NCBI GenBank assembly: GCA_965644495.1
Contig: CBFFSA010000001.1
Location: 2,480,001-2,544,000, forward strand
DNA from: Perkinsela sp. CCAP 1560/9
Lineage: Eukaryota > Protista > Euglenozoa: Kinetoplastea
DNA length: 64,000 nucleotides
Direction: 5' to 3'
Shown: piece by piece, positions 1 to 64,000 of the stretch
How positions within the stretch are numbered: position 1 is the first letter of the stretch
Layout: every line of letters begins with the position of its first letter
Program-made: the position numbers and the translations under genes
The notes under the pieces: generated by a model
What the model was told of the DNA's origin: nothing
Databases searched by the model: none
Seen by the model: only the letters and a program-made list of their open reading frames with translations

Positions 1-593
1 CTTTGGGAGACGTACGAAGTAGTCTGATTGATGCATGAAATAATCCATGGAATCACACAGACAAATCTTCACGTTGGAGACGAATTGCTTCTTTACGCAA
101 TGTGACATTTCCACATGTTCAGAATCATCGTCTTCAGCGAGAGGAGCATCACTACTTTCATCACTCATTGAACGCGGCGCATCAACGCTTCGCGCCGTCC
201 AACAAAAAGAAAACGAAAATTGAAGCGACGTAGAATTATCGTCCCAGAATATTGGTATGCCGTCGCCGTTAAGACTAAATAAACCTCCATGAAATTTACA
301 TGCTATCATTTCACGCTCCTTGCGCTCCTCAATAATGAACTTGGTACGGTCTTCAAGCAATAAAGTTTCGACGTAACTGAGAAAAAGAGATTCATGCTCA
401 CTCGCAAATGATTGGAACATATTTACAAAAAGTTCCTTAAAAAAAAAATTTCCCCTCCATTTTCTAAGCAGGATGTAAGAAAACGCCGCTTTTTCTCCAT
501 CCATCGAGGAGGGGGTCGGCCGGATACGCTAGTAAATTGTTCAATGCTGCCTACGTTCTGATCTTGTCCCCTTTTCCCCTTCGGTCGTGACAT
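1..593 (-). pseudogene. pogo-like transposase, 5' part (window-truncated; 1-nt homopolymer deletion near 440)
   Basis: Same sequence as 5093-5686, but the offset changes from 5092 to 5093 across the A/T run at ~439-451. Confidence 0.8.
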
Positions 594-2039
594 GCGAGTA
601 AAACAAAAAGCTTAAAACCAATTTATAATTATAAAAGTATATAAGAATTATAAACCCTTAATAATTATAAATTTAGAATTTGTGCAAATTTATAATTATT
701 AATGCAACTTACAGTAGTACCCGGGCTGGGGACCCTGCCCCTCCCCGTCGGCCAGCATCCTGTTTCGCGACCGTGCCGCTGTCGGCACATGCCCGCCCTG
801 CGCCCTCCCGTATAACAAGGGAAGGGTTCCCAATGCAGGCTCGGGAGAGGTCGAAAGACCCGGTCCGGAACCTGCGCGAATGGCTTGTTATGCTTTTTTC
901 TCTGTTTTTATTTTCATTGTTTTTCAGCGGCATAATTTACATACAATTGCTAGTTTTGGGCTCACCAATTGCTAGTTATTTTATATAGAACATGACAACC
1001 CCCCCTATGGACCCTTCATGGCTCATGTATTGGGTAATATAGAGGCAATGCCGCGTTTCGTACTTCTCCCCCCAATTAAAAAAAAAAAAGAGCGGACGGG
1101 ATCCGGGGGTTTGGAGGTTGTCCCTATAATTTTTGGAAGATTATGGATGTTAATCGGTTGACAGGCTTTATCCTCACGCCTTGTTTTTTTCGAAAACAAG
1201 GTTCCCCAATGTGAGATAAAGATGAGTAAAGCTTTCTTTATTCTACGATTAACGCCTTAATGTTTTTTAACCGCATCACTGTTGACACGGCCGTACACCA
1301 CGCCTAGTTGCTCCACACTTCTAGGTCCCAAGTTGGTGCATGGGCAGAGGTTGAAAGCGTAACCTGTGTAGCTCGTGTGAGCTTGTAAAGGGCGTGGCAG
1401 TGGACTGGTCATCTATTGCTATCGTTATCCTTGTACGAGTTCTGTAAGTGAGGTTTGATTATGATTTCTTTTCTATATATGATTTACTATGTGTCCGGGC
1501 ATTTTTATACAGGTTTTCTTTTGTGTGACGTGTGTGCGGGCAGGTTGGTCGAGGGTTCCGGTGGGGGGAACCCCGTTAACAGAGTGACAGTGACATATAT
1601 GTTTGCAGGCCTAAAATTGTCGTGAGAACATATTATTTACAGTTTAATGTTGATGTTATGTTTTGAGATTGGGAAATAGGGCTTGTGAGCAATCAGATAC
1701 ATTTTAGTTGTTTCTTTGTTTACTATTCGATACATGTTATTTATTAAGGCCCGCGGCGTGGATTTCACAGTGTAAATTTTATTACAAATATTATTGTACG
1801 GTATGGGATACAGGGTAGAGGGAAGATAACGGGGGGTAAAGGAGATCAAGTCTCGCCCGTCTAAACGTGAGTTCTCGATCCTTTGAGGACGAATGAGATC
1901 TCCACGGGGGATAAATCTCCGAGATCATCATGTGAAGAAGAAGCCCTAATTTAAGGGGCAATATTGTATTTTAACCGCTGCACTGTAGGCGGGAATTATG
2001 AAAGATTGATATGTATTTTTGGAGGTAGATTCTCTCAAA

Positions 2040-2130
2040 AAAAAGGTGATTAAACAGAAAGGGGGTGATAAACAAAAAGGGGGTGATAAACAAAAAGGGG
2101 GTGATAAACAAAAAGGGGGTGATGAAAAAA
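2040..2130 (+). repeat. 18-bp minisatellite GGGGGTGATAAACAAAAA (~5 units; also at +5093 and +10186)
   Basis: Directly visible; it gives the INKKGV peptide repeat. Confidence 0.9.
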
Positions 2131-2330
2131 GAAGTGATGCGTCGTCTCACCCGCGCCAGGCTGGTCGCGCTCCATAAACCGAATGGTGGAATAAGACCTG
2201 TCGCCATTGGGGAAGTGTTGATGAAATTAGCGGGATGCATTCTCATACAAAGGTACGAGAACATTCTAGAGCCACTGTTCGCGCCATTACAGCATGGAGT
2301 ACTCTCGAAGGCAGGGTGCGAACGGGTAGT
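2129..2330 (+). pseudogene. CRE/SLACS-clade non-LTR reverse transcriptase fragment (N-terminal RT motifs)
   Basis: ARLVALHKPNGGIRPVAIGEVLMKLAG...PLQHGV...GCERVV, typical of CRE-clade RT domains 1-2. Confidence 0.85.
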
Positions 2331-2720
2331 TTGTTTGTTTTGTTTTATCACAAGGCCGTTTGTCTCCGAAGAGATATGGCCCCCTAGTTCCAGCCTAGGT
2401 CCGCTGTGCGGATGCTGATGCTCGAAGCATCTGTGCCAACACAGGAGTAATCTCAACCATAGAGGGCACACACCCGACTTATCCTCCTATGAAAGGAAAC
2501 CAATAATTATTAGCTCCAGGGTAGGAGGGGTTCGCTACTCCCCAGCGTGGATTAACAAGTTAATCCACTACCCTGCCTTAATAAAACTCTTGAAAATGTA
2601 ATTGGGCCTTTGTACTAGTGTCAGGAATTAAACATGAAGGATTTATTCGTGAACTACGGTATGATATTATTTGCAAAATTAGACAGACTTTTCTTATTTG
2701 TATTTCGCACGAATAAAAGT

Positions 2721-2759
2721 TGACTTTAACGATAAAGATACAGTTTCTGTACCTTGTTG
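2721..2759 (+). other. Spliced-leader exon-like 39-mer (not an SL RNA gene) between 34-bp direct repeats
   Basis: TGACTTTAACGATAAAGATACAGTTTCTGTACCTTGTTG. GATACAGTTTCTGTAC...TTG lies in the same register as kinetoplastid SL exons. No GT intron follows. Confidence 0.85.
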
Positions 2760-2793
2760 ACTTTTCTTATTTGTATTTCGCACGAATAAAAGT

Positions 2794-4295
2794 GAAAAGA
2801 GACATTACGGATCCAAAAAGAGATGCAGTGTGCCAGAAGAGCTCAACAAGCAATACGCCGCACAAAGGGTTATGCTCCCAGAGGAAGTAGAGAGTCAAGT
2901 CAATGAGGTTATGGCGACCATGCAACAGAATGACATAGAAGTCGAAGTAACCTGGTTCCCCGTTGGAGGTAGGAAAGAGACAGCGACAACATGGCGAGGT
3001 ACGGTAGAGGACAATGGAGACGAGGAAAATCCTATCATTGTTCCCTACCCATGGGGTAACTATCCTCTGCCTAATAGCAACGTGTGTTATACGCGCATCG
3101 TGATATCAGCAAGTGAGCCAAAGATGCCAGGCAAATTGCCCGAATCGGACGATGAAACTGCACCATCAGAAGAGACGAACGACAGTTTCAACCCCCGGGA
3201 CGTTACAACATAGAACACATACATTACCCAGGGGCCACTAGGGATTGAAATATTGAAACAGCGGTTGCGAACGGCGCTGGATCTCCCTTCTCGAATGTCG
3301 CCACAGCTACAAGCCCTTTGGGATATCTTGTGTGCTTGGATAGACGATAGCGCAGAAAGAGGGGGCGTGAACAGCGACGCCGTCAATCACAAAAACGTCG
3401 GCCAAAGCACAGTTGACCAGATACGCATTCTGCAAGGAATATATCGAGGAGCAGATGCTTGATATATACGCTCACAATACGTTACCCAGAAAGACCCACA
3501 GGACCGACTTGGTAATGTAATTGAGCAAAGCGTAACCTACAATCAAGCAACCACGTATACGAGCCGTGGACCCCAGCGGACCCGCTATACGCCTCGCATG
3601 CCGATACGAGGGCGAGTATATGCAAATCGGACCCCCATAAATCGGACTGGCATACTAGAACATGGCATTACGCGTCAAGCGACCATCGCACCACGCGCTC
3701 CGGATTTTCGTGGACGGGGGATCGGTCCACAGCACTGACTCTCAAGAGTCCTCCCCCCGAGGAAAAGCAAGTACACACCAATAAAAAGGAAGTTAAAAGA
3801 TCAAATACAGAATCTAAAATACAAAAATATCAATATGAAGCAGAACACGAAAACGAAAATTAAAATACAAAGTCAAATTGCAATAAACAAAGCAAGTACA
3901 AAACGGAAAAACATTTATCAGCCAGTATTACAGACCAGCACCTCTATCCGACCCGTTTGCAAGACACAAACGGAAAAACTACCGTCCCACACGTGCAAAG
4001 TTCGAATCAGCAATATCGATACCCACAGATCCACTACCCGACGTATCATCACCAAGGCTCATCGTCAGACCAATGGATCCCACATCAAAATATCGAATAT
4101 TACCCAGCCACCGAGACACAACATACCAGGAACAGACCCCCTTACGTTATGTCCAATTTCCTCAACATGACATCTCCTTCGGTAATGGAGACGTTGAAGC
4201 CTATGTGTGCGGAGACAACATGGACTACCAGGTGCCGTCTGCTATGCCATATGCGGAGTTTGGGAATACCCATTACGGATACGGGGGTCATACGA
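2794..4295 (+). mobile_element. YR retrotransposon 5' part: ORF1 pseudogene (2794-3738, in-frame stops at 3211 and 3460) plus truncated recombinase
   Basis: Matches 12980-14481 of the longer copy. ORF1 aligns with the 17055-18384 protein. Confidence 0.8.
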
Positions 4296-5686
4296 GTTTT
4301 TTTTCTTTCAGTTTGGTACTGAACCGTCGTGTCATACGTCTTCACGTGCGCACCCTTATAGGCTTCTTTTCCATTCCAGATCACGAATGGTGGAACCAAA
4401 TCACCGCTTAAAGATGCAGCAGTTACAAGAGTTGCGCTTCGTTTGTCTCCTACTGCAATGCTATGCGCTTCTTGCCCCTGATATGTTAAGCCACGCTCCG
4501 CAAGAGAATTATAGGCGACGGCAGTTTCGTCCATGTTAATTAGAAGAGGGGAAATAACCTTGTCGTTCCATTCTATGCCTACATAATAACATATACGCAG
4601 TAGCATATCTCGCGCAAGGTCGTTTAAATTTGTTGGTAGAGCGCCTTCGGGTGTATTTCTTGTCGATTTCATCGAAATATCCATTTTCGACAGCCACCGG
4701 ATGAAGGTATGATAGGATGGTATAAACGTTTCTTCATCTTTTACCTTGGCACCAGATTTAACTTTGTCTACGAGATGTTTCGTTAGATAATCAATGTCGT
4801 CAGAATCGTGCATGATTGCTTCACGTGTAATTGCCCAGAGCAGGTTCTTACCTACAGGAATTCCGTAAAATATTAGCTCATTCAATAGCCTGCGAATGAG
4901 GGGTTCATAGAATGACAACATGCTTGGTCGTTGGTTAGATGTATTCTTAGGAATTAAGGACTCGTCTCCGAGCTTCTCGCGTTTTTGCCACCAAAGACGA
5001 AGAATTTGATATTCGATTTGTTCAGCAATGCTCGGATATACAGATTTCAGTTTTTTGCATAGGTTAGTGTAATGAGGAAACCGTCCTCCCCTCTTTGGGA
5101 GACGTACGAAGTAGTCTGATTGATGCATGAAATAATCCATGGAATCACACAGACAAATCTTCACGTTGGAGACGAATTGCTTCTTTACGCAATGTGACAT
5201 TTCCACATGTTCAGAATCATCGTCTTCAGCGAGAGGAGCATCACTACTTTCATCACTCATTGAGCGCGGCGCATCAACGCTTCGCGCCGTCCAACAAAAA
5301 GAAAACGAAAATTGAAGCGACGTAGAATTATCGTCCCAGAATATTGGTATGCCGTCGCCGTTAAGACTAAATAAACCTCCATGAAATTTACATGCTATCA
5401 TTTCACGCTCCTTGCGCTCCTCAATAATGAACTTGGTACGGTCTTCAAGCAATAAAGTTTCGACGTAACTGAGAAAAAGAGATTCATGCTCACTCGCAAA
5501 TGATTGGAACATATTTACAAAAAGTTCCTTAAAAAAAGAATTTTCCCCTCCATTTTCTAAGCAGGATGTAAGAAAACGCCGCTTTTTCTCCATCCATCGA
5601 GGAGGGGGTCGGCCGGATACGCTAGTAAATTGTTCAATGCTGCCTACGTTCTGATCTTGTCCCCTTTTCCCCTTCGGTCGTGACAT
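4296..5686 (-). pseudogene. pogo/Tigger-like (CENP-B HTH + DDE_1) transposase, 3'-truncated; the ORF runs on antisense through YR sequence to 4142
   Basis: FIPSYHTFIRWL (HTH end), LINMDETAV (first catalytic D), KRSATLVTAASLSGDLVPPFVIWNGK. The remaining catalytic residues are lost at the unit junction. Confidence 0.85.
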
Positions 5687-7221
5687 GCGAGTAAAACAAA
5701 AAGCTTAAAACCAATTTATAATTATAAAAGTATATAAGAATTATAAACCCTTAATAATTATAAATTTAGAATTTGTGCAAATTTAAAATTATTAATGCAA
5801 CTTACAGTAGTACCCGGGCTGGGGACCCTGCCCCTCCCCGTCGGCCAGCATCCTGTTTCGCGACCGTGCCGCTGTCGGCACATGCCCGCCCTGCGCCCTC
5901 CCGTATAACAAGGGAAGGGTTCCCAATGCAGGCTCGGGAGAGGTCGAAAGACCCGGTCCGGAACCTGCGCGAATGGCTTGTTATGCTTTTTTCTCTGTTT
6001 TTATTTTCATTGTTTTTCAGCGGCATAATTTACATACAATTGCTAGTTTTGGGCTCACCAATTGCTAGTTATTTTATATAGAACATGACAACCCCCCCTA
6101 TGGACCCTTCATGGCTCATGTATTGGGTAATATAGAGGCAATGCCGCGTTTCGTACTTCTCCCCCCAATTAAAAAAAAAAAAGAGCGGACGGGATCCGGG
6201 GGTTTGGAGGTTGTCCCTATAATTTTTGGAAGATTATGGATGTTAATCGGTTGACAGGCTTTATCCTCACGCCTTGTTTTTTTCGAAAACAAGGTTCCCC
6301 AATGTGAGATAAAGATGAGTAAAGCTTTCTTTATTCTACGATTAACGCCTTAATGTTTTTTAACCGCATCACTGTTGACACGGCCGTACACCACGCCTAG
6401 TTGCTCCACACTTCTAGGTCCCAAGTTGGTGCATGGGCAGAGGTTGAAAGCGTAACCTGTGTAGCTCGTGTGAGCTTGTAAAGGGCGTGGCAGTGGACTG
6501 GTCATCTATTGCTATCGTTATCCTTGTACGAGTTCTGTAAGTGAGGTTTGATTATGATTTCTTTTCTATATATGATTTACTATGTGTCCGGGCATTTTTA
6601 TACAGGTTTTCTTTTGTGTGACGTGTGTGCGGGCAGGTTGGTCGAGGGTTCCGGTGGGGGGAACCCCGTTAACAGAGTGACAGTGACATATATGTTTGCA
6701 GGCCTAAAATTGTCGTGAGAACATATTATTTACAGTTTAATGTTGATGTTATGTTTTGAGATTGGGAAATAGGGCTTGTGAGCAATCAGATACATTTTAG
6801 TTGTTTCTTTGTTTACTATTCGATACATGTTATTTATTAAGGCCCGCGGCGTGGATTTCACAGTGTAAATTTTATTACAAATATTATTGTACGGTATGGG
6901 ATACAGGGTAGAGGGAAGATAACGGGGGGTAAAGGAGATCAAGTCTCGCCCGTCTAAACGTGAGTTCTCGATCCTTTGAGGACGAATGAGATCTCCACGG
7001 GGGATAAATCTCCGAGATCATCATGTGAAGAAGAAGCCCTAATTTAAGGGGCAATATTGTATTTTAACCGCTGCACTGTAGGCGAGAATTATGAAAGATT
7101 GATATGTATTTTTGGAGGTAGATTCTCTCAAAAAAAAGGTGATTAAACAGAAAGGGGGTGATAAACAAAAAGGGGGTGATAAACAAAAAGGGGGTGATAA
7201 ACAAAAAGGGGGTGATGAAAA

Positions 7222-7423
7222 AAGAAGTGATGCGTCGTCTCACCCGCGCCAGGCTGGTCGCGCTCCATAAACCGAATGGTGGAATAAGACCTGTCGCCAT
7301 TGGGGAAGTGTTGATGAAATTAGCGGGATGCATTCTCATACAAAGGTACGAGAACATTCTAGAGCCACTGTTCGCGCCATTACAGCATGGAGTACTCTCG
7401 AAGGCAGGGTGCGAACGGGTAGT
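7222..7423 (+). pseudogene. CRE-clade RT fragment (copy 2)
   Basis: Copy of 2129-2330. Confidence 0.85.
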
Positions 7424-7813
7424 TTGTTTGTTTTGTTTTATCACAAGGCCGTTTGTCTCCGAAGAGATATGGCCCCCTAGTTCCAGCCTAGGTCCGCTGT
7501 GCGGATGCTGATGCTCGAAGCATCTGTGCCAACACAGGAGTAATCTCAACCATAGAGGGCACACACCCGACTTATCCTCCTATGAAAGGAAACCAATAAT
7601 TATTAGCTCCAGGGTAGGAGGGGTTCGCTACTCCCCAGCGTGGATTAACAAGTTAATCCACTACCCTGCCTTAATAAAACTCTTGAAAATGTAATTGGGC
7701 CTTTGTACTAGTGTCAGGAATTAAACATGAAGGATTTATTCGTGAACTACGGTATGATATTATTTGCAAAATTAGACAGACTTTTCTTATTTGTATTTCG
7801 CACGAATAAAAGT

Positions 7814-7852
7814 TGACTTTAACGATAAAGATACAGTTTCTGTACCTTGTTG
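7814..7852 (+). other. SL exon-like 39-mer (copy 2)
   Basis: Identical to 2721-2759. Confidence 0.85.
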
Positions 7853-7886
7853 ACTTTTCTTATTTGTATTTCGCACGAATAAAAGT

Positions 7887-9388
7887 GAAAAGAGACATTA
7901 CGGATCCAAAAAGAGATGCAGTGTGCCAGAAGAGCTCAACAAGCAATACGCCGCACAAAGGGTTATGCTCCCAGAGGAAGTAGAGAGTCAAGTCAATGAG
8001 GTTATGGCGACCATGCAACAGAATGACATAGAAGTCGAAGTAACCTGGTTCCCCGTTGGAGGTAGGAAAGAGACAGCGACAACATGGCGAGGTACGGTAG
8101 AGGACAATGGAGACGAGGAAAATCCTATCATTGTTCCCTACCCATGGGGTAACTATCCTCTGCCTAATAGCAACGTGTGTTATACGCGCATCGTGATATC
8201 AGCAAGTGAGCCAAAGATGCCAGGCAAATTGCCCGAATCGGACGATGAAACTGCACCATCAGAAGAGACGAACGACAGTTTCAACCCCCGGGACGTTACA
8301 ACATAGAACACATACATTACCCAGGGGCCACTAGGGATTGAAATATTGAAACAGCGGTTGCGAACGGCGCTGGATCTCCCTTCTCGAATGTCGCCACAGC
8401 TACAAGCCCTTTGGGATATCTTGTGTGCTTGGATAGACGATAGCGCAGAAAGAGGGGGCGTGAACAGCGACGCCGTCAATCACAAAAACGTCGGCCAAAG
8501 CACAGTTGACCAGATACGCATTCTGCAAGGAATATATCGAGGAGCAGATGCTTGATATATACGCTCACAATACGTTACCCAGAAAGACCCACAGGACCGA
8601 CTTGGTAATGTAATTGAGCAAAGCGTAACCTACAATCAAGCAACCACGTATACGAGCCGTGGACCCCAGCGGACCCGCTATACGCCTCGCATGCCGATAC
8701 GAGGGCGAGTATATGCAAATCGGACCCCCATAAATCGGACTGGCATACTAGAACATGGCATTACGCGTCAAGCGACCATCGCACCACGCGCTCCGGATTT
8801 TCGTGGACGGGGGATCGGTCCACAGCACTGACTCTCAAGAGTCCTCCCCCCGAGGAAAAGCAAGTACACACCAATAAAAAGGAAGTTAAAAGATCAAATA
8901 CAGAATCTAAAATACAAAAATATCAATATGAAGCAGAACACGAAAACGAAAATTAAAATACAAAGTCAAATTGCAATAAACAAAGCAAGTACAAAACGGA
9001 AAAACATTTATCAGCCAGTATTACAGACCAGCACCTCTATCCGACCCGTTTGCAAGACACAAACGGAAAAACTACCGTCCCACACGTGCAAAGTTCGAAT
9101 CAGCAATATCGATACCCACAGATCCACTACCCGACGTATCATCACCAAGGCTCATCGTCAGACCAATGGATCCCACATCAAAATATCGAATATTACCCAG
9201 CCACCGAGACACAACATACCAGGAACAGACCCCCTTACGTTATGTCCAATTTCCTCAACATGACATCTCCTTCGGTAATGGAGACGTTGAAGCCTATGTG
9301 TGCGGAGACAACATGGACTACCAGGTGCCGTCTGCTATGCCATATGCGGAGTTTGGGAATACCCATTACGGATACGGGGGTCATACGA
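7887..9388 (+). mobile_element. YR retrotransposon 5' part (copy 2)
   Basis: Copy of 2794-4295. Confidence 0.8.
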
Positions 9389-10779
9389 GTTTTTTTTCTT
9401 TCAGTTTGGTACTGAACCGTCGTGTCATACGTCTTCACGTGCGCACCCTTATAGGCTTCTTTTCCATTCCAGATCACGAATGGTGGAACCAAATCACCGC
9501 TTAAAGATGCAGCAGTTACAAGAGTTGCGCTTCGTTTGTCTCCTACTGCAATGCTATGCGCTTCTTGCCCCTGATATGTTAAGCCACGCTCCGCAAGAGA
9601 ATTATAGGCGACGGCAGTTTCGTCCATGTTAATTAGAAGAGGGGAAATAACCTTGTCGTTCCATTCTATGCCTACATAATAACATATACGCAGTAGCATA
9701 TCTCGCGCAAGGTCGTTTAAATTTGTTGGTAGAGCGCCTTCGGGTGTATTTCTTGTCGATTTCATCGAAATATCCATTTTCGACAGCCACCGGATGAAGG
9801 TATGATAGGATGGTATAAACGTTTCTTCATCTTTTACCTTGGCACCAGATTTAACTTTGTCTACGAGATGTTTCGTTAGATAATCAATGTCGTCAGAATC
9901 GTGCATGATTGCTTCACGTGTAATTGCCCAGAGCAGGTTCTTACCTACAGGAATTCCGTAAAATATTAGCTCATTCAATAGCCTGCGAATGAGGGGTTCA
10001 TAGAATGACAACATGCTTGGTCGTTGGTTAGATGTATTCTTAGGAATTAAGGACTCGTCTCCGAGCTTCTCGCGTTTTTGCCACCAAAGACGAAGAATTT
10101 GATATTCGATTTGTTCAGCAATGCTCGGATATACAGATTTCAGTTTTTTGCATAGGTTAGTGTAATGAGGAAACCGTCCTCCCCTCTTTGGGAGACGTAC
10201 GAAGTAGTCTGATTGATGCATGAAATAATCCATGGAATCACACAGACAAATCTTCACGTTGGAGACGAATTGCTTCTTTACGCAATGTGACATTTCCACA
10301 TGTTCAGAATCATCGTCTTCAGCGAGAGGAGCATCACTACTTTCATCACTCATTGAGCGCGGCGCATCAACGCTTCGCGCCGTCCAACAAAAAGAAAACG
10401 AAAATTGAAGCGACGTAGAATTATCGTCCCAGAATATTGGTATGCCGTCGCCGTTAAGACTAAATAAACCTCCATGAAATTTACATGCTATCATTTCACG
10501 CTCCTTGCGCTCCTCAATAATGAACTTGGTACGGTCTTCAAGCAATAAAGTTTCGACGTAACTGAGAAAAAGAGATTCATGCTCACTCGCAAATGATTGG
10601 AACATATTTACAAAAAGTTCCTTAAAAAAAGAATTTTCCCCTCCATTTTCTAAGCAGGATGTAAGAAAACGCCGCTTTTTCTCCATCCATCGAGGAGGGG
10701 GTCGGCCGGATACGCTAGTAAATTGTTCAATGCTGCCTACGTTCTGATCTTGTCCCCTTTTCCCCTTCGGTCGTGACAT
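9389..10779 (-). pseudogene. pogo-like transposase, 3'-truncated (second full copy)
   Basis: Identical translation to the 4142..5686 ORF. Confidence 0.85.
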
Positions 10780-12314
10780 GCGAGTAAAACAAAAAGCTTA
10801 AAACCAATTTATAATTATAAAAGTATATAAGAATTATAAACCCTTAATAATTATAAATTTAGAATTTGTGCAAATTTAAAATTATTAATGCAACTTACAG
10901 TAGTACCCGGGCTGGGGACCCTGCCCCTCCCCGTCGGCCAGCATCCTGTTTCGCGACCGTGCCGCTGTCGGCACATGCCCGCCCTGCGCCCTCCCGTATA
11001 ACAAGGGAAGGGTTCCCAATGCAGGCTCGGGAGAGGTCGAAAGACCCGGTCCGGAACCTGCGCGAATGGCTTGTTATGCTTTTTTCTCTGTTTTTATTTT
11101 CATTGTTTTTCAGCGGCATAATTTACATACAATTGCTAGTTTTGGGCTCACCAATTGCTAGTTATTTTATATAGAACATGACAACCCCCCCTATGGACCC
11201 TTCATGGCTCATGTATTGGGTAATATAGAGGCAATGCCGCGTTTCGTACTTCTCCCCCCAATTAAAAAAAAAAAAGAGCGGACGGGATCCGGGGGTTTGG
11301 AGGTTGTCCCTATAATTTTTGGAAGATTATGGATGTTAATCGGTTGACAGGCTTTATCCTCACGCCTTGTTTTTTTCGAAAACAAGGTTCCCCAATGTGA
11401 GATAAAGATGAGTAAAGCTTTCTTTATTCTACGATTAACGCCTTAATGTTTTTTAACCGCATCACTGTTGACACGGCCGTACACCACGCCTAGTTGCTCC
11501 ACACTTCTAGGTCCCAAGTTGGTGCATGGGCAGAGGTTGAAAGCGTAACCTGTGTAGCTCGTGTGAGCTTGTAAAGGGCGTGGCAGTGGACTGGTCATCT
11601 ATTGCTATCGTTATCCTTGTACGAGTTCTGTAAGTGAGGTTTGATTATGATTTCTTTTCTATATATGATTTACTATGTGTCCGGGCATTTTTATACAGGT
11701 TTTCTTTTGTGTGACGTGTGTGCGGGCAGGTTGGTCGAGGGTTCCGGTGGGGGGAACCCCGTTAACAGAGTGACAGTGACATATATGTTTGCAGGCCTAA
11801 AATTGTCGTGAGAACATATTATTTACAGTTTAATGTTGATGTTATGTTTTGAGATTGGGAAATAGGGCTTGTGAGCAATCAGATACATTTTAGTTGTTTC
11901 TTTGTTTACTATTCGATACATGTTATTTATTAAGGCCCGCGGCGTGGATTTCACAGTGTAAATTTTATTACAAATATTATTGTACGGTATGGGATACAGG
12001 GTAGAGGGAAGATAACGGGGGGTAAAGGAGATCAAGTCTCGCCCGTCTAAACGTGAGTTCTCGATCCTTTGAGGACGAATGAGATCTCCACGGGGGATAA
12101 ATCTCCGAGATCATCATGTGAAGAAGAAGCCCTAATTTAAGGGGCAATATTGTATTTTAACCGCTGCACTGTAGGCGGGAATTATGAAAGATTGATATGT
12201 ATTTTTGGAGGTAGATTCTCTCAAAAAAAAGGTGATTAAACAGAAAGGGGGTGATAAACAAAAAGGGGGTGATAAACAAAAAGGGGGTGATAAACAAAAA
12301 GGGGGTGATGAAAA

Positions 12315-12516
12315 AAGAAGTGATGCGTCGTCTCACCCGCGCCAGGCTGGTCGCGCTCCATAAACCGAATAGTGGAATAAGACCTGTCGCCATTGGGGAA
12401 GTGTTGATGAAATTAGCGGGATGCATTCTCATACAAAGGTACGAGAACATTCTAGAGCCACTGTTCGCGCCATTACAGCATGGAGTACTCTCGAAGGCAG
12501 GGTGCGAACGGGTAGT
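12315..12516 (+). pseudogene. CRE-clade RT fragment (copy 3; continues at 19878)
   Basis: Copy of 2129-2330. It ends in GCGAACGGGTAGT, which is repeated at 19878-19890. Confidence 0.85.
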
Positions 12517-12906
12517 TTGTTTGTTTTGTTTTATCACAAGGCCGTTTGTCTCCGAAGAGATATGGCCCCCTAGTTCCAGCCTAGGTCCGCTGTGCGGATG
12601 CTGATGCTCGAAGCATCTGTGCCAACACAGGAGTAATCTCAACCATAGAGGGCACACACCCGACTTATCCTCCTATGAAAGGAAACCAATAATTATTAGC
12701 TCCAGGGTAGGAGGGGTTCGCTACTCCCCAGCGTGGATTAACAAGTTAATCCACTACCCTGCCTTAATAAAACTCTTGAAAATGTAATTGGGCCTTTGTA
12801 CTAGTGTCAGGAATTAAACATGAAGGATTTATTCGTGAACTACGGTATGATATTATTTGCAAAATTAGACAGACTTTTCTTATTTGTATTTCGCACGAAT
12901 AAAAGT

Positions 12907-12945
12907 TGACTTTAACGATAAAGATACAGTTTCTGTACCTTGTTG
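12907..12945 (+). other. SL exon-like 39-mer (copy 3)
   Basis: Identical to 2721-2759. Confidence 0.85.
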
Positions 12946-12979
12946 ACTTTTCTTATTTGTATTTCGCACGAATAAAAGT

Positions 12980-13924
12980 GAAAAGAGACATTACGGATCC
13001 AAAAAGAGATGCAGTGTGCCAGAAGAGCTCAACAAGCAATACGCCGCACAAAGGGTTATGCTCCCAGAGGAAGTAGAGAGTCAAGTCAATGAGGTTATGG
13101 CGACCATGCAACAGAATGACATAGAAGTCGAAGTAACCTGGTTCCCCGTTGGAGGTAGGAAAGAGACAGCGACAACATGGCGAGGTACGGTAGAGGACAA
13201 TGGAGACGAGGAAAATCCTATCATTGTTCCCTACCCATGGGGTAACTATCCTCTGCCTAATAGCAACGTGTGTTATACGCGCATCGTGATATCAGCAAGT
13301 GAGCCAAAGATGCCAGGCAAATTGCCCGAATCGGACGATGAAACTGCACCATCAGAAGAGACGAACGACAGTTTCAACCCCCGGGACGTTACAACATAGA
13401 ACACATACATTACCCAGGGGCCACTAGGGATTGAAATATTGAAACAGCGGTTGCGAACGGCGCTGGATCTCCCTTCTCGAATGTCGCCACAGCTACAAGC
13501 CCTTTGGGATATCTTGTGTGCTTGGATAGACGATAGCGCAGAAAGAGGGGGCGTGAACAGCGACGCCGTCAATCACAAAAACGTCGGCCAAAGCACAGTT
13601 GACCAGATACGCATTCTGCAAGGAATATATCGAGGAGCAGATGCTTGATATATACGCTCACAATACGTTACCCAGAAAGACCCACAGGACCGACTTGGTA
13701 ATGTAATTGAGCAAAGCGTAACCTACAATCAAGCAACCACGTATACGAGCCGTGGACCCCAGCGGACCCGCTATACGCCTCGCATGCCGATACGAGGGCG
13801 AGTATATGCAAATCGGACCCCCATAAATCGGACTGGCATACTAGAACATGGCATTACGCGTCAAGCGACCATCGCACCACGCGCTCCGGATTTTCGTGGA
13901 CGGGGGATCGGTCCACAGCACTGA
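12980..13924 (+). pseudogene. ORF1 (Gag-like) of YR element A, two nonsense codons, 5'-incomplete
   Basis: One frame from 12980 to TGA 13924 with TAG and TGA interruptions; the TAG sits where the paralogue has Trp. Confidence 0.75.
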
Positions 13925-14142
13925 CTCTCAAGAGTCCTCCCCCCGAGGAAAAGCAAGTACACACCAATAAAAAGGAAGTTAAAAGATCAAATACAGAATC
14001 TAAAATACAAAAATATCAATATGAAGCAGAACACGAAAACGAAAATTAAAATACAAAGTCAAATTGCAATAAACAAAGCAAGTACAAAACGGAAAAACAT
14101 TTATCAGCCAGTATTACAGACCAGCACCTCTATCCGACCCGT

Positions 14143-15177
14143 TTGCAAGACACAAACGGAAAAACTACCGTCCCACACGTGCAAAGTTCGAATCAGCAAT
14201 ATCGATACCCACAGATCCACTACCCGACGTATCATCACCAAGGCTCATCGTCAGACCAATGGATCCCACATCAAAATATCGAATATTACCCAGCCACCGA
14301 GACACAACATACCAGGAACAGACCCCCTTACGTTATGTCCAATTTCCTCAACATGACATCTCCTTCGGTAATGGAGACGTTGAAGCCTATGTGTGCGGAG
14401 ACAACATGGACTACCAGGTGCCGTCTGCTATGCTATATGCGGAGTTTGGGAATACCCATTACGGATACGGGGGTCATACGATTTATTATGGGACGCCCGA
14501 TATCTACACAGACCAAGCTCACGTACCTAAAACACCTTATAGCAATTTTGAAGCGACTGGAACTCTGTACGCGGCAATCCCAAATGTACACGAAAGTGTT
14601 GATCCGCAAGGGGGCATCTATCCCACAGCACCAGGCGGCCCCAGTAACCAAGAAGGATTTGCAGAAAACGCTTATGAGCATGCCGGAAGACAGAGCAGTG
14701 GTTGCACTCCTTGCTTTCAAAATAGCTTCCCGGGCTGGGGAAATCGCCAAGCTACGCAGGAAGGATGCTATAGTGCTCCGCCCGTCACGTATTACCATCA
14801 ACTGGGGTACGAAATCGAAAACCTCCAAGGCACAACCATTCCGCCCCGACAATCTAGTGGTAATCGAGGGAGAAACCACCAGGCGTATCTACAACTACTT
14901 GAAGAGGTTAAGCCCGCATCAGCGGATCAGTAACTGTACAACACAAGACCTCACTCGGACGCTCAAGAAAGGACTGGGGAGCAATTACAGTTCCCACTCC
15001 TTCAAGCATGGATCAGTCCAATGCCTGATGTGGCAAGTCGCCAAAGGCTCCATAACTATACCGCAAGTCATGCAGCTGGCCAAACACAAACAATTGTCAA
15101 CCCTTATGCGCTATGCAGGTATGAACGAGACTACTGCACTGGCACTAGGAAGTCAGAAGCTGACCAAACTCCTATGA
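14143..15177 (+). CDS. Tyrosine recombinase of YR element A (catalytic domain uninterrupted)
   Basis: KIASRAGEI (R), KSKTSK (K), SHSFKHG (H-x-x-K-H), LAKHKQLSTLMRY (H...Y). The frame extends up to 13888 with one TAA at 14047. Confidence 0.88.
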   Translation: MQDTNGKTTVPHVQSSNQQYRYPQIHYPTYHHQGSSSDQWIPHQNIEYYPATETQHTRNRPPYVMSNFLNMTSPSVMETLKPMCAETTWTTRCRLLCYMRSLGIPITDTGVIRFIMGRPISTQTKLTYLKHLIAILKRLELCTRQSQMYTKVLIRKGASIPQHQAAPVTKKDLQKTLMSMPEDRAVVALLAFKIASRAGEIAKLRRKDAIVLRPSRITINWGTKSKTSKAQPFRPDNLVVIEGETTRRIYNYLKRLSPHQRISNCTTQDLTRTLKKGLGSNYSSHSFKHGSVQCLMWQVAKGSITIPQVMQLAKHKQLSTLMRYAGMNETTALALGSQKLTKLL

Positions 15178-15494
15178 AATCTAAGACGCTCGAATACCAA
15201 GGTGGGTGGATCGGAATCACGGAGAAAATGCAGTACGGTATTCGACGTACGATAACCAGAATGTTTCGCCGAACATGCCGCCCTACGGCGGAGCAGATGC
15301 AGACGCTACCTATCCACGCGAAACATGTACCGCCGCTGTACCTGGAACGTTTAACTTCTTTGATGAATGCGCCTACGCGAGAACGCTTCACACAAGTGTG
15401 GGAACTACTTATTAACCCAACGAACGATGCACCAATCACCACTATACCTCTCGTAGCTCCCACATGTCTGAGCAAGAAAGACGTATGCATCTTG
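15174..15494 (+). pseudogene. N-terminus of the third (putative RT/RNase H) ORF of element A, truncated
   Basis: RPTAEQMQTLPIHAKHV...RFTQVW aligns with RPTQEMMQTLPIHARRV...RFDQIW in element B. RT identity is inferred from position; no catalytic motif is present. Confidence 0.6.
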
Positions 15495-15926
15495 TGGGGT
15501 TGCTGTACGTATGTTCCACGCGCTCGATTATGTCAGCCTGCATTAAAGATTTGATATCTGAGTGCGTCAAATCCTTTGTTGTGACAGGGGAGGGTTTTAG
15601 TTGGGGTAGTAATCCTGTTGGATTCGTTATCTTCCCCCATATCTGATCAAAGCGTGTACGTACGTGTGGCAACATCAAATCTCTAATTCGGTGCAGTCGT
15701 AGCGGCTTTACCCGACGTGCATGTATCGGCAATGTTTGCATCATTTCCTGGGTCGGACGTTCAGTTTTCCAGTGTATACGCGACCATACCCTCTTTGGGC
15801 TCCAAGCCGCGTCATTCAGGCCGTTTTCGTACACGCATGCCATTCTTTCTCCGTCTTGGGGCTTTCCGATGTATGGAGATGTTATTCCTGGATGATTCGG
15901 GGAATCGCGTGACTTTGTGTTTGATC

Positions 15927-17091
15927 CTACAAAGTTCGCGTTGCCCTCTGGGTACCCAACGCCATTGCAGTTGTCTCGTTGCGGCCAGAATATCGGAGAA
16001 GTGTGCTCAATTGCTTGTGCTGCGCCATACGTTGTACCTCCTCGATTGTGAGCGTATTCTCCGCCACTCGGGTCATTAGATGGCGGATCGCCCCATGCTT
16101 TAAGCTGTGGGAGCTGTAACCTGGGACAAGATGCGTCCTGAGGAATTGGGAAATTTACTCTGTCGTCACCGTACTGAAGCGCTGGGCAGGGCCCAAGGTT
16201 ATAAGGTATTGGAATATTCTGTTGATATACAGTTGTAGGTCCCCTCTATTACCGTGAACGTGTCCGGGCGGTAGGGTTGAGATCGCGTTGCCTTGGTACG
16301 TTGCCCCCAGTCTATTATAATGCGATCTGGTCGCAGTATTATGACGTCCCGGCGCCGCATCTTTGCCACTTCGCCAGCTCTTGATGCTGTTTTGTACGCT
16401 ACTAACATGACGATTTCCATTAGTGGTGTCATCTTCGGCAAAAGGTATTGGATTTGGTCCTTTGTAATTGGGCATGCTTGGTGCGTCGGGATCATGGCGC
16501 CTGCCCTCACTAGCGTTTTGGCGAGCATTTGGGCGTGAATGCCTGTGTTAGTATCGAAATCATGTGTTTGATGTACGTGTGCTTGGTTTGTGGTGTTACT
16601 TTTAACGCGAAAATGAAAGCCACCACGTTGTCGTCGTTTAACTCCATGTTCGCCGCACGCATCTGACGCAGCAAACGGGCCCGTGTCGACCACGTTGTTC
16701 TTGCCCATAATGTGATTAGCTCCTTCTGAGTTTCCGCGCTCTTTATGCCTATCTCGGCCATAACGTAACGGACGTCGTTCATGAAACCGCCCGTCCTGCG
16801 GGATGCAGCGGAGGACTTCAAAACGCGTTTTTGTGCGGAACGGCCTTGATTCCTCTGACTTTTTGCTTCGGTTAAACTTACTGTCGCCACTTGTTTGTGC
16901 GCGATATTGTTCGCTTCGAGACCAATGCTTGTTTTTACAATTTGATTCAATTTTTCCTTGACAATTCTATTTATACTTGCTATCTTTCGATTTTTTCTGA
17001 AACTATCTTTTTTATAAATAACTGGCGTTTTGTCCGGGGGCGGACCTGCATTTGTCACTTCTTTGCGCCAGACCCCCGACCGGCGAAATCC
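15927..17091 (-). pseudogene. Tyrosine recombinase of element B, frameshifted
   Basis: TTWSTRARLL, KTASRAGEVAK, HSLKHGA and QHKQLSTLLRY, spread over several frames. Confidence 0.85.
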
Positions 17092-18384
17092 CGGCGCTGT
17101 TGAGTTGCCTCGGGAGTGTACGGGCGATTCGAGGCGGCGAAACTCCGATTCCCTCGATACCGGGAGTAACTCCCCACTCCTCGCCCACGATTGTAATTGT
17201 GGTTAAGTAATTGTGGTTAACCACGATGCTTGTGGTTAAGATCTGACCGAGAACGTCTGTCGGATCCTTCTGAGCTACGTAATGTGATTCAACATACTTG
17301 GGATCTGCTCCTGTGCGATGGCGTGCTTGATCCGTATTCGACCCAATATCATTTGGCCCATTCGGGCATCATTGGCGCCAGCCACTTCAAGACCACCTTT
17401 TTCTTGAGTTGTAACTACCCACTCGTGGAATAATTCCCAGATACATTGCAGCTCTTCTGACAATACGAGCGGAAGCTTTAGTCCAAGGCGAATGCGATTC
17501 TCCAGTATATCATACTCTTTGCCCGGCTTCAGAAGTGCGCCCCACGTTATGACATCGTGCAAAGCAAAACCATCGCCTTTCTCCAATGCAACTGCCGGTC
17601 CTTCCCCCTCTCCGGATACCGTGTGGACGTCGATTGGAATCTTGTCTACGATTTCTATACTTCGATACGCAACGTCACGCATCGGGATATCCACTGTAGC
17701 ATGTGCAAAGGTTACAGTGAGAGCTCCGGACTGCATCGAGTCATTTTCATGGACCACCCCACGCCAAGTGTAAGATGCATCGGAATCATCGGTTTCCCAG
17801 CGCCAAACCACCACAATCTCCACGACATATTGCTCGACCAGACTCTTGATTTCATCGATTTTTGTTGTTACCTGTTGTTCGGTCAGGTTCGTTAAATGTT
17901 CCTGTCGGGGCTGTGTAGGATCCTGAGCTGGTTGATCTCGTGCCGCGTGGGACTCAGCTTGAAAACTGTTTATATTTGTTGGATTCGTACGGTCGGGTAC
18001 GCGCGCCGCGTTCCCCACAACAGGAGAGCGCAAGCCCTCAATTAGTGCCTCCATCCTCTCGCGTGCCTCAACTTCACGACGCTCCCATCGCTTTTGTTGT
18101 TCTTCTTGGCTTTTGAGTACTCCTTCTAGCTGCTTCGAAAGTCTCCCGAACACGTCAACCATTAAATTGGCTGCCTGTACACGGGCCTCGCCCTCTACTG
18201 CAGGAAAGTTCTCCCGGGCTTGCGTAAACGGGTTCGACAAGCGCGGCAACGATTGAGACCTCTGGCGGGTCGACTTTCGCGTAGCAGGATAAATAGGCAA
18301 AGGCTCCGGTGTCCGCTCTCCGGCGTCATTGTGCGAAGCAGTTGTTGCCTCGCGAGCCGCGGCTTGGGCACGTGTGAGGGGCAT
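17055..18384 (-). pseudogene. ORF1 (Gag-like) of YR element B; 1-nt deletion at ~17312 and a 14-bp duplication at ~17210
   Basis: 369-aa ORF with a coiled coil. Correcting the frames gives GADPKYVESHYVAQKDPTD...DFAGRGSGAKK*, matching GADA*YIRSQYVTQKDPQD...DFRGRGIGPQH* in element A. Confidence 0.78.
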
Positions 18385-18713
18385 AAACTTTTTATCTTGG
18401 ATATGAACAGTACAAAATGGATACTAGACAATTTATAGAAAATACGGTTGTATCCCTATTATCTTATTATACCCACCCGTTTATCAATTACTTACGCAAG
18501 CTTTCAGAACTTTGGTTTTTTCGTATTGTATAATTTTTCGAAATGTGATGCGAAAACCTCCGCCTTTTGTTCCGGCATGTCCATGTGCTGAAATGTCGTG
18601 GCTCTCTTTCACAGGGGATCCCCGTTTTGATGCATAGATCATAGATATACTTTACGAGGGCGTTATGTTTCGATGTAGCGTTAAAGCCTGGGCATTGCCC
18701 ACAGCCTGGGATA

Positions 18714-19771
18714 CAGAGGCGGTTGTTGATCTTGCCCCCTCCTGGGAAATTTTAATTTTTTTATCCGTTTTTGCTCATCTTTATACAGGGGCGGTTGTTG
18801 ATCTTGCCCCCTCCTGGGAAATTTTAATTTTTTTCGGGAAATTTTAATTTTTAATCCGTTTTTGCTCATCTTTGCAGCATTGAAGACATCTCGTTCCCCT
18901 AGCGAAGAGCTTTGCCGCCTTTTTTTCATAGAGACCCCCAGGTGCCCTGTCGGTGACTCGAAAGTTGGCAAAAAACAGAAATTTTGGATTTTTAATCATA
19001 TTCAGAAAAAGTAACACCAACGAAAAAAGTATATTTAAAAATGCTTATCCTAGAAGAAAACTACAACGAATCAATAACCAGAATGTCCTCCATTGTTTTG
19101 CAGTACTTTTCGAAGCCTATTGGGAACCGAATCAATGGAGTTTAACACTTTTTGTTTCTCAGGGGATCGTTTTAGGAAGGAAAAAGCTTTTTTAATGGCT
19201 TGTGCAAGGGTGGCGTGATCGTGAGGCTTAATTTTGTTTTTTATAATTTTATCCATTTGTCCCACCATTCTTGTATTGCATTTATACCATTCTTGTATTG
19301 TTTTATTATTTCGAGACGCTCTGAAAGAGACACTCCTATAGTGCCTTTGTGCGATATTGGGAGGTAGTTTTGCCTATTATCTTTCCACCCTTCTACATAT
19401 TCACCACTTTTAGGGTTAGTCGGTCTTGTATTCATGTTGTTGAGGTTTGAAAAACTCTATTAAATAGCTATTGATGTTTCTACAGAAACATTGCTTGAGC
19501 ATAAAGAAATTAGAAGACTATTTAAGCTTACACACATTCAAATAAACCACAAAAACATGAAATTATCGTGAAAAAATGGTTGTGTACACAGAACACGTCC
19601 AAAAAAACAGTGTTTTTTGGACCCAGGGGGCACCAGGGGGTCTCTATATAAAAAAGGCGGCAAAGCTCTTCGCTAGGGGAACGAGATCTCTTCAATGCTG
19701 CAAAGATGAGCAAAAACGGATAAAAAAAATTAAAATTTCCCAGGAGGGGGCAAGATCAACAACCGCCCCTG
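18714..19771 (-). mobile_element. Internally deleted Tc1/IS630-like DNA transposon, ~165-bp TIRs, left end tandemly duplicated (72 bp)
   Basis: TA|CAG(A/G)GGCGGTTGTTGATCTTGCCCCC ... GGGGGCAAGATCAACAACCGCCCCTG|TA. The remnant IDSVPNRLRKVLQNNGGHSGY is a Tc1-type C-terminus. Confidence 0.9.
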
Positions 19772-19877
19772 TATGTATCAGGGCGCTTCGTCCGTCCAGT
19801 ATTTTCCGACACCCGGGACACAATAAATTCTGTGGGATTTTCGGATGTGAGATTCCAAGCCGAGGCATTACTTTAGA

Positions 19878-20182
19878 GCGAACGGGTAGTACACACCCTA
19901 AATGATCTGTATCTTGCTGGCTCAAACATTGTATCCATTGACGTCAAAAACGCATTCAATTCCCCTTCGCGCACGAAGATAGCCAAAGCAGTTTTTAGGT
20001 TAGCCACTTTGAAGCCCTTTCATCGCTTCTTCTATGCAGAGTACTCGGAGGCGTCGGAGCTGTGCTATTACGGATCGATGGGGTCAACTCACCGGGGTTC
20101 TTTCGAGTACAAACGGTGTACGTTCAAGGTTCCACTCTCTCAACAGTATACTTTTGCGCCTTTTTACAACCAATTATTGAAA
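19878..20182 (+). pseudogene. CRE-clade RT fragment, downstream part (frameshifted)
   Basis: ERVVH...IVSIDVKNAFNSPSR...TNGVR/QGSTLSTVYFCAFLQPII (D-x-x-NAF and QG-x-x-LS RT motifs). Confidence 0.85.
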
Positions 20183-21018
20183 TTGGAATGAGTGATAGTA
20201 ATCGGCGCGTATATAATATCACAAACAACAACAGAATATTACTTATATATTGCGGTGGTTGTAAAACTACCGCTCTACACTCGATTATTGAAAAAAAAGT
20301 GAACAAAAACAGTGAAAATATAAAGAGGAACACAGTAATATAATAGAAGAAAAAAATATAAAAGGGGGCTCCGGTGGTCCAAAACTGAAAAAATTTTTGA
20401 AAAAATGGGGGGTCCAGGGGGGGGGTCCAGGGGGGGGGGCATGGTCGATCAAATTTTTTCGAAAAAATTAGTTTTCGAAAAAAAACCGCAGAAAGGGTAG
20501 CCGGGGTCTTGGCGCGCATTTTCCACCCCCCTACCCTGGGGTGACCCCCCCGCGTATCCGCAGGACGGGTCCGCCAAGTTCGGATTTTTTCGGAAAAATT
20601 TTTTCGAAAAAAAATTCAACTTGGCGAAAAAAATGACAAAAAAAATATTTTTCCAAAATCGTTTCCCCTATTGTATTTTGATAGTTTGGGACCTACACTA
20701 GCTTTCTACGCAGTTGTTTTCGCAAGGTATCACTTCTTCGAACTGTGGTGCGCCCCTCAAAATGACCCACTTTTGACTAAAAAAGGTGAAAAAGTATTTT
20801 TCGGACCTAAAGGGGCATTTTTGTGTCGAAAGAATGGTATGGTTGGAGTCGTATTCTCTACCCAATACGTTCGGTAGGCTTTCATTCATGCCTGCGAGTG
20901 ATTTCCCACGCGCAAATGTCGGATTTAGTGCTCTGAGAGCAAAAATATGCGAAAATGACCCCATTTGTACCCGAAATTCGGCTATTTTTGGCTATAATCT
21001 TTCCGTTTTCCAGGCTAA

Positions 21019-21139
21019 ATTTTCTTTTTTAGGCTCTTCGTTAAACGCGGCGGTAGTTTTCAACGCGAAGCGCGCAGCATGAGTGACTTCTAAGTTGAAA
21101 GCAACCACCGCGTTTAACGAAGAGCCTAAAAAAGAAAAT
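21019..21139. repeat. Short fold-back / MITE-like hairpin (~46-bp arms)
   Basis: TTTTCTTTTTTAGGCTCTTCGTTAAACGCGG pairs with CCGCGTTTAACGAAGAGCCTAAAAAAGAAAA. Confidence 0.8.
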
Positions 21140-21763
21140 ATATATTTATTTTATTATCTAGGACGTTAATCCACTATTTCCATAGTAAAAAGTTTTTTAT
21201 GGTTCTGACCCGTTCACAGCTTCGCGAACAGGCCGAACGTTCAAGTGAAAAAAAAAAAAAAAAAAAATCTATATATATATAAAATAAATTTATATATTAA
21301 ATAAATTTATATACAGGGGGGGGGGCACGAAAACTGTTACACCCGCCAATTTTGGCCTATGGTTGTCCTGATCCAATTTTGGCCTATGGTTGGCCTGATG
21401 GGTCGTGCCACTGCTAGGAAAGAAATAATCTTTCCTAGACAGGACCTTGCGCGCGGTAGGCATTTCGCCACTCCGCAGCAGCAAGGTGACTCTTCTCGCT
21501 GGGAGACGCCCGAGGACGCGACTTCCTCGGTTGCAAGCGCTGTACCCATCCGGCCGCCCACCGCAGTGGTACAGACCCGCACTCCCTGATGTTAACAAAG
21601 CAATCCTCCGAGTGACACCTACCCTAGTTATTTTTGTTATTGTTATTAAAACCGTTTGGCCAACGAGGGCTATGGTTTCCCCAGATTAGAGCTGAGGTGC
21701 CTCTCGGCGCTCAACCCGCGCGAGAGCAGATCATCGCAGCAAGGGTTGTCAGTCGTGCGCCTA

Positions 21764-22558
21764 AGCTAGGGAGGTGGGGTGCGCTATACCCCTGCGCCTT
21801 AGGTAATGCAAATAAGGCGCCCCTTGACCAAAAAAACCACTCTATCTTTTGAGGGTGGGTAAAAAACACACACACACATTCCAAAAATTAGCCCGAATGG
21901 CACCCACCCTAGTTTCTTAGTACCTTGTTATATTCGGTACCGGGCGGTGCCACCCATTCTGCATTGTCGGAATGGCATCTACCCTAATTATTTAGTGCCT
22001 TGTTTTGCTGGCACCGGGTAGTGTCGTCCATATTGTTTTCATCGTGCTCACCCTAGTTATTTAGCGTCTTGTTATGCGACGCCGGGTGAGTTAGCTAGGG
22101 AAGCTAGGGTCGCTACGCCCCATCATCCGACCAAAAGTCGAATGCCCTGACCTAGACCCTAGGTATGTAGCGTCCGGCTTACGTTGTATGTCGGATGATG
22201 GGACTTAGCGATCCCAGCCTCCCGAGCTAACTCACCCGGCGTCGCATAACAAGGCGCTAAATAGCTAGGGTGAGCACGATGAAAACAATATGGACGACAC
22301 TGCCCGGTGCCAGCAAACCGAGGCACTAAATAGTTAGGGTAGATGCCATTCCGACAATGCAGAATGGGTGGCACCGCCCGGTACCGAATATAACAAGGTA
22401 CTAAGAAACTAGGGTGGGTGCCATTCGGGCTAATTTTTGGAATGTGTGTGTGTGTTTTTTACCCACCCTCAAAAGATAGAGTGGTTTTTTTTGGTCAAGG
22501 GGCACCTTATTTGCATTACCTAAGGCGCAGGGGTATAGCACACCCCACCTCCCTAGCT
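21764..22558. repeat. Long inverted repeat: ~368-bp arms (21764-22131 / 22190-22558), 58-bp spacer
   Basis: The arms are reverse complements with scattered mismatches. Confidence 0.93.
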
Positions 22559-22696
22559 GTAACCTAACTCCTCTCCAAGCGGAGGTCAGCCGTAGCTTGC
22601 TATGGCTGGCTCTCCGGATACGTCGCAAGACGTATTCGGACTGCCCGTTTGGGGAGTTGAGGGGCCATAACTCTTCGGAGTCAAAAGGCACAATAC

Positions 22697-22917
22697 NNNN
22701 NNNNNNNNNNNNNNNNNNNNNNNNNNNNNNNNNNNNNNNNNNNNNNNNNNNNNNNNNNNNNNNNNNNNNNNNNNNNNNNNNNNNNNNNNNNNNNNNNNNN
22801 NNNNNNNNNNNNNNNNNNNNNNNNNNNNNNNNNNNNNNNNNNNNNNNNNNNNNNNNNNNNNNNNNNNNNNNNNNNNNNNNNNNNNNNNNNNNNNNNNNNN
22901 NNNNNNNNNNNNNNNNN
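22697..22917. other. Assembly gap (221 N)
   Basis: Run of n. Confidence 1.
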
Positions 22918-24842
22918 TGGTCGCGGACAAGGCGAACAAGACGTTGTCGGTTATTGACTCCGGGGTGGGTATGACGAAAGCGGACTTGGTGAATAACCTC
23001 GGCACGATTGCTCGATCCGGCACCAAGGCGTTCATGGAGGCCCTGGAATCGGGTGCGGACCTCAGTATGATCGGACAATTCGGTGTCGGGTTCTACTCGG
23101 CCTACCTGGTCGCGGACAAAGTCACTGTCGTCTCGAAGCACAATGACGACGAGGCGCACGTTTGGGAATCCTCCGCGGGTGGCACCTTCACTGTGGCTCC
23201 CTGCCCCTCGGCCCCAGTGAAGCGGGGGACAATGATCACGCTGCACCTGAAGGAGGACCAACAGGAGTACCTGGAAGAGCGACGACTGAAGGACCTCGTG
23301 AAGAAGCACTCCGAGTTCATCGGCTACGACATCGAGCTACAAGTGGAGCGCACCACGGAGAAGGAAGTTACGGACGACGAGGCGGAGGAGGAAAAGGCGG
23401 AGGAAGTGAAACCGGAGGGAGGGGAGGACGAGCCCAAGGTAGAGGAGGCGGAGGAACCCCAGGAGGTGAAGAAGAAGACAAAGAAGGTGAAGGACGTCTC
23501 CGTGGAGTATGAGGTGCTGAACAAGAACAAGCCTCTGTGGACAAAGGATCCGAAGGAGGTGTCACAGGAGGAATACGCCGCCTTCTACAAGACCATCAGC
23601 AACGACTGGGAGGAGCATCTCTCCGTCAAACACTTTAGCGTGGAAGGGCAGCTGGAATTCCGCGCAGTACTGTTCGTCCCGAAGCGTGCTCCATTCGACA
23701 TGTTCGAGCCCAATCGCAAGCGAAACAACATTAAGCTGTACGTGCGTCGTGTCTTCATTATGGACAACTGTGAGGAGATCTGTCCGGAGTGGCTGGCGTT
23801 CATTCGAGGCGTCGTCGACAGCGAAGACCTTCCGTTGAACATCTCCCGTGAGAACCTGCAGCAGAACAAAATCCTGAAGGTGATCCGGAAGAACGTCGTG
23901 AAGAAGGCGGTGGAGTTGTTCGAAGAGCTTGCTGCGGATAAGGACAGTTACAAGAAGTTCTATGAGCACTTCGGGAAGAACATCAAGCTTGGCATTCATG
24001 AGGATGCGACGAACCGAACCAAACTTTGCGAACTGCTACGCTACAACAGCACGAAGAGCGGCGAAGATGCTACGAGCTTGAAGGACTACGTCACCCGCAT
24101 GAAGGAGGGCCAGAAGAGCATCTACTACATCACGGGAGACAGTCGCAAGAAGCTTGAGACATCCCCCTTCCTCGAAGAAGCCAAGCGGCGTGATATGGAA
24201 GTCCTGTTCATGGTGGATCCCATTGATGAATACGTCATGCAGCAGCTCAAGGACTTTGAGGATAAGAAATTCGTGTGTCTCACCAAGGAGGGCGTCAAGT
24301 TTGAAGAAACGGAGGAGGAGAAGAAGGCACGGGAGGAGAACAAAGCATCCTTCGAGAAGCTTTGCACGACGATCAAAGAGATTCTTGGTGAGAAGGTGGA
24401 CAAGGTTGTGCTCACCGAGCGCTTGGCGACCTCCCCCTGTATCCTGGTTACCTCTGAACACGGGTGGAGTGCACACATGGAACAGATCATGAAGCACCAA
24501 GCCCTGCGAGACGCTTCCATGTCCTCGTACATGGTGTCAAAGAAGACAATGGAGATCAATCCGCACCACAGCATTATTAAGGAGCTCCGACGTAAAGCGG
24601 ATACTGATCAGAACGACAAGACCGTGAAGGATCTCGTCATGCTCCTCTTCGATACCGCGTTGTTGACCTCAGGGTTTAACCTTGAAGATCCTTCCTCCTA
24701 CGGCGAACGCATCCACCGCATGGTGAAACTCGGCCTCTCCATCGATGACGACGAGCTTCCCCCTGCCCCCGTGGCGGCCAGCTCGGAAATGGATGCTGAC
24801 GATCTTGCGGAGGGCGAAGGACGTATGCAGGAGGTCGATTAA
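22918..24842 (+). CDS. HSP90: Cytosolic HSP90 (HSP83), 5' end in gap
   Basis: [50 protein letters not shown]-terminal MQEVD. Confidence 0.97.
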
Positions 24843-25311
24843 GTCGCTTATCGGTTGATCCTATGAGATCACATTCGGGGAAGGAAATCAATTGCTAAAT
24901 TTGATCTTTTTGCTTTTTACGAATTAAGTTCAAGGAACGCTGAAATGCAAGATAATCGCCAGGTTGAGCAAGATATGACACTTTGCTCCTGCAATATCTT
25001 TTGTTTTGTGCGAATCAAAGCAGTTCGTTACGCATGACAATTGTTCACCTTATGCTAGTTTCAAACAGTAAAGTTATTCACGCAACTTTAGGCGACTGGG
25101 TGATGGTATAAACTATGATATACTCATATGATAAGTACTCCTTTTTAAAGTTAATGTTGGCAATATTCGGGATTTATATTAGAACCTCTTCTTCCTTGCT
25201 TGTATACTTTGCTAGACCTTATTCGAACTGTTCTTGCAGCCATATTCACCGATTTCACACAGAAATACTAGCCTTCTTTTTCATTTTCCTCTCTTTCCAC
25301 TGCATTCCACA

Positions 25312-27429
25312 ATGTCGGAAACATTTGCGTTCCAAGCGGAGATCAATCAGCTGATGTCTCTCATCATCAACACCTTTTACAGCAATAAGGAGATTTTCTT
25401 ACGCGAGCTGATCAGCAACTCTTCCGACGCCCTGGATAAGATTCGGTATCAAAGCCTTACGAACCCTGAAGTTCTTTCTGCGGATGAGAAGTTGCACATT
25501 CAATTGGTCGCGGACAAGGCGAACAAGACGTTGTCGGTTATTGACTCCGGGGTGGGTATGACGAAAGCGGACTTGGTGAATAACCTCGGCACGATTGCTC
25601 GATCCGGCACCAAGGCGTTCATGGAGGCCCTGGAATCGGGTGCGGACCTCAGTATGATCGGACAATTCGGTGTCGGGTTCTACTCGGCCTACCTGGTCGC
25701 GGACAAAGTCACTGTCGTCTCGAAGCACAATGACGACGAGGCGCACGTTTGGGAATCCTCCGCGGGTGGCACCTTCACTGTGGCTCCCTGCCCCTCGGCC
25801 CCAGTGAAGCGGGGGACAATGATCACGCTGCACCTGAAGGAGGACCAACAGGAGTACCTGGAAGAGCGACGACTGAAGGACCTCGTGAAGAAGCACTCCG
25901 AGTTCATCGGCTACGACATCGAGCTACAAGTGGAGCGCACCACGGAGAAGGAAGTTACGGACGACGAGGCGGAGGAGGAAAAGGCGGAGGAAGTGAAACC
26001 GGAGGGAGGGGAGGACGAGCCCAAGGTAGAGGAGGCGGAGGAACCCCAGGAGGTGAAGAAGAAGACAAAGAAGGTGAAGGACGTCTCCGTGGAGTATGAG
26101 GTGCTGAACAAGAACAAGCCTCTGTGGACAAAGGATCCGAAGGAGGTGTCACAGGAGGAATACGCCGCCTTCTACAAGACCATCAGCAACGACTGGGAGG
26201 AGCATCTCTCCGTCAAACACTTTAGCGTGGAAGGGCAGCTGGAATTCCGCGCAGTACTGTTCGTCCCGAAGCGTGCTCCATTCGACATGTTCGAGCCCAA
26301 TCGCAAGCGAAACAACATTAAGCTGTACGTGCGTCGTGTCTTCATTATGGACAACTGTGAGGAGATCTGTCCGGAGTGGCTGGCGTTCATTCGAGGCGTC
26401 GTCGACAGCGAAGACCTTCCGTTGAACATCTCCCGTGAGAACCTGCAGCAGAACAAAATCCTGAAGGTGATCCGGAAGAACGTCGTGAAGAAGGCGGTGG
26501 AGTTGTTCGAAGAGCTTGCTGCGGATAAGGACAGTTACAAGAAGTTCTATGAGCACTTCGGGAAGAACATCAAGCTTGGCATTCATGAGGATGCGACGAA
26601 CCGAACCAAACTTTGCGAACTGCTACGCTACAACAGCACGAAGAGCGGCGAAGATGCTACGAGCTTGAAGGACTACGTCACCCGCATGAAGGAGGGCCAG
26701 AAGAGCATCTACTACATCACGGGAGACAGTCGCAAGAATCTTGAGACATCCCCCTTCCTCGAAGAAGCCAAGCGGCGTGATATGGAAGTCCTGTTCATGG
26801 TGGATCCCATTGATGAATACGTCATGCAGCAGCTCAAGGACTTTGAGGATAAGAAATTCGTGTGTCTCACCAAGGAGGGCGTCAAGTTTGAAGAAACGGA
26901 GGAGGAGAAGAAGGCACGGGAGGAGAACAAAGCATCCTTCGAGAAGCTTTGCACGACGATCAAAGAGATTCTTGGTGAGAAGGTGGACAAGGTTGTGCTC
27001 ACCGAGCGCTTGGCGACCTCCCCCTGTATCCTGGTTACCTCTGAACACGGGTGGAGTGCACACATGGAACAGATCATGAAGCACCAAGCCCTGCGAGACG
27101 CTTCCATGTCCTCGTACATGGTGTCAAAGAAGACAATGGAGATCAATCCGCACCACAGCATTATTAAGGAGCTCCGACGTAAAGCGGATACTGATCAGAA
27201 CGACAAGACCGTGAAGGATCTCGTCATGCTCCTCTTCGATACCGCGTTGTTGACCTCAGGGTTTAACCTTGAAGATCCTTCCTCCTACGGCGAACGCATC
27301 CACCGCATGGTGAAACTCGGCCTCTCCATCGATGACGACGAGCTTCCCCCTGCCCCCGTGGCGGCCAGCTCGGAAATGGATGCTGACGATCTTGCGGAGG
27401 GCGAAGGACGTATGCAGGAGGTCGATTAA
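25312..27429 (+). CDS. HSP90: Cytosolic HSP90 (705 aa from [10 protein letters not shown])
   Basis: All HSP90 signatures, including [21 protein letters not shown]. The true ATG is at 25312. Confidence 0.99.
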
Positions 27430-27898
27430 GTCGCTTATCGGTTGATCCTATGAGATCACATTCGGGGAAGGAAATCAATTGCTAAATTTGATCTTTTTGC
27501 TTTTTACGAATTAAGTTCAAGGAACGCTGAAATGCAAGATAATCGCCAGGTTGAGCAAGATATGACACTTTGCTCCTGCAATATCTTTTGTTTTGTGCGA
27601 ATCAAAGCAGTTCGTTACGCATGACAATTGTTCACCTTATGCTAGTTTCAAACAGTAAAGTTATTCACGCAACTTTAGGCGACTGGGTGATGGTATAAAC
27701 TATGATATACTCATATGATAAGTACTCCTTTTTAAAGTTAATGTTGGCAATATTCGGGATTTATATTGGAACCTCTTCTTCCTTGCTTGTATACTTTGCT
27801 AGACCTTATTCGAACTGTTCTTGCAGCCATATTCACCGATTTCACACAGAAATACTAGCCTTCTTTTTCATTTTCCTCTCTTTCCACTGCATTCCACA

Positions 27899-30016
27899 AT
27901 GTCGGAAACATTTGCGTTCCAAGCGGAGATCAATCAGCTGATGTCTCTCATCATCAACACCTTTTACAGCAATAAGGAGATTTTCTTACGCGAGCTGATC
28001 AGCAACTCTTCCGACGCCCTGGATAAGATTCGGTATCAAAGCCTTACGAACCCTGAAGTTCTTTCTGCGGATGAGAAGTTGCACATTCAATTGGTCGCGG
28101 ACAAGGCGAACAAGACGTTGTCGGTTATTGACTCCGGGGTGGGTATGACGAAAGCGGACTTGGTGAATAACCTCGGCACGATTGCTCGATCCGGCACCAA
28201 GGCGTTCATGGAGGCCCTGGAATCGGGTGCGGACCTCAGTATGATCGGACAATTCGGTGTCGGGTTCTACTCGGCCTACCTGGTCGCGGACAAAGTCACT
28301 GTCGTCTCGAAGCACAATGACGACGAGGCGCACGTTTGGGAATCCTCCGCGGGTGGCACCTTCACTGTGGCTCCCTGCCCCTCGGCCCCAGTGAAGCGGG
28401 GGACAATGATCACGCTGCACCTGAAGGAGGACCAACAGGAGTACCTGGAAGAGCGACGACTGAAGGACCTCGTGAAGAAGCACTCCGAGTTCATCGGCTA
28501 CGACATCGAGCTACAAGTGGAGCGCACCACGGAGAAGGAAGTTACGGACGACGAGGCGGAGGAGGAAAAGGCGGAGGAAGTGAAACCGGAGGGAGGGGAG
28601 GACGAGCCCAAGGTAGAGGAGGCGGAGGAACCCCAGGAGGTGAAGAAGAAGACAAAGAAGGTGAAGGACGTCTCCGTGGAGTATGAGGTGCTGAACAAGA
28701 ACAAGCCTCTGTGGACAAAGGACCCGAAGGAGGTGTCACAGGAGGAATACGCCGCCTTCTACAAGACCATCAGCAACGACTGGGAGGAGCATCTCTCCGT
28801 CAAACACTTTAGCGTGGAAGGGCAGCTGGAATTCCGCGCAGTACTGTTCGTCCCGAAGCGTGCTCCATTCGACATGTTCGAGCCCAATCGCAAGCGAAAC
28901 AACATTAAGCTGTACGTGCGTCGTGTCTTCATTATGGACAACTGTGAGGAGATCTGTCCGGAGTGGCTGGCGTTCATTCGAGGCGTCGTCGACAGCGAAG
29001 ACCTTCCGTTGAACATCTCCCGTGAGAACCTGCAGCAGAACAAAATCCTGAAGGTGATCCGGAAGAACGTCGTGAAGAAGGCGGTGGAGTTGTTCGAAGA
29101 GCTTGCTGCGGATAAGGACAGTTACAAGAAGTTCTATGAGCACTTCGGGAAGAACATCAAGCTTGGCATTCATGAGGATGCGACGAACCGAACCAAACTT
29201 TGCGAACTGCTACGCTACAACAGCACGAAGAGCGGCGAAGATGCTACGAGCTTGAAGGACTACGTCACCCGCATGAAGGAGGGCCAGAAGAGCATCTACT
29301 ACATCACGGGAGACAGTCGCAAGAAGCTTGAGACATCCCCCTTCCTCGAAGAAGCCAAGCGGCGTGATATGGAAGTCCTGTTCATGGTGGATCCCATTGA
29401 TGAATACGTCATGCAGCAGCTCAAGGACTTTGAGGATAAGAAATTCGTGTGTCTCACCAAGGAGGGCGTCAAGTTTGAAGAAACGGAGGAGGAGAAGAAG
29501 GCACGGGAGGAGAACAAAGCATCCTTCGAGAAGCTTTGCACGACGATCAAAGAGATTCTTGGTGAGAAGGTGGACAAGGTTGTGCTCACCGAGCGCTTGG
29601 CGACCTCCCCCTGTATCCTGGTTACCTCTGAACACGGGTGGAGTGCACACATGGAACAGATCATGAAGCACCAAGCCCTGCGAGACGCTTCCATGTCCTC
29701 GTACATGGTGTCACAGAAGACAATGGAGATCAATCCGCACCACAGCATTATTAAGGAGCTCCGACGTAAAGCGGATACTGATCAGAACGACAAGACCGTG
29801 AAGGATCTCGTCATGCTCCTCTTCGATACCGCGTTGTTGACCTCAGGGTTTAACCTTGAAGATCCTTCCTCCTACGGCGAACGCATCCACCGCATGGTGA
29901 AACTCGGCCTCTCCATCGATGACGACGAGCTTCCCCCTGCCCCCGTGGCGGCCAGCTCGGAAATGGATGCTGACGATCTTGCGGAGGGCGAAGGACGTAT
30001 GCAGGAGGTCGATTAA
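27899..30016 (+). CDS. HSP90: Cytosolic HSP90
   Basis: As above. Confidence 0.99.
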
Positions 30017-30485
30017 GTCGCTTATCGGTTGATCCTATGAGATCACATTCGGGGAAGGAAATCAATTGCTAAATTTGATCTTTTTGCTTTTTACGAATTA
30101 AGTTCAAGGAACGCTGAAATGCAAGATAATCGCCAGGTTGAGCAAGATATGACACTTTGCTCCTGCAATATCTTTTGTTTTGTGCGAATCAAAGCAGTTC
30201 GTTACGCATGACAATTGTTCACCTTATGCTAGTTTCAAACAGTAAAGTTATTCACGCAACTTTAGGCGACTGGGTGATGGTATAAACTATGATATACTCA
30301 TATGATAAGTACTCCTTTTTAAAGTTAATGTTGGCAATATTCGGGATTTATATTGGAACCTCTTCTTCCTTGCTTGTATACTTTGCTAGACCTTATTCGA
30401 ACTGTTCTTGCAGCCATATTCACCGATTTCACACAGAAATACTAGCCTTCTTTTTCATTTTCCTCTCTTTCCACTGCATTCCACA

Positions 30486-32603
30486 ATGTCGGAAACATTT
30501 GCGTTCCAAGCGGAGATCAATCAGCTGATGTCTCTCATCATCAACACCTTTTACAGCAATAAGGAGATTTTCTTACGCGAGCTGATCAGCAACTCTTCCG
30601 ACGCCCTGGATAAGATTCGGTATCAAAGCCTTACGAACCCTGAAGTTCTTTCTGCGGATGAGAAGTTGCACATTCAATTGGTCGCGGACAAGGCGAACAA
30701 GACGTTGTCTGTTATTGACTCCGGGGTGGGTATGACGAAAGCGGACTTGGTGAATAACCTCGGCACGATTGCTCGATCCGGCACCAAGGCGTTCATGGAG
30801 GCCCTGGAATCGGGTGCGGACCTCAGTATGATCGGACAATTCGGTGTCGGGTTCTACTCGGCCTACCTGGTCGCGGACAAAGTCACTGTCGTCTCGAAGC
30901 ACAATGACGACGAGGCGCACGTTTGGGAATCCTCCGCGGGTGGCACCTTCACTGTGGCTCCCTGCCCCTCGGCCCCAGTGAAGCGGGGGACAATGATCAC
31001 GCTGCACCTGAAGGAGGACCAACAGGAGTACCTGGAAGAGCGACGACTGAAGGACCTCGTGAAGAAGCACTCCGAGTTCATCGGCTACGACATCAAGCTA
31101 CAAGTGGAGCGCACCACGGAGAAGGAAGTTACGGACGACGAGGCGGAGGAGGAAAAGGCGGAGGAAGTGAAACCGGAGGGAGGGGAGGACGAGCCCAAGG
31201 TAGAGGAGGCGGAGGAACCCCAGGAGGTGAAGAAGAAGACAAAGAAGGTGAAGGACGTCTCCGTGGAGTATGAGGTGCTGAACAAGAACAAGCCTCTGTG
31301 GACAAAGGACCCGAAGGAGGTGTCACAGGAGGAATACGCCGCCTTCTACAAGACCATCAGCAACGACTGGGAGGAGCATCTCTCCGTCAAACACTTTAGC
31401 GTGGAAGGGCAGCTGGAATTCCGCGCAGTACTGTTCGTCCCGAAGCGTGCTCCATTCGACATGTTCGAGCCCAATCGCAAGCGAAACAACATTAAGCTGT
31501 ACGTGCGTCGTGTCTTCATTATGGACAACTGTGAGGAGATCTGTCCGGAGTGGCTGGCGTTCATTCGAGGCGTCGTCGACAGCGAAGACCTTCCGTTGAA
31601 CATCTCCCGTGAGAGCCTGCAGCAGAACAAAATCCTGAAGGTGATCCGGAAGAACGTCGTGAAGAAGGTGGTGGAGTTGTTCGAAGTGCTTGCTGCGGAT
31701 AAGGACAGTTACAAGAAGTTCTATGAGCACTTCGGGAAGAACATCAAGCTTGGCATTCATGAGGATGCGACGAACCGAACCAAACTTTGCGAACTGCTAC
31801 GCTACAACAGCACGAAGAGCGGCGAAGATGCTACGAGCTTGAAGGACTACGTCACCCGCATGAAGGAGGGCCAGAAGAGCATCTACTACATCACGGGAGA
31901 CAGTCGCAAGAAGCTTGAGACATCCCCCTTCCTCGAAGAAGCCAAGCGGCGTGATATGGAAGTCCTGTTCATGGTGGATCCCATTGATGAATACGTCATG
32001 CAGCAGCTCAAGGACTTTGAGGATAAGAAATTCGTGTGTCTCACCAAGGAGGGCGTCAAGTTTGAAGAAACGGAGGAGGAGAAGAAGGCACGGGAGGAGA
32101 ACAAAGCGTCCTTCGAGAAGCTTTGCACGACGATCAAAGAGATTCTTGGTGAGAAGGTGGACAAGGTTGTGCTCACCGAGCGCTTGGCGACCTCCCCCTG
32201 TATCCTGGTTACCTCTGAACACGGGTGGAGTGCACACATGGAACAGATCATGAAGCACCAAGCCCTGCGAGACGCTTCCATGTCCTCGTACATGGTGTCA
32301 AAGAAGACAATGGAGATCAATCCGCACCACAGCATTATTAAGGAGCTCCGACGTAAAGCGGATACTGATCAGAACGACAAGACCGTGAAGGATCTCGTCA
32401 TGCTCCTCTTCGATACCGCGTTGTTGACCTCAGGGTTTAACCTTGAAGATCCTTCCTCCTACGGCGAACGCATCCACCGCATGGTGAAACTCGGCCTCTC
32501 CATCGATGACGACGAGCTTCCCCCTGCCCCCGTGGCGGCCAGCTCGGAAATGGATGCTGACGATCTTGCGGAGGGCGAAGGACGTATGCAGGAGGTCGAT
32601 TAA
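30486..32603 (+). CDS. HSP90: Cytosolic HSP90
   Basis: As above; four amino-acid differences from copy 1. Confidence 0.99.
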
Positions 32604-33072
32604 GTCGCTTATCGGTTGATCCTATGAGATCACATTCGGGGAAGGAAATCAATTGCTAAATTTGATCTTTTTGCTTTTTACGAATTAAGTTCAAGGAACG
32701 CTGAAATGCAAGATAATCGCCAGGTTGAGCAAGATATGACACTTTGCTCCTGCAATATCTTTTGTTTTGTGCGAATCAAAGCAGTTCGTTACGCATGACA
32801 ATTGTTCACCTTATGCTAGTTTCAAACAGTAAAGTTATTCACGCAACTTTAGGCGACTGGGTGATGGTATAAACTATGATATACTCATATGATAAGTACT
32901 CCTTTTTAAAGTTAATGTTGGCAATATTCGGGATTTATATTGGAACCTCTTCTTCCTTGCTTGTATACTTTGCTAGACCTTATTCGAACTGTTCTTGCAG
33001 CCATATTCACCGATTTCACACAGAAATACTAGCCTTCTTTTTCATTTTCCTCTCTTTCCACTGCATTCCACA

Positions 33073-35190
33073 ATGTCGGAAACATTTGCGTTCCAAGCGG
33101 AGATCAATCAGCTGATGTCTCTCATCATCAACACCTTTTACAGCAATAAGGAGATTTTCTTACGCGAGCTGATCAGCAACTCTTCCGACGCCCTGGATAA
33201 GATTCGGTATCAAAGCCTTACGAACCCTGAAGTTCTTTCTGCGGATGAGAAGTTGCACATTCAATTGGTCGCGGACAAGGCGAACAAGACGTTGTCGGTT
33301 ATTGACTCCGGGGTGGGTATGACGAAAGCGGACTTGGTGAATAACCTCGGCACGATTGCTCGATCCGGCACCAAGGCGTTCATGGAGGCCCTGGAATCGG
33401 GTGCGGACCTCAGTATGATCGGACAATTCGGTGTCGGGTTCTACTCGGCCTACCTGGTCGCGGACAAAGTCACTGTCGTCTCGAAGCACAATGACGACGA
33501 GGCGCACGTTTGGGAATCCTCCGCGGGTGGCACCTTCACTGTGGCTCCCTGCCCCTCGGCCCCAGTGAAGCGGGGGACAATGATCACGCTGCACCTGAAG
33601 GAGGACCAACAGGAGTACCTGGAAGAGCGACGACTGAAGGACCTCGTGAAGAAGCACTCCGAGTTCATCGGCTACGACATCAAGCTACAAGTGGAGCGCA
33701 CCACGGAGAAGGAAGTTACGGACGACGAGGCGGAGGAGGAAAAGGCGGAGGAAGTGAAACCGGAGGGAGGGGAGGACGAGCCCAAGGTAGAGGAGGCGGA
33801 GGAACCCCAGGAGGTGAAGAAGAAGACAAAGAAGGTGAAGGACGTCTCCGTGGAGTATGAGGTGCTGAACAAGAACAAGCCTCTGTGGACAAAGGACCCG
33901 AAGGAGGTGTCACAGGAGGAATACGCCGCCTTCTACAAGACCATCAGCAACGACTGGGAGGAGCATCTCTCCGTCAAACACTTTAGCGTGGAAGGGCAGC
34001 TGGAATTCCGCGCAGTACTGTTCGTCCCGAAGCGTGCTCCATTCGACATGTTCGAGCCCAATCGCAAGCGAAACAACATTAAGCTGTACGTGCGTCGTGT
34101 CTTCATTATGGACAACTGTGAGGAGATCTGTCCGGAGTGGCTGGCGTTCATTCGAGGCGTCGTCGACAGCGAAGACCTTCCGTTGAACATCTCCCGTGAG
34201 AACCTGCAGCAGAACAAAATCCTGAAGGTGATCCGGAAGAACGTCGTGAAGAAGGCGGTGGAGTTGTTCGAAGAGCTTGCTGCGGATAAGGACAGTTACA
34301 AGAAGTTCTATGAGCACTTCGGGAAGAACATCAAGCTTGGCATTCATGAGGATGCGACGAACCGAACCAAACTTTGCGAACTGCTACGCTACAACAGCAC
34401 GAAGAGCGGCGAAGATGCTACGAGCTTGAAGGACTACGTCACCCGCATGAAGGAGGGCCAGAAGAGCATCTACTACATCACGGGAGACAGTCGCAAGAAG
34501 CTTGAGACATCCCCCTTCCTCGAAGAAGCCAAGCGGCGTGATATGGAAGTCCTGTTCATGGTGGATCCCATTGATGAATACGTCATGCAGCAGCTCAAGG
34601 ACTTTGAGGATAAGAAATTCGTGTGTCTCACCAAGGAGGGCGTCAAGTTTGAAGAAACGGAGGAGGAGAAGAAGGCACGGGAGGAGAACAAAGCGTCCTT
34701 CGAGAAGCTTTGCACGACGATCAAAGAGATTCTTGGTGAGAAGGTGGACAAGGTTGTGCTCACCGAGCGCTTGGCGACCTCCCCCTGTATCCTGGTTACC
34801 TCTGAACACGGGTGGAGTGCACACATGGAACAGATCATGAAGCACCAAGCCCTGCGAGACGCTTCCATGTCCTCGTACATGGTGTCAAAGAAGACAATGG
34901 AGATCAATCCGCACCACAGCATTATTAAGGAGCTCCGACGTAAAGCGGATACTGATCAGAACGACAAGACCGTGAAGGATCTCGTCATGCTCCTCTTCGA
35001 TACCGCGTTGTTGACCTCAGGGTTTAACCTTGAAGATCCTTCCTCCTACGGCGAACGCATCCACCGCATGGTGAAACTCGGCCTCTCCATCGATGACGAC
35101 GAGCTTCCCCCTGCCCCCGTGGCGGCCAGCTCGGAAATGGATGCTGACGATCTTGCGGAGGGCGAAGGACGTATGCAGGAGGTCGATTAA
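33073..35190 (+). CDS. HSP90: Cytosolic HSP90
   Basis: As above. Confidence 0.99.
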
Positions 35191-35659
35191 GTCGCTTATC
35201 GGTTGATCCTATGAGATCACATTCGGGGAAGGAAATCAATTGCTAAATTTGATCTTTTTGCTTTTTACGAATTAAGTTCAAGGAACGCTGAAATGCAAGA
35301 TAATCGCCAGGTTGAGCAAGATATGACACTTTGCTCCTGCAATATCTTTTGTTTTGTGCGAATCAAAGCAGTTCGTTACGCATGACAATTGTTCACCTTA
35401 TGCTAGTTTCAAACAGTAAAGTTATTCACGCAACTTTAGGCGACTGGGTGATGGTATAAACTATGATATACTCATATGATAAGTACTCCTTTTTAAAGTT
35501 AATGTTGGCAATATTCGGGATTTATATTGGAACCTCTTCTTCCTTGCTTGTATACTTTGCTAGACCTTATTCGAACTGTTCTTGCAGCCATATTCACCGA
35601 TTTCACACAGAAATACTAGCCTTCTTTTTCATTTTCCTCTCTTTCCACTGCATTCCACA

Positions 35660-37777
35660 ATGTCGCAAACATTTGCGTTCCAAGCGGAGATCAATCAGCT
35701 GATGTCTCTCATCATCAACACCTTTTACAGCAATAAGGAGATTTTCTTACGCGAGCTGATCAGCAACTCTTCCGACGCCCTGGATAAGATTCGGTATCAA
35801 AGCCTTACGAACCCTGAAGTTCTTTCTGCGGATGAGAAGTTGCACATTCAATTGGTCGCGGACAAGGCGAACAAGACGTTGTCGGTTATTGACTCCGGGG
35901 TGGGTATGACGAAAGCGGACTTGGTGAATAACCTCGGCACGATTGCTCGATCCGGCACCAAGGCGTTCATGGAGGCCCTGGAATCGGGTGCGGACCTCAG
36001 TATGATCGGACAATTCGGTGTCGGGTTCTACTCGGCCTACCTGGTCGCGGACAAAGTCACTGTCGTCTCGAAGCACAATGACGACGAGGCGCACGTTTGG
36101 GAATCCTCCGCGGGTGGCACCTTCACTGTGGCTCCCTGCCCCTCGGCCCCAGTGAAGCGGGGGACAATGATCACGCTGCACCTGAAGGAGGACCAACAGG
36201 AGTACCTGGAAGAGCGACGACTGAAGGACCTCGTGAAGAAGCACTCCGAGTTCATCGGCTACGACATCAAGCTACAAGTGGAGCGCACCACGGAGAAGGA
36301 AGTTACGGACGACGAGGCGGAGGAGGAAAAGGCGGAGGAAGTGAAACCGGAGGGAGGGGAGGACGAGCCCAAGGTAGAGGAGGCGGAGGAACCCCAGGAG
36401 GTGAAGAAGAAGACAAAGAAGGTGAAGGACGTCTCCGTGGAGTATGAGGTGCTGAACAAGAACAAGCCTCTGTGGACAAAGGACCCGAAGGAGGTGTCAC
36501 AGGAGGAATACGCCGCCTTCTACAAGACCATCAGCAACGACTGGGAGGAGCATCTCTCCGTCAAACACTTTAGCGTGGAAGGGCAGCTGGAATTCCGCGC
36601 AGTACTGTTCGTCCCGAAGCGTGCTCCATTCGACATGTTCGAGCCCAATCGCAAGCGAAACAACATTAAGCTGTACGTGCGTCGTGTCTTCATTATGGAC
36701 AACTGTGAGGAGATCTGTCCGGAGTGGCTGGCGTTCATTCGAGGCGTCGTCGACAGCGAAGACCTTCCGTTGAACATCTCCCGTGAGAACCTGCAGCAGA
36801 ACAAAATCCTGAAGGTGATCCGGAAGAACGTCGTGAAGAAGGCGGTGGAGTTGTTCGAAGAGCTTGCTGCGGATAAGGACAGTTACAAGAAGTTCTATGA
36901 GCACTTCGGGAAGAACATCAAGCTTGGCATTCATGAGGATGCGACGAACCGAACCAAACTTTGCGAACTGCTACGCTACAACAGCACGAAGAGCGGCGAA
37001 GATGCTACGAGCTTGAAGGACTACGTCACCCGCATGAAGGAGGGCCAGAAGAGCATCTACTACATCACGGGAGACAGTCGCAAGAAGCTTGAGACATCCC
37101 CCTTCCTCGAAGAAGCCAAGCGGCGTGATATGGAAGTCTTGTTCATGGTGGATCCCATTGATGAATACGTCATGCAGCAGCTCAAGGACTTTGAGGATAA
37201 GAAATTCGTGTGTCTCACCAAGGAGGGCGTCAAGTTTGAAGAAACGGAGGAGGAGAAGAAGGCACGGGAGGAGAACAAAGCGTCCTTCGAGAAGCTTTGC
37301 ACGACGATCAAAGAGATTCTTGGTGAGAAGGTGGACAAGGTTGTGCTTACCGAGCGCTTGGCGACCTCCCCCTGTATCCTGGTTACCTCTGAACACGGAT
37401 GGAGTGCACACATGGAACAGATCATGAAGCACCAAGCCCTGCGAGACGCTTCCATGTCCTCGTACATGGTGTCAAAGAAGACAATGGAGATCAATCCGCA
37501 CCACAGCATTATTAAGGAGCTCCGACGTAAAGCGGATACTGATCAGAACGACAAGACCGTGAAGGATCTCGTCATGCTCCTCTTCGATACCGCGTTGTTG
37601 ACCTCAGGGTTTAACCTTGAAGATCCTTCCTCCTACGGCGAACGCATCCACCGCATGGTGAAACTCGGCCTCTCCATCGATGACGACGAGCTTCCCCCTG
37701 CCCCCGTGGCGGCCAGCTCGGAAATGGATGCTGACGATCTTGCGGAGGGCGAAGGACGTATGCAGGAGGTCGATTAA
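35660..37777 (+). CDS. HSP90: Cytosolic HSP90
   Basis: As above (starts MSQTF). Confidence 0.99.
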
Positions 37778-38730
37778 GTCGCTTATCGGCTGATCCTATG
37801 AGATCACATTCGGGGAAGGAAATCAATTGCTAAATTTGATCTTTTTGCTTTTTACGAATTAAGTTCAAGGAACGCTGAAATGCAAGATAATCGCCAGGTT
37901 GAGCAAGATATGACACTTTGCTCCTGCAATATCTTTTGTTTTGTGCGAATTCAAGCAATTTTTTGCATATAGCAGTTCACGACGTTATATTAGTTTCAAG
38001 TAGGAAACCTTTTCACGCAATTAAACAAACATGCCGAAGAACATTCTTCATGCAATTTTAAAGGGCTCCTTGATGGTGTATGAATATCCTGCATTCTATT
38101 TTTAGTACCCTCCCTTTGTACTCACATATTTCGAAATTATGTTATTATTAAAGGTGGACTTTATGTCAAGGCGCTACGGTTTATGGAAAAAGCTTTGGTA
38201 TGACCATCTTTTGGTATTCCTTTGCGGTATTACTCGTGTATGAAGTTCAAGGCTTATAAATCTATCTTTTAGGGATGCTTATAAAAATGATTTGTAAGCG
38301 AAAGTGAATTTCCGAAAATTGGATTTTTATTATTCTTTCTCTTCTTTGTGATTTATACGATACCTCCACTTGTTTTTCTACTGTTCACCGTTTAATGTGA
38401 ATTCAAATTAAAGTTATTCGTTCTTTTCTATTTTCCCCTATTTCACAGTCTTCACTACTTTTGATCTTCACATGGAATTATTGCGGATTATGAAATGAGT
38501 GGCGTTCCGGTGTAGTTTTGGCAGAACACTCTTAACTAAAGCTGTATGTACATTGTTCTCATTTATGTGCGCATTGTACAGACTTTTGACGCTTGAAGAG
38601 AACTACCACTGCTCGCTTTTTTCTGAGCAACCGTTCATGATTTAGCCTTGCGTTTGCCTACGTTTTTCTGTGTCTCTGGGCCAATGGTACAGCTTGGAAG
38701 TTTGTAATAGTCTGGATTTCTTCAAAGACA

Positions 38731-41715
38731 ATGATATTTTCGCATTTGTTGGCACAGCTGTTGCTGTGCACGTGCATATTTTCAAACGAAGATTCCGTTC
38801 GCTGCATTTTTTCTATCTCGCACTCATTGCTTCCGTACAGTGAGCTTTCTGGGAATCCATGTGGTGTTTCCGATGCGTACCCCTGCGTGTCGGGGTGGGC
38901 TAATCGCAACGCTGCAATACGTAGCGCCCAGAAGGATGCCCCTGGGGGTTCTGATAGAACGTTCACAATGGTGACAGTGGACGACGAATCAGCCCTTGTG
39001 AGTTCACATTGCTTATTGTTTGGTTTAAACCACAAACTAGAAAGTGACGTGACCATTGATGCTTACGTGTTGCGCTCTGCCATTATGCTAAACACCAATG
39101 ACGATCGCGTAAATTCATGGTTTGCAGTGAAAAAAAGAAAAATCCCACCCGCTATCACGCTTTTGGTTCAAGAAGAAATTAATCCACTGCTCGCAACAAT
39201 TTTACATCCTGCTACGTTAAAGCGAATAGGTTCCCATGAGGTGCTTTTCATTAGTTTATTCGATCCTGGAGAAGCGTACTTCAAGGACCTAGAGCCGATG
39301 ATTCGTGCTCTGCATAATACTTATCTGCCTGATTTAACAATTCTCCTTGTCCGCTCAATCATAAGTGCCACAAAACTGCGTTTCATCGACAGTCCATATG
39401 TTGATGTGTTATTGTTTTTGAGACCGAACGCAACTTACGAACACTCTAAAAGAAAGTTTACACATCATGTTACAGTCAATGCAGAGATAGTATCCCTTTT
39501 CTGTTTGGACTGGGATTTCTCTCAAAGAAATATACATTCCGTTTCTTTACTGACTGTGAATGACGCCAGCACAGTTAATGTTAGATACCCACACCAGTTT
39601 GCAAACGACTCTAAAACATTGCAGCGAGAAATTGATACAGTTCTCGGAAAGGTTATTAGCGCTGATCGTCAGCCGAGAACCATATGTTTGCAGCAAGAAT
39701 GTAGTGCTGGAAATTTTCTTGCAGATGCTGTATACGCCGGGAATCCTCTCTTCTCGCCAGATATTGTCCTGATACCCTCCAGACTTGCTCAAGAAGTTAA
39801 CGGGGTTCAGGATGCTGCTCCGTCACAAGTCTGGACTTATATGCCTGATTATATACATGTCTCTAAGCATTATTTATACGGGTCTCAAATCTGGTTGTTG
39901 TTGAATAGTAGCATATGGAGCTTACCCCGGATGCCACTTCAAATGAGCGGCCTACGCATGGAATACGACGCTGTAGAACATAGCTCAGTTAATAGTACAC
40001 GATTATTGAATGTCGAAGTATACAATCGTAGCGAGAGTAGGTGGAACTCTCTAAAGAGAAATATTCTTTATGAGGTGGTCCTTTTAGAGAATGTGACGAA
40101 ATACGAGGTCAATCTGTTATCTGGTTCTGATTTAATTTACAAGTTTTTGCATTTCTCTACGCGGACTTCGCTACAGACGTTCTGCATACAGTGGATGTAT
40201 CAAATCAATAAACGTAGTCTACACCAAGGGTACCGTATTCGAGGTGATTATCGTCATTCGGGAAATCGAACTCCTTTTCTTCTACCTCCTTTGTTACGTG
40301 ACGAATGCCAATTCAACACGCGGTGGTTAGAATCATGTGGGGAGTGTGAGCCATGCCCTGTGGGGACCTATCAGCCTATTAGAGGACAAGAGTTTTGTAT
40401 ACCAGTCTCCGTAAAATTTCCTCTTTCGGAAGCAATCATTACTGCTCTAATACTTAGCACGATTATAGTTCTCATGCTTATGCTCTCTTTTCCTATTGTA
40501 TGGAAAGTTACAGATCACTACAAAAAAAACCGACTCCTTGTAAAGCAGCGCATGGTTGCGTGCGAGCTAGCAGAAGGAATAGCAAGTCAAAAACCCGATA
40601 AAGATATAATTTATGGTTGTTCCTTGTCACATTCCCTTTCCAATTCTATGCGTCGAATTTACGACACGTTGAAAAAAGTCGCAGAAACTTCTGGTTCCGT
40701 AAAGGGGCAGGGTTTCGTCATCAAAGAAATTTTTGCAAGGAATTCGTGCCTGTGGTATTGTCAGTATTTTAAGAGGACCGTTCTGAGAACAACGCACTGC
40801 CATATTTTTAACGAAGCCTCAAAAATACCAATAATTTTAAATTCCGTTCAATCTTTTTACTCACCGAGTAGCAAATGTTATACGATTTCTCCTATCTCGT
40901 CACCACCCAACGCAAGCGATTTTGAAAATGTTCCTCGCACTATTTCAAGGAGTAAAACTTCTGAATATCAAGGCAGTGAAAGTCAATGTGTTCTACTACC
41001 ATCTGGGGACAGTGGTCTGGACAACTACGGTTCAGTTATCAAGCTTGTTTCTCCGAAACTGCTGTCAGGAACATCCTTTTTTCATGTCAATAATTTGCCA
41101 CTCACGGAAAAGCTTTTTATTCTGCACCAAATTCGTTTTCTTCGACACAATAATCTTACACCATATTTAAGATACGTTGTCCGAGAAGATAGTATCACAG
41201 CTGTCCAAGATTACACGTATGGAAATAGCCTTTCCTATGTCTTAGATTGTTTTGGGAATCTGCCTATGCTGTTGGTTCGAAAATATGCACGAGATATATG
41301 TCTCGATGCCGCATTCTTGCAACGCAGTGGACATTCTCATGGTAATATATGTTTGAAAAACATTATTCTTATTGGGAGTAGATGTCGGGTAAGTGGCTTC
41401 TGTCTCCCACTTGATACGAGTGCAGATAAATGCAGTTTCTCAGACGTCCCAGAAGTCTATCGCTACCATGCGCACAATGTACACTCTCGAGATCCTTTCA
41501 CATACGTTCGGGCTATTGGTTGTATGGTCACTGTCATGCTGACTGGCAAGTTCTTTCAGGAACGTGAATGGGAAAAACAACTGACGAGAACAGTGGGGGA
41601 TGAGCAAGAGAGATACCTTGCAAAGTCATTCTGCTCACTTGCTCTTACTTGTCATCCTATGACGAGGCCAAGTCTGTCTAACTTGCTTAGTCACCCCTTT
41701 CTTCACGTTGAATAG
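38731..41715 (+). CDS. Single-pass receptor-like protein: 5'-nucleotidase-like ectodomain, Cys-rich repeat, TM helix, C-terminal pseudokinase
   Basis: 994-aa ORF with a hydrophobic N-terminus; ECSAGNFLADAV and QMSGLRMEYD (5'-NT C-domain-like); CEPCPVGTYQPIRGQEFC; TM AIITALILSTIIVLMLMLSFPIVW; HGNICLKNII ... RPSLSNLLSHPFL. Confidence 0.7.
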   Translation: MIFSHLLAQLLLCTCIFSNEDSVRCIFSISHSLLPYSELSGNPCGVSDAYPCVSGWANRNAAIRSAQKDAPGGSDRTFTMVTVDDESALVSSHCLLFGLNHKLESDVTIDAYVLRSAIMLNTNDDRVNSWFAVKKRKIPPAITLLVQEEINPLLATILHPATLKRIGSHEVLFISLFDPGEAYFKDLEPMIRALHNTYLPDLTILLVRSIISATKLRFIDSPYVDVLLFLRPNATYEHSKRKFTHHVTVNAEIVSLFCLDWDFSQRNIHSVSLLTVNDASTVNVRYPHQFANDSKTLQREIDTVLGKVISADRQPRTICLQQECSAGNFLADAVYAGNPLFSPDIVLIPSRLAQEVNGVQDAAPSQVWTYMPDYIHVSKHYLYGSQIWLLLNSSIWSLPRMPLQMSGLRMEYDAVEHSSVNSTRLLNVEVYNRSESRWNSLKRNILYEVVLLENVTKYEVNLLSGSDLIYKFLHFSTRTSLQTFCIQWMYQINKRSLHQGYRIRGDYRHSGNRTPFLLPPLLRDECQFNTRWLESCGECEPCPVGTYQPIRGQEFCIPVSVKFPLSEAIITALILSTIIVLMLMLSFPIVWKVTDHYKKNRLLVKQRMVACELAEGIASQKPDKDIIYGCSLSHSLSNSMRRIYDTLKKVAETSGSVKGQGFVIKEIFARNSCLWYCQYFKRTVLRTTHCHIFNEASKIPIILNSVQSFYSPSSKCYTISPISSPPNASDFENVPRTISRSKTSEYQGSESQCVLLPSGDSGLDNYGSVIKLVSPKLLSGTSFFHVNNLPLTEKLFILHQIRFLRHNNLTPYLRYVVREDSITAVQDYTYGNSLSYVLDCFGNLPMLLVRKYARDICLDAAFLQRSGHSHGNICLKNIILIGSRCRVSGFCLPLDTSADKCSFSDVPEVYRYHAHNVHSRDPFTYVRAIGCMVTVMLTGKFFQEREWEKQLTRTVGDEQERYLAKSFCSLALTCHPMTRPSLSNLLSHPFLHVE

Positions 41716-42054
41716 TTTTAAGGAAGGAATTTCATTTGCAACACAGAATGTCACATTCTGTGCTATTAAGCCAGTTTATGTGTCCCAATTTTGTGTACAC
41801 TGTGCTTCCTCAGCGATCATTCCAGTACTTTGTAAAAGTCTCGCTATCTTTATTCTCTTTTATAGAAGAGAATTGTGTCTGTCAAGGCCTTGCTGACCTT
41901 TTTGAATAAATAACGGCTACAATTAAAACAAATTTCTTAATTATTACAACAAATAAGTAATTATTAAGTAAAGCAATATTAATTATATGGCTCGTTGTCG
42001 CAGGTATGCAGTATTTATACTCATCTTACGCATTTTCCTTCATTAACTCATATC

Positions 42055-42363
42055 ATGTCTCGTCAAACAGAATTCGTTCAACGCATTTTGGAGGCAGAGA
42101 AACGACGAAACGAAATAGTTCAAGAGGCCAAAAAGAATAAACAGCAAAGATTGCGTCAGGCACGCAAAGATGCTGAAACAGAGATTATTGCCTTTCAAGC
42201 TGAGAGAAATAATGAGCTTGAAGAGTACAAGAAATCGGCATGTGATTTAGTCTACGAAGAAGTCCCCATACTTTCAAGTGCAAGTCGAATCAACGAAAGA
42301 ACTAACAAAAGAATTGATGACGTCGCAGAATTTTTATTCCAGCGCGTGTCTAATTTTGCTTAA
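42055..42363 (+). CDS. VMA10: V-type ATPase subunit G
   Basis: VQRILEAEKRRNEIVQEAKKNKQQRLRQARKDAETEI; 102 aa. Confidence 0.88.
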   Translation: MSRQTEFVQRILEAEKRRNEIVQEAKKNKQQRLRQARKDAETEIIAFQAERNNELEEYKKSACDLVYEEVPILSSASRINERTNKRIDDVAEFLFQRVSNFA

Positions 42364-42938
42364 AATTTTGTTCGAAGACTTTTTAACCATGGGTAGTAAT
42401 ATCTCACAAGACCAAAAAAATATCTCACAAGACACGCAGTCTAACTCAGAAGGGCCAGTGATAAATAGAAACTGGTCATTTGGCAAATGCTTAACTTAAG
42501 TTGGACATCAAATTTCTATGTACTATGCACCTCGATTTATGCGTTAGTCCTAGACGACCTGTTTATACGCATATCTATTTCACTACAATTTTTGATATTG
42601 TGGCTGGTATCATCTTCTTGAGTGATGGTTGTCACCAGGAATTCGTATATTTGGGCCTTCATGTACAACATTCCTGTTATGACTGCTTTAAACTTTTGAT
42701 TTAGTGCACATCATACTTTGATATAGACTGTTCAAGTAGAGCTCATGCGAAATTATCTATTATGCATGTAATACGTTTTGTTCTATCTACAGAAAATACA
42801 GAACGAACTATGCTGTGAACATGCCGTATCGTCGAAGTGTTATGGATTTGCTTATTGAGCAGTTTGACTCAACGTAAATCGGGAATATCACCGTGAAAAG
42901 GAGGTGGAAAACATTTTCAGTACAAGACGCAATACGCG

Positions 42939-44579
42939 ATGGTTGGTGCGTCATGTCTCTTTTGTAATATAAAACATAAGGCAGTTCCTATTGCTCGCAG
43001 TACACTATCTCACCAAAAAAATAAAGAAATTAATAATGCTGTCGACAGGATGATGAATGCTTCGAACGGGTTAGTTCTTGTTGTACACGGTCCTCCAGGA
43101 TGCGGCAAGCGCACTTCGATGGACTTAATGATTGCAGAAAGACAGATTTCTTGTAGAAGAGTGTTTAATGAGGAGTGGACTATTCGTGAGCTTGCGCTTC
43201 TGCTGAATAGCTCTCTAGACAATAGATCCTACGTGACGGTATTCGAAAATGTTATTCCTCAAAGTACATGTCCATTGCAGAGGGCGTTTCGAGACAGATT
43301 AACCGACCGATTTCTTGCTCAAGTACGTGAGGCACGAATCAAAGCGATTTTTATGTGCACCACCTCAGACGTCTACAGCGAACGAACCGCACTGCGAGAG
43401 TGGTTTTCGGAACAGTTTTTGGTATCCTCGAATGTGGAATTCATACGTGTCCCACCAGTTACGACAGCTTCTATCAAGCGTTGCCTGGAACACATAACGA
43501 ACCTTTGCCATTTTTCTTCCGAAATTGGGATCAGAGACACAATTTCGGGCATAGCGGAGGATGCAGGTGATATTCGTGCTGCTACCGTGCAACTGCAGTG
43601 GGTTCTTCTAAAGTACCGATCTTCACGTAAGACTACGAAAGCCGAACCGTCGCACCAGCAAACTGGTATACTCTTGCCAAAGAAAGGTGTCGACGTTATC
43701 GACATCGATAAAGAACCAGTAAAGCAAACCAGTGTAATTCCGAACCCGCAGAATAGAGATGCTTATCTGAATATAGGTCATGCAACGGCACGTTTTCTCT
43801 ACGGAAGACCTTATACTGTGCAAGAAATATTATACAGTTTGCCAGAAGTGTCAGGAATGCGTTTGCTTTCTTTTTTTCATCATAACATGCTTCAATTTTT
43901 TGATGCAGAAAACATAGAAGGCGCAGCCGCTGTCTATTTGGACATAGCGTGTGCGGACGAAATCATTCCAACATCATCCTCAAACTTCTTTGTGCGAGAA
44001 ATACTTCCTTTGGAATGTGTCATCTGTGCATATCGTACTTTCAACGCTAATCCAAATGTTGCTAAAAAATGGCAACCGTGCACAGCTCCTCCCTTTATGC
44101 CGAAATGTTCTGTTTCTTACACGAAATGGCGTCAGGATGAAGATGATTGTTTATTGCACTCTATTCTTTTTTGTGATGAACTACTTCTTCCTGATGCACT
44201 CCCACCTACCAAAGAATCGAAAAAGAGTGACTCCCTCCCAACAATTCTTGAAACAAAAAATATTCATAGTGGTTCAAGAAACTGGAGGTCTAAATTGGCA
44301 GTAGACGGAAATAGAATCCTTCCTTTAAGTAAGAAAATAGCAAGAACCTCAGCTCCTTCTATTGAAGCGAAATATGAAAGAAAAAAGCGAAGTCTACCGA
44401 AGCATTTCGTAGCTTCGCTTTGGTCATCGTATAATGCTGCTGATCCTGAAGGGTGGAAAAAACATTTACGAGAAGAATATTACGACGTTGTGTCAGCAGA
44501 TAATCATTCTGTGTCTGGCGACACTTGCGTCAGTAACAACGACGACGAAATAGAGGATTCCGATGATCTTCAGGAGTGA
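42939..44579 (+). CDS. RAD17: Rad17/Rad24-like checkpoint clamp-loader ATPase
   Basis: HGPPGCGK Walker A, GDIRAATVQLQ, RDAYLNIGHATARFLY, acidic tail. Confidence 0.72.
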   Translation: MVGASCLFCNIKHKAVPIARSTLSHQKNKEINNAVDRMMNASNGLVLVVHGPPGCGKRTSMDLMIAERQISCRRVFNEEWTIRELALLLNSSLDNRSYVTVFENVIPQSTCPLQRAFRDRLTDRFLAQVREARIKAIFMCTTSDVYSERTALREWFSEQFLVSSNVEFIRVPPVTTASIKRCLEHITNLCHFSSEIGIRDTISGIAEDAGDIRAATVQLQWVLLKYRSSRKTTKAEPSHQQTGILLPKKGVDVIDIDKEPVKQTSVIPNPQNRDAYLNIGHATARFLYGRPYTVQEILYSLPEVSGMRLLSFFHHNMLQFFDAENIEGAAAVYLDIACADEIIPTSSSNFFVREILPLECVICAYRTFNANPNVAKKWQPCTAPPFMPKCSVSYTKWRQDEDDCLLHSILFCDELLLPDALPPTKESKKSDSLPTILETKNIHSGSRNWRSKLAVDGNRILPLSKKIARTSAPSIEAKYERKKRSLPKHFVASLWSSYNAADPEGWKKHLREEYYDVVSADNHSVSGDTCVSNNDDEIEDSDDLQE

Positions 44580-44847
44580 AACGCAAATTTTCTCTCGCAG
44601 AAATATGCATTTATACGTTATCCACATACAGTATCGGTCTTTTATCATGCCGTGTATCTCAATTAAATTGTGTTAATTAAAAAAATTACTATTCCCACCG
44701 AAAGAACTATTTTCTGCTCTTTTTGCTGTGTCTAGTCTTTATCCTTGCACCTTATCATAACGTACACGTACACTCTTCTTGTTCCGTGTCTTTCCATTAA
44801 AACTGTACCTTAGTATTTCACCTTTGCATTCTTAGCACGAGATTTTC

Positions 44848-45678
44848 ATGAGAGGAGGACCTATGGGCCGAGGAGGTGGACCTATGCGAGGGGGTCGTGC
44901 CCGAGGCGGGATTGGTGGAGGACGTGGTAGGGGTTCAGGTCGCGGTCGCGGAGGTTCCATGGGGAAACCTAAAAGTGCGGAAATCAGTGCTCACCATCGC
45001 TTTCCCGGGGTGTTCGTTTCCGGGGGTAAGGCACTGTGCACTCAGAGTCAGGTCCCCGGGGTAAATGTATACGGAGAGAAGAAAATAAATGTAAAGTTAC
45101 AGGAGGAGGATGAGGCTAACACGGAATTTCGCGTGTGGAATCCGTACCGGTCAAAGCTCGCGGCGGGTATTTACAACGGCATAGAAAAAATGTACGTCGC
45201 TCCGGGAGAGAAGGTACTCTATCTGGGAGCTGCCAGCGGAACCACTGTTTCGCACGTCAGTGATGTCGTCGGCTCGGAAGGAGTAGTGTATGCCGTCGAG
45301 TTCTCATTAAGATGCGGAAGGGATCTAGAGGAAATGTCAAAGCATCGACCGAATATTGTGCCCATAGTTGAAGACGCGCGTCACCCGTGGAAATATCGAA
45401 TGCTGATCCCCGGACTTGTAGATGCTATCTTTATGGACGTAGCACAACCTGATCAGGCTCGAATCATTGCTTTGAATGCTAAACATTTTCTGAAAAGTGG
45501 GGGTGGCTTTGCTATTTCAATCAAGGCGAACTGCGTCGATAGCACCGCAGAGCCAGAAGTGGTCTTTGCCTCTGAGGTTGCAAAATTAAAAAAGGAGAAA
45601 CTGCGACCGAAAGAGCAAGTGACGTTGGAACCTTTTGAACGAGGTCATGCACTTGTGGCTGGCGTCTACAAACCTTAA
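44848..45678 (+). CDS. NOP1: Fibrillarin (rRNA 2'-O-methyltransferase)
   Basis: RGG N-terminus, [40 protein letters not shown]. Confidence 0.99.
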
Positions 45679-46059
45679 AGAACGAAAGCTATCTTGATTC
45701 GAGGCCAATACTGCATAATGGTTCTACTCGGCCTAGTATAGAACTCCTTATATAGAACTCCTTTATAGCTAATAACATTATGTGAAGGAGATATTCTGTT
45801 ATTTTTACTCACTGATAATTTTAGCAGCGATAGGTGCGTACATACATTAAATCTTTTTTCTTTGCTTAGCCACTTTCAACTAGCATTGAAGCTACGGTTT
45901 CTGTAATTTTTTTCGATACTTTCATTGTACATAGGCACGCATGTTAATTTTAATCTTGATTACTTGGGATACGGATCGTCAATTTTTATGTTGCTTTTAG
46001 TCACTCAAATTTTTCATCTCTTAGAGTGAGAGATAAATTACTCATTATTCACGGTGTCT

Positions 46060-49044
46060 ATGGAAACCCGTAAAAAAGAAACCATCCTCGAGACACAACC
46101 TCGAGAAAGTGGTGAAGTCCGTAGTCTCGACTCCGAAACTGTGATTCCAATACACAACGTATCTGCTCTCAAGGCATGTGACAGTATACAAGGGAATTTG
46201 TCTCCAGATTCGCCTCATCATGCAGCAAATTCGCAGAAGAATTCACCTATTCTAGATAATTCCGTTGAGCACAGCGTTCCGTGGGATTTGCGTGCCGTTG
46301 GTTCTGCTGACAGCACTCCAATCTTTGGGTTTCTGAGCAATCGATTTTTCTGGGGCAAAATAGACTTTGCTCTGCGGGTGGCTCTTTTATGCATATTACC
46401 GACTTCACTGCTGCTTAATTTAGAAGCGACAAAACATTGTTTTACTTCTACGCCAATCATGACTATGGGCTCTATTTTGGGATATCGGGCAACGGTTGGT
46501 GAGACCGTAAGTTTCTTGTTTCACACTCTAAGCGGTGCCGTGTTTGTTCTTCCCGTGGGAACAGCTGTGTCGCTTCTCAATCTGCATCAAAACGGACTAC
46601 TATGGGGTGTGGCCTATGCATTATTGACGTTCATTTTCGGTGCATTGTGCATAGACGATCGTTGTAAGAGAATTAGCTTGTTGTTACTGACTGTCTCATG
46701 CGTTGGACACTACAGAACAATGGAGGCCGGCGTGGAAGATGTTTGGTTAACTTCCCGATTGGTAAGCGAGTTCTTCCTTGGAGTCGGCTTCGGAGTGTTT
46801 GCTCAATTTTTTCCCTATCCGCGCCGGGCGACCCAGGAAGTTGATACAACACTTCATGCCATCTCAAGAGATATTAGTTTGTGCTTTGCTGGGCTTTGCG
46901 ATTCATTTTGGTGTGGAAAAAATATGGATCGAAACGTAAATCTCGTGCGCATTCGATTTGCAAAGAGGGCGCTCGAGCAAAATTTTCACGAGTTGCAGGA
47001 GAGTAGCAAAGACTCCATGACGGAGCCTGAACTGCTGCATACAACCAGAGAACGCGAATCCAAGAGGTATGTTTTCGAACAACTAAACGAGATATTGCTC
47101 TCTATGCTACGAGTTGTGGAAAATCTGTCGCAAGTGTCGGATGCAGTGTTAAACTCTCGGCGAATGGAGGCCTGGGCAAATACGCTTTCCATTCCGCTGA
47201 AAGACCTTGTCCGTGACGCTGAGGCTATTTGCTTTGGGCTTGGTGAAACAGGGTCCTTAAAAGATGCTGACCTGAAGCTTTCCTCGCTGGAGACTTGTCT
47301 CGATCGATTCGAAGATAAAATTCTGGATGGGCGCCGAAGAATTAATTACGGTTTGGGAAGGCCACCTACTCCTCAAGAAGTTGAAAATAATGCGCTTATT
47401 AACTTTTTCAACTTTCATGTACGGACATTCTGCACTGTATTACTCGCTATACGTTCGTCGAAGCAGGAACGTCCTAAATGCCTACCGCTTTGGAAAACCT
47501 ATCTTCTGAAGGGTCCCAAGGATTTGATCGATAGAATCTTTCGCTATGTTACATTCCAATATTCGAATCACGACCTTCGTCGTCTGAAAGAGTCTTTTAA
47601 GACGAGTCTAGCGCTAACGCTTTCTGTCGCCTTTTTTGCCATGCATAGTCCGCGTTATGCGTGGCTCACGGGGCCTACCATCGTATGTTTCGTTGCTTCT
47701 GATGATCCTGGGTCCGCTGTTGTAGGAGCAGCTCAACGTCTTTTTGGCACACTGATGGGTGCAGTTATAGGTTTCTCAGCCGGTTCCCTTGTGCACTCAA
47801 CGACTGGGCTAGTTATTGCATCTTGTGTTACATTGTTCGCATTTAATTTGGCACGAACTGGGAAGGCTTACGGAACTGCTGCTTTTTACGGTTGCTTTGT
47901 TCTTGTTGGGATGCTAACACCGGGCATAGACACAGATGAGGCTATTGTACGTATCATGCAAAACACGTTTTCTGTCATGATATACATTGTTATTTCTCTA
48001 CTCCTCTTCCCCACTTCTGCCAGGGCTGAACTTATTGCTCAAAGAACGATTACAATGAAGCACTTAGCAGCATCTCTGTCTTCTTGTTTGGCGGTCTTTG
48101 GCAAGCGTCTAAGCTCCATTTGCGACTTGGAAACGTCTCTGTCTGCTATGAAAAAATCGTTGGCGCTGGAGAGCACATGGCTTTCTCTGGCAGAAGATGA
48201 ACCAGATATGCGACGCACACCGTACCCTGTGTACTCAAGTGGCAAGCTGCACCGTGTGTTTCTAAACATGCATGCAATCTTGGAAACGAGCAGTGCAGCA
48301 TGGAAACTTATGTTTAGCGTTCCCTCTGTACAAGAAGTACAATCATCCGAAAAAATGCAGTACCGATCCCCTAGTCAAGACAAAATAGTATTGCGACGAA
48401 ATTCTGTACTCCGACCAAACTACGCAGCAATCCAAAAGGGAATAATCAACGGAAAATGTCATGAAAAACATCATCTTTCTGAAGCTGCGATTTCGATACT
48501 TTCCACCTTGGAACCTGTTGGGAATGAAATCGGGGAGCACTGCAAGTCCATAGTATGCATGCTCATAATATCCCTTCTTAAGAAACATTCGGCATTGGCT
48601 TCGGAAATTGTTTCGCATTCTACAAAGCTTACGGAACTGATCAATGTTCTACGTCACTACCGTGACAGAGAATTACGTGGCATGATACAACATGCGCTTG
48701 AAAATGTGGCAGAAGAAGCAGGCAGCTCCACGAAGCTATCGAGTGTGGAAGATCTACATTCTCAAGGAAGTGTGAAGGATGAGATTGAATCCTCGAAACC
48801 GTTTCTATCATGTACCGAATTTCTTGGACATCAGAGTATTAGCATGAAGCCAGATGACGATGATCTTTGTGAGTCGACTCAGTTTTCGACTCCTTATCCT
48901 AAGCATCAGCCAATGCCTATCCGAAGTGAAGAAGCGGAGGGAGTTCATGCCGTCATTTATTCGCTATCTCTGTTCGCGGCAGAACTACGAGAAGCTCTTC
49001 TCTGTGTTGAAGATTTACAACAAGCGGAATTAGCCGAAGTTTGA
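46060..49044 (+). CDS. Multi-pass membrane protein, FUSC/ArAE/ALMT-like exporter
   Basis: Two hydrophobic blocks, each followed by helical cytosolic regions; QRLFGTLMGAVIG and ISLLLFP motifs. Confidence 0.72.
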   Translation: METRKKETILETQPRESGEVRSLDSETVIPIHNVSALKACDSIQGNLSPDSPHHAANSQKNSPILDNSVEHSVPWDLRAVGSADSTPIFGFLSNRFFWGKIDFALRVALLCILPTSLLLNLEATKHCFTSTPIMTMGSILGYRATVGETVSFLFHTLSGAVFVLPVGTAVSLLNLHQNGLLWGVAYALLTFIFGALCIDDRCKRISLLLLTVSCVGHYRTMEAGVEDVWLTSRLVSEFFLGVGFGVFAQFFPYPRRATQEVDTTLHAISRDISLCFAGLCDSFWCGKNMDRNVNLVRIRFAKRALEQNFHELQESSKDSMTEPELLHTTRERESKRYVFEQLNEILLSMLRVVENLSQVSDAVLNSRRMEAWANTLSIPLKDLVRDAEAICFGLGETGSLKDADLKLSSLETCLDRFEDKILDGRRRINYGLGRPPTPQEVENNALINFFNFHVRTFCTVLLAIRSSKQERPKCLPLWKTYLLKGPKDLIDRIFRYVTFQYSNHDLRRLKESFKTSLALTLSVAFFAMHSPRYAWLTGPTIVCFVASDDPGSAVVGAAQRLFGTLMGAVIGFSAGSLVHSTTGLVIASCVTLFAFNLARTGKAYGTAAFYGCFVLVGMLTPGIDTDEAIVRIMQNTFSVMIYIVISLLLFPTSARAELIAQRTITMKHLAASLSSCLAVFGKRLSSICDLETSLSAMKKSLALESTWLSLAEDEPDMRRTPYPVYSSGKLHRVFLNMHAILETSSAAWKLMFSVPSVQEVQSSEKMQYRSPSQDKIVLRRNSVLRPNYAAIQKGIINGKCHEKHHLSEAAISILSTLEPVGNEIGEHCKSIVCMLIISLLKKHSALASEIVSHSTKLTELINVLRHYRDRELRGMIQHALENVAEEAGSSTKLSSVEDLHSQGSVKDEIESSKPFLSCTEFLGHQSISMKPDDDDLCESTQFSTPYPKHQPMPIRSEEAEGVHAVIYSLSLFAAELREALLCVEDLQQAELAEV

Positions 49045-49331
49045 GGATCGAGTGATTATTTAACATGCTAAAGTCTTGGGCGACTATTGAGCAAAAGCAC
49101 ACTCGAACTGGACTCCATTTTTTGTCGCAAAAGAGTTGCTTACACCTGTTTTGCTGTTTTTATTGACTTTACATTTAGCTCTACATTTTACTCTTACACA
49201 AATCATACGAAGTATACAGTAGCCTGCAGTGTATGACAGTGTTTATAAAACGTTGCACTCAAACAGTTCACTTAACCTCCGCAACACTACTAAACCCTTT
49301 ACACTTGTAACTACAACCCCACACTTCAAAA

Positions 49332-50954
49332 ATGTCGAAAAAACCACGCCACACGCTCGACTACATCCACGACTTGGGTATTCGCTACGGGATGAAGCTG
49401 GTTCACAACGCTCCCACCGCAACACTCTATGAGTACGAAGTCCGCACCACCCCGAGTTCGAAAGTCACCAGCACTGGAGCCCTTAGCGTACTCTCCGGCG
49501 TCAAGACCGGACGTTCCCCCAAAGACAAGCGTGTGTGTCGCGACGAGGACTACGAGAAGGACGTGTGGTGGGGTGAAGTCAATGTCCCGATCGAGCCCGA
49601 AAACTTCGCGACCAGCGTCCAGCGCGCGGTGGATTTTCTAAACACCCGGGATCACCTGTTTGTCACCGACTGCTACACCGGCTGGGATCCGCTCTACCGT
49701 ATGAAAGTGCGTATCATCACGACCCGGGCCTACCACGCGCTGTTTATGAAGAACATGCTCATCGAACCCACCCCCGCGGAGTTGGCGAATTTCGGCAAGC
49801 CGGACTTTGTGATTTACAACGCCGGCCAGTGGACGCAGTCCAAGTTGGAACGTGGCGTCACGTCCCAGACCATGGTCGGGCTTTCGTTTCGCCGTAACGA
49901 GATGGTGATTATGGGTACCGAGTACGCCGGGGAGATGAAGAAAGGGGTGCTGACTCTGATGATGTACACCCTGCCAAAGGCGGGGCAGCTCACCATGCAT
50001 GCCAGTGCCAACGAGGGCGTCTCAGGTGATGTCTCCGTGTTTTTTGGACTCAGCGGGACGGGAAAGACTACGCTCTCTGCCGATCCCCATCGTAAGCTCA
50101 TCGGGGACGACGAGCACGTGTGGACCGATCACGGGATCTTTAACGTCGAAGGGGGGTGCTACGCCAAGGCGATTGGGCTCTCCAAGGACAATGAGCCCGA
50201 CATCTTCAACGCGATTCGGTTCGGCTGTGTTGTGGAGAATGTTGTGCTGAATGACGGCCGGGTGGTGCAGTACAACGATGTGAGTATCACAGAAAACACG
50301 CGCTGCTCCTACCCGCTGCACCACATCGACAATGTAAAGCTTCCCGCCGTCGGGGGTCACCCAAAGAATATCATCCTTCTGACGAACGACGCCTTTGGAT
50401 GCCTCCCTCCCGTCAGCAAGCTTACGGAGCCCCAGGCGATGTACCAATTCATCAGTGGGTACACCGCAAAGGTACCGGGTACGGAGATGGGGATTGTCGA
50501 ACCCACCCCCACCTTCAGTGCGTGCTTCGGAGGACCGTTTCTTGTGTGGCACCCCACGGTGTACGCTAAACAGCTTGCTGAGCGTCTGCAAAAGTACAAT
50601 GTCCCTTGCTGGTTGGTGAACACGGGCTGGGTGCAGGGTCCCGCCGGGCAAGCCCCTCGCATCAAGCTTCGCTGGACGCGGAAGATTTTGGATGCGATTC
50701 ATGACGGTAGTCTCGTCAAGGCACGGTACGAGGTGATGCCGGGATGGGGCTTCCGTATTCCCAAATCGTGCCCAGGCGTGCCGAATGAAATCTTGAACCC
50801 GTACAACGCATGGAAGAATAAGAAGGCGTATGTGCAACAGGTCAACAAACTGGCTCGTATGTTCCGTGAGAATTTTAAGAAGTACGAGGCCAAGGCGGAT
50901 CCGGCGCTTCGATCAGTGAATCCTCAAGATTACCAAGTCAACGCTAAGTTGTAG
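49332..50954 (+). CDS. PEPCK: Phosphoenolpyruvate carboxykinase (ATP), glycosomal
   Basis: KTGRSPKDKR, YAGEMKKG, FGLSGTGKTTLS, LIGDDEHVW, EGGCYAK; C-terminal PTS1 -AKL. Confidence 0.99.
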   Translation: MSKKPRHTLDYIHDLGIRYGMKLVHNAPTATLYEYEVRTTPSSKVTSTGALSVLSGVKTGRSPKDKRVCRDEDYEKDVWWGEVNVPIEPENFATSVQRAVDFLNTRDHLFVTDCYTGWDPLYRMKVRIITTRAYHALFMKNMLIEPTPAELANFGKPDFVIYNAGQWTQSKLERGVTSQTMVGLSFRRNEMVIMGTEYAGEMKKGVLTLMMYTLPKAGQLTMHASANEGVSGDVSVFFGLSGTGKTTLSADPHRKLIGDDEHVWTDHGIFNVEGGCYAKAIGLSKDNEPDIFNAIRFGCVVENVVLNDGRVVQYNDVSITENTRCSYPLHHIDNVKLPAVGGHPKNIILLTNDAFGCLPPVSKLTEPQAMYQFISGYTAKVPGTEMGIVEPTPTFSACFGGPFLVWHPTVYAKQLAERLQKYNVPCWLVNTGWVQGPAGQAPRIKLRWTRKILDAIHDGSLVKARYEVMPGWGFRIPKSCPGVPNEILNPYNAWKNKKAYVQQVNKLARMFRENFKKYEAKADPALRSVNPQDYQVNAKL

Positions 50955-51577
50955 ACCGTTTTCATATATCATATTGAACGAACGTTCATACGTTCGGCAT
51001 TCAGATCAAAAACAAAAAGGAACGATATCTAAATAAAATATTATGTAGTTTATCACTATGGAAGAGCGTTTCTATACATGGAGCGCGGTTATTTAGGCGG
51101 TTATCTTTCAACAATTTATTCTTTCAACAGAGTACGCGTTTAACATGGGCTGTCGATTGAGTAGTAGAAGCTCGGAATTTTTCCATATTGATGAAATTTT
51201 TGAGTACTATTGTTGATAAGACCGTATAACGTTTTAAAGTAAGTAAAGTGTTTTGCTAGATTTGGGCTGCATTGATGACAATATTATTTTGACTATACGA
51301 TTTTTTGATACGAATACGGATTCAAGCATCTGTGCGCTCCGGAGTCAGCTCACTTCGCTGTGCCACTGAATTGGTATGCATGCGTTGATTTTTTATCAGC
51401 TGAATGTGTGCTGATAACCTTTATTGTATATTTAAGTGGCACAGAAATACCTCAGTTCTACCATTGGATTTACTATTTTAGCATTCTTAGGATTACGACA
51501 ACTAGAATGTACGTCTTCTAATGCACTATTGGAAAACACTATTGGTATTTTTTCGTTATATTCTTCGATACCTATAA

Positions 51578-53515
51578 ATGGCTGACATTGAAGATTTAGC
51601 TTCAAGGGGTCACAATGAGGCTCCTCACATGTATCTTGATGAATATGAAGAAGCTATCGTTACATCTAAAATACAGAAACTTCCAAATTTGCAACAACTT
51701 TTAGAGGAGGAGGCTCCTTATCAAGCCTCAGTTCCCGAAGAAGACGTCGAAATATACCAAACTATTGTTACGGAGCTCATATCTCGAAATCCAACTTCTA
51801 AAAAGGCAATTGATCGTGAAATCCCGCGTCTTCGGAAGCAATACAAAAAGGCTTGCAGCAAGGCGAATCTTCTGGCTACATATCAAGCGTTACTTCAAAA
51901 AGGGAGCATTTCTCATCACGAGATTTTGGACGACTATCTTATCAAGAAATCTACACGAAGCAGCAGCGGAGTTTTGGTCGTGACTGTGTTTACCTCACCG
52001 TATCCTGAGGTTAACGGGGTGAAACAACGATTTTCATGCCAATGGAATTGTCATTATTGTCCTAATGAGCCCGGGCAACCCCGCAGCTATTTATTAAATG
52101 AACCAGGAGTTCGGCGGGCGAATCGTCTGGATTTTGACCCCATCGTACAGTTCCAAGAAAGGGTCCGCACCTTGACTGAAATAGGCCATACCCCTGACAA
52201 GGTGGAGGTCCTTGTTTTGGGCGGTACCTGGGAGAGCTATCCTATGGAATATCAAGAGACTTTTATTCGCGATGTGCTCTTTGCTGCAAACACCTATGCA
52301 AAACCAACACGACGGCGTGAGTCACTTGAGGCCGAGAAACGATTCAATGAAACCGAGAGTGTTCGTGTCATTGGCATAACACTTGAGACACGTCCTGACA
52401 CAATCAACCCAGAGATGGTGCGTCGGCTGCGGCAGCTCGGGTGCACGCGTATTCAACTTGGTGTGCAGCACTCCGATGATAATATCCTGCAAGCCGTGAA
52501 TCGAGGAAGCACCAGGGCAGACGCCGTTCGAGCGCTTCGTTTATTAAAAGACGCTTGTTTCAAGATTGACATTCATATTATGCCGGATCTCCCCGGGGCC
52601 ACCCCGGAGGGGGATAAGGCTATGTTTGACGACTTCTTGTACAACAGCGACTTACAGGCGGACCAGTGGAAGATTTACCCATGTCAAATCACTCCCTGGA
52701 CGCTTATCCAGCAGTGGTTTGAGCAGGGCAAGTACCGTCCCTACGGCCTGGAGAACCTGATTGACGTTATTTGTTATGCCAAGCAGCGTGTTCACCCGTG
52801 GATTCGGTTGAATCGTGTGATTCGAGACATTCCCGCCGAGTATGTCCTGGGAGGCACTTGTTGTGGGAATCTTCGGCAGTCGTTGGAGAGTCGATTGCAC
52901 GCGGCCGGTCGTCACTGCCGCTGTATTCGCTGTCGTGAGGTGGGTACCGACGCCCAGGCACTTAGCAAACGACACGAGGCCGTGTTGGTACGACGGGATT
53001 ACATTGCCCAACAAGGATTGGAGGTGTTTCTCTCCTATGAGTTGCCTGAGACCGATACGCTCTATGGCTTTCTCCGTCTCCGTTTGACACGCACTGCCGG
53101 TGAAGATGCCTTTCCTGAGTTGCGTGGGTGTGCGTTGATCCGTGAACTCCATGTCTATGGTCGTCTTGTGAAGACATATGCCAAGCACGCTTCACTCCCC
53201 CAACACACGGGTTTTGGAAAAGGACTCCTTGCGGCGGCAGAAGCCATTGCACGGGATTTCTGTTTTTCTTCTATTGCAGTGATCAGCGGCGTCGGGGTGC
53301 GCACGTATTACTCCGCGCGTGGATACCATCTACAAAACAGATCTGAAGGAGCGTTTCAGATAAAATCATTGAAATATTCTCCCGTGTTCCGCTGTGCTCT
53401 ATTATTTAGAACGAGACTAGAAAGAGATAATGATGTAGAGCAGTTTTTTATTCTGATGTTGTATTTCGTGAGTCATTTTCTTATGTTTTGCTCGGGGACG
53501 AGGTGGATCATTTAA
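51578..53515 (+). CDS. ELP3: Elongator protein 3 (radical SAM + acetyltransferase)
   Basis: CQWNCHYCP, LGGTW, ITLETRPD, IRELHVYG, QHTGFGKGLL, ISGVGVRTYY. Confidence 0.96.
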   Translation: MADIEDLASRGHNEAPHMYLDEYEEAIVTSKIQKLPNLQQLLEEEAPYQASVPEEDVEIYQTIVTELISRNPTSKKAIDREIPRLRKQYKKACSKANLLATYQALLQKGSISHHEILDDYLIKKSTRSSSGVLVVTVFTSPYPEVNGVKQRFSCQWNCHYCPNEPGQPRSYLLNEPGVRRANRLDFDPIVQFQERVRTLTEIGHTPDKVEVLVLGGTWESYPMEYQETFIRDVLFAANTYAKPTRRRESLEAEKRFNETESVRVIGITLETRPDTINPEMVRRLRQLGCTRIQLGVQHSDDNILQAVNRGSTRADAVRALRLLKDACFKIDIHIMPDLPGATPEGDKAMFDDFLYNSDLQADQWKIYPCQITPWTLIQQWFEQGKYRPYGLENLIDVICYAKQRVHPWIRLNRVIRDIPAEYVLGGTCCGNLRQSLESRLHAAGRHCRCIRCREVGTDAQALSKRHEAVLVRRDYIAQQGLEVFLSYELPETDTLYGFLRLRLTRTAGEDAFPELRGCALIRELHVYGRLVKTYAKHASLPQHTGFGKGLLAAAEAIARDFCFSSIAVISGVGVRTYYSARGYHLQNRSEGAFQIKSLKYSPVFRCALLFRTRLERDNDVEQFFILMLYFVSHFLMFCSGTRWII

Positions 53516-53702
53516 CTTAAACAGAAAATAACCGACTTATAATTTTCTGACTTCCTCTCAGTATTATTCCAATTGATAGAGTGCTATCAGTGGTCTCCTT
53601 ACTTTTACAGATAAAAAATATAAGAACGTTTGTTTCTGTGCCATTATATTTTTTATCAATTTTCTGCAACTAGAAAGCTCGTAACATTTTCATTTCTTTT
53701 AT

Positions 53703-54281
53703 ATGGAATCCGCCGAAAAAGTATTCTCAGCAATGACTGAGATTAAGGATCTCCCAACAGATCTTGAATGTATTGATCACGCAGTTGTAATTACGAAGGA
53801 AAATAGAAAATATTTGGTCCATAAGCGATTGCTAGAGCAAAGCCCCGTAATTCGAAATATACTCATGGAAATGGAAAATGACGGACTTGAAATACCGCTT
53901 CCAGACATGGAATCCCGCACATTGCAATGTGTTTTCGATTTTCAAACTTATCACGAGGCGAATCCTTTGAAGGAGATCGAAAAACCTCTTCGGGCTAAAC
54001 TGCAAGACGTACTCAGCGAATGGGACTACGAATTTTATAAAACTCGTTTATTAGAAAATGGAGACGAATCTAAAAACTCACAGTTATTTAAAGTTCTGAA
54101 AGCCGCAAACTTTCTCATATTGCTACCTTTACGAGATCTGTGCTGTGCCGCAGTTGCTGCTTCTATTATGGGAAAGTCAGAAACAGAAATTCTTAGTTTC
54201 TTTCAAATAAAAGAACCTGTAACCCCAGAGTGCGAAAAAAAACTTTATGACAATTATCCATGGCTACGCGAAAAATGTTAG
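53703..54281 (+). CDS. SKP1: SKP1-like protein
   Basis: IPLPDM, IEKPLR...VLSEWDYEF, LFKVLKAANFL, LRDLCCAAVAASIMGKS, NYPW. Confidence 0.85.
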   Translation: MESAEKVFSAMTEIKDLPTDLECIDHAVVITKENRKYLVHKRLLEQSPVIRNILMEMENDGLEIPLPDMESRTLQCVFDFQTYHEANPLKEIEKPLRAKLQDVLSEWDYEFYKTRLLENGDESKNSQLFKVLKAANFLILLPLRDLCCAAVAASIMGKSETEILSFFQIKEPVTPECEKKLYDNYPWLREKC

Positions 54282-54716
54282 GCGAACTTCATCTGGTAAT
54301 GGAGAATTAAGAAAAGGAAACTTCATTACTCGACGGTTTCAGTTTTTTTCCTTTCATATATTCTCGTTAGTTACCTATGGAACGTAAGTATTACGTACTA
54401 ACTTACCAGGTTTATTAGTACTATACCCCGCTACATAATTGTCACCCCCCCATCCTCCTACTTAATTGTCATTTCTGGGAAAAGATAGTGAATTCCTCCC
54501 CCTACATATTTTTTTTTATCAAAATCCGATTTGTGTCGAAAAAAAATATTATTGTCCAATTACACACTATTTAGATTAAAATTACTCCTTAACTCTAAAA
54601 CCTCATTGCACGCAATTTAGATTTAAAAACTATTTCGTTACGTTTAGTTCCGTTTTTACTATTTTTAGATTATCCCGCCTCATGGTTCTCCGAGGCAGAA
54701 GCAGATTACGGGCAGG

Positions 54717-55054
54717 CTCTCTCTCCCCTCTACATCACAGTAACCTTCAACCCCGCTCTCTCCCCTCCACACGGCAGTAACCTTCAACCCCACTCTCTCT
54801 CTCCTCCACACGACAGTAACCTTCAACCCTGCTCTCTCTCTCCAATCCACACGACAGTAACCTTCAACCCTGCTCTCTCTCTCCCCTCCACACGGCAGTA
54901 ACCTTCAACCCCACTCTCTCTCTCCTCCACACGACAGTAACCTTCAACCCTGCTCTCTCTCTCCAATCCACACGACAGTAACCTTCAACCCTGCTCTCTC
55001 ACCAATCCACACAACAGTAACCTTCAACCCCACTCTCTCTCCCCTCTACACGAC
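54717..55054. repeat. Minisatellite, 37-41-bp unit (CCACACGRCAGTAACCTTCAACCC + CT tract), 8 full copies plus a partial one
   Basis: CAGTAACCTTCAACCC at 54738, 54775, 54814, 54855, 54896, 54935, 54976 and 55015. Confidence 0.95.
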
Positions 55055-55818
55055 AAAGATAATATAAAAATGTTCAAAGAGAGACTTTGACGCTCCTCAA
55101 TCATCATACTTCATTGTACGCATGTCATGTCCGGTTAATTTCTAGCAAATTTAGTCTTTTTTTCAATTTCCCCCAAAACAATGATTTTTTATAGCATTCT
55201 TTCCGAAATTCTTTCTCTTTAATCCTTGCGGTTTTAATAGCTACTGCTTCATTAACTTTTGGAGCAATGCAGTGGAAGTTAGATCGGCAAAGATTTCAAT
55301 GGATATTTGTATTTTTTTAGTCACTGCACACAACCCTCCTCGGCCCACAGAGAAACCTTCTTCAAAGTGAGCTTTTTTTGACAGGAAAATCGAGCACGCG
55401 CCACACAGGGCACTATAAAATGCTGAAGCAAAGCAAGATATTTCAAAAAAATGTGATTCATGAAGTGAGTTTGCTTTCACGTTTGTCGTAAGTAAAAAAA
55501 AGGTAATTTTGCTTTAATTTCACCTCATGTCCGCAGCAAGCCTGGAGAGAACACGTGTGCACTTCATGTAGTGACACAACATGCTTTGTGACATACCGTG
55601 CTTTGTTTGGTGTGCAAGGTGACGTAATTTCCTACGTAATAAGTAGGGGGGTACTACTCTGAACTTTATGTCTGTACTTTCAGTATGTACATTCTGTAGT
55701 GTGGGTGCATTGTGTATACTTGAGAAAGAAGTGTCGGTTAAAGTGAATAAAATCTGGCGTGTTCCTCATTTTTGATATTTCTATTATTGAGTGCAAATTA
55801 TACGCTCGTTTATTGGTA

Positions 55819-56167
55819 AACCCTGTTCCGGGTTATTGTGCCTAGAGCTACTTATTGTGCAGGGGGGGCACAATAAGTGGAAACAACCACTATTATTGTG
55901 CCCCCCCCTTCAAAATATGGCGCCGCCAGGCGGCGCCGTAATTTTTTGGTTTTTTATTCCCATTTTCTCGAAAATAACGTAGTTTGTTCAACAACACATC
56001 CCTTAAATAGAATGTTTTCTGCACATGAACGTGTTTGTCCATAAAAAAGTCGCCGCGAAGCGGCGCCAAATATATCTTTTAACCCTTTTTTTGGTTTTCC
56101 AATATTTAGTTATTGTGCCTAGAGCCAGTTATTGTGCAGGGGGTGCACAATAACCCGGAACAGGGTT
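55819..56167. mobile_element. MITE, 23-bp perfect TIR AACCCTGTTCCGGGTTATTGTGC, TA TSD
   Basis: TA|AACCCTGTTCCGGG...CCCGGAACAGGGTT|TA; internal TTATTGTGC repeats. Confidence 0.9.
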
Positions 56168-56242
56168 TAGAATTATTTTATTACCTATTCGAAATGCAAG
56201 GAATAGAACGATTTTAGTATTGGTTTTCACTTTTTTGTTCTT

Positions 56243-56482
56243 ATGCAGAATGAAGCTCAAGAATATTTTACACAGTACCGAATTCCTGAAATACTAGATC
56301 AAGTTGTGATCGATCTGCTGAAAGAAAAGCCATTGAAACCGTACTCAAAAATTGCGTTCCTTTTCCGTGTCCAGAAAGAAAATTTGCGGAAGAGTAAAAC
56401 CCTTGAAGGCATCAATGAGGATAGGGCCTTAGATGTACTTAAAGATGTTTCAATCGAGAGGGGAACCAACCACGCTAATTAG
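56243..56482 (+). CDS. Small RIIa/Dpy-30 (D/D) dimerisation-domain protein
   Basis: AQEYFTQYRIPEILDQVVIDLLKEKPLKPYSKIA pattern. Confidence 0.65.
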   Translation: MQNEAQEYFTQYRIPEILDQVVIDLLKEKPLKPYSKIAFLFRVQKENLRKSKTLEGINEDRALDVLKDVSIERGTNHAN

Positions 56483-56995
56483 CAATCGGGTATCTTCAGG
56501 AACGTTACCTACTTTTCTTTGGTACTCTTGGCAGACATTCAATATCGTGGACTTGCGCAATCACTGCGAAGAGTGAGCAAGAGACCGAAACCAGAAATAC
56601 TCTGATTCTGCATAGAACTCTATTCTATGCATAGTACATGGCTCTTCTAGTGTGAGGTACCAGAAGTTTACTATTCGTTGAAAAGGATCTCATAACCTCT
56701 AGTTATCTGAGGCCCTCTGAAACTGCGTTTATTTTAGTTGTGACAGGTTCCCTAAGAGTCTTCTTTTCATGTTTTTGGGCAGTGTTTTTTCTAAGTGTTA
56801 TTAAAAAAGATTCTCTCTATCTGCAGTGCAATGTTATAGTAGTAGCGAACCCACTGAACCACCAGCGATTTAAAATCACGATAATTGATTTGCTCAGAAT
56901 GTTATTCAATTTTCTTTTAAAATAAATTAGAAATACGTATTTCTTGAAATGTACAGAGATCCCAATAGACACGATAAACATAATTCCTTTCAAAA

Positions 56996-57205
56996 ATGGA
57001 TTTATTAGATGAAATAGCGATTGCTCCGCTAACGACGTTTGCGAAAAACTCTAAAATGCTAGTTCAAAAATGCACTAAACCTAATTACAAGGAATTTACG
57101 AAGACTGGTCTATCCACACTCGTCGGCTTTGGCATCCTTGGAGCAGTTGGGTATTTCATAAAAATAGTATTTATTCCTATAAACAACGTGATTATGGGAG
57201 CGTAG
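56996..57205 (+). CDS. SEC61G: Sec61 translocon gamma subunit
   Basis: KCTKPNYKEF...GFGILGAVGYFIKIVFIPINNVIMG. Confidence 0.96.
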   Translation: MDLLDEIAIAPLTTFAKNSKMLVQKCTKPNYKEFTKTGLSTLVGFGILGAVGYFIKIVFIPINNVIMGA

Positions 57206-57613
57206 GAACGAAGAACTTGAAAATAGGATCATGCGAGAGAGTAGCCTACTCAAAAATAGATTATGCAGATTAAAAAAAGACGAAGGTACATTACGCTAGT
57301 CACGGAGTATATGTGGCGTAACTTATTATTTGCAATCTTAAGGTATTCCAAAAAAAGTTTTTCAGCGTTTAAAAAAAGATTTTTCAGGTTTTAAAAAAAG
57401 ATTTCTCGACAAAAAATGTTCATCTCAATACACGTACAAGGGGTGCGAACGTGTATGTCTGTATGGCATGTTCTTGTTACAGATGCATTTAAGAGCGTTG
57501 ATCAATTAGTCACTACAGTTAAGTAAAATGTATTAGGACAACTATTGCAAAGGAAATCATTTTCTAAAAATATGCATACATACAAAAGTCTGCAAACATG
57601 TATCTAGTAGCTT

Positions 57614-58600
57614 ATGAACTCAAGAAATATATTTTTCAAAGAAAAAATGTGCGAAACTGCTCCTCTCGTTTTAGTTACAGGGGGAACGGGGCTTGTAGGC
57701 ACGGCTTTACGAGATATTGACCGATCGAGTCTGGGATTTCGCTGGGTCTTTTCTTGCAGTTCGGATGCTGATCTGCGTTGTGCCCAGGCAACCGAAAAGA
57801 TGTTTTGTTTGCATCGCCCAACATTCGTAATACATCTCGCTGCACGTGTTGGTGGACTATACAGCAATTTGGAACACCCAGTATCTATGTATGAGGACAA
57901 CTGTCTTATTAACATAAACGTTTTACGATGTGTCCGCCGTTTTCAAGTAAAGAAAACAGTTTGCTGTCTCAGCACATGTATTTTTCCTGCTGAACCTGCT
58001 GATTTTCCAATGGATGAGTCATCCCTTCATTGCGGTGCCCCGCATCCTTCAAACGAAAGTTACGCTTACGCGAAAAGAGGTCTAGAGGTACTGTGTCGGA
58101 GTTATCGTGCAGAGTATGGCACTAACATTGTGTGCGTGATTCCTTCGAATCTTTACGGAGAAAATGACAACTACAATCTAGAGGAGGCGCACGTTATTCC
58201 TGCACTGATTCATAAATGTTTCTTAGCACTGAAATCAGGAACCGATTTTAACGTTTGTGGATCCGGAAGGCCACTACGACAATTTCTATACGCGAAAGAC
58301 TTCGCAAAATTATTGATTTGGGCTCTTCAAAATTATGAGAGCAAAGAGCCCCTTATTACCTGCAACAGTGAGCATAATGAACTTACTATTTCGTGTGCAG
58401 CGCAGTGCATTGCAAACTCTTTTGAGTTCAAAGGCAATATTACTTTTAGTACTTCTCATAGTGACGGAATACTTCGAAAAACCGTAACAAACAAGGTATT
58501 CCGCAGCCTTTGTCCACATTTTTCTTTTACCGCACTGCAGCAAGGAATTGATAATTCTGTAAAGTGGTTCTTAAAAAACCACAGTACATGCCGTCTATAA
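57614..58600 (+). CDS. TSTA3: GDP-L-fucose synthase (start may be 57647)
   Basis: VTGGTGLVG, IHLAARVGGL, CLSTCIFP, YAYAKR, HVIPALIHK, GSGRPLRQFLY. Confidence 0.96.
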   Translation: MNSRNIFFKEKMCETAPLVLVTGGTGLVGTALRDIDRSSLGFRWVFSCSSDADLRCAQATEKMFCLHRPTFVIHLAARVGGLYSNLEHPVSMYEDNCLININVLRCVRRFQVKKTVCCLSTCIFPAEPADFPMDESSLHCGAPHPSNESYAYAKRGLEVLCRSYRAEYGTNIVCVIPSNLYGENDNYNLEEAHVIPALIHKCFLALKSGTDFNVCGSGRPLRQFLYAKDFAKLLIWALQNYESKEPLITCNSEHNELTISCAAQCIANSFEFKGNITFSTSHSDGILRKTVTNKVFRSLCPHFSFTALQQGIDNSVKWFLKNHSTCRL

Positions 58601-58740
58601 AAGCAGATGTCATCTTATTGCTCAAAAGGGAATAAAATGATTTGCTCAGGCAAAAGGTTGCCAATGTAGGAAATGTGATGATCCCCCCGCCATCGCGACG
58701 TAGCATACTTCAGGCACAGGCGTCATTAGTACGTTACATA

Positions 58741-58813
58741 CAGGGGGTGGCAAGAATATATGGGTGTCTAAAACGAATTTTGACCCACCCCCATATTTTC
58801 TTGCCACCCCCTG
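58741..58813. mobile_element. 73-bp micro-MITE (Tc1-type CAGGGG ends)
   Basis: TA|CAGGGGGTGGCAAGAA...TTCTTGCCACCCCCTG|CA. Confidence 0.7.
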
Positions 58814-58986
58814 CATGTCGCCATTTGCTGAAGACGAAGCATTCGATTTCCAGTGTGTGGTGAAACTGTCACGATACCTTGTAGAGTTATTGAGTGATAG
58901 TACCTTCGTGCTACCAGACAGTTCCTTATTATATATATAGTTCCTTATTATATATACCACCTGTATATATATAATTCCTTATTATA

Positions 58987-60319
58987 AACCCCTGGCCAAA
59001 ATAAGGCACCCCCCTCTAAAAATTCGATGCTTTGTTTGTTTGAGCTAATTTCAATGGCATTTTGCAGATCTCAGTTCGGGATTTATGTCCTCCCACACTT
59101 GGTCACTAGTCCTATAGCTATTTATAAAGTGGAAACTATTTACCACTTTTTTACCTTTTCGCCACCTAGTTCGACGCAGGCCTTCAGTCTACGATCGAAA
59201 CTTAAGATGGTATCATTTATCATCTCAGTCGGTAAAGAACTCCATGTGTTTAGAATACACCTTTGCAGTTCGGAAACTGTAGATGGTAGCTTTTCATTTA
59301 CGTCTTGTTGTACCATTGACCATATGTTTTCAATGGGAGAAAGATCGGGAGAATTTGGGGGCCAATTTTTTAGTAGATTAATTTTTCGTTTGTTCAGGTA
59401 ATTTATGGTGGCCTTGGCCGTATGAGCGGTGGCACCATCTTGTTGAAATATTCTTTTGCGGGGGAAATAAACATGTTTTAGTGTGTCTATGTGTGTTTCG
59501 TGGGTAATAGAGGTCCTGCTAGATAAAATTTTTAAGCATCTCCAGTTAATTCCTATAGCACCCCACACCTGACACTTAGGCGCCCAGCGCACCTTTAGTC
59601 TCTTTGCAGGGGTCTCTCCTTTTTTTACCCACATTTTCATTCGATTATCGTTTGTATCAAACACCTTCTCATCTGAGAATATCAATTTCGATGTGTCCTC
59701 TTTGTAATTTAAAGAAAACTGTACGCGTTTTTCTTTTTGTACAGCGGTGAGCCCTTGTGAAATTGGGCGTGGCCTATATTGATGCCCTGCTTGCCTCAAA
59801 TCTCGACGAACAGTTCGAGGGCTTGCAGTAACACCCTTTCTGTACAAAACAACAGAAATACGCTTTGAACTGTTGTACTTTGGCACCCCTGCCGCATCTT
59901 TCTTAGAAATAATGGTTTCAATCCTTTTTTTACGAGACTTTATTTCTTTTTTCTGTGGGGATTTCTTTAGGCTTTTTTTCGTCTCAATTTTGGGGTGATC
60001 ACGGAGGTATTTTCGAATGTATTTCACGCTTACATTCAATTCACGTGCTATTCGTTTCTTTGGGATGCCATCTTGAAACCTTAAAAGCATGAGTTCCTTC
60101 CCCAGGGGGCTGAGGCCACCTTTCGGAGGCCTGCGATTTTTTCATAAATCGACCCTAATGTTAAAGTGGTAAAATATTTTTTTATTTTTTTATTTTTCAT
60201 GAGCTAAAAACAGCGGGAACGTACACATCTCAAAATTTTGAACGAAAACATGGTATGATAACCCTACCATACCCATCATGCAAAAAATAAGGGGGGTGCC
60301 TTATTGGTGGCCAAGGGTT
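58987..60319 (-). mobile_element. Full-length Tc1/IS630-like DNA transposon, ~28-bp imperfect TIRs, TA TSD
   Basis: TA|AACCCCTGGCCAAAATAAGGCACCCCCC ... GGGGGGTGCCTTATTGGTGGCCAAGGGTT|TA. Confidence 0.92.
59140..60090 (-). CDS. Tc1/IS630-family transposase, DD35E
   Basis: N-terminal HTH (IARELNVS), IFSDEKVF, FQQDGATAH, WPPNSPDLSPIENIW; 35 residues between the second D and E. Confidence 0.95.
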   Translation of the reverse strand: MLLRFQDGIPKKRIARELNVSVKYIRKYLRDHPKIETKKSLKKSPQKKEIKSRKKRIETIISKKDAAGVPKYNSSKRISVVLYRKGVTASPRTVRRDLRQAGHQYRPRPISQGLTAVQKEKRVQFSLNYKEDTSKLIFSDEKVFDTNDNRMKMWVKKGETPAKRLKVRWAPKCQVWGAIGINWRCLKILSSRTSITHETHIDTLKHVYFPRKRIFQQDGATAHTAKATINYLNKRKINLLKNWPPNSPDLSPIENIWSMVQQDVNEKLPSTVSELQRCILNTWSSLPTEMINDTILSFDRRLKACVELGGEKVKKW

Positions 60320-60376
60320 TATATACCAGACAGTTCCTTGGAAAAATAAAGATAATGAAATAAAGATAATGACATA

Positions 60377-61047
60377 CAGTGAAGTATTCAAATACGAGTG
60401 GATTATTATATTACGGTTATTTTTAATTATGGTTATTTTTAATTAAGATTATCTTTAGCCCCGAAAAAAAAATACTTTTTTTCATGTCTGTCACCGTCGA
60501 CCTCACTTTCATACGAAACAGAAACCTTTATAAAATGATCACAGACGAATCCAATGGCTTGGGCGCTTAAAAGTTACTCAAAAAGTGTGTTGAAAAATTC
60601 TTAATTTACGAGTGGATTACCGTAGAAACTTCAATTAAGGGTAATTAAAATTAAGGCAGCTTTAATTAAGACGGGAGTTAATTTTTTGTCGTTTTGAGGG
60701 AAAAATTGGGAAAACTTAATTTCATGATTCCGTCTCAGACTTCTCCTTTCAATGATCGTTTTAGCTTTTCTCTCACACGTTGAACTAGACCGTAAAGGTA
60801 GGCGAAACAGGCGAAGCTCGTCTAGAAAAGTTCGAAAAACATGAAAAATGATCAGAAACTGAGCACGTTTAGCAGAAATGCGATATTTATGCTACAAACG
60901 ACAATTCTTAAATCCGTTCTGCCTTAATTACTTTTATCCTTAATGACCGTTTCACCGGTATATTATGGTTAATTTAATTAAGATTAATTTTAGCCAAAAA
61001 TAACCTTAAAAGCGTAATTAAATAATACCGTAATTAAATAAACACTG
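60377..61047. mobile_element. Non-autonomous CAGTG...CACTG element (MITE-like), TA-flanked
   Basis: TA|CAGTG and CACTG|TA ends; recurring TTAATTAAG and TATGGTTA motifs near both ends. The TIRs are degenerate. Confidence 0.55.
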
Positions 61048-61704
61048 TACATCTTTATAACACTGTACATCTCCTTAGTACGACAGTACCGTACTTAGTG
61101 CCGTACTATTCGTACTAAGTACGAAAGTTCGTACTAAGAAAAATTTATTCAGCTTGCTTGTTAATTCGAATTTGAGAGCAATTATCACTCGAAAACATGA
61201 TCTCGAATTTGGGAGCAATTAATCTGTCGAATTGTCTTCACGATCACGACGCGATGCCCGTTGACGGCATGGGCCACGAATACCACATGTTGCTTCGCCC
61301 CGGCTGTATTCGAGTAAGGCCCCGTGCGTCTACTTATACTAGAGTGTCGATTTCTCCTACAACTTTTCAGAGATTTTCTAAAACTCTCTAAAAATTGAAA
61401 TCGGGTCGACGATCGTGGCTGTCATTCAAAAGGGCAATACGGCGATTCCGTCATCAAGTGTCCACCAGTGGCGGGAGGTGAGCATTCGACAATATTTATT
61501 GTTCTAAAAAAAGGGGGGAAACGTTTCTGTAAAACAAATCCCTTTTTTTTTCACTTTGATTTAGAAGGAAAAATTAAAAAATATCATTCGATCAATTAAA
61601 ATCCAAGTACCCTCCCATGTTTGGAAACCTTTCGGCTAGTAGCATTTGGGAAGAACAAGTAAAATGAATTACCGGAATGCTACACACAAAAGTTCTGTGA
61701 TTCA

Positions 61705-62853
61705 ATGAAGTTCGCCTCACTTATGCTAAGAGATTCTTTTCCCGACAAGCCAATGTGCTTTAGACCCGACACCAAGGGGTACTATTCCGATGATTTTAAG
61801 CGATCCGTCCCTGTTTCTCAACATGATCACGCAATTTTTCGCCTTGGCTCTACTTCGACTTTCTCTATTTCGAGGCAAAACACACCCTTCCAACAAAGCA
61901 CTTTGCGTATATTTTTTCTAGATAACAAAAGAGTAAACCTCTGGCACATTTCACGACGGAGTAATATAATAGGCGGAACGTTTGGTCAGCCCGATAAGAA
62001 ACAAGGAAGAATATTTGATCGCGCATATAAGCATATTTTTGGGGGTGATCCAAAGCGTGAGAATGAAAAGCAGCTTTCAGAATATGTCCCAGATGAGCAC
62101 GAAGCGGGAGAAACCGCGAAGAATGGAGAACACCTCGCAAGAGAGACCACCCTCGCGTTAGGACGACGAGTTCTCGCGTTGATTGAAACAAGAGGCGAAG
62201 TGCAGGAGATCCGCCGAGTGATGGATCGGTTTCTATCCTCGCTACGAATTACAGAGGATCTCCTCCCAGAGAAAAGTCTAGCCTACCTGATACATCCTGG
62301 GCTTTCGGGACCCGGTGAGGCTCCGAATCACCTCATTGAAGAGTTCCCTTCCAATCTAAAGGATTTTATACACGTCCTGGAGCAGGAGGATCCAATCCTG
62401 GAACCAAAGGCTCCGGTCTCCACTCTTTCAGGTGAGGATACCGACGAAGACGCACCTCGGGATGTGTACCTTAGTAAAATACTATGCGCTATGGCCATTT
62501 CAGCGAATCACGAAGGACTACACTTCCCGGCACTGGGGTGCTGTAAAGTCGCGCGGTCATGCACGCGAAACCCTACGCGGCTCGGTGGGATTTACGCCCT
62601 TGAGGCCGGGGTGTTAAATCGTATGCGTCGGTATCGTGAAGCAGAGGAAAGTGCTCGAAGTGCCGTCTCGGCTAGTCGGGGTTACAATTCTCAAGCATAT
62701 TTGCAAGGTGCCACCGCATTAGTGCACCTGCAAAAACCGGATGCCGCGAGACTGTTGCTCGATGAGGGCCTGGGTCTTATCCAGGACTCCAGAAGCCACG
62801 CGCTTGAGGCTCTGAGGAAACAAATTAAGCGCGTGCCCAAAATTTCTGAGTGA
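61705..62853 (+). CDS. Hypothetical protein, possible TPR-like helical C-terminus
   Basis: 382-aa ORF on the strand of all host genes; no family recognised. Confidence 0.7.
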   Translation: MKFASLMLRDSFPDKPMCFRPDTKGYYSDDFKRSVPVSQHDHAIFRLGSTSTFSISRQNTPFQQSTLRIFFLDNKRVNLWHISRRSNIIGGTFGQPDKKQGRIFDRAYKHIFGGDPKRENEKQLSEYVPDEHEAGETAKNGEHLARETTLALGRRVLALIETRGEVQEIRRVMDRFLSSLRITEDLLPEKSLAYLIHPGLSGPGEAPNHLIEEFPSNLKDFIHVLEQEDPILEPKAPVSTLSGEDTDEDAPRDVYLSKILCAMAISANHEGLHFPALGCCKVARSCTRNPTRLGGIYALEAGVLNRMRRYREAEESARSAVSASRGYNSQAYLQGATALVHLQKPDAARLLLDEGLGLIQDSRSHALEALRKQIKRVPKISE

Positions 62854-63147
62854 TTTTAAGTTCAAGGGTCATTTTCATCCCCTTAGAAATCAATCCGAGT
62901 CTGGCATTACTTTTTCACACGAGTGGGAAATCCGAAGCGTAGATCTACGGATCGCACGTAGTCGCTTTTCTTGAAGGAAGGGGTCAGAAGATTCTCAGTC
63001 TCACTCTTCTATTTCACTTAGTTTTTTAGCAGCCTGTAGGCTGTTACCTTGCCGAATCTGATACAATCTTGTACATGTGATGGTATTTCATTCAGATGTA
63101 TTTAGATCCGTTAGGTGCTAAAAGCTACTTTTAAACTTGCTACCTCG

Positions 63148-63517
63148 AATGAGGTAAACTTCCTATATGTGTAAGTTATCCTATAACCCTGCTTTACCGG
63201 TCCAAAGCCCGGGGCCACTGGCCTTGGTCGCAACCAAGTGCATGTGGAAAGGTGATGGTAGGAAATTAAGTACAACTGTAATATATATACTACTGTATTA
63301 GGATATAGGAAATTAAGTACTACTTGTATTTTGTGTAAATACTTACACACACACAAAAAAAAAAAGGGGGGGGGGGAGGTTCTTCCGACCTGTTAGCTTT
63401 GGACCAGCAGGATTATAGGATAACTTACACATATAGGAAGTATAGCTTGACTTGCCCCGCTCGGGTGCCAGTCACGCACACTTCCTGTAGGATGGAAGGT
63501 CGGACGTTAACCTCATT
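63148..63517. repeat. Nested inverted-repeat element
   Basis: 63158-63208 is the reverse complement of 63396-63441; 63148-63159 pairs with 63506-63517. Confidence 0.8.
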
Positions 63518-63740
63518 CCCTTGCAGGAGAATTAAGTCTATCTGTATTTTTTGTCATTACTTAGCTTTCCAATCATTTCTTGATTCATTTTTTCAATAAA
63601 CAGACTCAGGGAAATGCTTACTGCCAGACCGCTCATTATTCTTTTTTTTTTATTCTTTAGTTTTTTTATATATACGTATATGTCGCGTACGTAAACGCGT
63701 GCATGCATACGTAACAATTAGTATATTCTTTGGGTTCATA

Positions 63741-64000
63741 AGATTCCAACACATGTGGAACATACAACGTGTGTGATGTATGTGTAGATCACAAGATACC
63801 GTATGCCATTCGGCTCGTGCGATCCAACATTTGTGGATTTTTTATGTGAATCTCACTGAAACCACTTATACAGCTCTAACAGCTCATTAGACTCCAGCTA
63901 TTGTACCTCAATAGATTCCAACATTTGTGGAATTTTTCTTATGTGGCGCCGCATCTGTGACCTTTTTATAGATTCCAACATTTGTGGAAACATTCTTACG
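63741..64000. repeat. Interspersed ~20-bp palindromic repeat AGATTCCAACATTTGTGGAA (4 copies, window-truncated)
   Basis: Copies at 63741, 63821, 63913 and 63970, separated by non-repeated sequence. Confidence 0.8.

What the first reader, a model, noticed from the sequence alone, without database searches (positions are those of the whole stretch)
2685..2793. Exactly 39-nt spliced-leader exon written into genomic DNA in trans-spliced configuration
Seen: ...cAG|[34-mer ACTTTTCTTATTTGTATTTCGCACGAATAAAAGT, 2687-2720][39 nt TGACTTTAACGATAAAGATACAGTTTCTGTACCTTGTTG][same 34-mer, 2760-2793], then YR ORF1. The first 34-mer follows an AG; the second follows the SL's terminal TTG, which is what trans-splicing at that AG would produce. 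No GT intron follows, so this is not an SL RNA gene. Established: kinetoplastid SL exons are 39 nt with CAGTTTCTGTAC at positions 21-32, the same register as here. Inference: either a trans-spliced transcript of this locus was reverse-transcribed and recombined back (mRNA recycling, like relict SLs in dinoflagellates), or an SL exon was retro-inserted with a 34-35-bp TSD, perhaps by the neighbouring CRE-type machinery. The non-AAC first bases could be RT errors across the hypermethylated cap. It is present in all three array units.
Basis: partly seen in the sequence, partly recalled or inferred. Interest (0 to 1): 0.85.

Follow-up and report, generated by a model that had tools for sequence, protein, structure and literature searches.

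The report
Spliced-leader fossil inside a recombinase retrotransposon
A jumping gene of a kinetoplastid-like protist carries in its DNA a copy of the cell's own mRNA cap sequence (the spliced leader), joined exactly where RNA splicing would put it, which shows the element was copied back from a trans-spliced RNA and marks where its RNA starts.

Summary
An exact 35-nt direct repeat (2686-2720 and 2759-2793) flanks a 38-nt insert. The insert matches the organism's own spliced-leader (SL) exon, as read from the SL RNA gene next to a 5S rRNA gene, except at its first base.

The locus is the 5' end of a VIPER-like tyrosine-recombinase retrotransposon. It has gag-like, YR and RT/RNase H ORFs and split direct repeats A1...B1-A2-B2.
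- The repeated 34-mer is the last 34 nt of repeat A, running from a trans-splice acceptor AG to the end of A.
- Of about seven independent 5' ends of this small family, four lack the SL.
- Two other loci carry independent SL junctions. These use a second AG 4 nt upstream, and one holds a full SL and the other a partial one. Their fillers show that the upstream A was copied in A2/B2 context.

Best reading: reverse transcriptase copied a trans-spliced element RNA through the R-like segment into the SL, then switched to the RNA's 3' A region instead of making the homologous transfer. A target-site duplication (TSD) from an SL-exon insertion is rejected.

The window's copies are one event, amplified fourfold by a 5,093-bp segmental tandem duplication. 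The genome holds over 500 SL relics, as other first-stage notes of this scan also recorded. I obtained no RNA reads or genomic reads of this locus. I found no published precedent.

The parts
2582..2720 (+). Repeat A1 of a VIPER-like YR retrotransposon. It has a U3-like part (2582-2686) and an R-like copy 1 (2687-2720). The element's 5' boundary is at 2582.
   Evidence: Flanks diverge upstream of AAAACTCTTG in all family copies. A is repeated as A2 near the 3' end of the full copies L063 and L064. The window's U3 part carries 3 substitutions and a 5-nt deletion relative to the family.
2681..2686 (+). Two alternative trans-splice acceptor AGs (AG|ACAG|). AG 2685-2686 was used in the window copy. 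AG 2681-2682 was used in the copies at C4:655323 and C9:761017.
   Evidence: The SL 3' end (..CTTGTTG) is joined directly to ACTTTTC in the window and to ACAGACTTTTC at the two other loci.
2721..2759 (+). SL relic. It is 38 nt (2722-2759), identical to the SL RNA gene exon except at nt 1 (G for A). It is preceded by one T (2721) of uncertain origin.
   Evidence: The last 27 nt of the same sequence head a PEPCK transcript contig from a public transcriptome.
2760..2793 (+). R-like copy 2. This is the first 34 nt of the trans-spliced element RNA and is identical to 2687-2720.
2794..4299 (+). Internal part of the element: an ORF1 remnant and the start of the YR ORF. In this unit it is cut by the array junction at 4299|4305. 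ORF1 has lost its start codon and about 330 nt through a deletion that begins right at the end of A, and about 80 nt more in a second deletion.
   Evidence: Comparison with canonical copies L041, L042 and L063. Array junction.
7675..7886 (+). Second array copy of A1 - SL relic (7815-7852) - R copy 2 (7853-7886).
12768..12979 (+). Third array copy in the window (fourth of the array) of A1 - SL relic (12908-12945) - R copy 2 (12946-12979). Only here does the element continue past the array end.
12980..15494 (+). Continuation of the element in the last unit, including the tyrosine-recombinase ORF at 14143-15177. The element is 3'-truncated near 15494.
   Evidence: Pfam PF00589 hit. Colinear at 98.4% with full copy L063 positions 1100-3597.

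Best explanation
The insert is a DNA fossil of the cell's SL, attached to the genomic RNA of a VIPER-like tyrosine-recombinase retrotransposon.

The element has split direct repeats A1 - gag-like/YR/RT-RNase H - B1 - A2 - B2. Its RNA is trans-spliced inside A1, 34 or 38 nt before the end of A. The RNA therefore begins SL + R, where R is the last 34-38 nt of A, and carries a complete A (A2) near its 3' end.

Normally the missing upstream part of A1 must be regenerated from A2 through the R homology. In the window copy, reverse transcriptase instead ran on through R into the SL, almost to the cap. It then continued on the 3' A region of the same or a second RNA by a non-homologous or microhomology template switch. 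The result is A(U3+R) - SL - R - internal.

That cDNA became an integrated copy. The copy later lost part of ORF1 and its 3' end, and was multiplied fourfold by a 5,093-bp tandem segmental duplication.

Shown: the identity of the SL, the exact AG junctions, the element's architecture, the independent junctions at other loci, and the A2/B2 context of the upstream A. Inferred: that the join was made by RT template switching rather than by DNA end joining, where the RNA's 3' end lies, and that the RT involved was the element's own.
For: 1. SL identity.
- The SL RNA gene has a GTATGAG intron and lies in tandem next to a 5S rRNA gene.
- The same SL 3' half heads a PEPCK transcript contig, while the genome lacks it there.

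2. Element type.
- Pfam gives Phage_integrase and RT_RNaseH/RVT_1 hits, and ORF1 has no domain.
- A is 145-154 bp and occurs twice. B is 270 bp and occurs twice. The order is A1...B1-A2-B2.
- This matches VIPER/TATE as described in PMC6681497.
- Solo A-B copies occur, comparable to SIRE.

3. Family census.
- Four independent 5' ends have no SL: C4:497.9 kb, C9:771.6 kb and the C2/C54 pair with identical flanks, plus the solo copies.
- Three have an SL junction. The window has a full SL at acceptor ACAG|. C4:655323 has an SL from nt 2 and a 43-nt filler at acceptor TTAG|. C9:761017 has only the last 15 nt of the SL at acceptor TTAG|.

4. In all three, the SL 3' end is intact and abuts a base that follows an AG in the unspliced sequence.

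5. The A upstream of the SL is in 3'-region context.
- At C9 it is followed by the first ~62 nt of B, then joined to the SL at a TT microhomology.
- At C4 it continues GGCC, like the A2|B2 linker and unlike the GGAAATGG that follows A1.

6. The window's U3 part differs from the family at 4 sites, while 485 nt of internal sequence are 100% identical to another copy. Two templates were therefore joined.

7. The end of A is a recurrent junction point. It is found joined to internal sequence, to B through three different linkers with microhomology, to the SL, and to internally deleted sequence.

8. Genome context. The SL core occurs 533 times against 5 for the control. More than 200 near-full relics exist, many directly behind a poly(A) run, which is the head-to-tail junction expected from cDNA.
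Against: - I obtained no RNA of the element. Trans-splicing at these AGs is therefore inferred from DNA only.
- The polypyrimidine tract before the acceptors is weak.
- There is no poly(A) between the end of A and the SL, so the acceptor was not a polyadenylated end, and the RNA's 3' end is not mapped.
- The three junctions use three different acceptor points: the end of A, the end of A plus an unexplained 43-nt CT-rich filler (unique in the genome), and B position ~62.
- The copies that carry B2 are not fully explained by a simple model.
- The structure cannot separate template switching from DNA-level joining.
- Only three independent events exist.
Confidence: 0.65

Rival explanations
1. The RNA origin is the same, but the join was made at DNA level. 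An SL-headed cDNA of a young element copy was end-joined or recombined onto a pre-existing, older genomic A (a solo A-B or an old element). Alternatively, the jump was made by the RT of one of the genome's abundant SL-headed non-LTR elements acting in trans.
For: - The window's U3 part is more diverged than the internal part, with 4 differences in 108 nt against 0 in 485 nt.
- Solo A-B copies exist as possible recipients.
- Hundreds of poly(A)-SL head-to-tail junctions show that some RT in this genome often jumps from a capped 5' end.
Against: - Homologous recombination through R would remove the SL rather than keep it between two R copies.
- End joining gives no reason for the left junction to fall at or near the end of A in three independent events.
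- Inter-molecular template switching explains the chimerism equally well.
Confidence: 0.2
2. A free SL exon (or SL RNA) was retro-inserted into the element by target-primed reverse transcription, giving a 34-35-bp target-site duplication.
For: The insert is flanked by an exact direct repeat. Non-LTR elements lie nearby, and repeated sequence abuts the start of A1.
Against: - The right junction is the intact SL 3' end on an AG acceptor in three independent loci using two different AGs.
- The left boundary is the end of the element's A repeat.
- One locus has only the last 15 nt of the SL, preceded by element B sequence. Another has a 43-nt filler.
- There is no poly(A), and no intron sequence.
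- The intact SL also rules out a SLACS/CZAR/CRE-type insertion, which splits the SL exon.
Confidence: 0.03
3. Assembly artefact or cDNA contamination.
For: I could not lay reads on the locus. The array is highly repetitive.
Against: - The same junction appears in all four array units and in a second public assembly that differs by 13 mismatches over 13.5 kb.
- Analogous but different junctions occur at two other loci, embedded in unique flanks.
- The U3 part upstream of the SL would not be present in a cDNA.
Confidence: 0.02

Closest known systems
VIPER / TATE (VIPER-like YR retrotransposons of kinetoplastids; order DIRS) and the SIRE derivative
   Same: - Three ORFs in the order gag-like, tyrosine recombinase, RT/RNase H.
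- Split direct repeats A1...B1-A2-B2 of similar sizes. T. cruzi has A 173 bp and B 219 bp. Crithidia has A 136-144 bp and B 288-308 bp. Here A is ~145 bp and B is 270 bp.
- Solo A-B units equivalent to SIRE (= A2+B2) (PMC6681497).
- From my own knowledge, unchecked here: T. cruzi SIRE supplies trans-splice acceptor sites to neighbouring genes.
   Different: No SL sequence has been reported inside VIPER/TATE DNA. PMC6681497 does not mention the spliced leader. Phylogenetic placement with VIPER or TATE was not tested. The nearest named relative is a prokinetoplastid (PhM-4) transcript at 34% identity.
Relict spliced leaders of dinoflagellate retrogenes ('mRNA recycling')
   Same: An SL sequence is written into genomic DNA in trans-spliced position, as a footprint of reverse transcription of a mature trans-spliced RNA (papers PMC5585692 and PMC6050394, listed).
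   Different: - There the recycled RNAs are cellular mRNAs, the relics sit upstream of ordinary genes, and they are often stacked and truncated by renewed trans-splicing.
- Here the RNA is a retrotransposon's own genomic RNA.
- The relic lies between two copies of the element's R-like segment, inside its terminal repeat, in a kinetoplastid-type genome.
Retroviral / LTR-retrotransposon first strand transfer (R-U5 strong-stop DNA to 3' R)
   Same: It works alike. A short terminal redundancy (R, 34-38 nt) between the RNA's 5' end and a complete repeat near its 3' end is what allows the full 5' repeat to be rebuilt. The fossil looks like a transfer that overshot R.
   Different: No primer-binding site, integrase or LTR-type ends were identified. 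The element uses a tyrosine recombinase and has an extra B2 repeat. The transfer itself is inferred, not shown.
SLACS / CZAR / CRE site-specific non-LTR elements of SL RNA genes
   Same: Retroelements physically associated with SL sequence in kinetoplastids.
   Different: Those elements insert into SL RNA genes and split the exon near nt 11/12 (my own knowledge). Here the exon is intact, has no intron, lies outside the SL gene locus, and heads an element sequence at a splice acceptor.

Membership tests
VIPER-like YR retrotransposons (DIRS order) | Encodes a tyrosine recombinase instead of an integrase or endonuclease | tested here: met
   Pfam PF00589 Phage_integrase. Window ORF 14143-15177: E 1.7e-6, 28.4 bits against a cut-off of 27.1. 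Full copy L063 ORF2: 32.9 bits.
VIPER-like YR retrotransposons (DIRS order) | RT/RNase H ORF downstream of, and overlapping, the YR ORF, with a domain-less gag-like ORF1 upstream | tested here: met
   L063 ORF3 (899 aa): RT_RNaseH at 26.5 bits, above its cut-off. RVT_1 at 19.7 bits, below its cut-off. ORF1 (416-432 aa) has no Pfam hit.
VIPER-like YR retrotransposons (DIRS order) | Split direct repeats ordered A1 ... B1-A2-B2 | tested here: met
   In L063, A lies at 498-651 and 5186-5339 (99%), and B at 4922-5191 and 5360-5629 (100%). L064 has the same layout.
VIPER-like YR retrotransposons (DIRS order) | RT/RH/YR group phylogenetically with VIPER or TATE | not tested
   Only a homology search was run. 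The best named hit is a prokinetoplastid transcript at 34% identity. No tree was built.
Relict SL / cDNA recycling | Genomic SL copy identical to the species' SL, not followed by the SL intron, joined to downstream sequence at a 3' splice acceptor | tested here: met
   37 of 38 nt match the SL gene exon. The SL is followed by ACTTTTC rather than GTATGAG. The same downstream sequence follows an AG in SL-free copies.
Relict SL / cDNA recycling | The locus is actually trans-spliced at that site in RNA | not testable with these tools
Two collection scans were empty. No element transcript was found.
SL exon retro-insertion with target-site duplication | The duplication is of arbitrary target sequence, and its boundaries are unrelated to element or splice landmarks | tested here: not met
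   The duplication runs exactly from the splice acceptor to the end of repeat A. Other loci have 38-40-nt versions with fillers and, in one, a partial SL.
SLACS/CZAR/CRE-type insertion in an SL RNA gene | The element interrupts the SL exon within an SL RNA gene unit that has its intron | tested here: not met
   The SL is uninterrupted and has no intron. The locus lies 1.8 Mb from the SL RNA/5S locus.

The most novel reading that the evidence does not exclude
VIPER-like (split-direct-repeat) YR retrotransposons of this lineage replicate from SL-trans-spliced genomic RNA. Repeat A works as a U3-R unit, and the 5' repeat is rebuilt from A2 by a strand transfer through a 34-38-nt R. The A-SL-R junctions are fossils of transfers that overshot into the cap-proximal SL. 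They would be the first direct sequence evidence for how this class regenerates its ends. They would also be part of a genome-wide 'SL-capped mobilome' that has not been described for kinetoplastid-type genomes.
Probability: 0.55. Interest if true: 0.75.

Novelty: new variant of a known kind. Interest (0 to 1): 0.66.

Why it matters
How tyrosine-recombinase retrotransposons with split direct repeats (Ngaro, PAT, VIPER/TATE) reverse-transcribe and rebuild their ends has only been modelled, never observed. These junctions give three natural records of the process.
- They mark the 5' end of the template RNA, at two trans-splice acceptors inside repeat A.
- They show that the upstream repeat is copied from the 3' A2/B2 region.
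- They identify the end of A as the recurrent transfer point.

The junctions also show that reverse transcription of mature, SL-capped RNA back into the genome is common in a kinetoplastid-type genome. This is known as a major force in dinoflagellates. The first bases of the relics may also hold a readable signature of the hypermodified cap.

All of this can be tested directly with 5'/3' RACE, long-read RNA and circle sequencing.

Tried and rejected
- **Rfam, whole window.** No family matched, so the locus is not an RNA gene.
- **Sequencing runs.** Read support and SL-addition reads at 2687 could not be checked.
- **Public metagenome/transcriptome contigs.** I scanned for the SL-R junction and for the R segment. 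Both scans were empty.
- **Element transcripts through ORF1 homologues.** There was one hit, a 5'-truncated genomic copy without repeat A.
- **HSP90, Skp1 and epimerase look-ups for full-length SL on transcripts.** No transcript contigs came back. Only the PEPCK transcript shows the SL, as its last 27 nt.
- **Origin of the 43-nt CT-rich filler at C4:655252.** It is unique in the genome and remains unexplained.
- **Hairpin in the 34-mer.** It is weak (-3.9 kcal/mol, z -1.4), so no structural role is claimed.
- **Literature searches.** I searched for the SL sequence and for SL relics in kinetoplastids or YR elements. No precedent turned up, and the organism was not identified.
- **Pfam on the other array ORFs.** These included the 514-aa minus-strand ORF. 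None had a hit, so 'neighbouring CRE-type machinery' was not verified.
- **TSD model and SL-gene insertion model.** Both were rejected on anatomy (see the rival explanations).

Full report
**Observation.**
Window 2686-2720 and 2759-2793 are an exact 35-nt direct repeat, with none expected by chance. In copy 2 it is the last base of the insert. Between the copies lie a T (2721) and 38 nt (2722-2759) that contain CAGTTTCTGTAC. The same arrangement recurs at +5,093 and +10,186 bp.

**The insert is this organism's spliced leader.**
- The 12-nt core occurs 533 times in the 21-Mb genome, against 5 for the reversed control.
- One locus (C1, about 661.3 kb) has the features of an SL RNA gene. It holds two 297-bp tandem units in which the 38-nt sequence AAC...CTTGTTG is followed by GTATGAG and a structured tail, beside a 5S rRNA gene (RF00001, 99 bits). 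A few more intron-bearing copies are dispersed in the genome.
- The window's 38-mer differs from the gene exon only at nt 1 (G for A).
- A public transcript contig that encodes exactly the window's PEPCK begins with the last 27 nt of this sequence, joined to the 5' UTR. The genome has unrelated sequence there. The sequence is therefore added to mRNA by trans-splicing.
- Counted from AAC, the exon is 38 nt. 'Exactly 39' needs the preceding T, whose origin is open.

**What the locus is.**
Upstream flanks of related copies diverge at window 2582 (AAAACTCTTG...), so an element starts there. Two full copies were examined: L063 = C4:654601-660600 and L064 = C9:755801-761800 (reverse strand).
- They are 5.1 kb long.
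- They encode a domain-less ORF1 (416-432 aa), a tyrosine recombinase (PF00589) and an RT/RNase H ORF.
- They carry split direct repeats: A (about 145-154 bp) at the 5' end, then B (270 bp), A, B at the 3' end.

This is the architecture reported for VIPER and TATE of kinetoplastids. There, SIRE corresponds to A2+B2 (PMC6681497). Solo A-B units occur here too (C10:94.4 kb, C17:115.1 kb). The best named relative of the RT is a prokinetoplastid transcript at 34% identity.

The repeated 34-mer of the finding is simply the last 34 nt of repeat A.

**Comparison of copies.**
The family is small, with about 20 A ends in the genome.
- Copies at C4:497.9 kb and C9:771.6 kb, and the C2/C54 pair with identical flanks, read ...TTAGACAG + 34-mer + GG + ORF1. 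They have no SL.
- Exactly three loci carry an SL joined to the R segment.
  - The window array has A, then T, then a full SL, then R starting after ACAG|.
  - C4:655323 has A, then GG and a 43-nt CT-rich filler, then the SL from about nt 2, then R starting four bases earlier, after TTAG|.
  - C9:761017 has A, then GGA and the first ~62 nt of B, then only the last 15 nt of the SL, then R after TTAG|.
- In all three the SL 3' end is intact and meets a base that follows an AG in the unspliced sequence. Two different AGs are used. This is the signature of trans-splicing, recorded independently three times.

**Which template gave the upstream A.**
- At C9 the A before the SL runs on into B sequence, as only A2 does. 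The B-to-SL join has a TT microhomology within similar AAGATA contexts.
- At C4 the A continues GGCC, like the A2|B2 linker and unlike the GGAAATGG that follows A1.
- In the window, the U3-like part of A1 has three substitutions and a 5-nt deletion relative to the family. Meanwhile 485 nt of internal sequence are 100% identical to the C54 copy.
- The sequences on the two sides of the SL therefore come from different templates, and the upstream side comes from the 3' region of an element RNA.
- The end of A is also where the other variable joints lie. These are three different A|B linkers with microhomology (GTGGA, AAAG) and two different ORF1 deletions that start right after A.

**Mechanism proposed.**
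- The genomic RNA is trans-spliced in A1 and so begins SL + R.
- It contains a complete A2 near its 3' end.
- Rebuilding a full A1 needs a transfer of the growing cDNA from R at the 5' end to R in A2.
- In the fossil copies, the RT did not transfer at R. It copied on into the SL, to the cap region in two cases and to nt 25 in one.
- It then resumed on the 3' A2/B2 region at a non-homologous or microhomologous point.
- The product is A - (filler) - SL - R - internal.

This works like an overshooting first strand transfer of LTR retroelements. Membership in that class is not claimed. The switch itself, the RNA 3' end and the RT responsible are all inferred. A DNA-level joining of an SL-headed cDNA to an older genomic A is the main rival, and I cannot exclude it.

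**Rejected readings.**
- An SL-exon retro-insertion with a TSD does not fit. The 'TSD' is bounded by a splice acceptor and by the end of repeat A. It recurs with other lengths, with fillers and with a partial SL. No poly(A) is present.
- A SLACS/CZAR/CRE-type event would split the exon inside an SL gene.
- An artefact is unlikely. The junction is in all four array units and in a second assembly that differs at 13 positions over 13.5 kb. The U3 part upstream of the SL would not occur in a cDNA.

**The array.**
- The 5,093-bp repeat runs from 5,880 bp upstream of the window to 14484, about four units.
- Its internal junction is at 4299|4305.
- It contains flanking repeats plus only the first 1.7 kb of the element. 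The element continues to about 15494 only in the last unit.
- The copies are 99.8-100% identical, so they count as one SL event amplified by a later segmental duplication.

**Cap-proximal bases.**
One search found 216 relics and listed 100 of them. In those 100, the three bases before TTTAACG were:
- xTC in 57;
- AAC in 18, of which two are the SL genes and sixteen lie behind poly(A);
- GAC in 5, four of which are the window array;
- other in 20.

The SL gene has AAC. Variation at nt 1-2 is thus the rule, which is compatible with miscopying of cap-4 nucleotides. However, many relics are non-independent family copies, and the search pattern fixed the rest of the SL. I treat the idea as plausible and untested.

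**Limits.**
- No reads could be laid on the locus.
- No RNA of the element was found.
The evidence points to a kinetoplastid-type euglenozoan: the SL core, SL/5S linkage, an HSP90 tandem array and VIPER-like elements.

**Novelty.**
Searches for the SL sequence, and for SL relics in kinetoplastids or in YR retrotransposons, found no precedent. Relict SLs are documented for dinoflagellate retrogenes. Other first-stage notes of this scan had already flagged SL-headed retroelements elsewhere in this genome. None concerned a YR element's terminal repeat.

Noticed in passing
window 49285-49300 compared with L076:1-40: The PEPCK transcript contig joins the SL to ACCCTTTACAC. The genome and a second assembly read ...CTACTAA|ACCC there, so the apparent acceptor dinucleotide is AA, not AG.
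   Followed up: partly
genome-wide (C1-C25 places listed): More than 200 near-full SL relics exist. Many lie directly behind a poly(A) run, which is a head-to-tail cDNA junction. They head several retroelement families, for example the one that continues aattatttcccc...ATGGGAGGGCACC.
   Followed up: partly
L001, L004, L007, L009, L011, L022, L028-L030: A dispersed family consists of a partial or full SL followed by GTACATTTT...CCCGGAAACGGGCATA. It keeps a GT after the exon but differs from the SL RNA intron. It may be an SL-RNA-derived mobile element.
   Followed up: no
C1:661298-661662, C2:801597, C20:10930, C25:23921, C49:34372, C1:410088: Only about seven intron-bearing SL RNA copies are in the assembly. 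Two are tandem units next to a 5S rRNA gene. The dispersed ones begin AGC instead of AAC. This is few for a kinetoplastid-type genome and may reflect a collapsed array or retro-copies of unspliced SL RNA.
   Followed up: partly
window 4142-5686 (-), 9235-10779 (-): A 514-aa ORF on the opposite strand has no Pfam hit and contains an NMDETAV motif. It spans the array junction at 4299|4305, so its last ~54 codons are chimeric in the array units.
   Followed up: no
window 22944-37777: A tandem array of at least five HSP90 genes with a period of 2,587 bp.
   Followed up: no
L056 (C10:94394, -), L059 (C17:115119, +), L063:5335-5360: Solo A-B units and the A2|B2 joints have different linkers between the end of A and the start of B: a 22-nt C-rich filler, AAAGGGGTGGA, GGA, or none. 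The linkers show microhomology to the sequence just before B1, as if this joint were re-made by template switching.
   Followed up: partly
L064 reverse strand, just upstream of A1 (C9:~761260): The flank next to the element start reads ...AGTACCTTGTT|AT, a 10-nt match to the 3' end of the SL. It may be chance or a decayed SL relic at the integration site.
   Followed up: no
window 2038-2139: An 18-bp tandem repeat (about 5 units, AAAAAGGGGGTGATAAAC) lies inside the repeated element that abuts the start of A1.
   Followed up: no

Follow-up and report, generated by a model that had tools for sequence, protein, structure and literature searches.

The question raised by this locus is whether a −1 ribosomal frameshift occurs at the end of a Gag-like ORF1 in a family of tyrosine recombinase (YR) retrotransposons and, if so, which protein it leads to. 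The window, the whole stretch of 64,000 nucleotides that we analysed (G000:C1:2480001-2544000), belongs to a 21-Mb kinetoplastid-type genome that uses the standard genetic code, and it carries two such elements, A on the plus strand and B on the minus strand. An earlier note on this DNA had proposed that a slippery heptamer near the end of ORF1 fuses ORF1 to the recombinase in the manner of gag–pol. The heptamers claimed for A and B are present: the pattern GGATTTY-N5-7-GGGGG-N30-36-CCCCC had exactly four matches in the window (3702, 8795 and 13888 on the plus strand and 17091-17036 on the minus strand), where none was expected from 100 shuffles. The three plus-strand cassettes are copies of a single sequence, carried in the units of a 5093-bp tandem array. 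The spacer, G5 run, hairpin, alternative stem, C-run and TAA at 14047 that had been described were all found (Table 1), and translation reproduced the −1 peptides given for both elements. The description of GGAUUUU as a known viral slippery heptamer was also correct, as −1 shifting at G_GAU_UUU is documented for pea enation mosaic virus (PMC5009743).

Table 1. Features of elements A and B in the window (positions counted from the first nucleotide of the window).
Feature	Position	Strand	Remarks
Repeat copies of the element A cassette	3702-3758 and 8795-8851	+	
Gag-like ORF1 remnant, element A	13016-13921	+	5′-truncated; in-frame stops at 13397 and 13646
Slippery heptamer G_GAT_TTT, element A	13888-13894	+	identical at 3702-3708 and 8795-8801
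7-nt spacer, element A	13895-13901	+	
Alternative stem GTGGAC/GTCCAC	13896-13901 / 13912-13917	+	
G5 run, element A	13902-13906	+	
TGA ending ORF1, element A	13922-13924	+	YR opens in frame directly after it in intact copies
Hairpin GACTCT-ca-AGAGTC	13923-13936	+	begins inside the stop codon
C6 run	13939-13944	+	14 nt past the TGA; possible partner of the G-run
TAA in the −1 frame, element A	14047	+	
Tyrosine recombinase ORF, element A	14143-15177	+	Pfam Phage_integrase; out of the ORF1 frame
Pieces of the pol (−1) frame, element A	14259-14933, 15021-15554	+	homology to the uninterrupted −1 ORF of L005
Start of the RT region, element B	15442-15843	-	cut where A is met
Recombinase, element B, two frame-shifted pieces	16199-17058 (16510-17058, 16199-16708)	-	
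Cassette, element B	17036-17091	-	heptamer 17091-17085, G5 17077-17073, TGA 17057-17055, C5 17040-17036
Gag-like ORF1, element B	17275-18384	-	cut short by a 1-nt deletion at 17312

In both window copies, the −1 frame runs from the heptamer into recombinase-coding sequence, and this is the observation that speaks for a −1 shift fusing ORF1 to YR. A and B are dead, truncated copies of two lineages, however. They converge and are both cut at ~15.5 kb, at the start of the RT region. Compared with the intact copy L005, to which it is 98-99% identical, element A carries two stops in ORF1 and a TAA in the −1 frame (Table 1), as well as two 2-nt deletions near 14312 and 14328. Its pol-frame pieces lie over YR and extend as far as the beginning of the RT region, the element being cut at ~15500. 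Compared with L044 (97.5% identical), element B has 1-nt deletions at 17312 and 16996, a 26-nt insertion at 17225 and further indels at 16541 and 16237; past its ORF1 stop at 17275, homology passes through other frames. YR lies in the −1 frame in the window because of the two 2-nt deletions in A and the 1-nt deletion at 16996 in B. Thus, the recombinase does lie in the −1 frame in the window copies, as had been stated, but not in their intact relatives, copy-specific indels being responsible. The claim that the heptamers are phased in the ORF1 frame fared better: in the window the ORF1s are broken upstream of them, but homology with every intact lineage supports the phasing. The two elements meet tail to tail at 15440-15560, where they are cut at nearly the same homologous point (MQTLPIHAK/R...), at the start of the RT region. 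The cassette was unchanged in contigs from three DNA runs, and a variant with both 2-nt deletions was also found; a search of RNA runs did not find the element in any RNA library.

We therefore turn to the intact copies. Genome searches gave at least 119 matches to a recombinase query and at least 62 to an ORF1 query, with about 80 copies of 29-37% YR identity represented by L080 alone. In the intact copies of this genome, an ORF1 of 438-495 codons (495 in the intact relatives of element B) ended in TGA and was followed by a YR ORF of 377-432 codons, the recombinase frame opening in the same frame at the codon after the ORF1 stop. YR matched Pfam Phage_integrase in the 0 frame; a Pfam search of ORF1 found nothing. 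This layout was constant in at least 12 diverged lineages in this genome, in 7 environmental elements and in Diplonema papillatum, and the intact lineages share only ~40-50% YR protein identity. Intact copies with ORF1 and YR in one frame had been named in the earlier note as evidence that would speak against its proposal, and this was the arrangement of every intact copy, with a single stop between the two. Since YR is in the ORF1 frame in all intact copies (>20 lineages or organisms), since their −1 frame encodes RT/RNase H and since the frame relation in the window stems from indels particular to the two copies, a −1 fusion of ORF1 to the recombinase is now barely credible.

The Gag-like ORF1 is of two kinds, having either a CCHC knuckle or an RG/RGG-rich tail. 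A retroviral-type CCHC knuckle lies 20-60 residues before the shift site among L076, L078, L080, L084, L085 and L075, and the cassette lineages of this genome (L005-L069) have an RG/RGG-rich ORF1 tail and no knuckle.

Around the stop, the cassettes of this genome follow one order: a heptamer, 5-7 nt, G5-6, 12-18 nt (mostly 15), TGA-C, 14 nt and C5-6. The heptamer, read in the phase of ORF1, is G_GAU_UUY, G_GGU_UUU or G_GUU_UUC. Genome-wide, there were ~25 cassettes of the GGATTTY type and ~9 of the GGGTTTT type, all with TGAC. Within ~75 nt of cassette, 26 columns were invariant, and the flanks could not be aligned; the G-run was invariant in 12 aligned lineages despite differing codon phase. 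One otherwise intact copy (L027:1056-1064; G000:C1:2406496) has a −1-frame TAG directly after GGGTTTT, so that a shifted ribosome would stop at once; its sister copies L028 and L041 have TCG at this place.

We found that no stop interrupts the −1 frame over the whole length of the overlapping YR gene and that this frame continues into RT/RNase H. From the heptamer, it is open for >637 codons in L005, >943 in L019, >888 in L021 and 494-562 in L020, L024, L025 and L035. When the codons of the YR ORF were shuffled, 12-21 stops were expected in the −1 frame and none was seen in five copies from four lineages; for each of the five, 0 of 5000 shuffles were as low in −1 stops. The +1 frame across YR held 24-42 stops, as expected. 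In this genome, the −1 frame opens 5-59 codons ahead of the heptamer (in L075 the distance is 2 codons, and in environmental elements it is up to ~80), and in 10 of 10 lineages the stretch from this opening to the heptamer is free of AUG. The −1 frame has its first AUG 47-178 codons downstream in this genome, and in L078 and L086 it comes only at codon 530 or 582 of the −1 ORF. The −1 ORF of this genome gave a weak Pfam match to RVT_1, and the −1 ORFs of L078, L081 and L085 matched RVT_1 above the Pfam threshold and contained RNase H domains; the former are homologous to environmental RT-bearing −1 ORFs (E = 5e-31 and 7e-27). An excess of third-position substitutions in frame 0 was seen only in the YR core of L005/L011, other pairs being too similar or too diverged. 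One feature expected of programmed −1 frameshifting is thus present, in that a −1 ORF without its own start overlaps the end of an upstream ORF and encodes an enzyme.

The same arrangement recurs outside this genome. A recombinase profile search gave 860 relatives, mostly unnamed environmental proteins. On environmental contigs of 48-62% G+C, ORF1 was followed by TGA and, directly after the stop, by YR in the same frame, and a −1 pol ORF of 916-1308 codons opened 55-238 nt before the stop. In-phase heptamers were G_GAU_UUU in L075 and G_GGU_UUU in L076; in L078, L081 and L084, an in-phase G_GGA_AAC was followed by 5-6 nt and then a G-run. The swap to GGGAAAC alters the encoded amino acids and keeps the slipperiness. 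L085 and L086 had only imperfect sites at the homologous place and no canonical heptamer. In two genome copies of D. papillatum, an ORF1 of 405 or 413 codons was followed by TGA and an in-frame YR of 442 or 443 codons; the −1 pol ORF had 1041 or 1033 codons, and G_GGA_AAC lay in phase 18 nt ahead of the stop. In a 913-aa ORF of a Papus ankaliazontas transcript, RT/RNase H is preceded by the −1-frame cassette motif (GFSKGGVW..SLPP). L080, a more distant lineage from an ENA assembly apparently of the same organism as the window, has the stop TAG-G and not TGA-C. The D. papillatum locus L087 (JAPJBO010000198.1) holds three related elements within 14 kb, and an annotated 'gene' of 1630 aa there covers more than one element and has a translation that is not colinear.

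Several features argue for a frameshift into pol: the geometry of the site, the conservation of slipperiness rather than sequence, a −1 ORF without a start of its own, and strong selection against stops over 350-590 overlapping codons. The conserved, phased heptamer at the end of the Gag-like ORF is very probably a programmed frameshift site, and we have good confidence that the shift is of the gag–pol −1 type and would yield Gag-Pol. As in viral −1 signals (HIV-1, SRV-1/MMTV G_GGA_AAC and umbravirus PEMV G_GAU_UUU), the Gag-like ORF of these elements ends with an in-phase heptamer, 5-7 nt of spacer precede a G+C-rich element, and a long −1 ORF with no AUG of its own encodes RT/RNase H. Unlike in the viral gag–pol signals, the structure of the cassette is only putative, the 0-frame stop lies inside the putative stem-loop, and the −1 ORF first crosses ~350-590 codons that encode another enzyme in frame 0. 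Two points count against this reading: G_GAU_UUY is imperfect for re-pairing in the P site, and L085 and L086 lack a canonical heptamer. Transcriptional slippage was considered as well and is unlikely, the site having a run of only three or four T. We found no description of −1 programmed frameshifting in a kinetoplastid or diplonemid retroelement in the literature searched.

One possible alternative is that no recoding takes place, the three ORFs being expressed independently and the conserved block reflecting a protein constraint (an RGG-like Gag tail, 'DF.GRG.G') or a signal for RNA processing or replication. The motif does encode a conserved frame-0 peptide, some lineages have a conserved Met (M-QTLPIHA) near the start of the non-overlapping RT region, and the RNA structure is putative. 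However, 350-590 stop-free −1 codons lie upstream of that Met in every lineage, and the −1 ORF has no AUG at its 5′ end. Moreover, the change from GGAUUUY to GGGAAAC is one that a peptide constraint would not predict, altering residues while preserving a slippery site, and the G-run is kept in different codon phases. We regard independent expression of the three ORFs as highly improbable, and the frameshift into pol as the preferred reading.

The frameshift would be aided by an RNA structure starting at the G-run. As to the pairing of G-run and C-run that had been proposed for the window copies, both runs are invariant and complementary and are paired in the RNAalifold consensus, but they show neither covariation nor an excess of folding energy. 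Covariation was tested for the G-run:C-run helix, for the GACU/AGUC hairpin and for a putative pseudoknot, CUGGC:GCCAG; 90.6% of cells were pairable, with 0 compensatory changes. The GACT/AGTC hairpin was kept in most lineages, again without compensatory changes. The minimum free energy of the cassette was not below that of shuffles (z -1.1 to +0.9), and duplex energies were mostly not significant relative to shuffles. In the distant elements L075, L080, L084 and L086, the helix is built of different sequence, a suggestive difference that did not reach significance. A stimulatory stem formed from the G-run is plausible. At L080:4931-5010, the G-run reads GGGGTGG and the downstream C-run CCACCCC, so that the putative stem could here contain a compensated pair.

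If the −1 shift leads to pol, the recombinase must be reached in another way, and the stop codon that precedes it becomes the point of interest. The ORF1/YR stop was TGA in all lineages but one, and its context was UGA-C(UC/UA/UU/AA) in every cassette of this genome; none of the host genes ending in TGA (n=3) had a C after the stop. Three environmental elements had UGA-A at this place, and L080 had UAG-G. Over the first 90 codons past the stop, frames 0 and −1 had no stops and the +1 frame had 1-11. The first in-frame AUG of YR lay up to 138-158 codons past the stop, at positions that were not conserved. In four cases (B, L075, L080 and L086), an AUG lay 0-2 codons past the stop, which would also fit termination-reinitiation. 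Window host genes use TAA, TAG and TGA as stops. An alternative code in which UGA is a sense codon was rejected, since TGA serves as a stop in host genes and is otherwise missing from the ORFs of the elements.

Readthrough junctions are known from MuLV, which uses UAG with a pseudoknot, from alphaviruses, which use UGA-C, and from tobamoviruses, in which the stop is followed by CAA-UUA. Like these, the elements described here place one conserved in-frame stop between the ORF of a structural protein and that of an enzyme, and the downstream ORF is open from the stop onwards with no conserved AUG. Contexts of the readthrough type (UGA-C, UGA-CUA and UGA-CAA) occur in the cassettes of this genome. 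Unlike in the MuLV, alphavirus and tobamovirus systems, no 3′ pseudoknot was evident at the usual distance of 8 nt, and the context is not universal; the product would also differ from that of a readthrough gag–pol in being the recombinase only, and not pol. A 3′ readthrough stimulator was not evident at the cassette, which offers no more than a small hairpin starting inside the stop and, at +14, a C-run with its partner on the upstream side. With the UGA positioned in the A site, the G-run partner would be inside or behind the ribosome, and for this reason no classical 3′ stimulator can be discerned. On these sequence features, we find it an evenly balanced judgement that production of YR requires bypass of the UGA, probably by readthrough.

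It is also possible that the −1 shift into pol is real and that YR is made either by reinitiation after termination at the UGA or from a trans-spliced mRNA with an AUG of its own, the frame shared with ORF1 being a frozen accident maintained by selection on pol. The four AUGs close behind the stop and the missing 3′ stimulator would fit such a route, as would the processing of kinetoplastid polycistrons by trans-splicing and the presence past the stop of a C-rich tract followed by AG. Tca2 provides a precedent, showing that an element with a UGA between gag and pol does not necessarily rely on simple readthrough (PMC2194720). By contrast, frame 0 is stop-free for up to 138-158 codons before the AUG, whereas the +1 frame has 1-11 stops per 90 codons, the AUGs do not keep their positions, and the stop is nearly always UGA and, in this genome, always UGA-C. 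We consider reinitiation or a separate mRNA unlikely, without dismissing it, and the shared ORF1/YR frame could partly be a by-product of selection for the continuity of pol. Bypass of the UGA remains our preferred route to the recombinase.

Together, these observations most likely correct the picture drawn from the window alone, pointing to recoding that is conserved from kinetoplastids to diplonemids and to a shift that leads to pol and not to the recombinase. In the mechanism that we propose, most ribosomes would terminate at the UGA and yield Gag. Some would slip by −1 on the heptamer, aided by the structure that starts at the G-run, and yield Gag-Pol; some of those that stay in frame would bypass the UGA, most likely by readthrough, and yield Gag-YR. 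One short cassette may in this way give three proteins from one mRNA. Taken as a whole, it is quite likely that the cassette serves as a recoding hub of a YR retrotransposon family in kinetoplastids and diplonemids. The most detailed form of the proposal is tentative, a little short of an even chance: that a single cassette of ~60 nt sets the ratios of Gag, Gag-recombinase and Gag-Pol from one mRNA through termination, readthrough and −1 shift, that the complete YR gene is nested out of frame in the 5′ third of pol, and that the arrangement predates the split between kinetoplastids and diplonemids.

The elements resemble VIPER/TATE (Ribeiro et al. 2019, PMC6681497) in the order of Gag-like ORF, YR and RT/RNase H, in the kinetoplastid host, in a Gag-like ORF with or without a CCHC box and in the many diverged, degenerate copies. 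ORF overlaps are usually absent from VIPER and Ngaro (PMC3266345), unlike here, where YR is fully nested in the pol frame. In this respect, they resemble DIRS1-like elements, which have an extensive out-of-frame overlap of recombinase and pol (PMC3266345). DIRS1-like elements also have a methyltransferase domain and ITR/ICR termini (PMC3266345); the loci studied here are partial. We found no description of how the DIRS1 ORFs are translated in the literature searched, and no recoding in YR retrotransposons is described in PMC6681497, in a 2025 mobilome survey, in PMC3266345 or in the Atkins recoding review.

If correct, the cassette would be the first recoding signal described for YR retrotransposons within the literature searched, and it would unite two forms of recoding, a frameshift and the bypass of a stop, at a single site, together with >1 kb of overlap between genes, an unusual combination. 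It would explain how elements without obvious separate starts could set different levels of Gag, recombinase and RT. It would also give a rule for annotating intact copies, with YR in the Gag frame behind a UGA and pol at −1, and provide a natural reporter of −1 frameshifting and readthrough for the ribosomes of kinetoplastids and diplonemids, in which recoding has been little studied.

The nearest named relatives of the recombinase, from Papus ankaliazontas and Diplonema papillatum, fit a kinetoplastid-type host, as does the HSP90 tandem array of the window. The window contains a spliced-leader-like sequence ending ACAGTTTCTGTACCTTGTTG, which resembles the spliced leader of kinetoplastid SL RNAs. 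It lies at 2720-2757 (...GATACAGTTTCTGTACCTTGTTG), is flanked by two copies of a short repeat, cttttcttatttgtatttcgcacgaataaaag, and marks the host as a kinetoplastid. This junction sequence recurs as loose ends at L005:632 in contigs.

Several neighbouring repeats were observed. The 5093-bp tandem array occupies window positions 1-15200 with about three units, and the sequence immediately before the window adds a fourth; each unit contains a 514-aa minus-strand ORF and the 3′ part of the ORF1 of element A with its cassette. The 514-aa ORFs (4142-5686 and 9235-10779, minus strand) had no Pfam match. A 302-nt inverted repeat at 21830-22491, with arms that are 96% complementary and separated by 58 nt, lies just before an HSP90 tandem array at 22918-37800. 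This array consists of six identical units of 2587 bp, each of which holds one full gene with a 731-codon ORF (Pfam HSP90, E = 2.7e-228).
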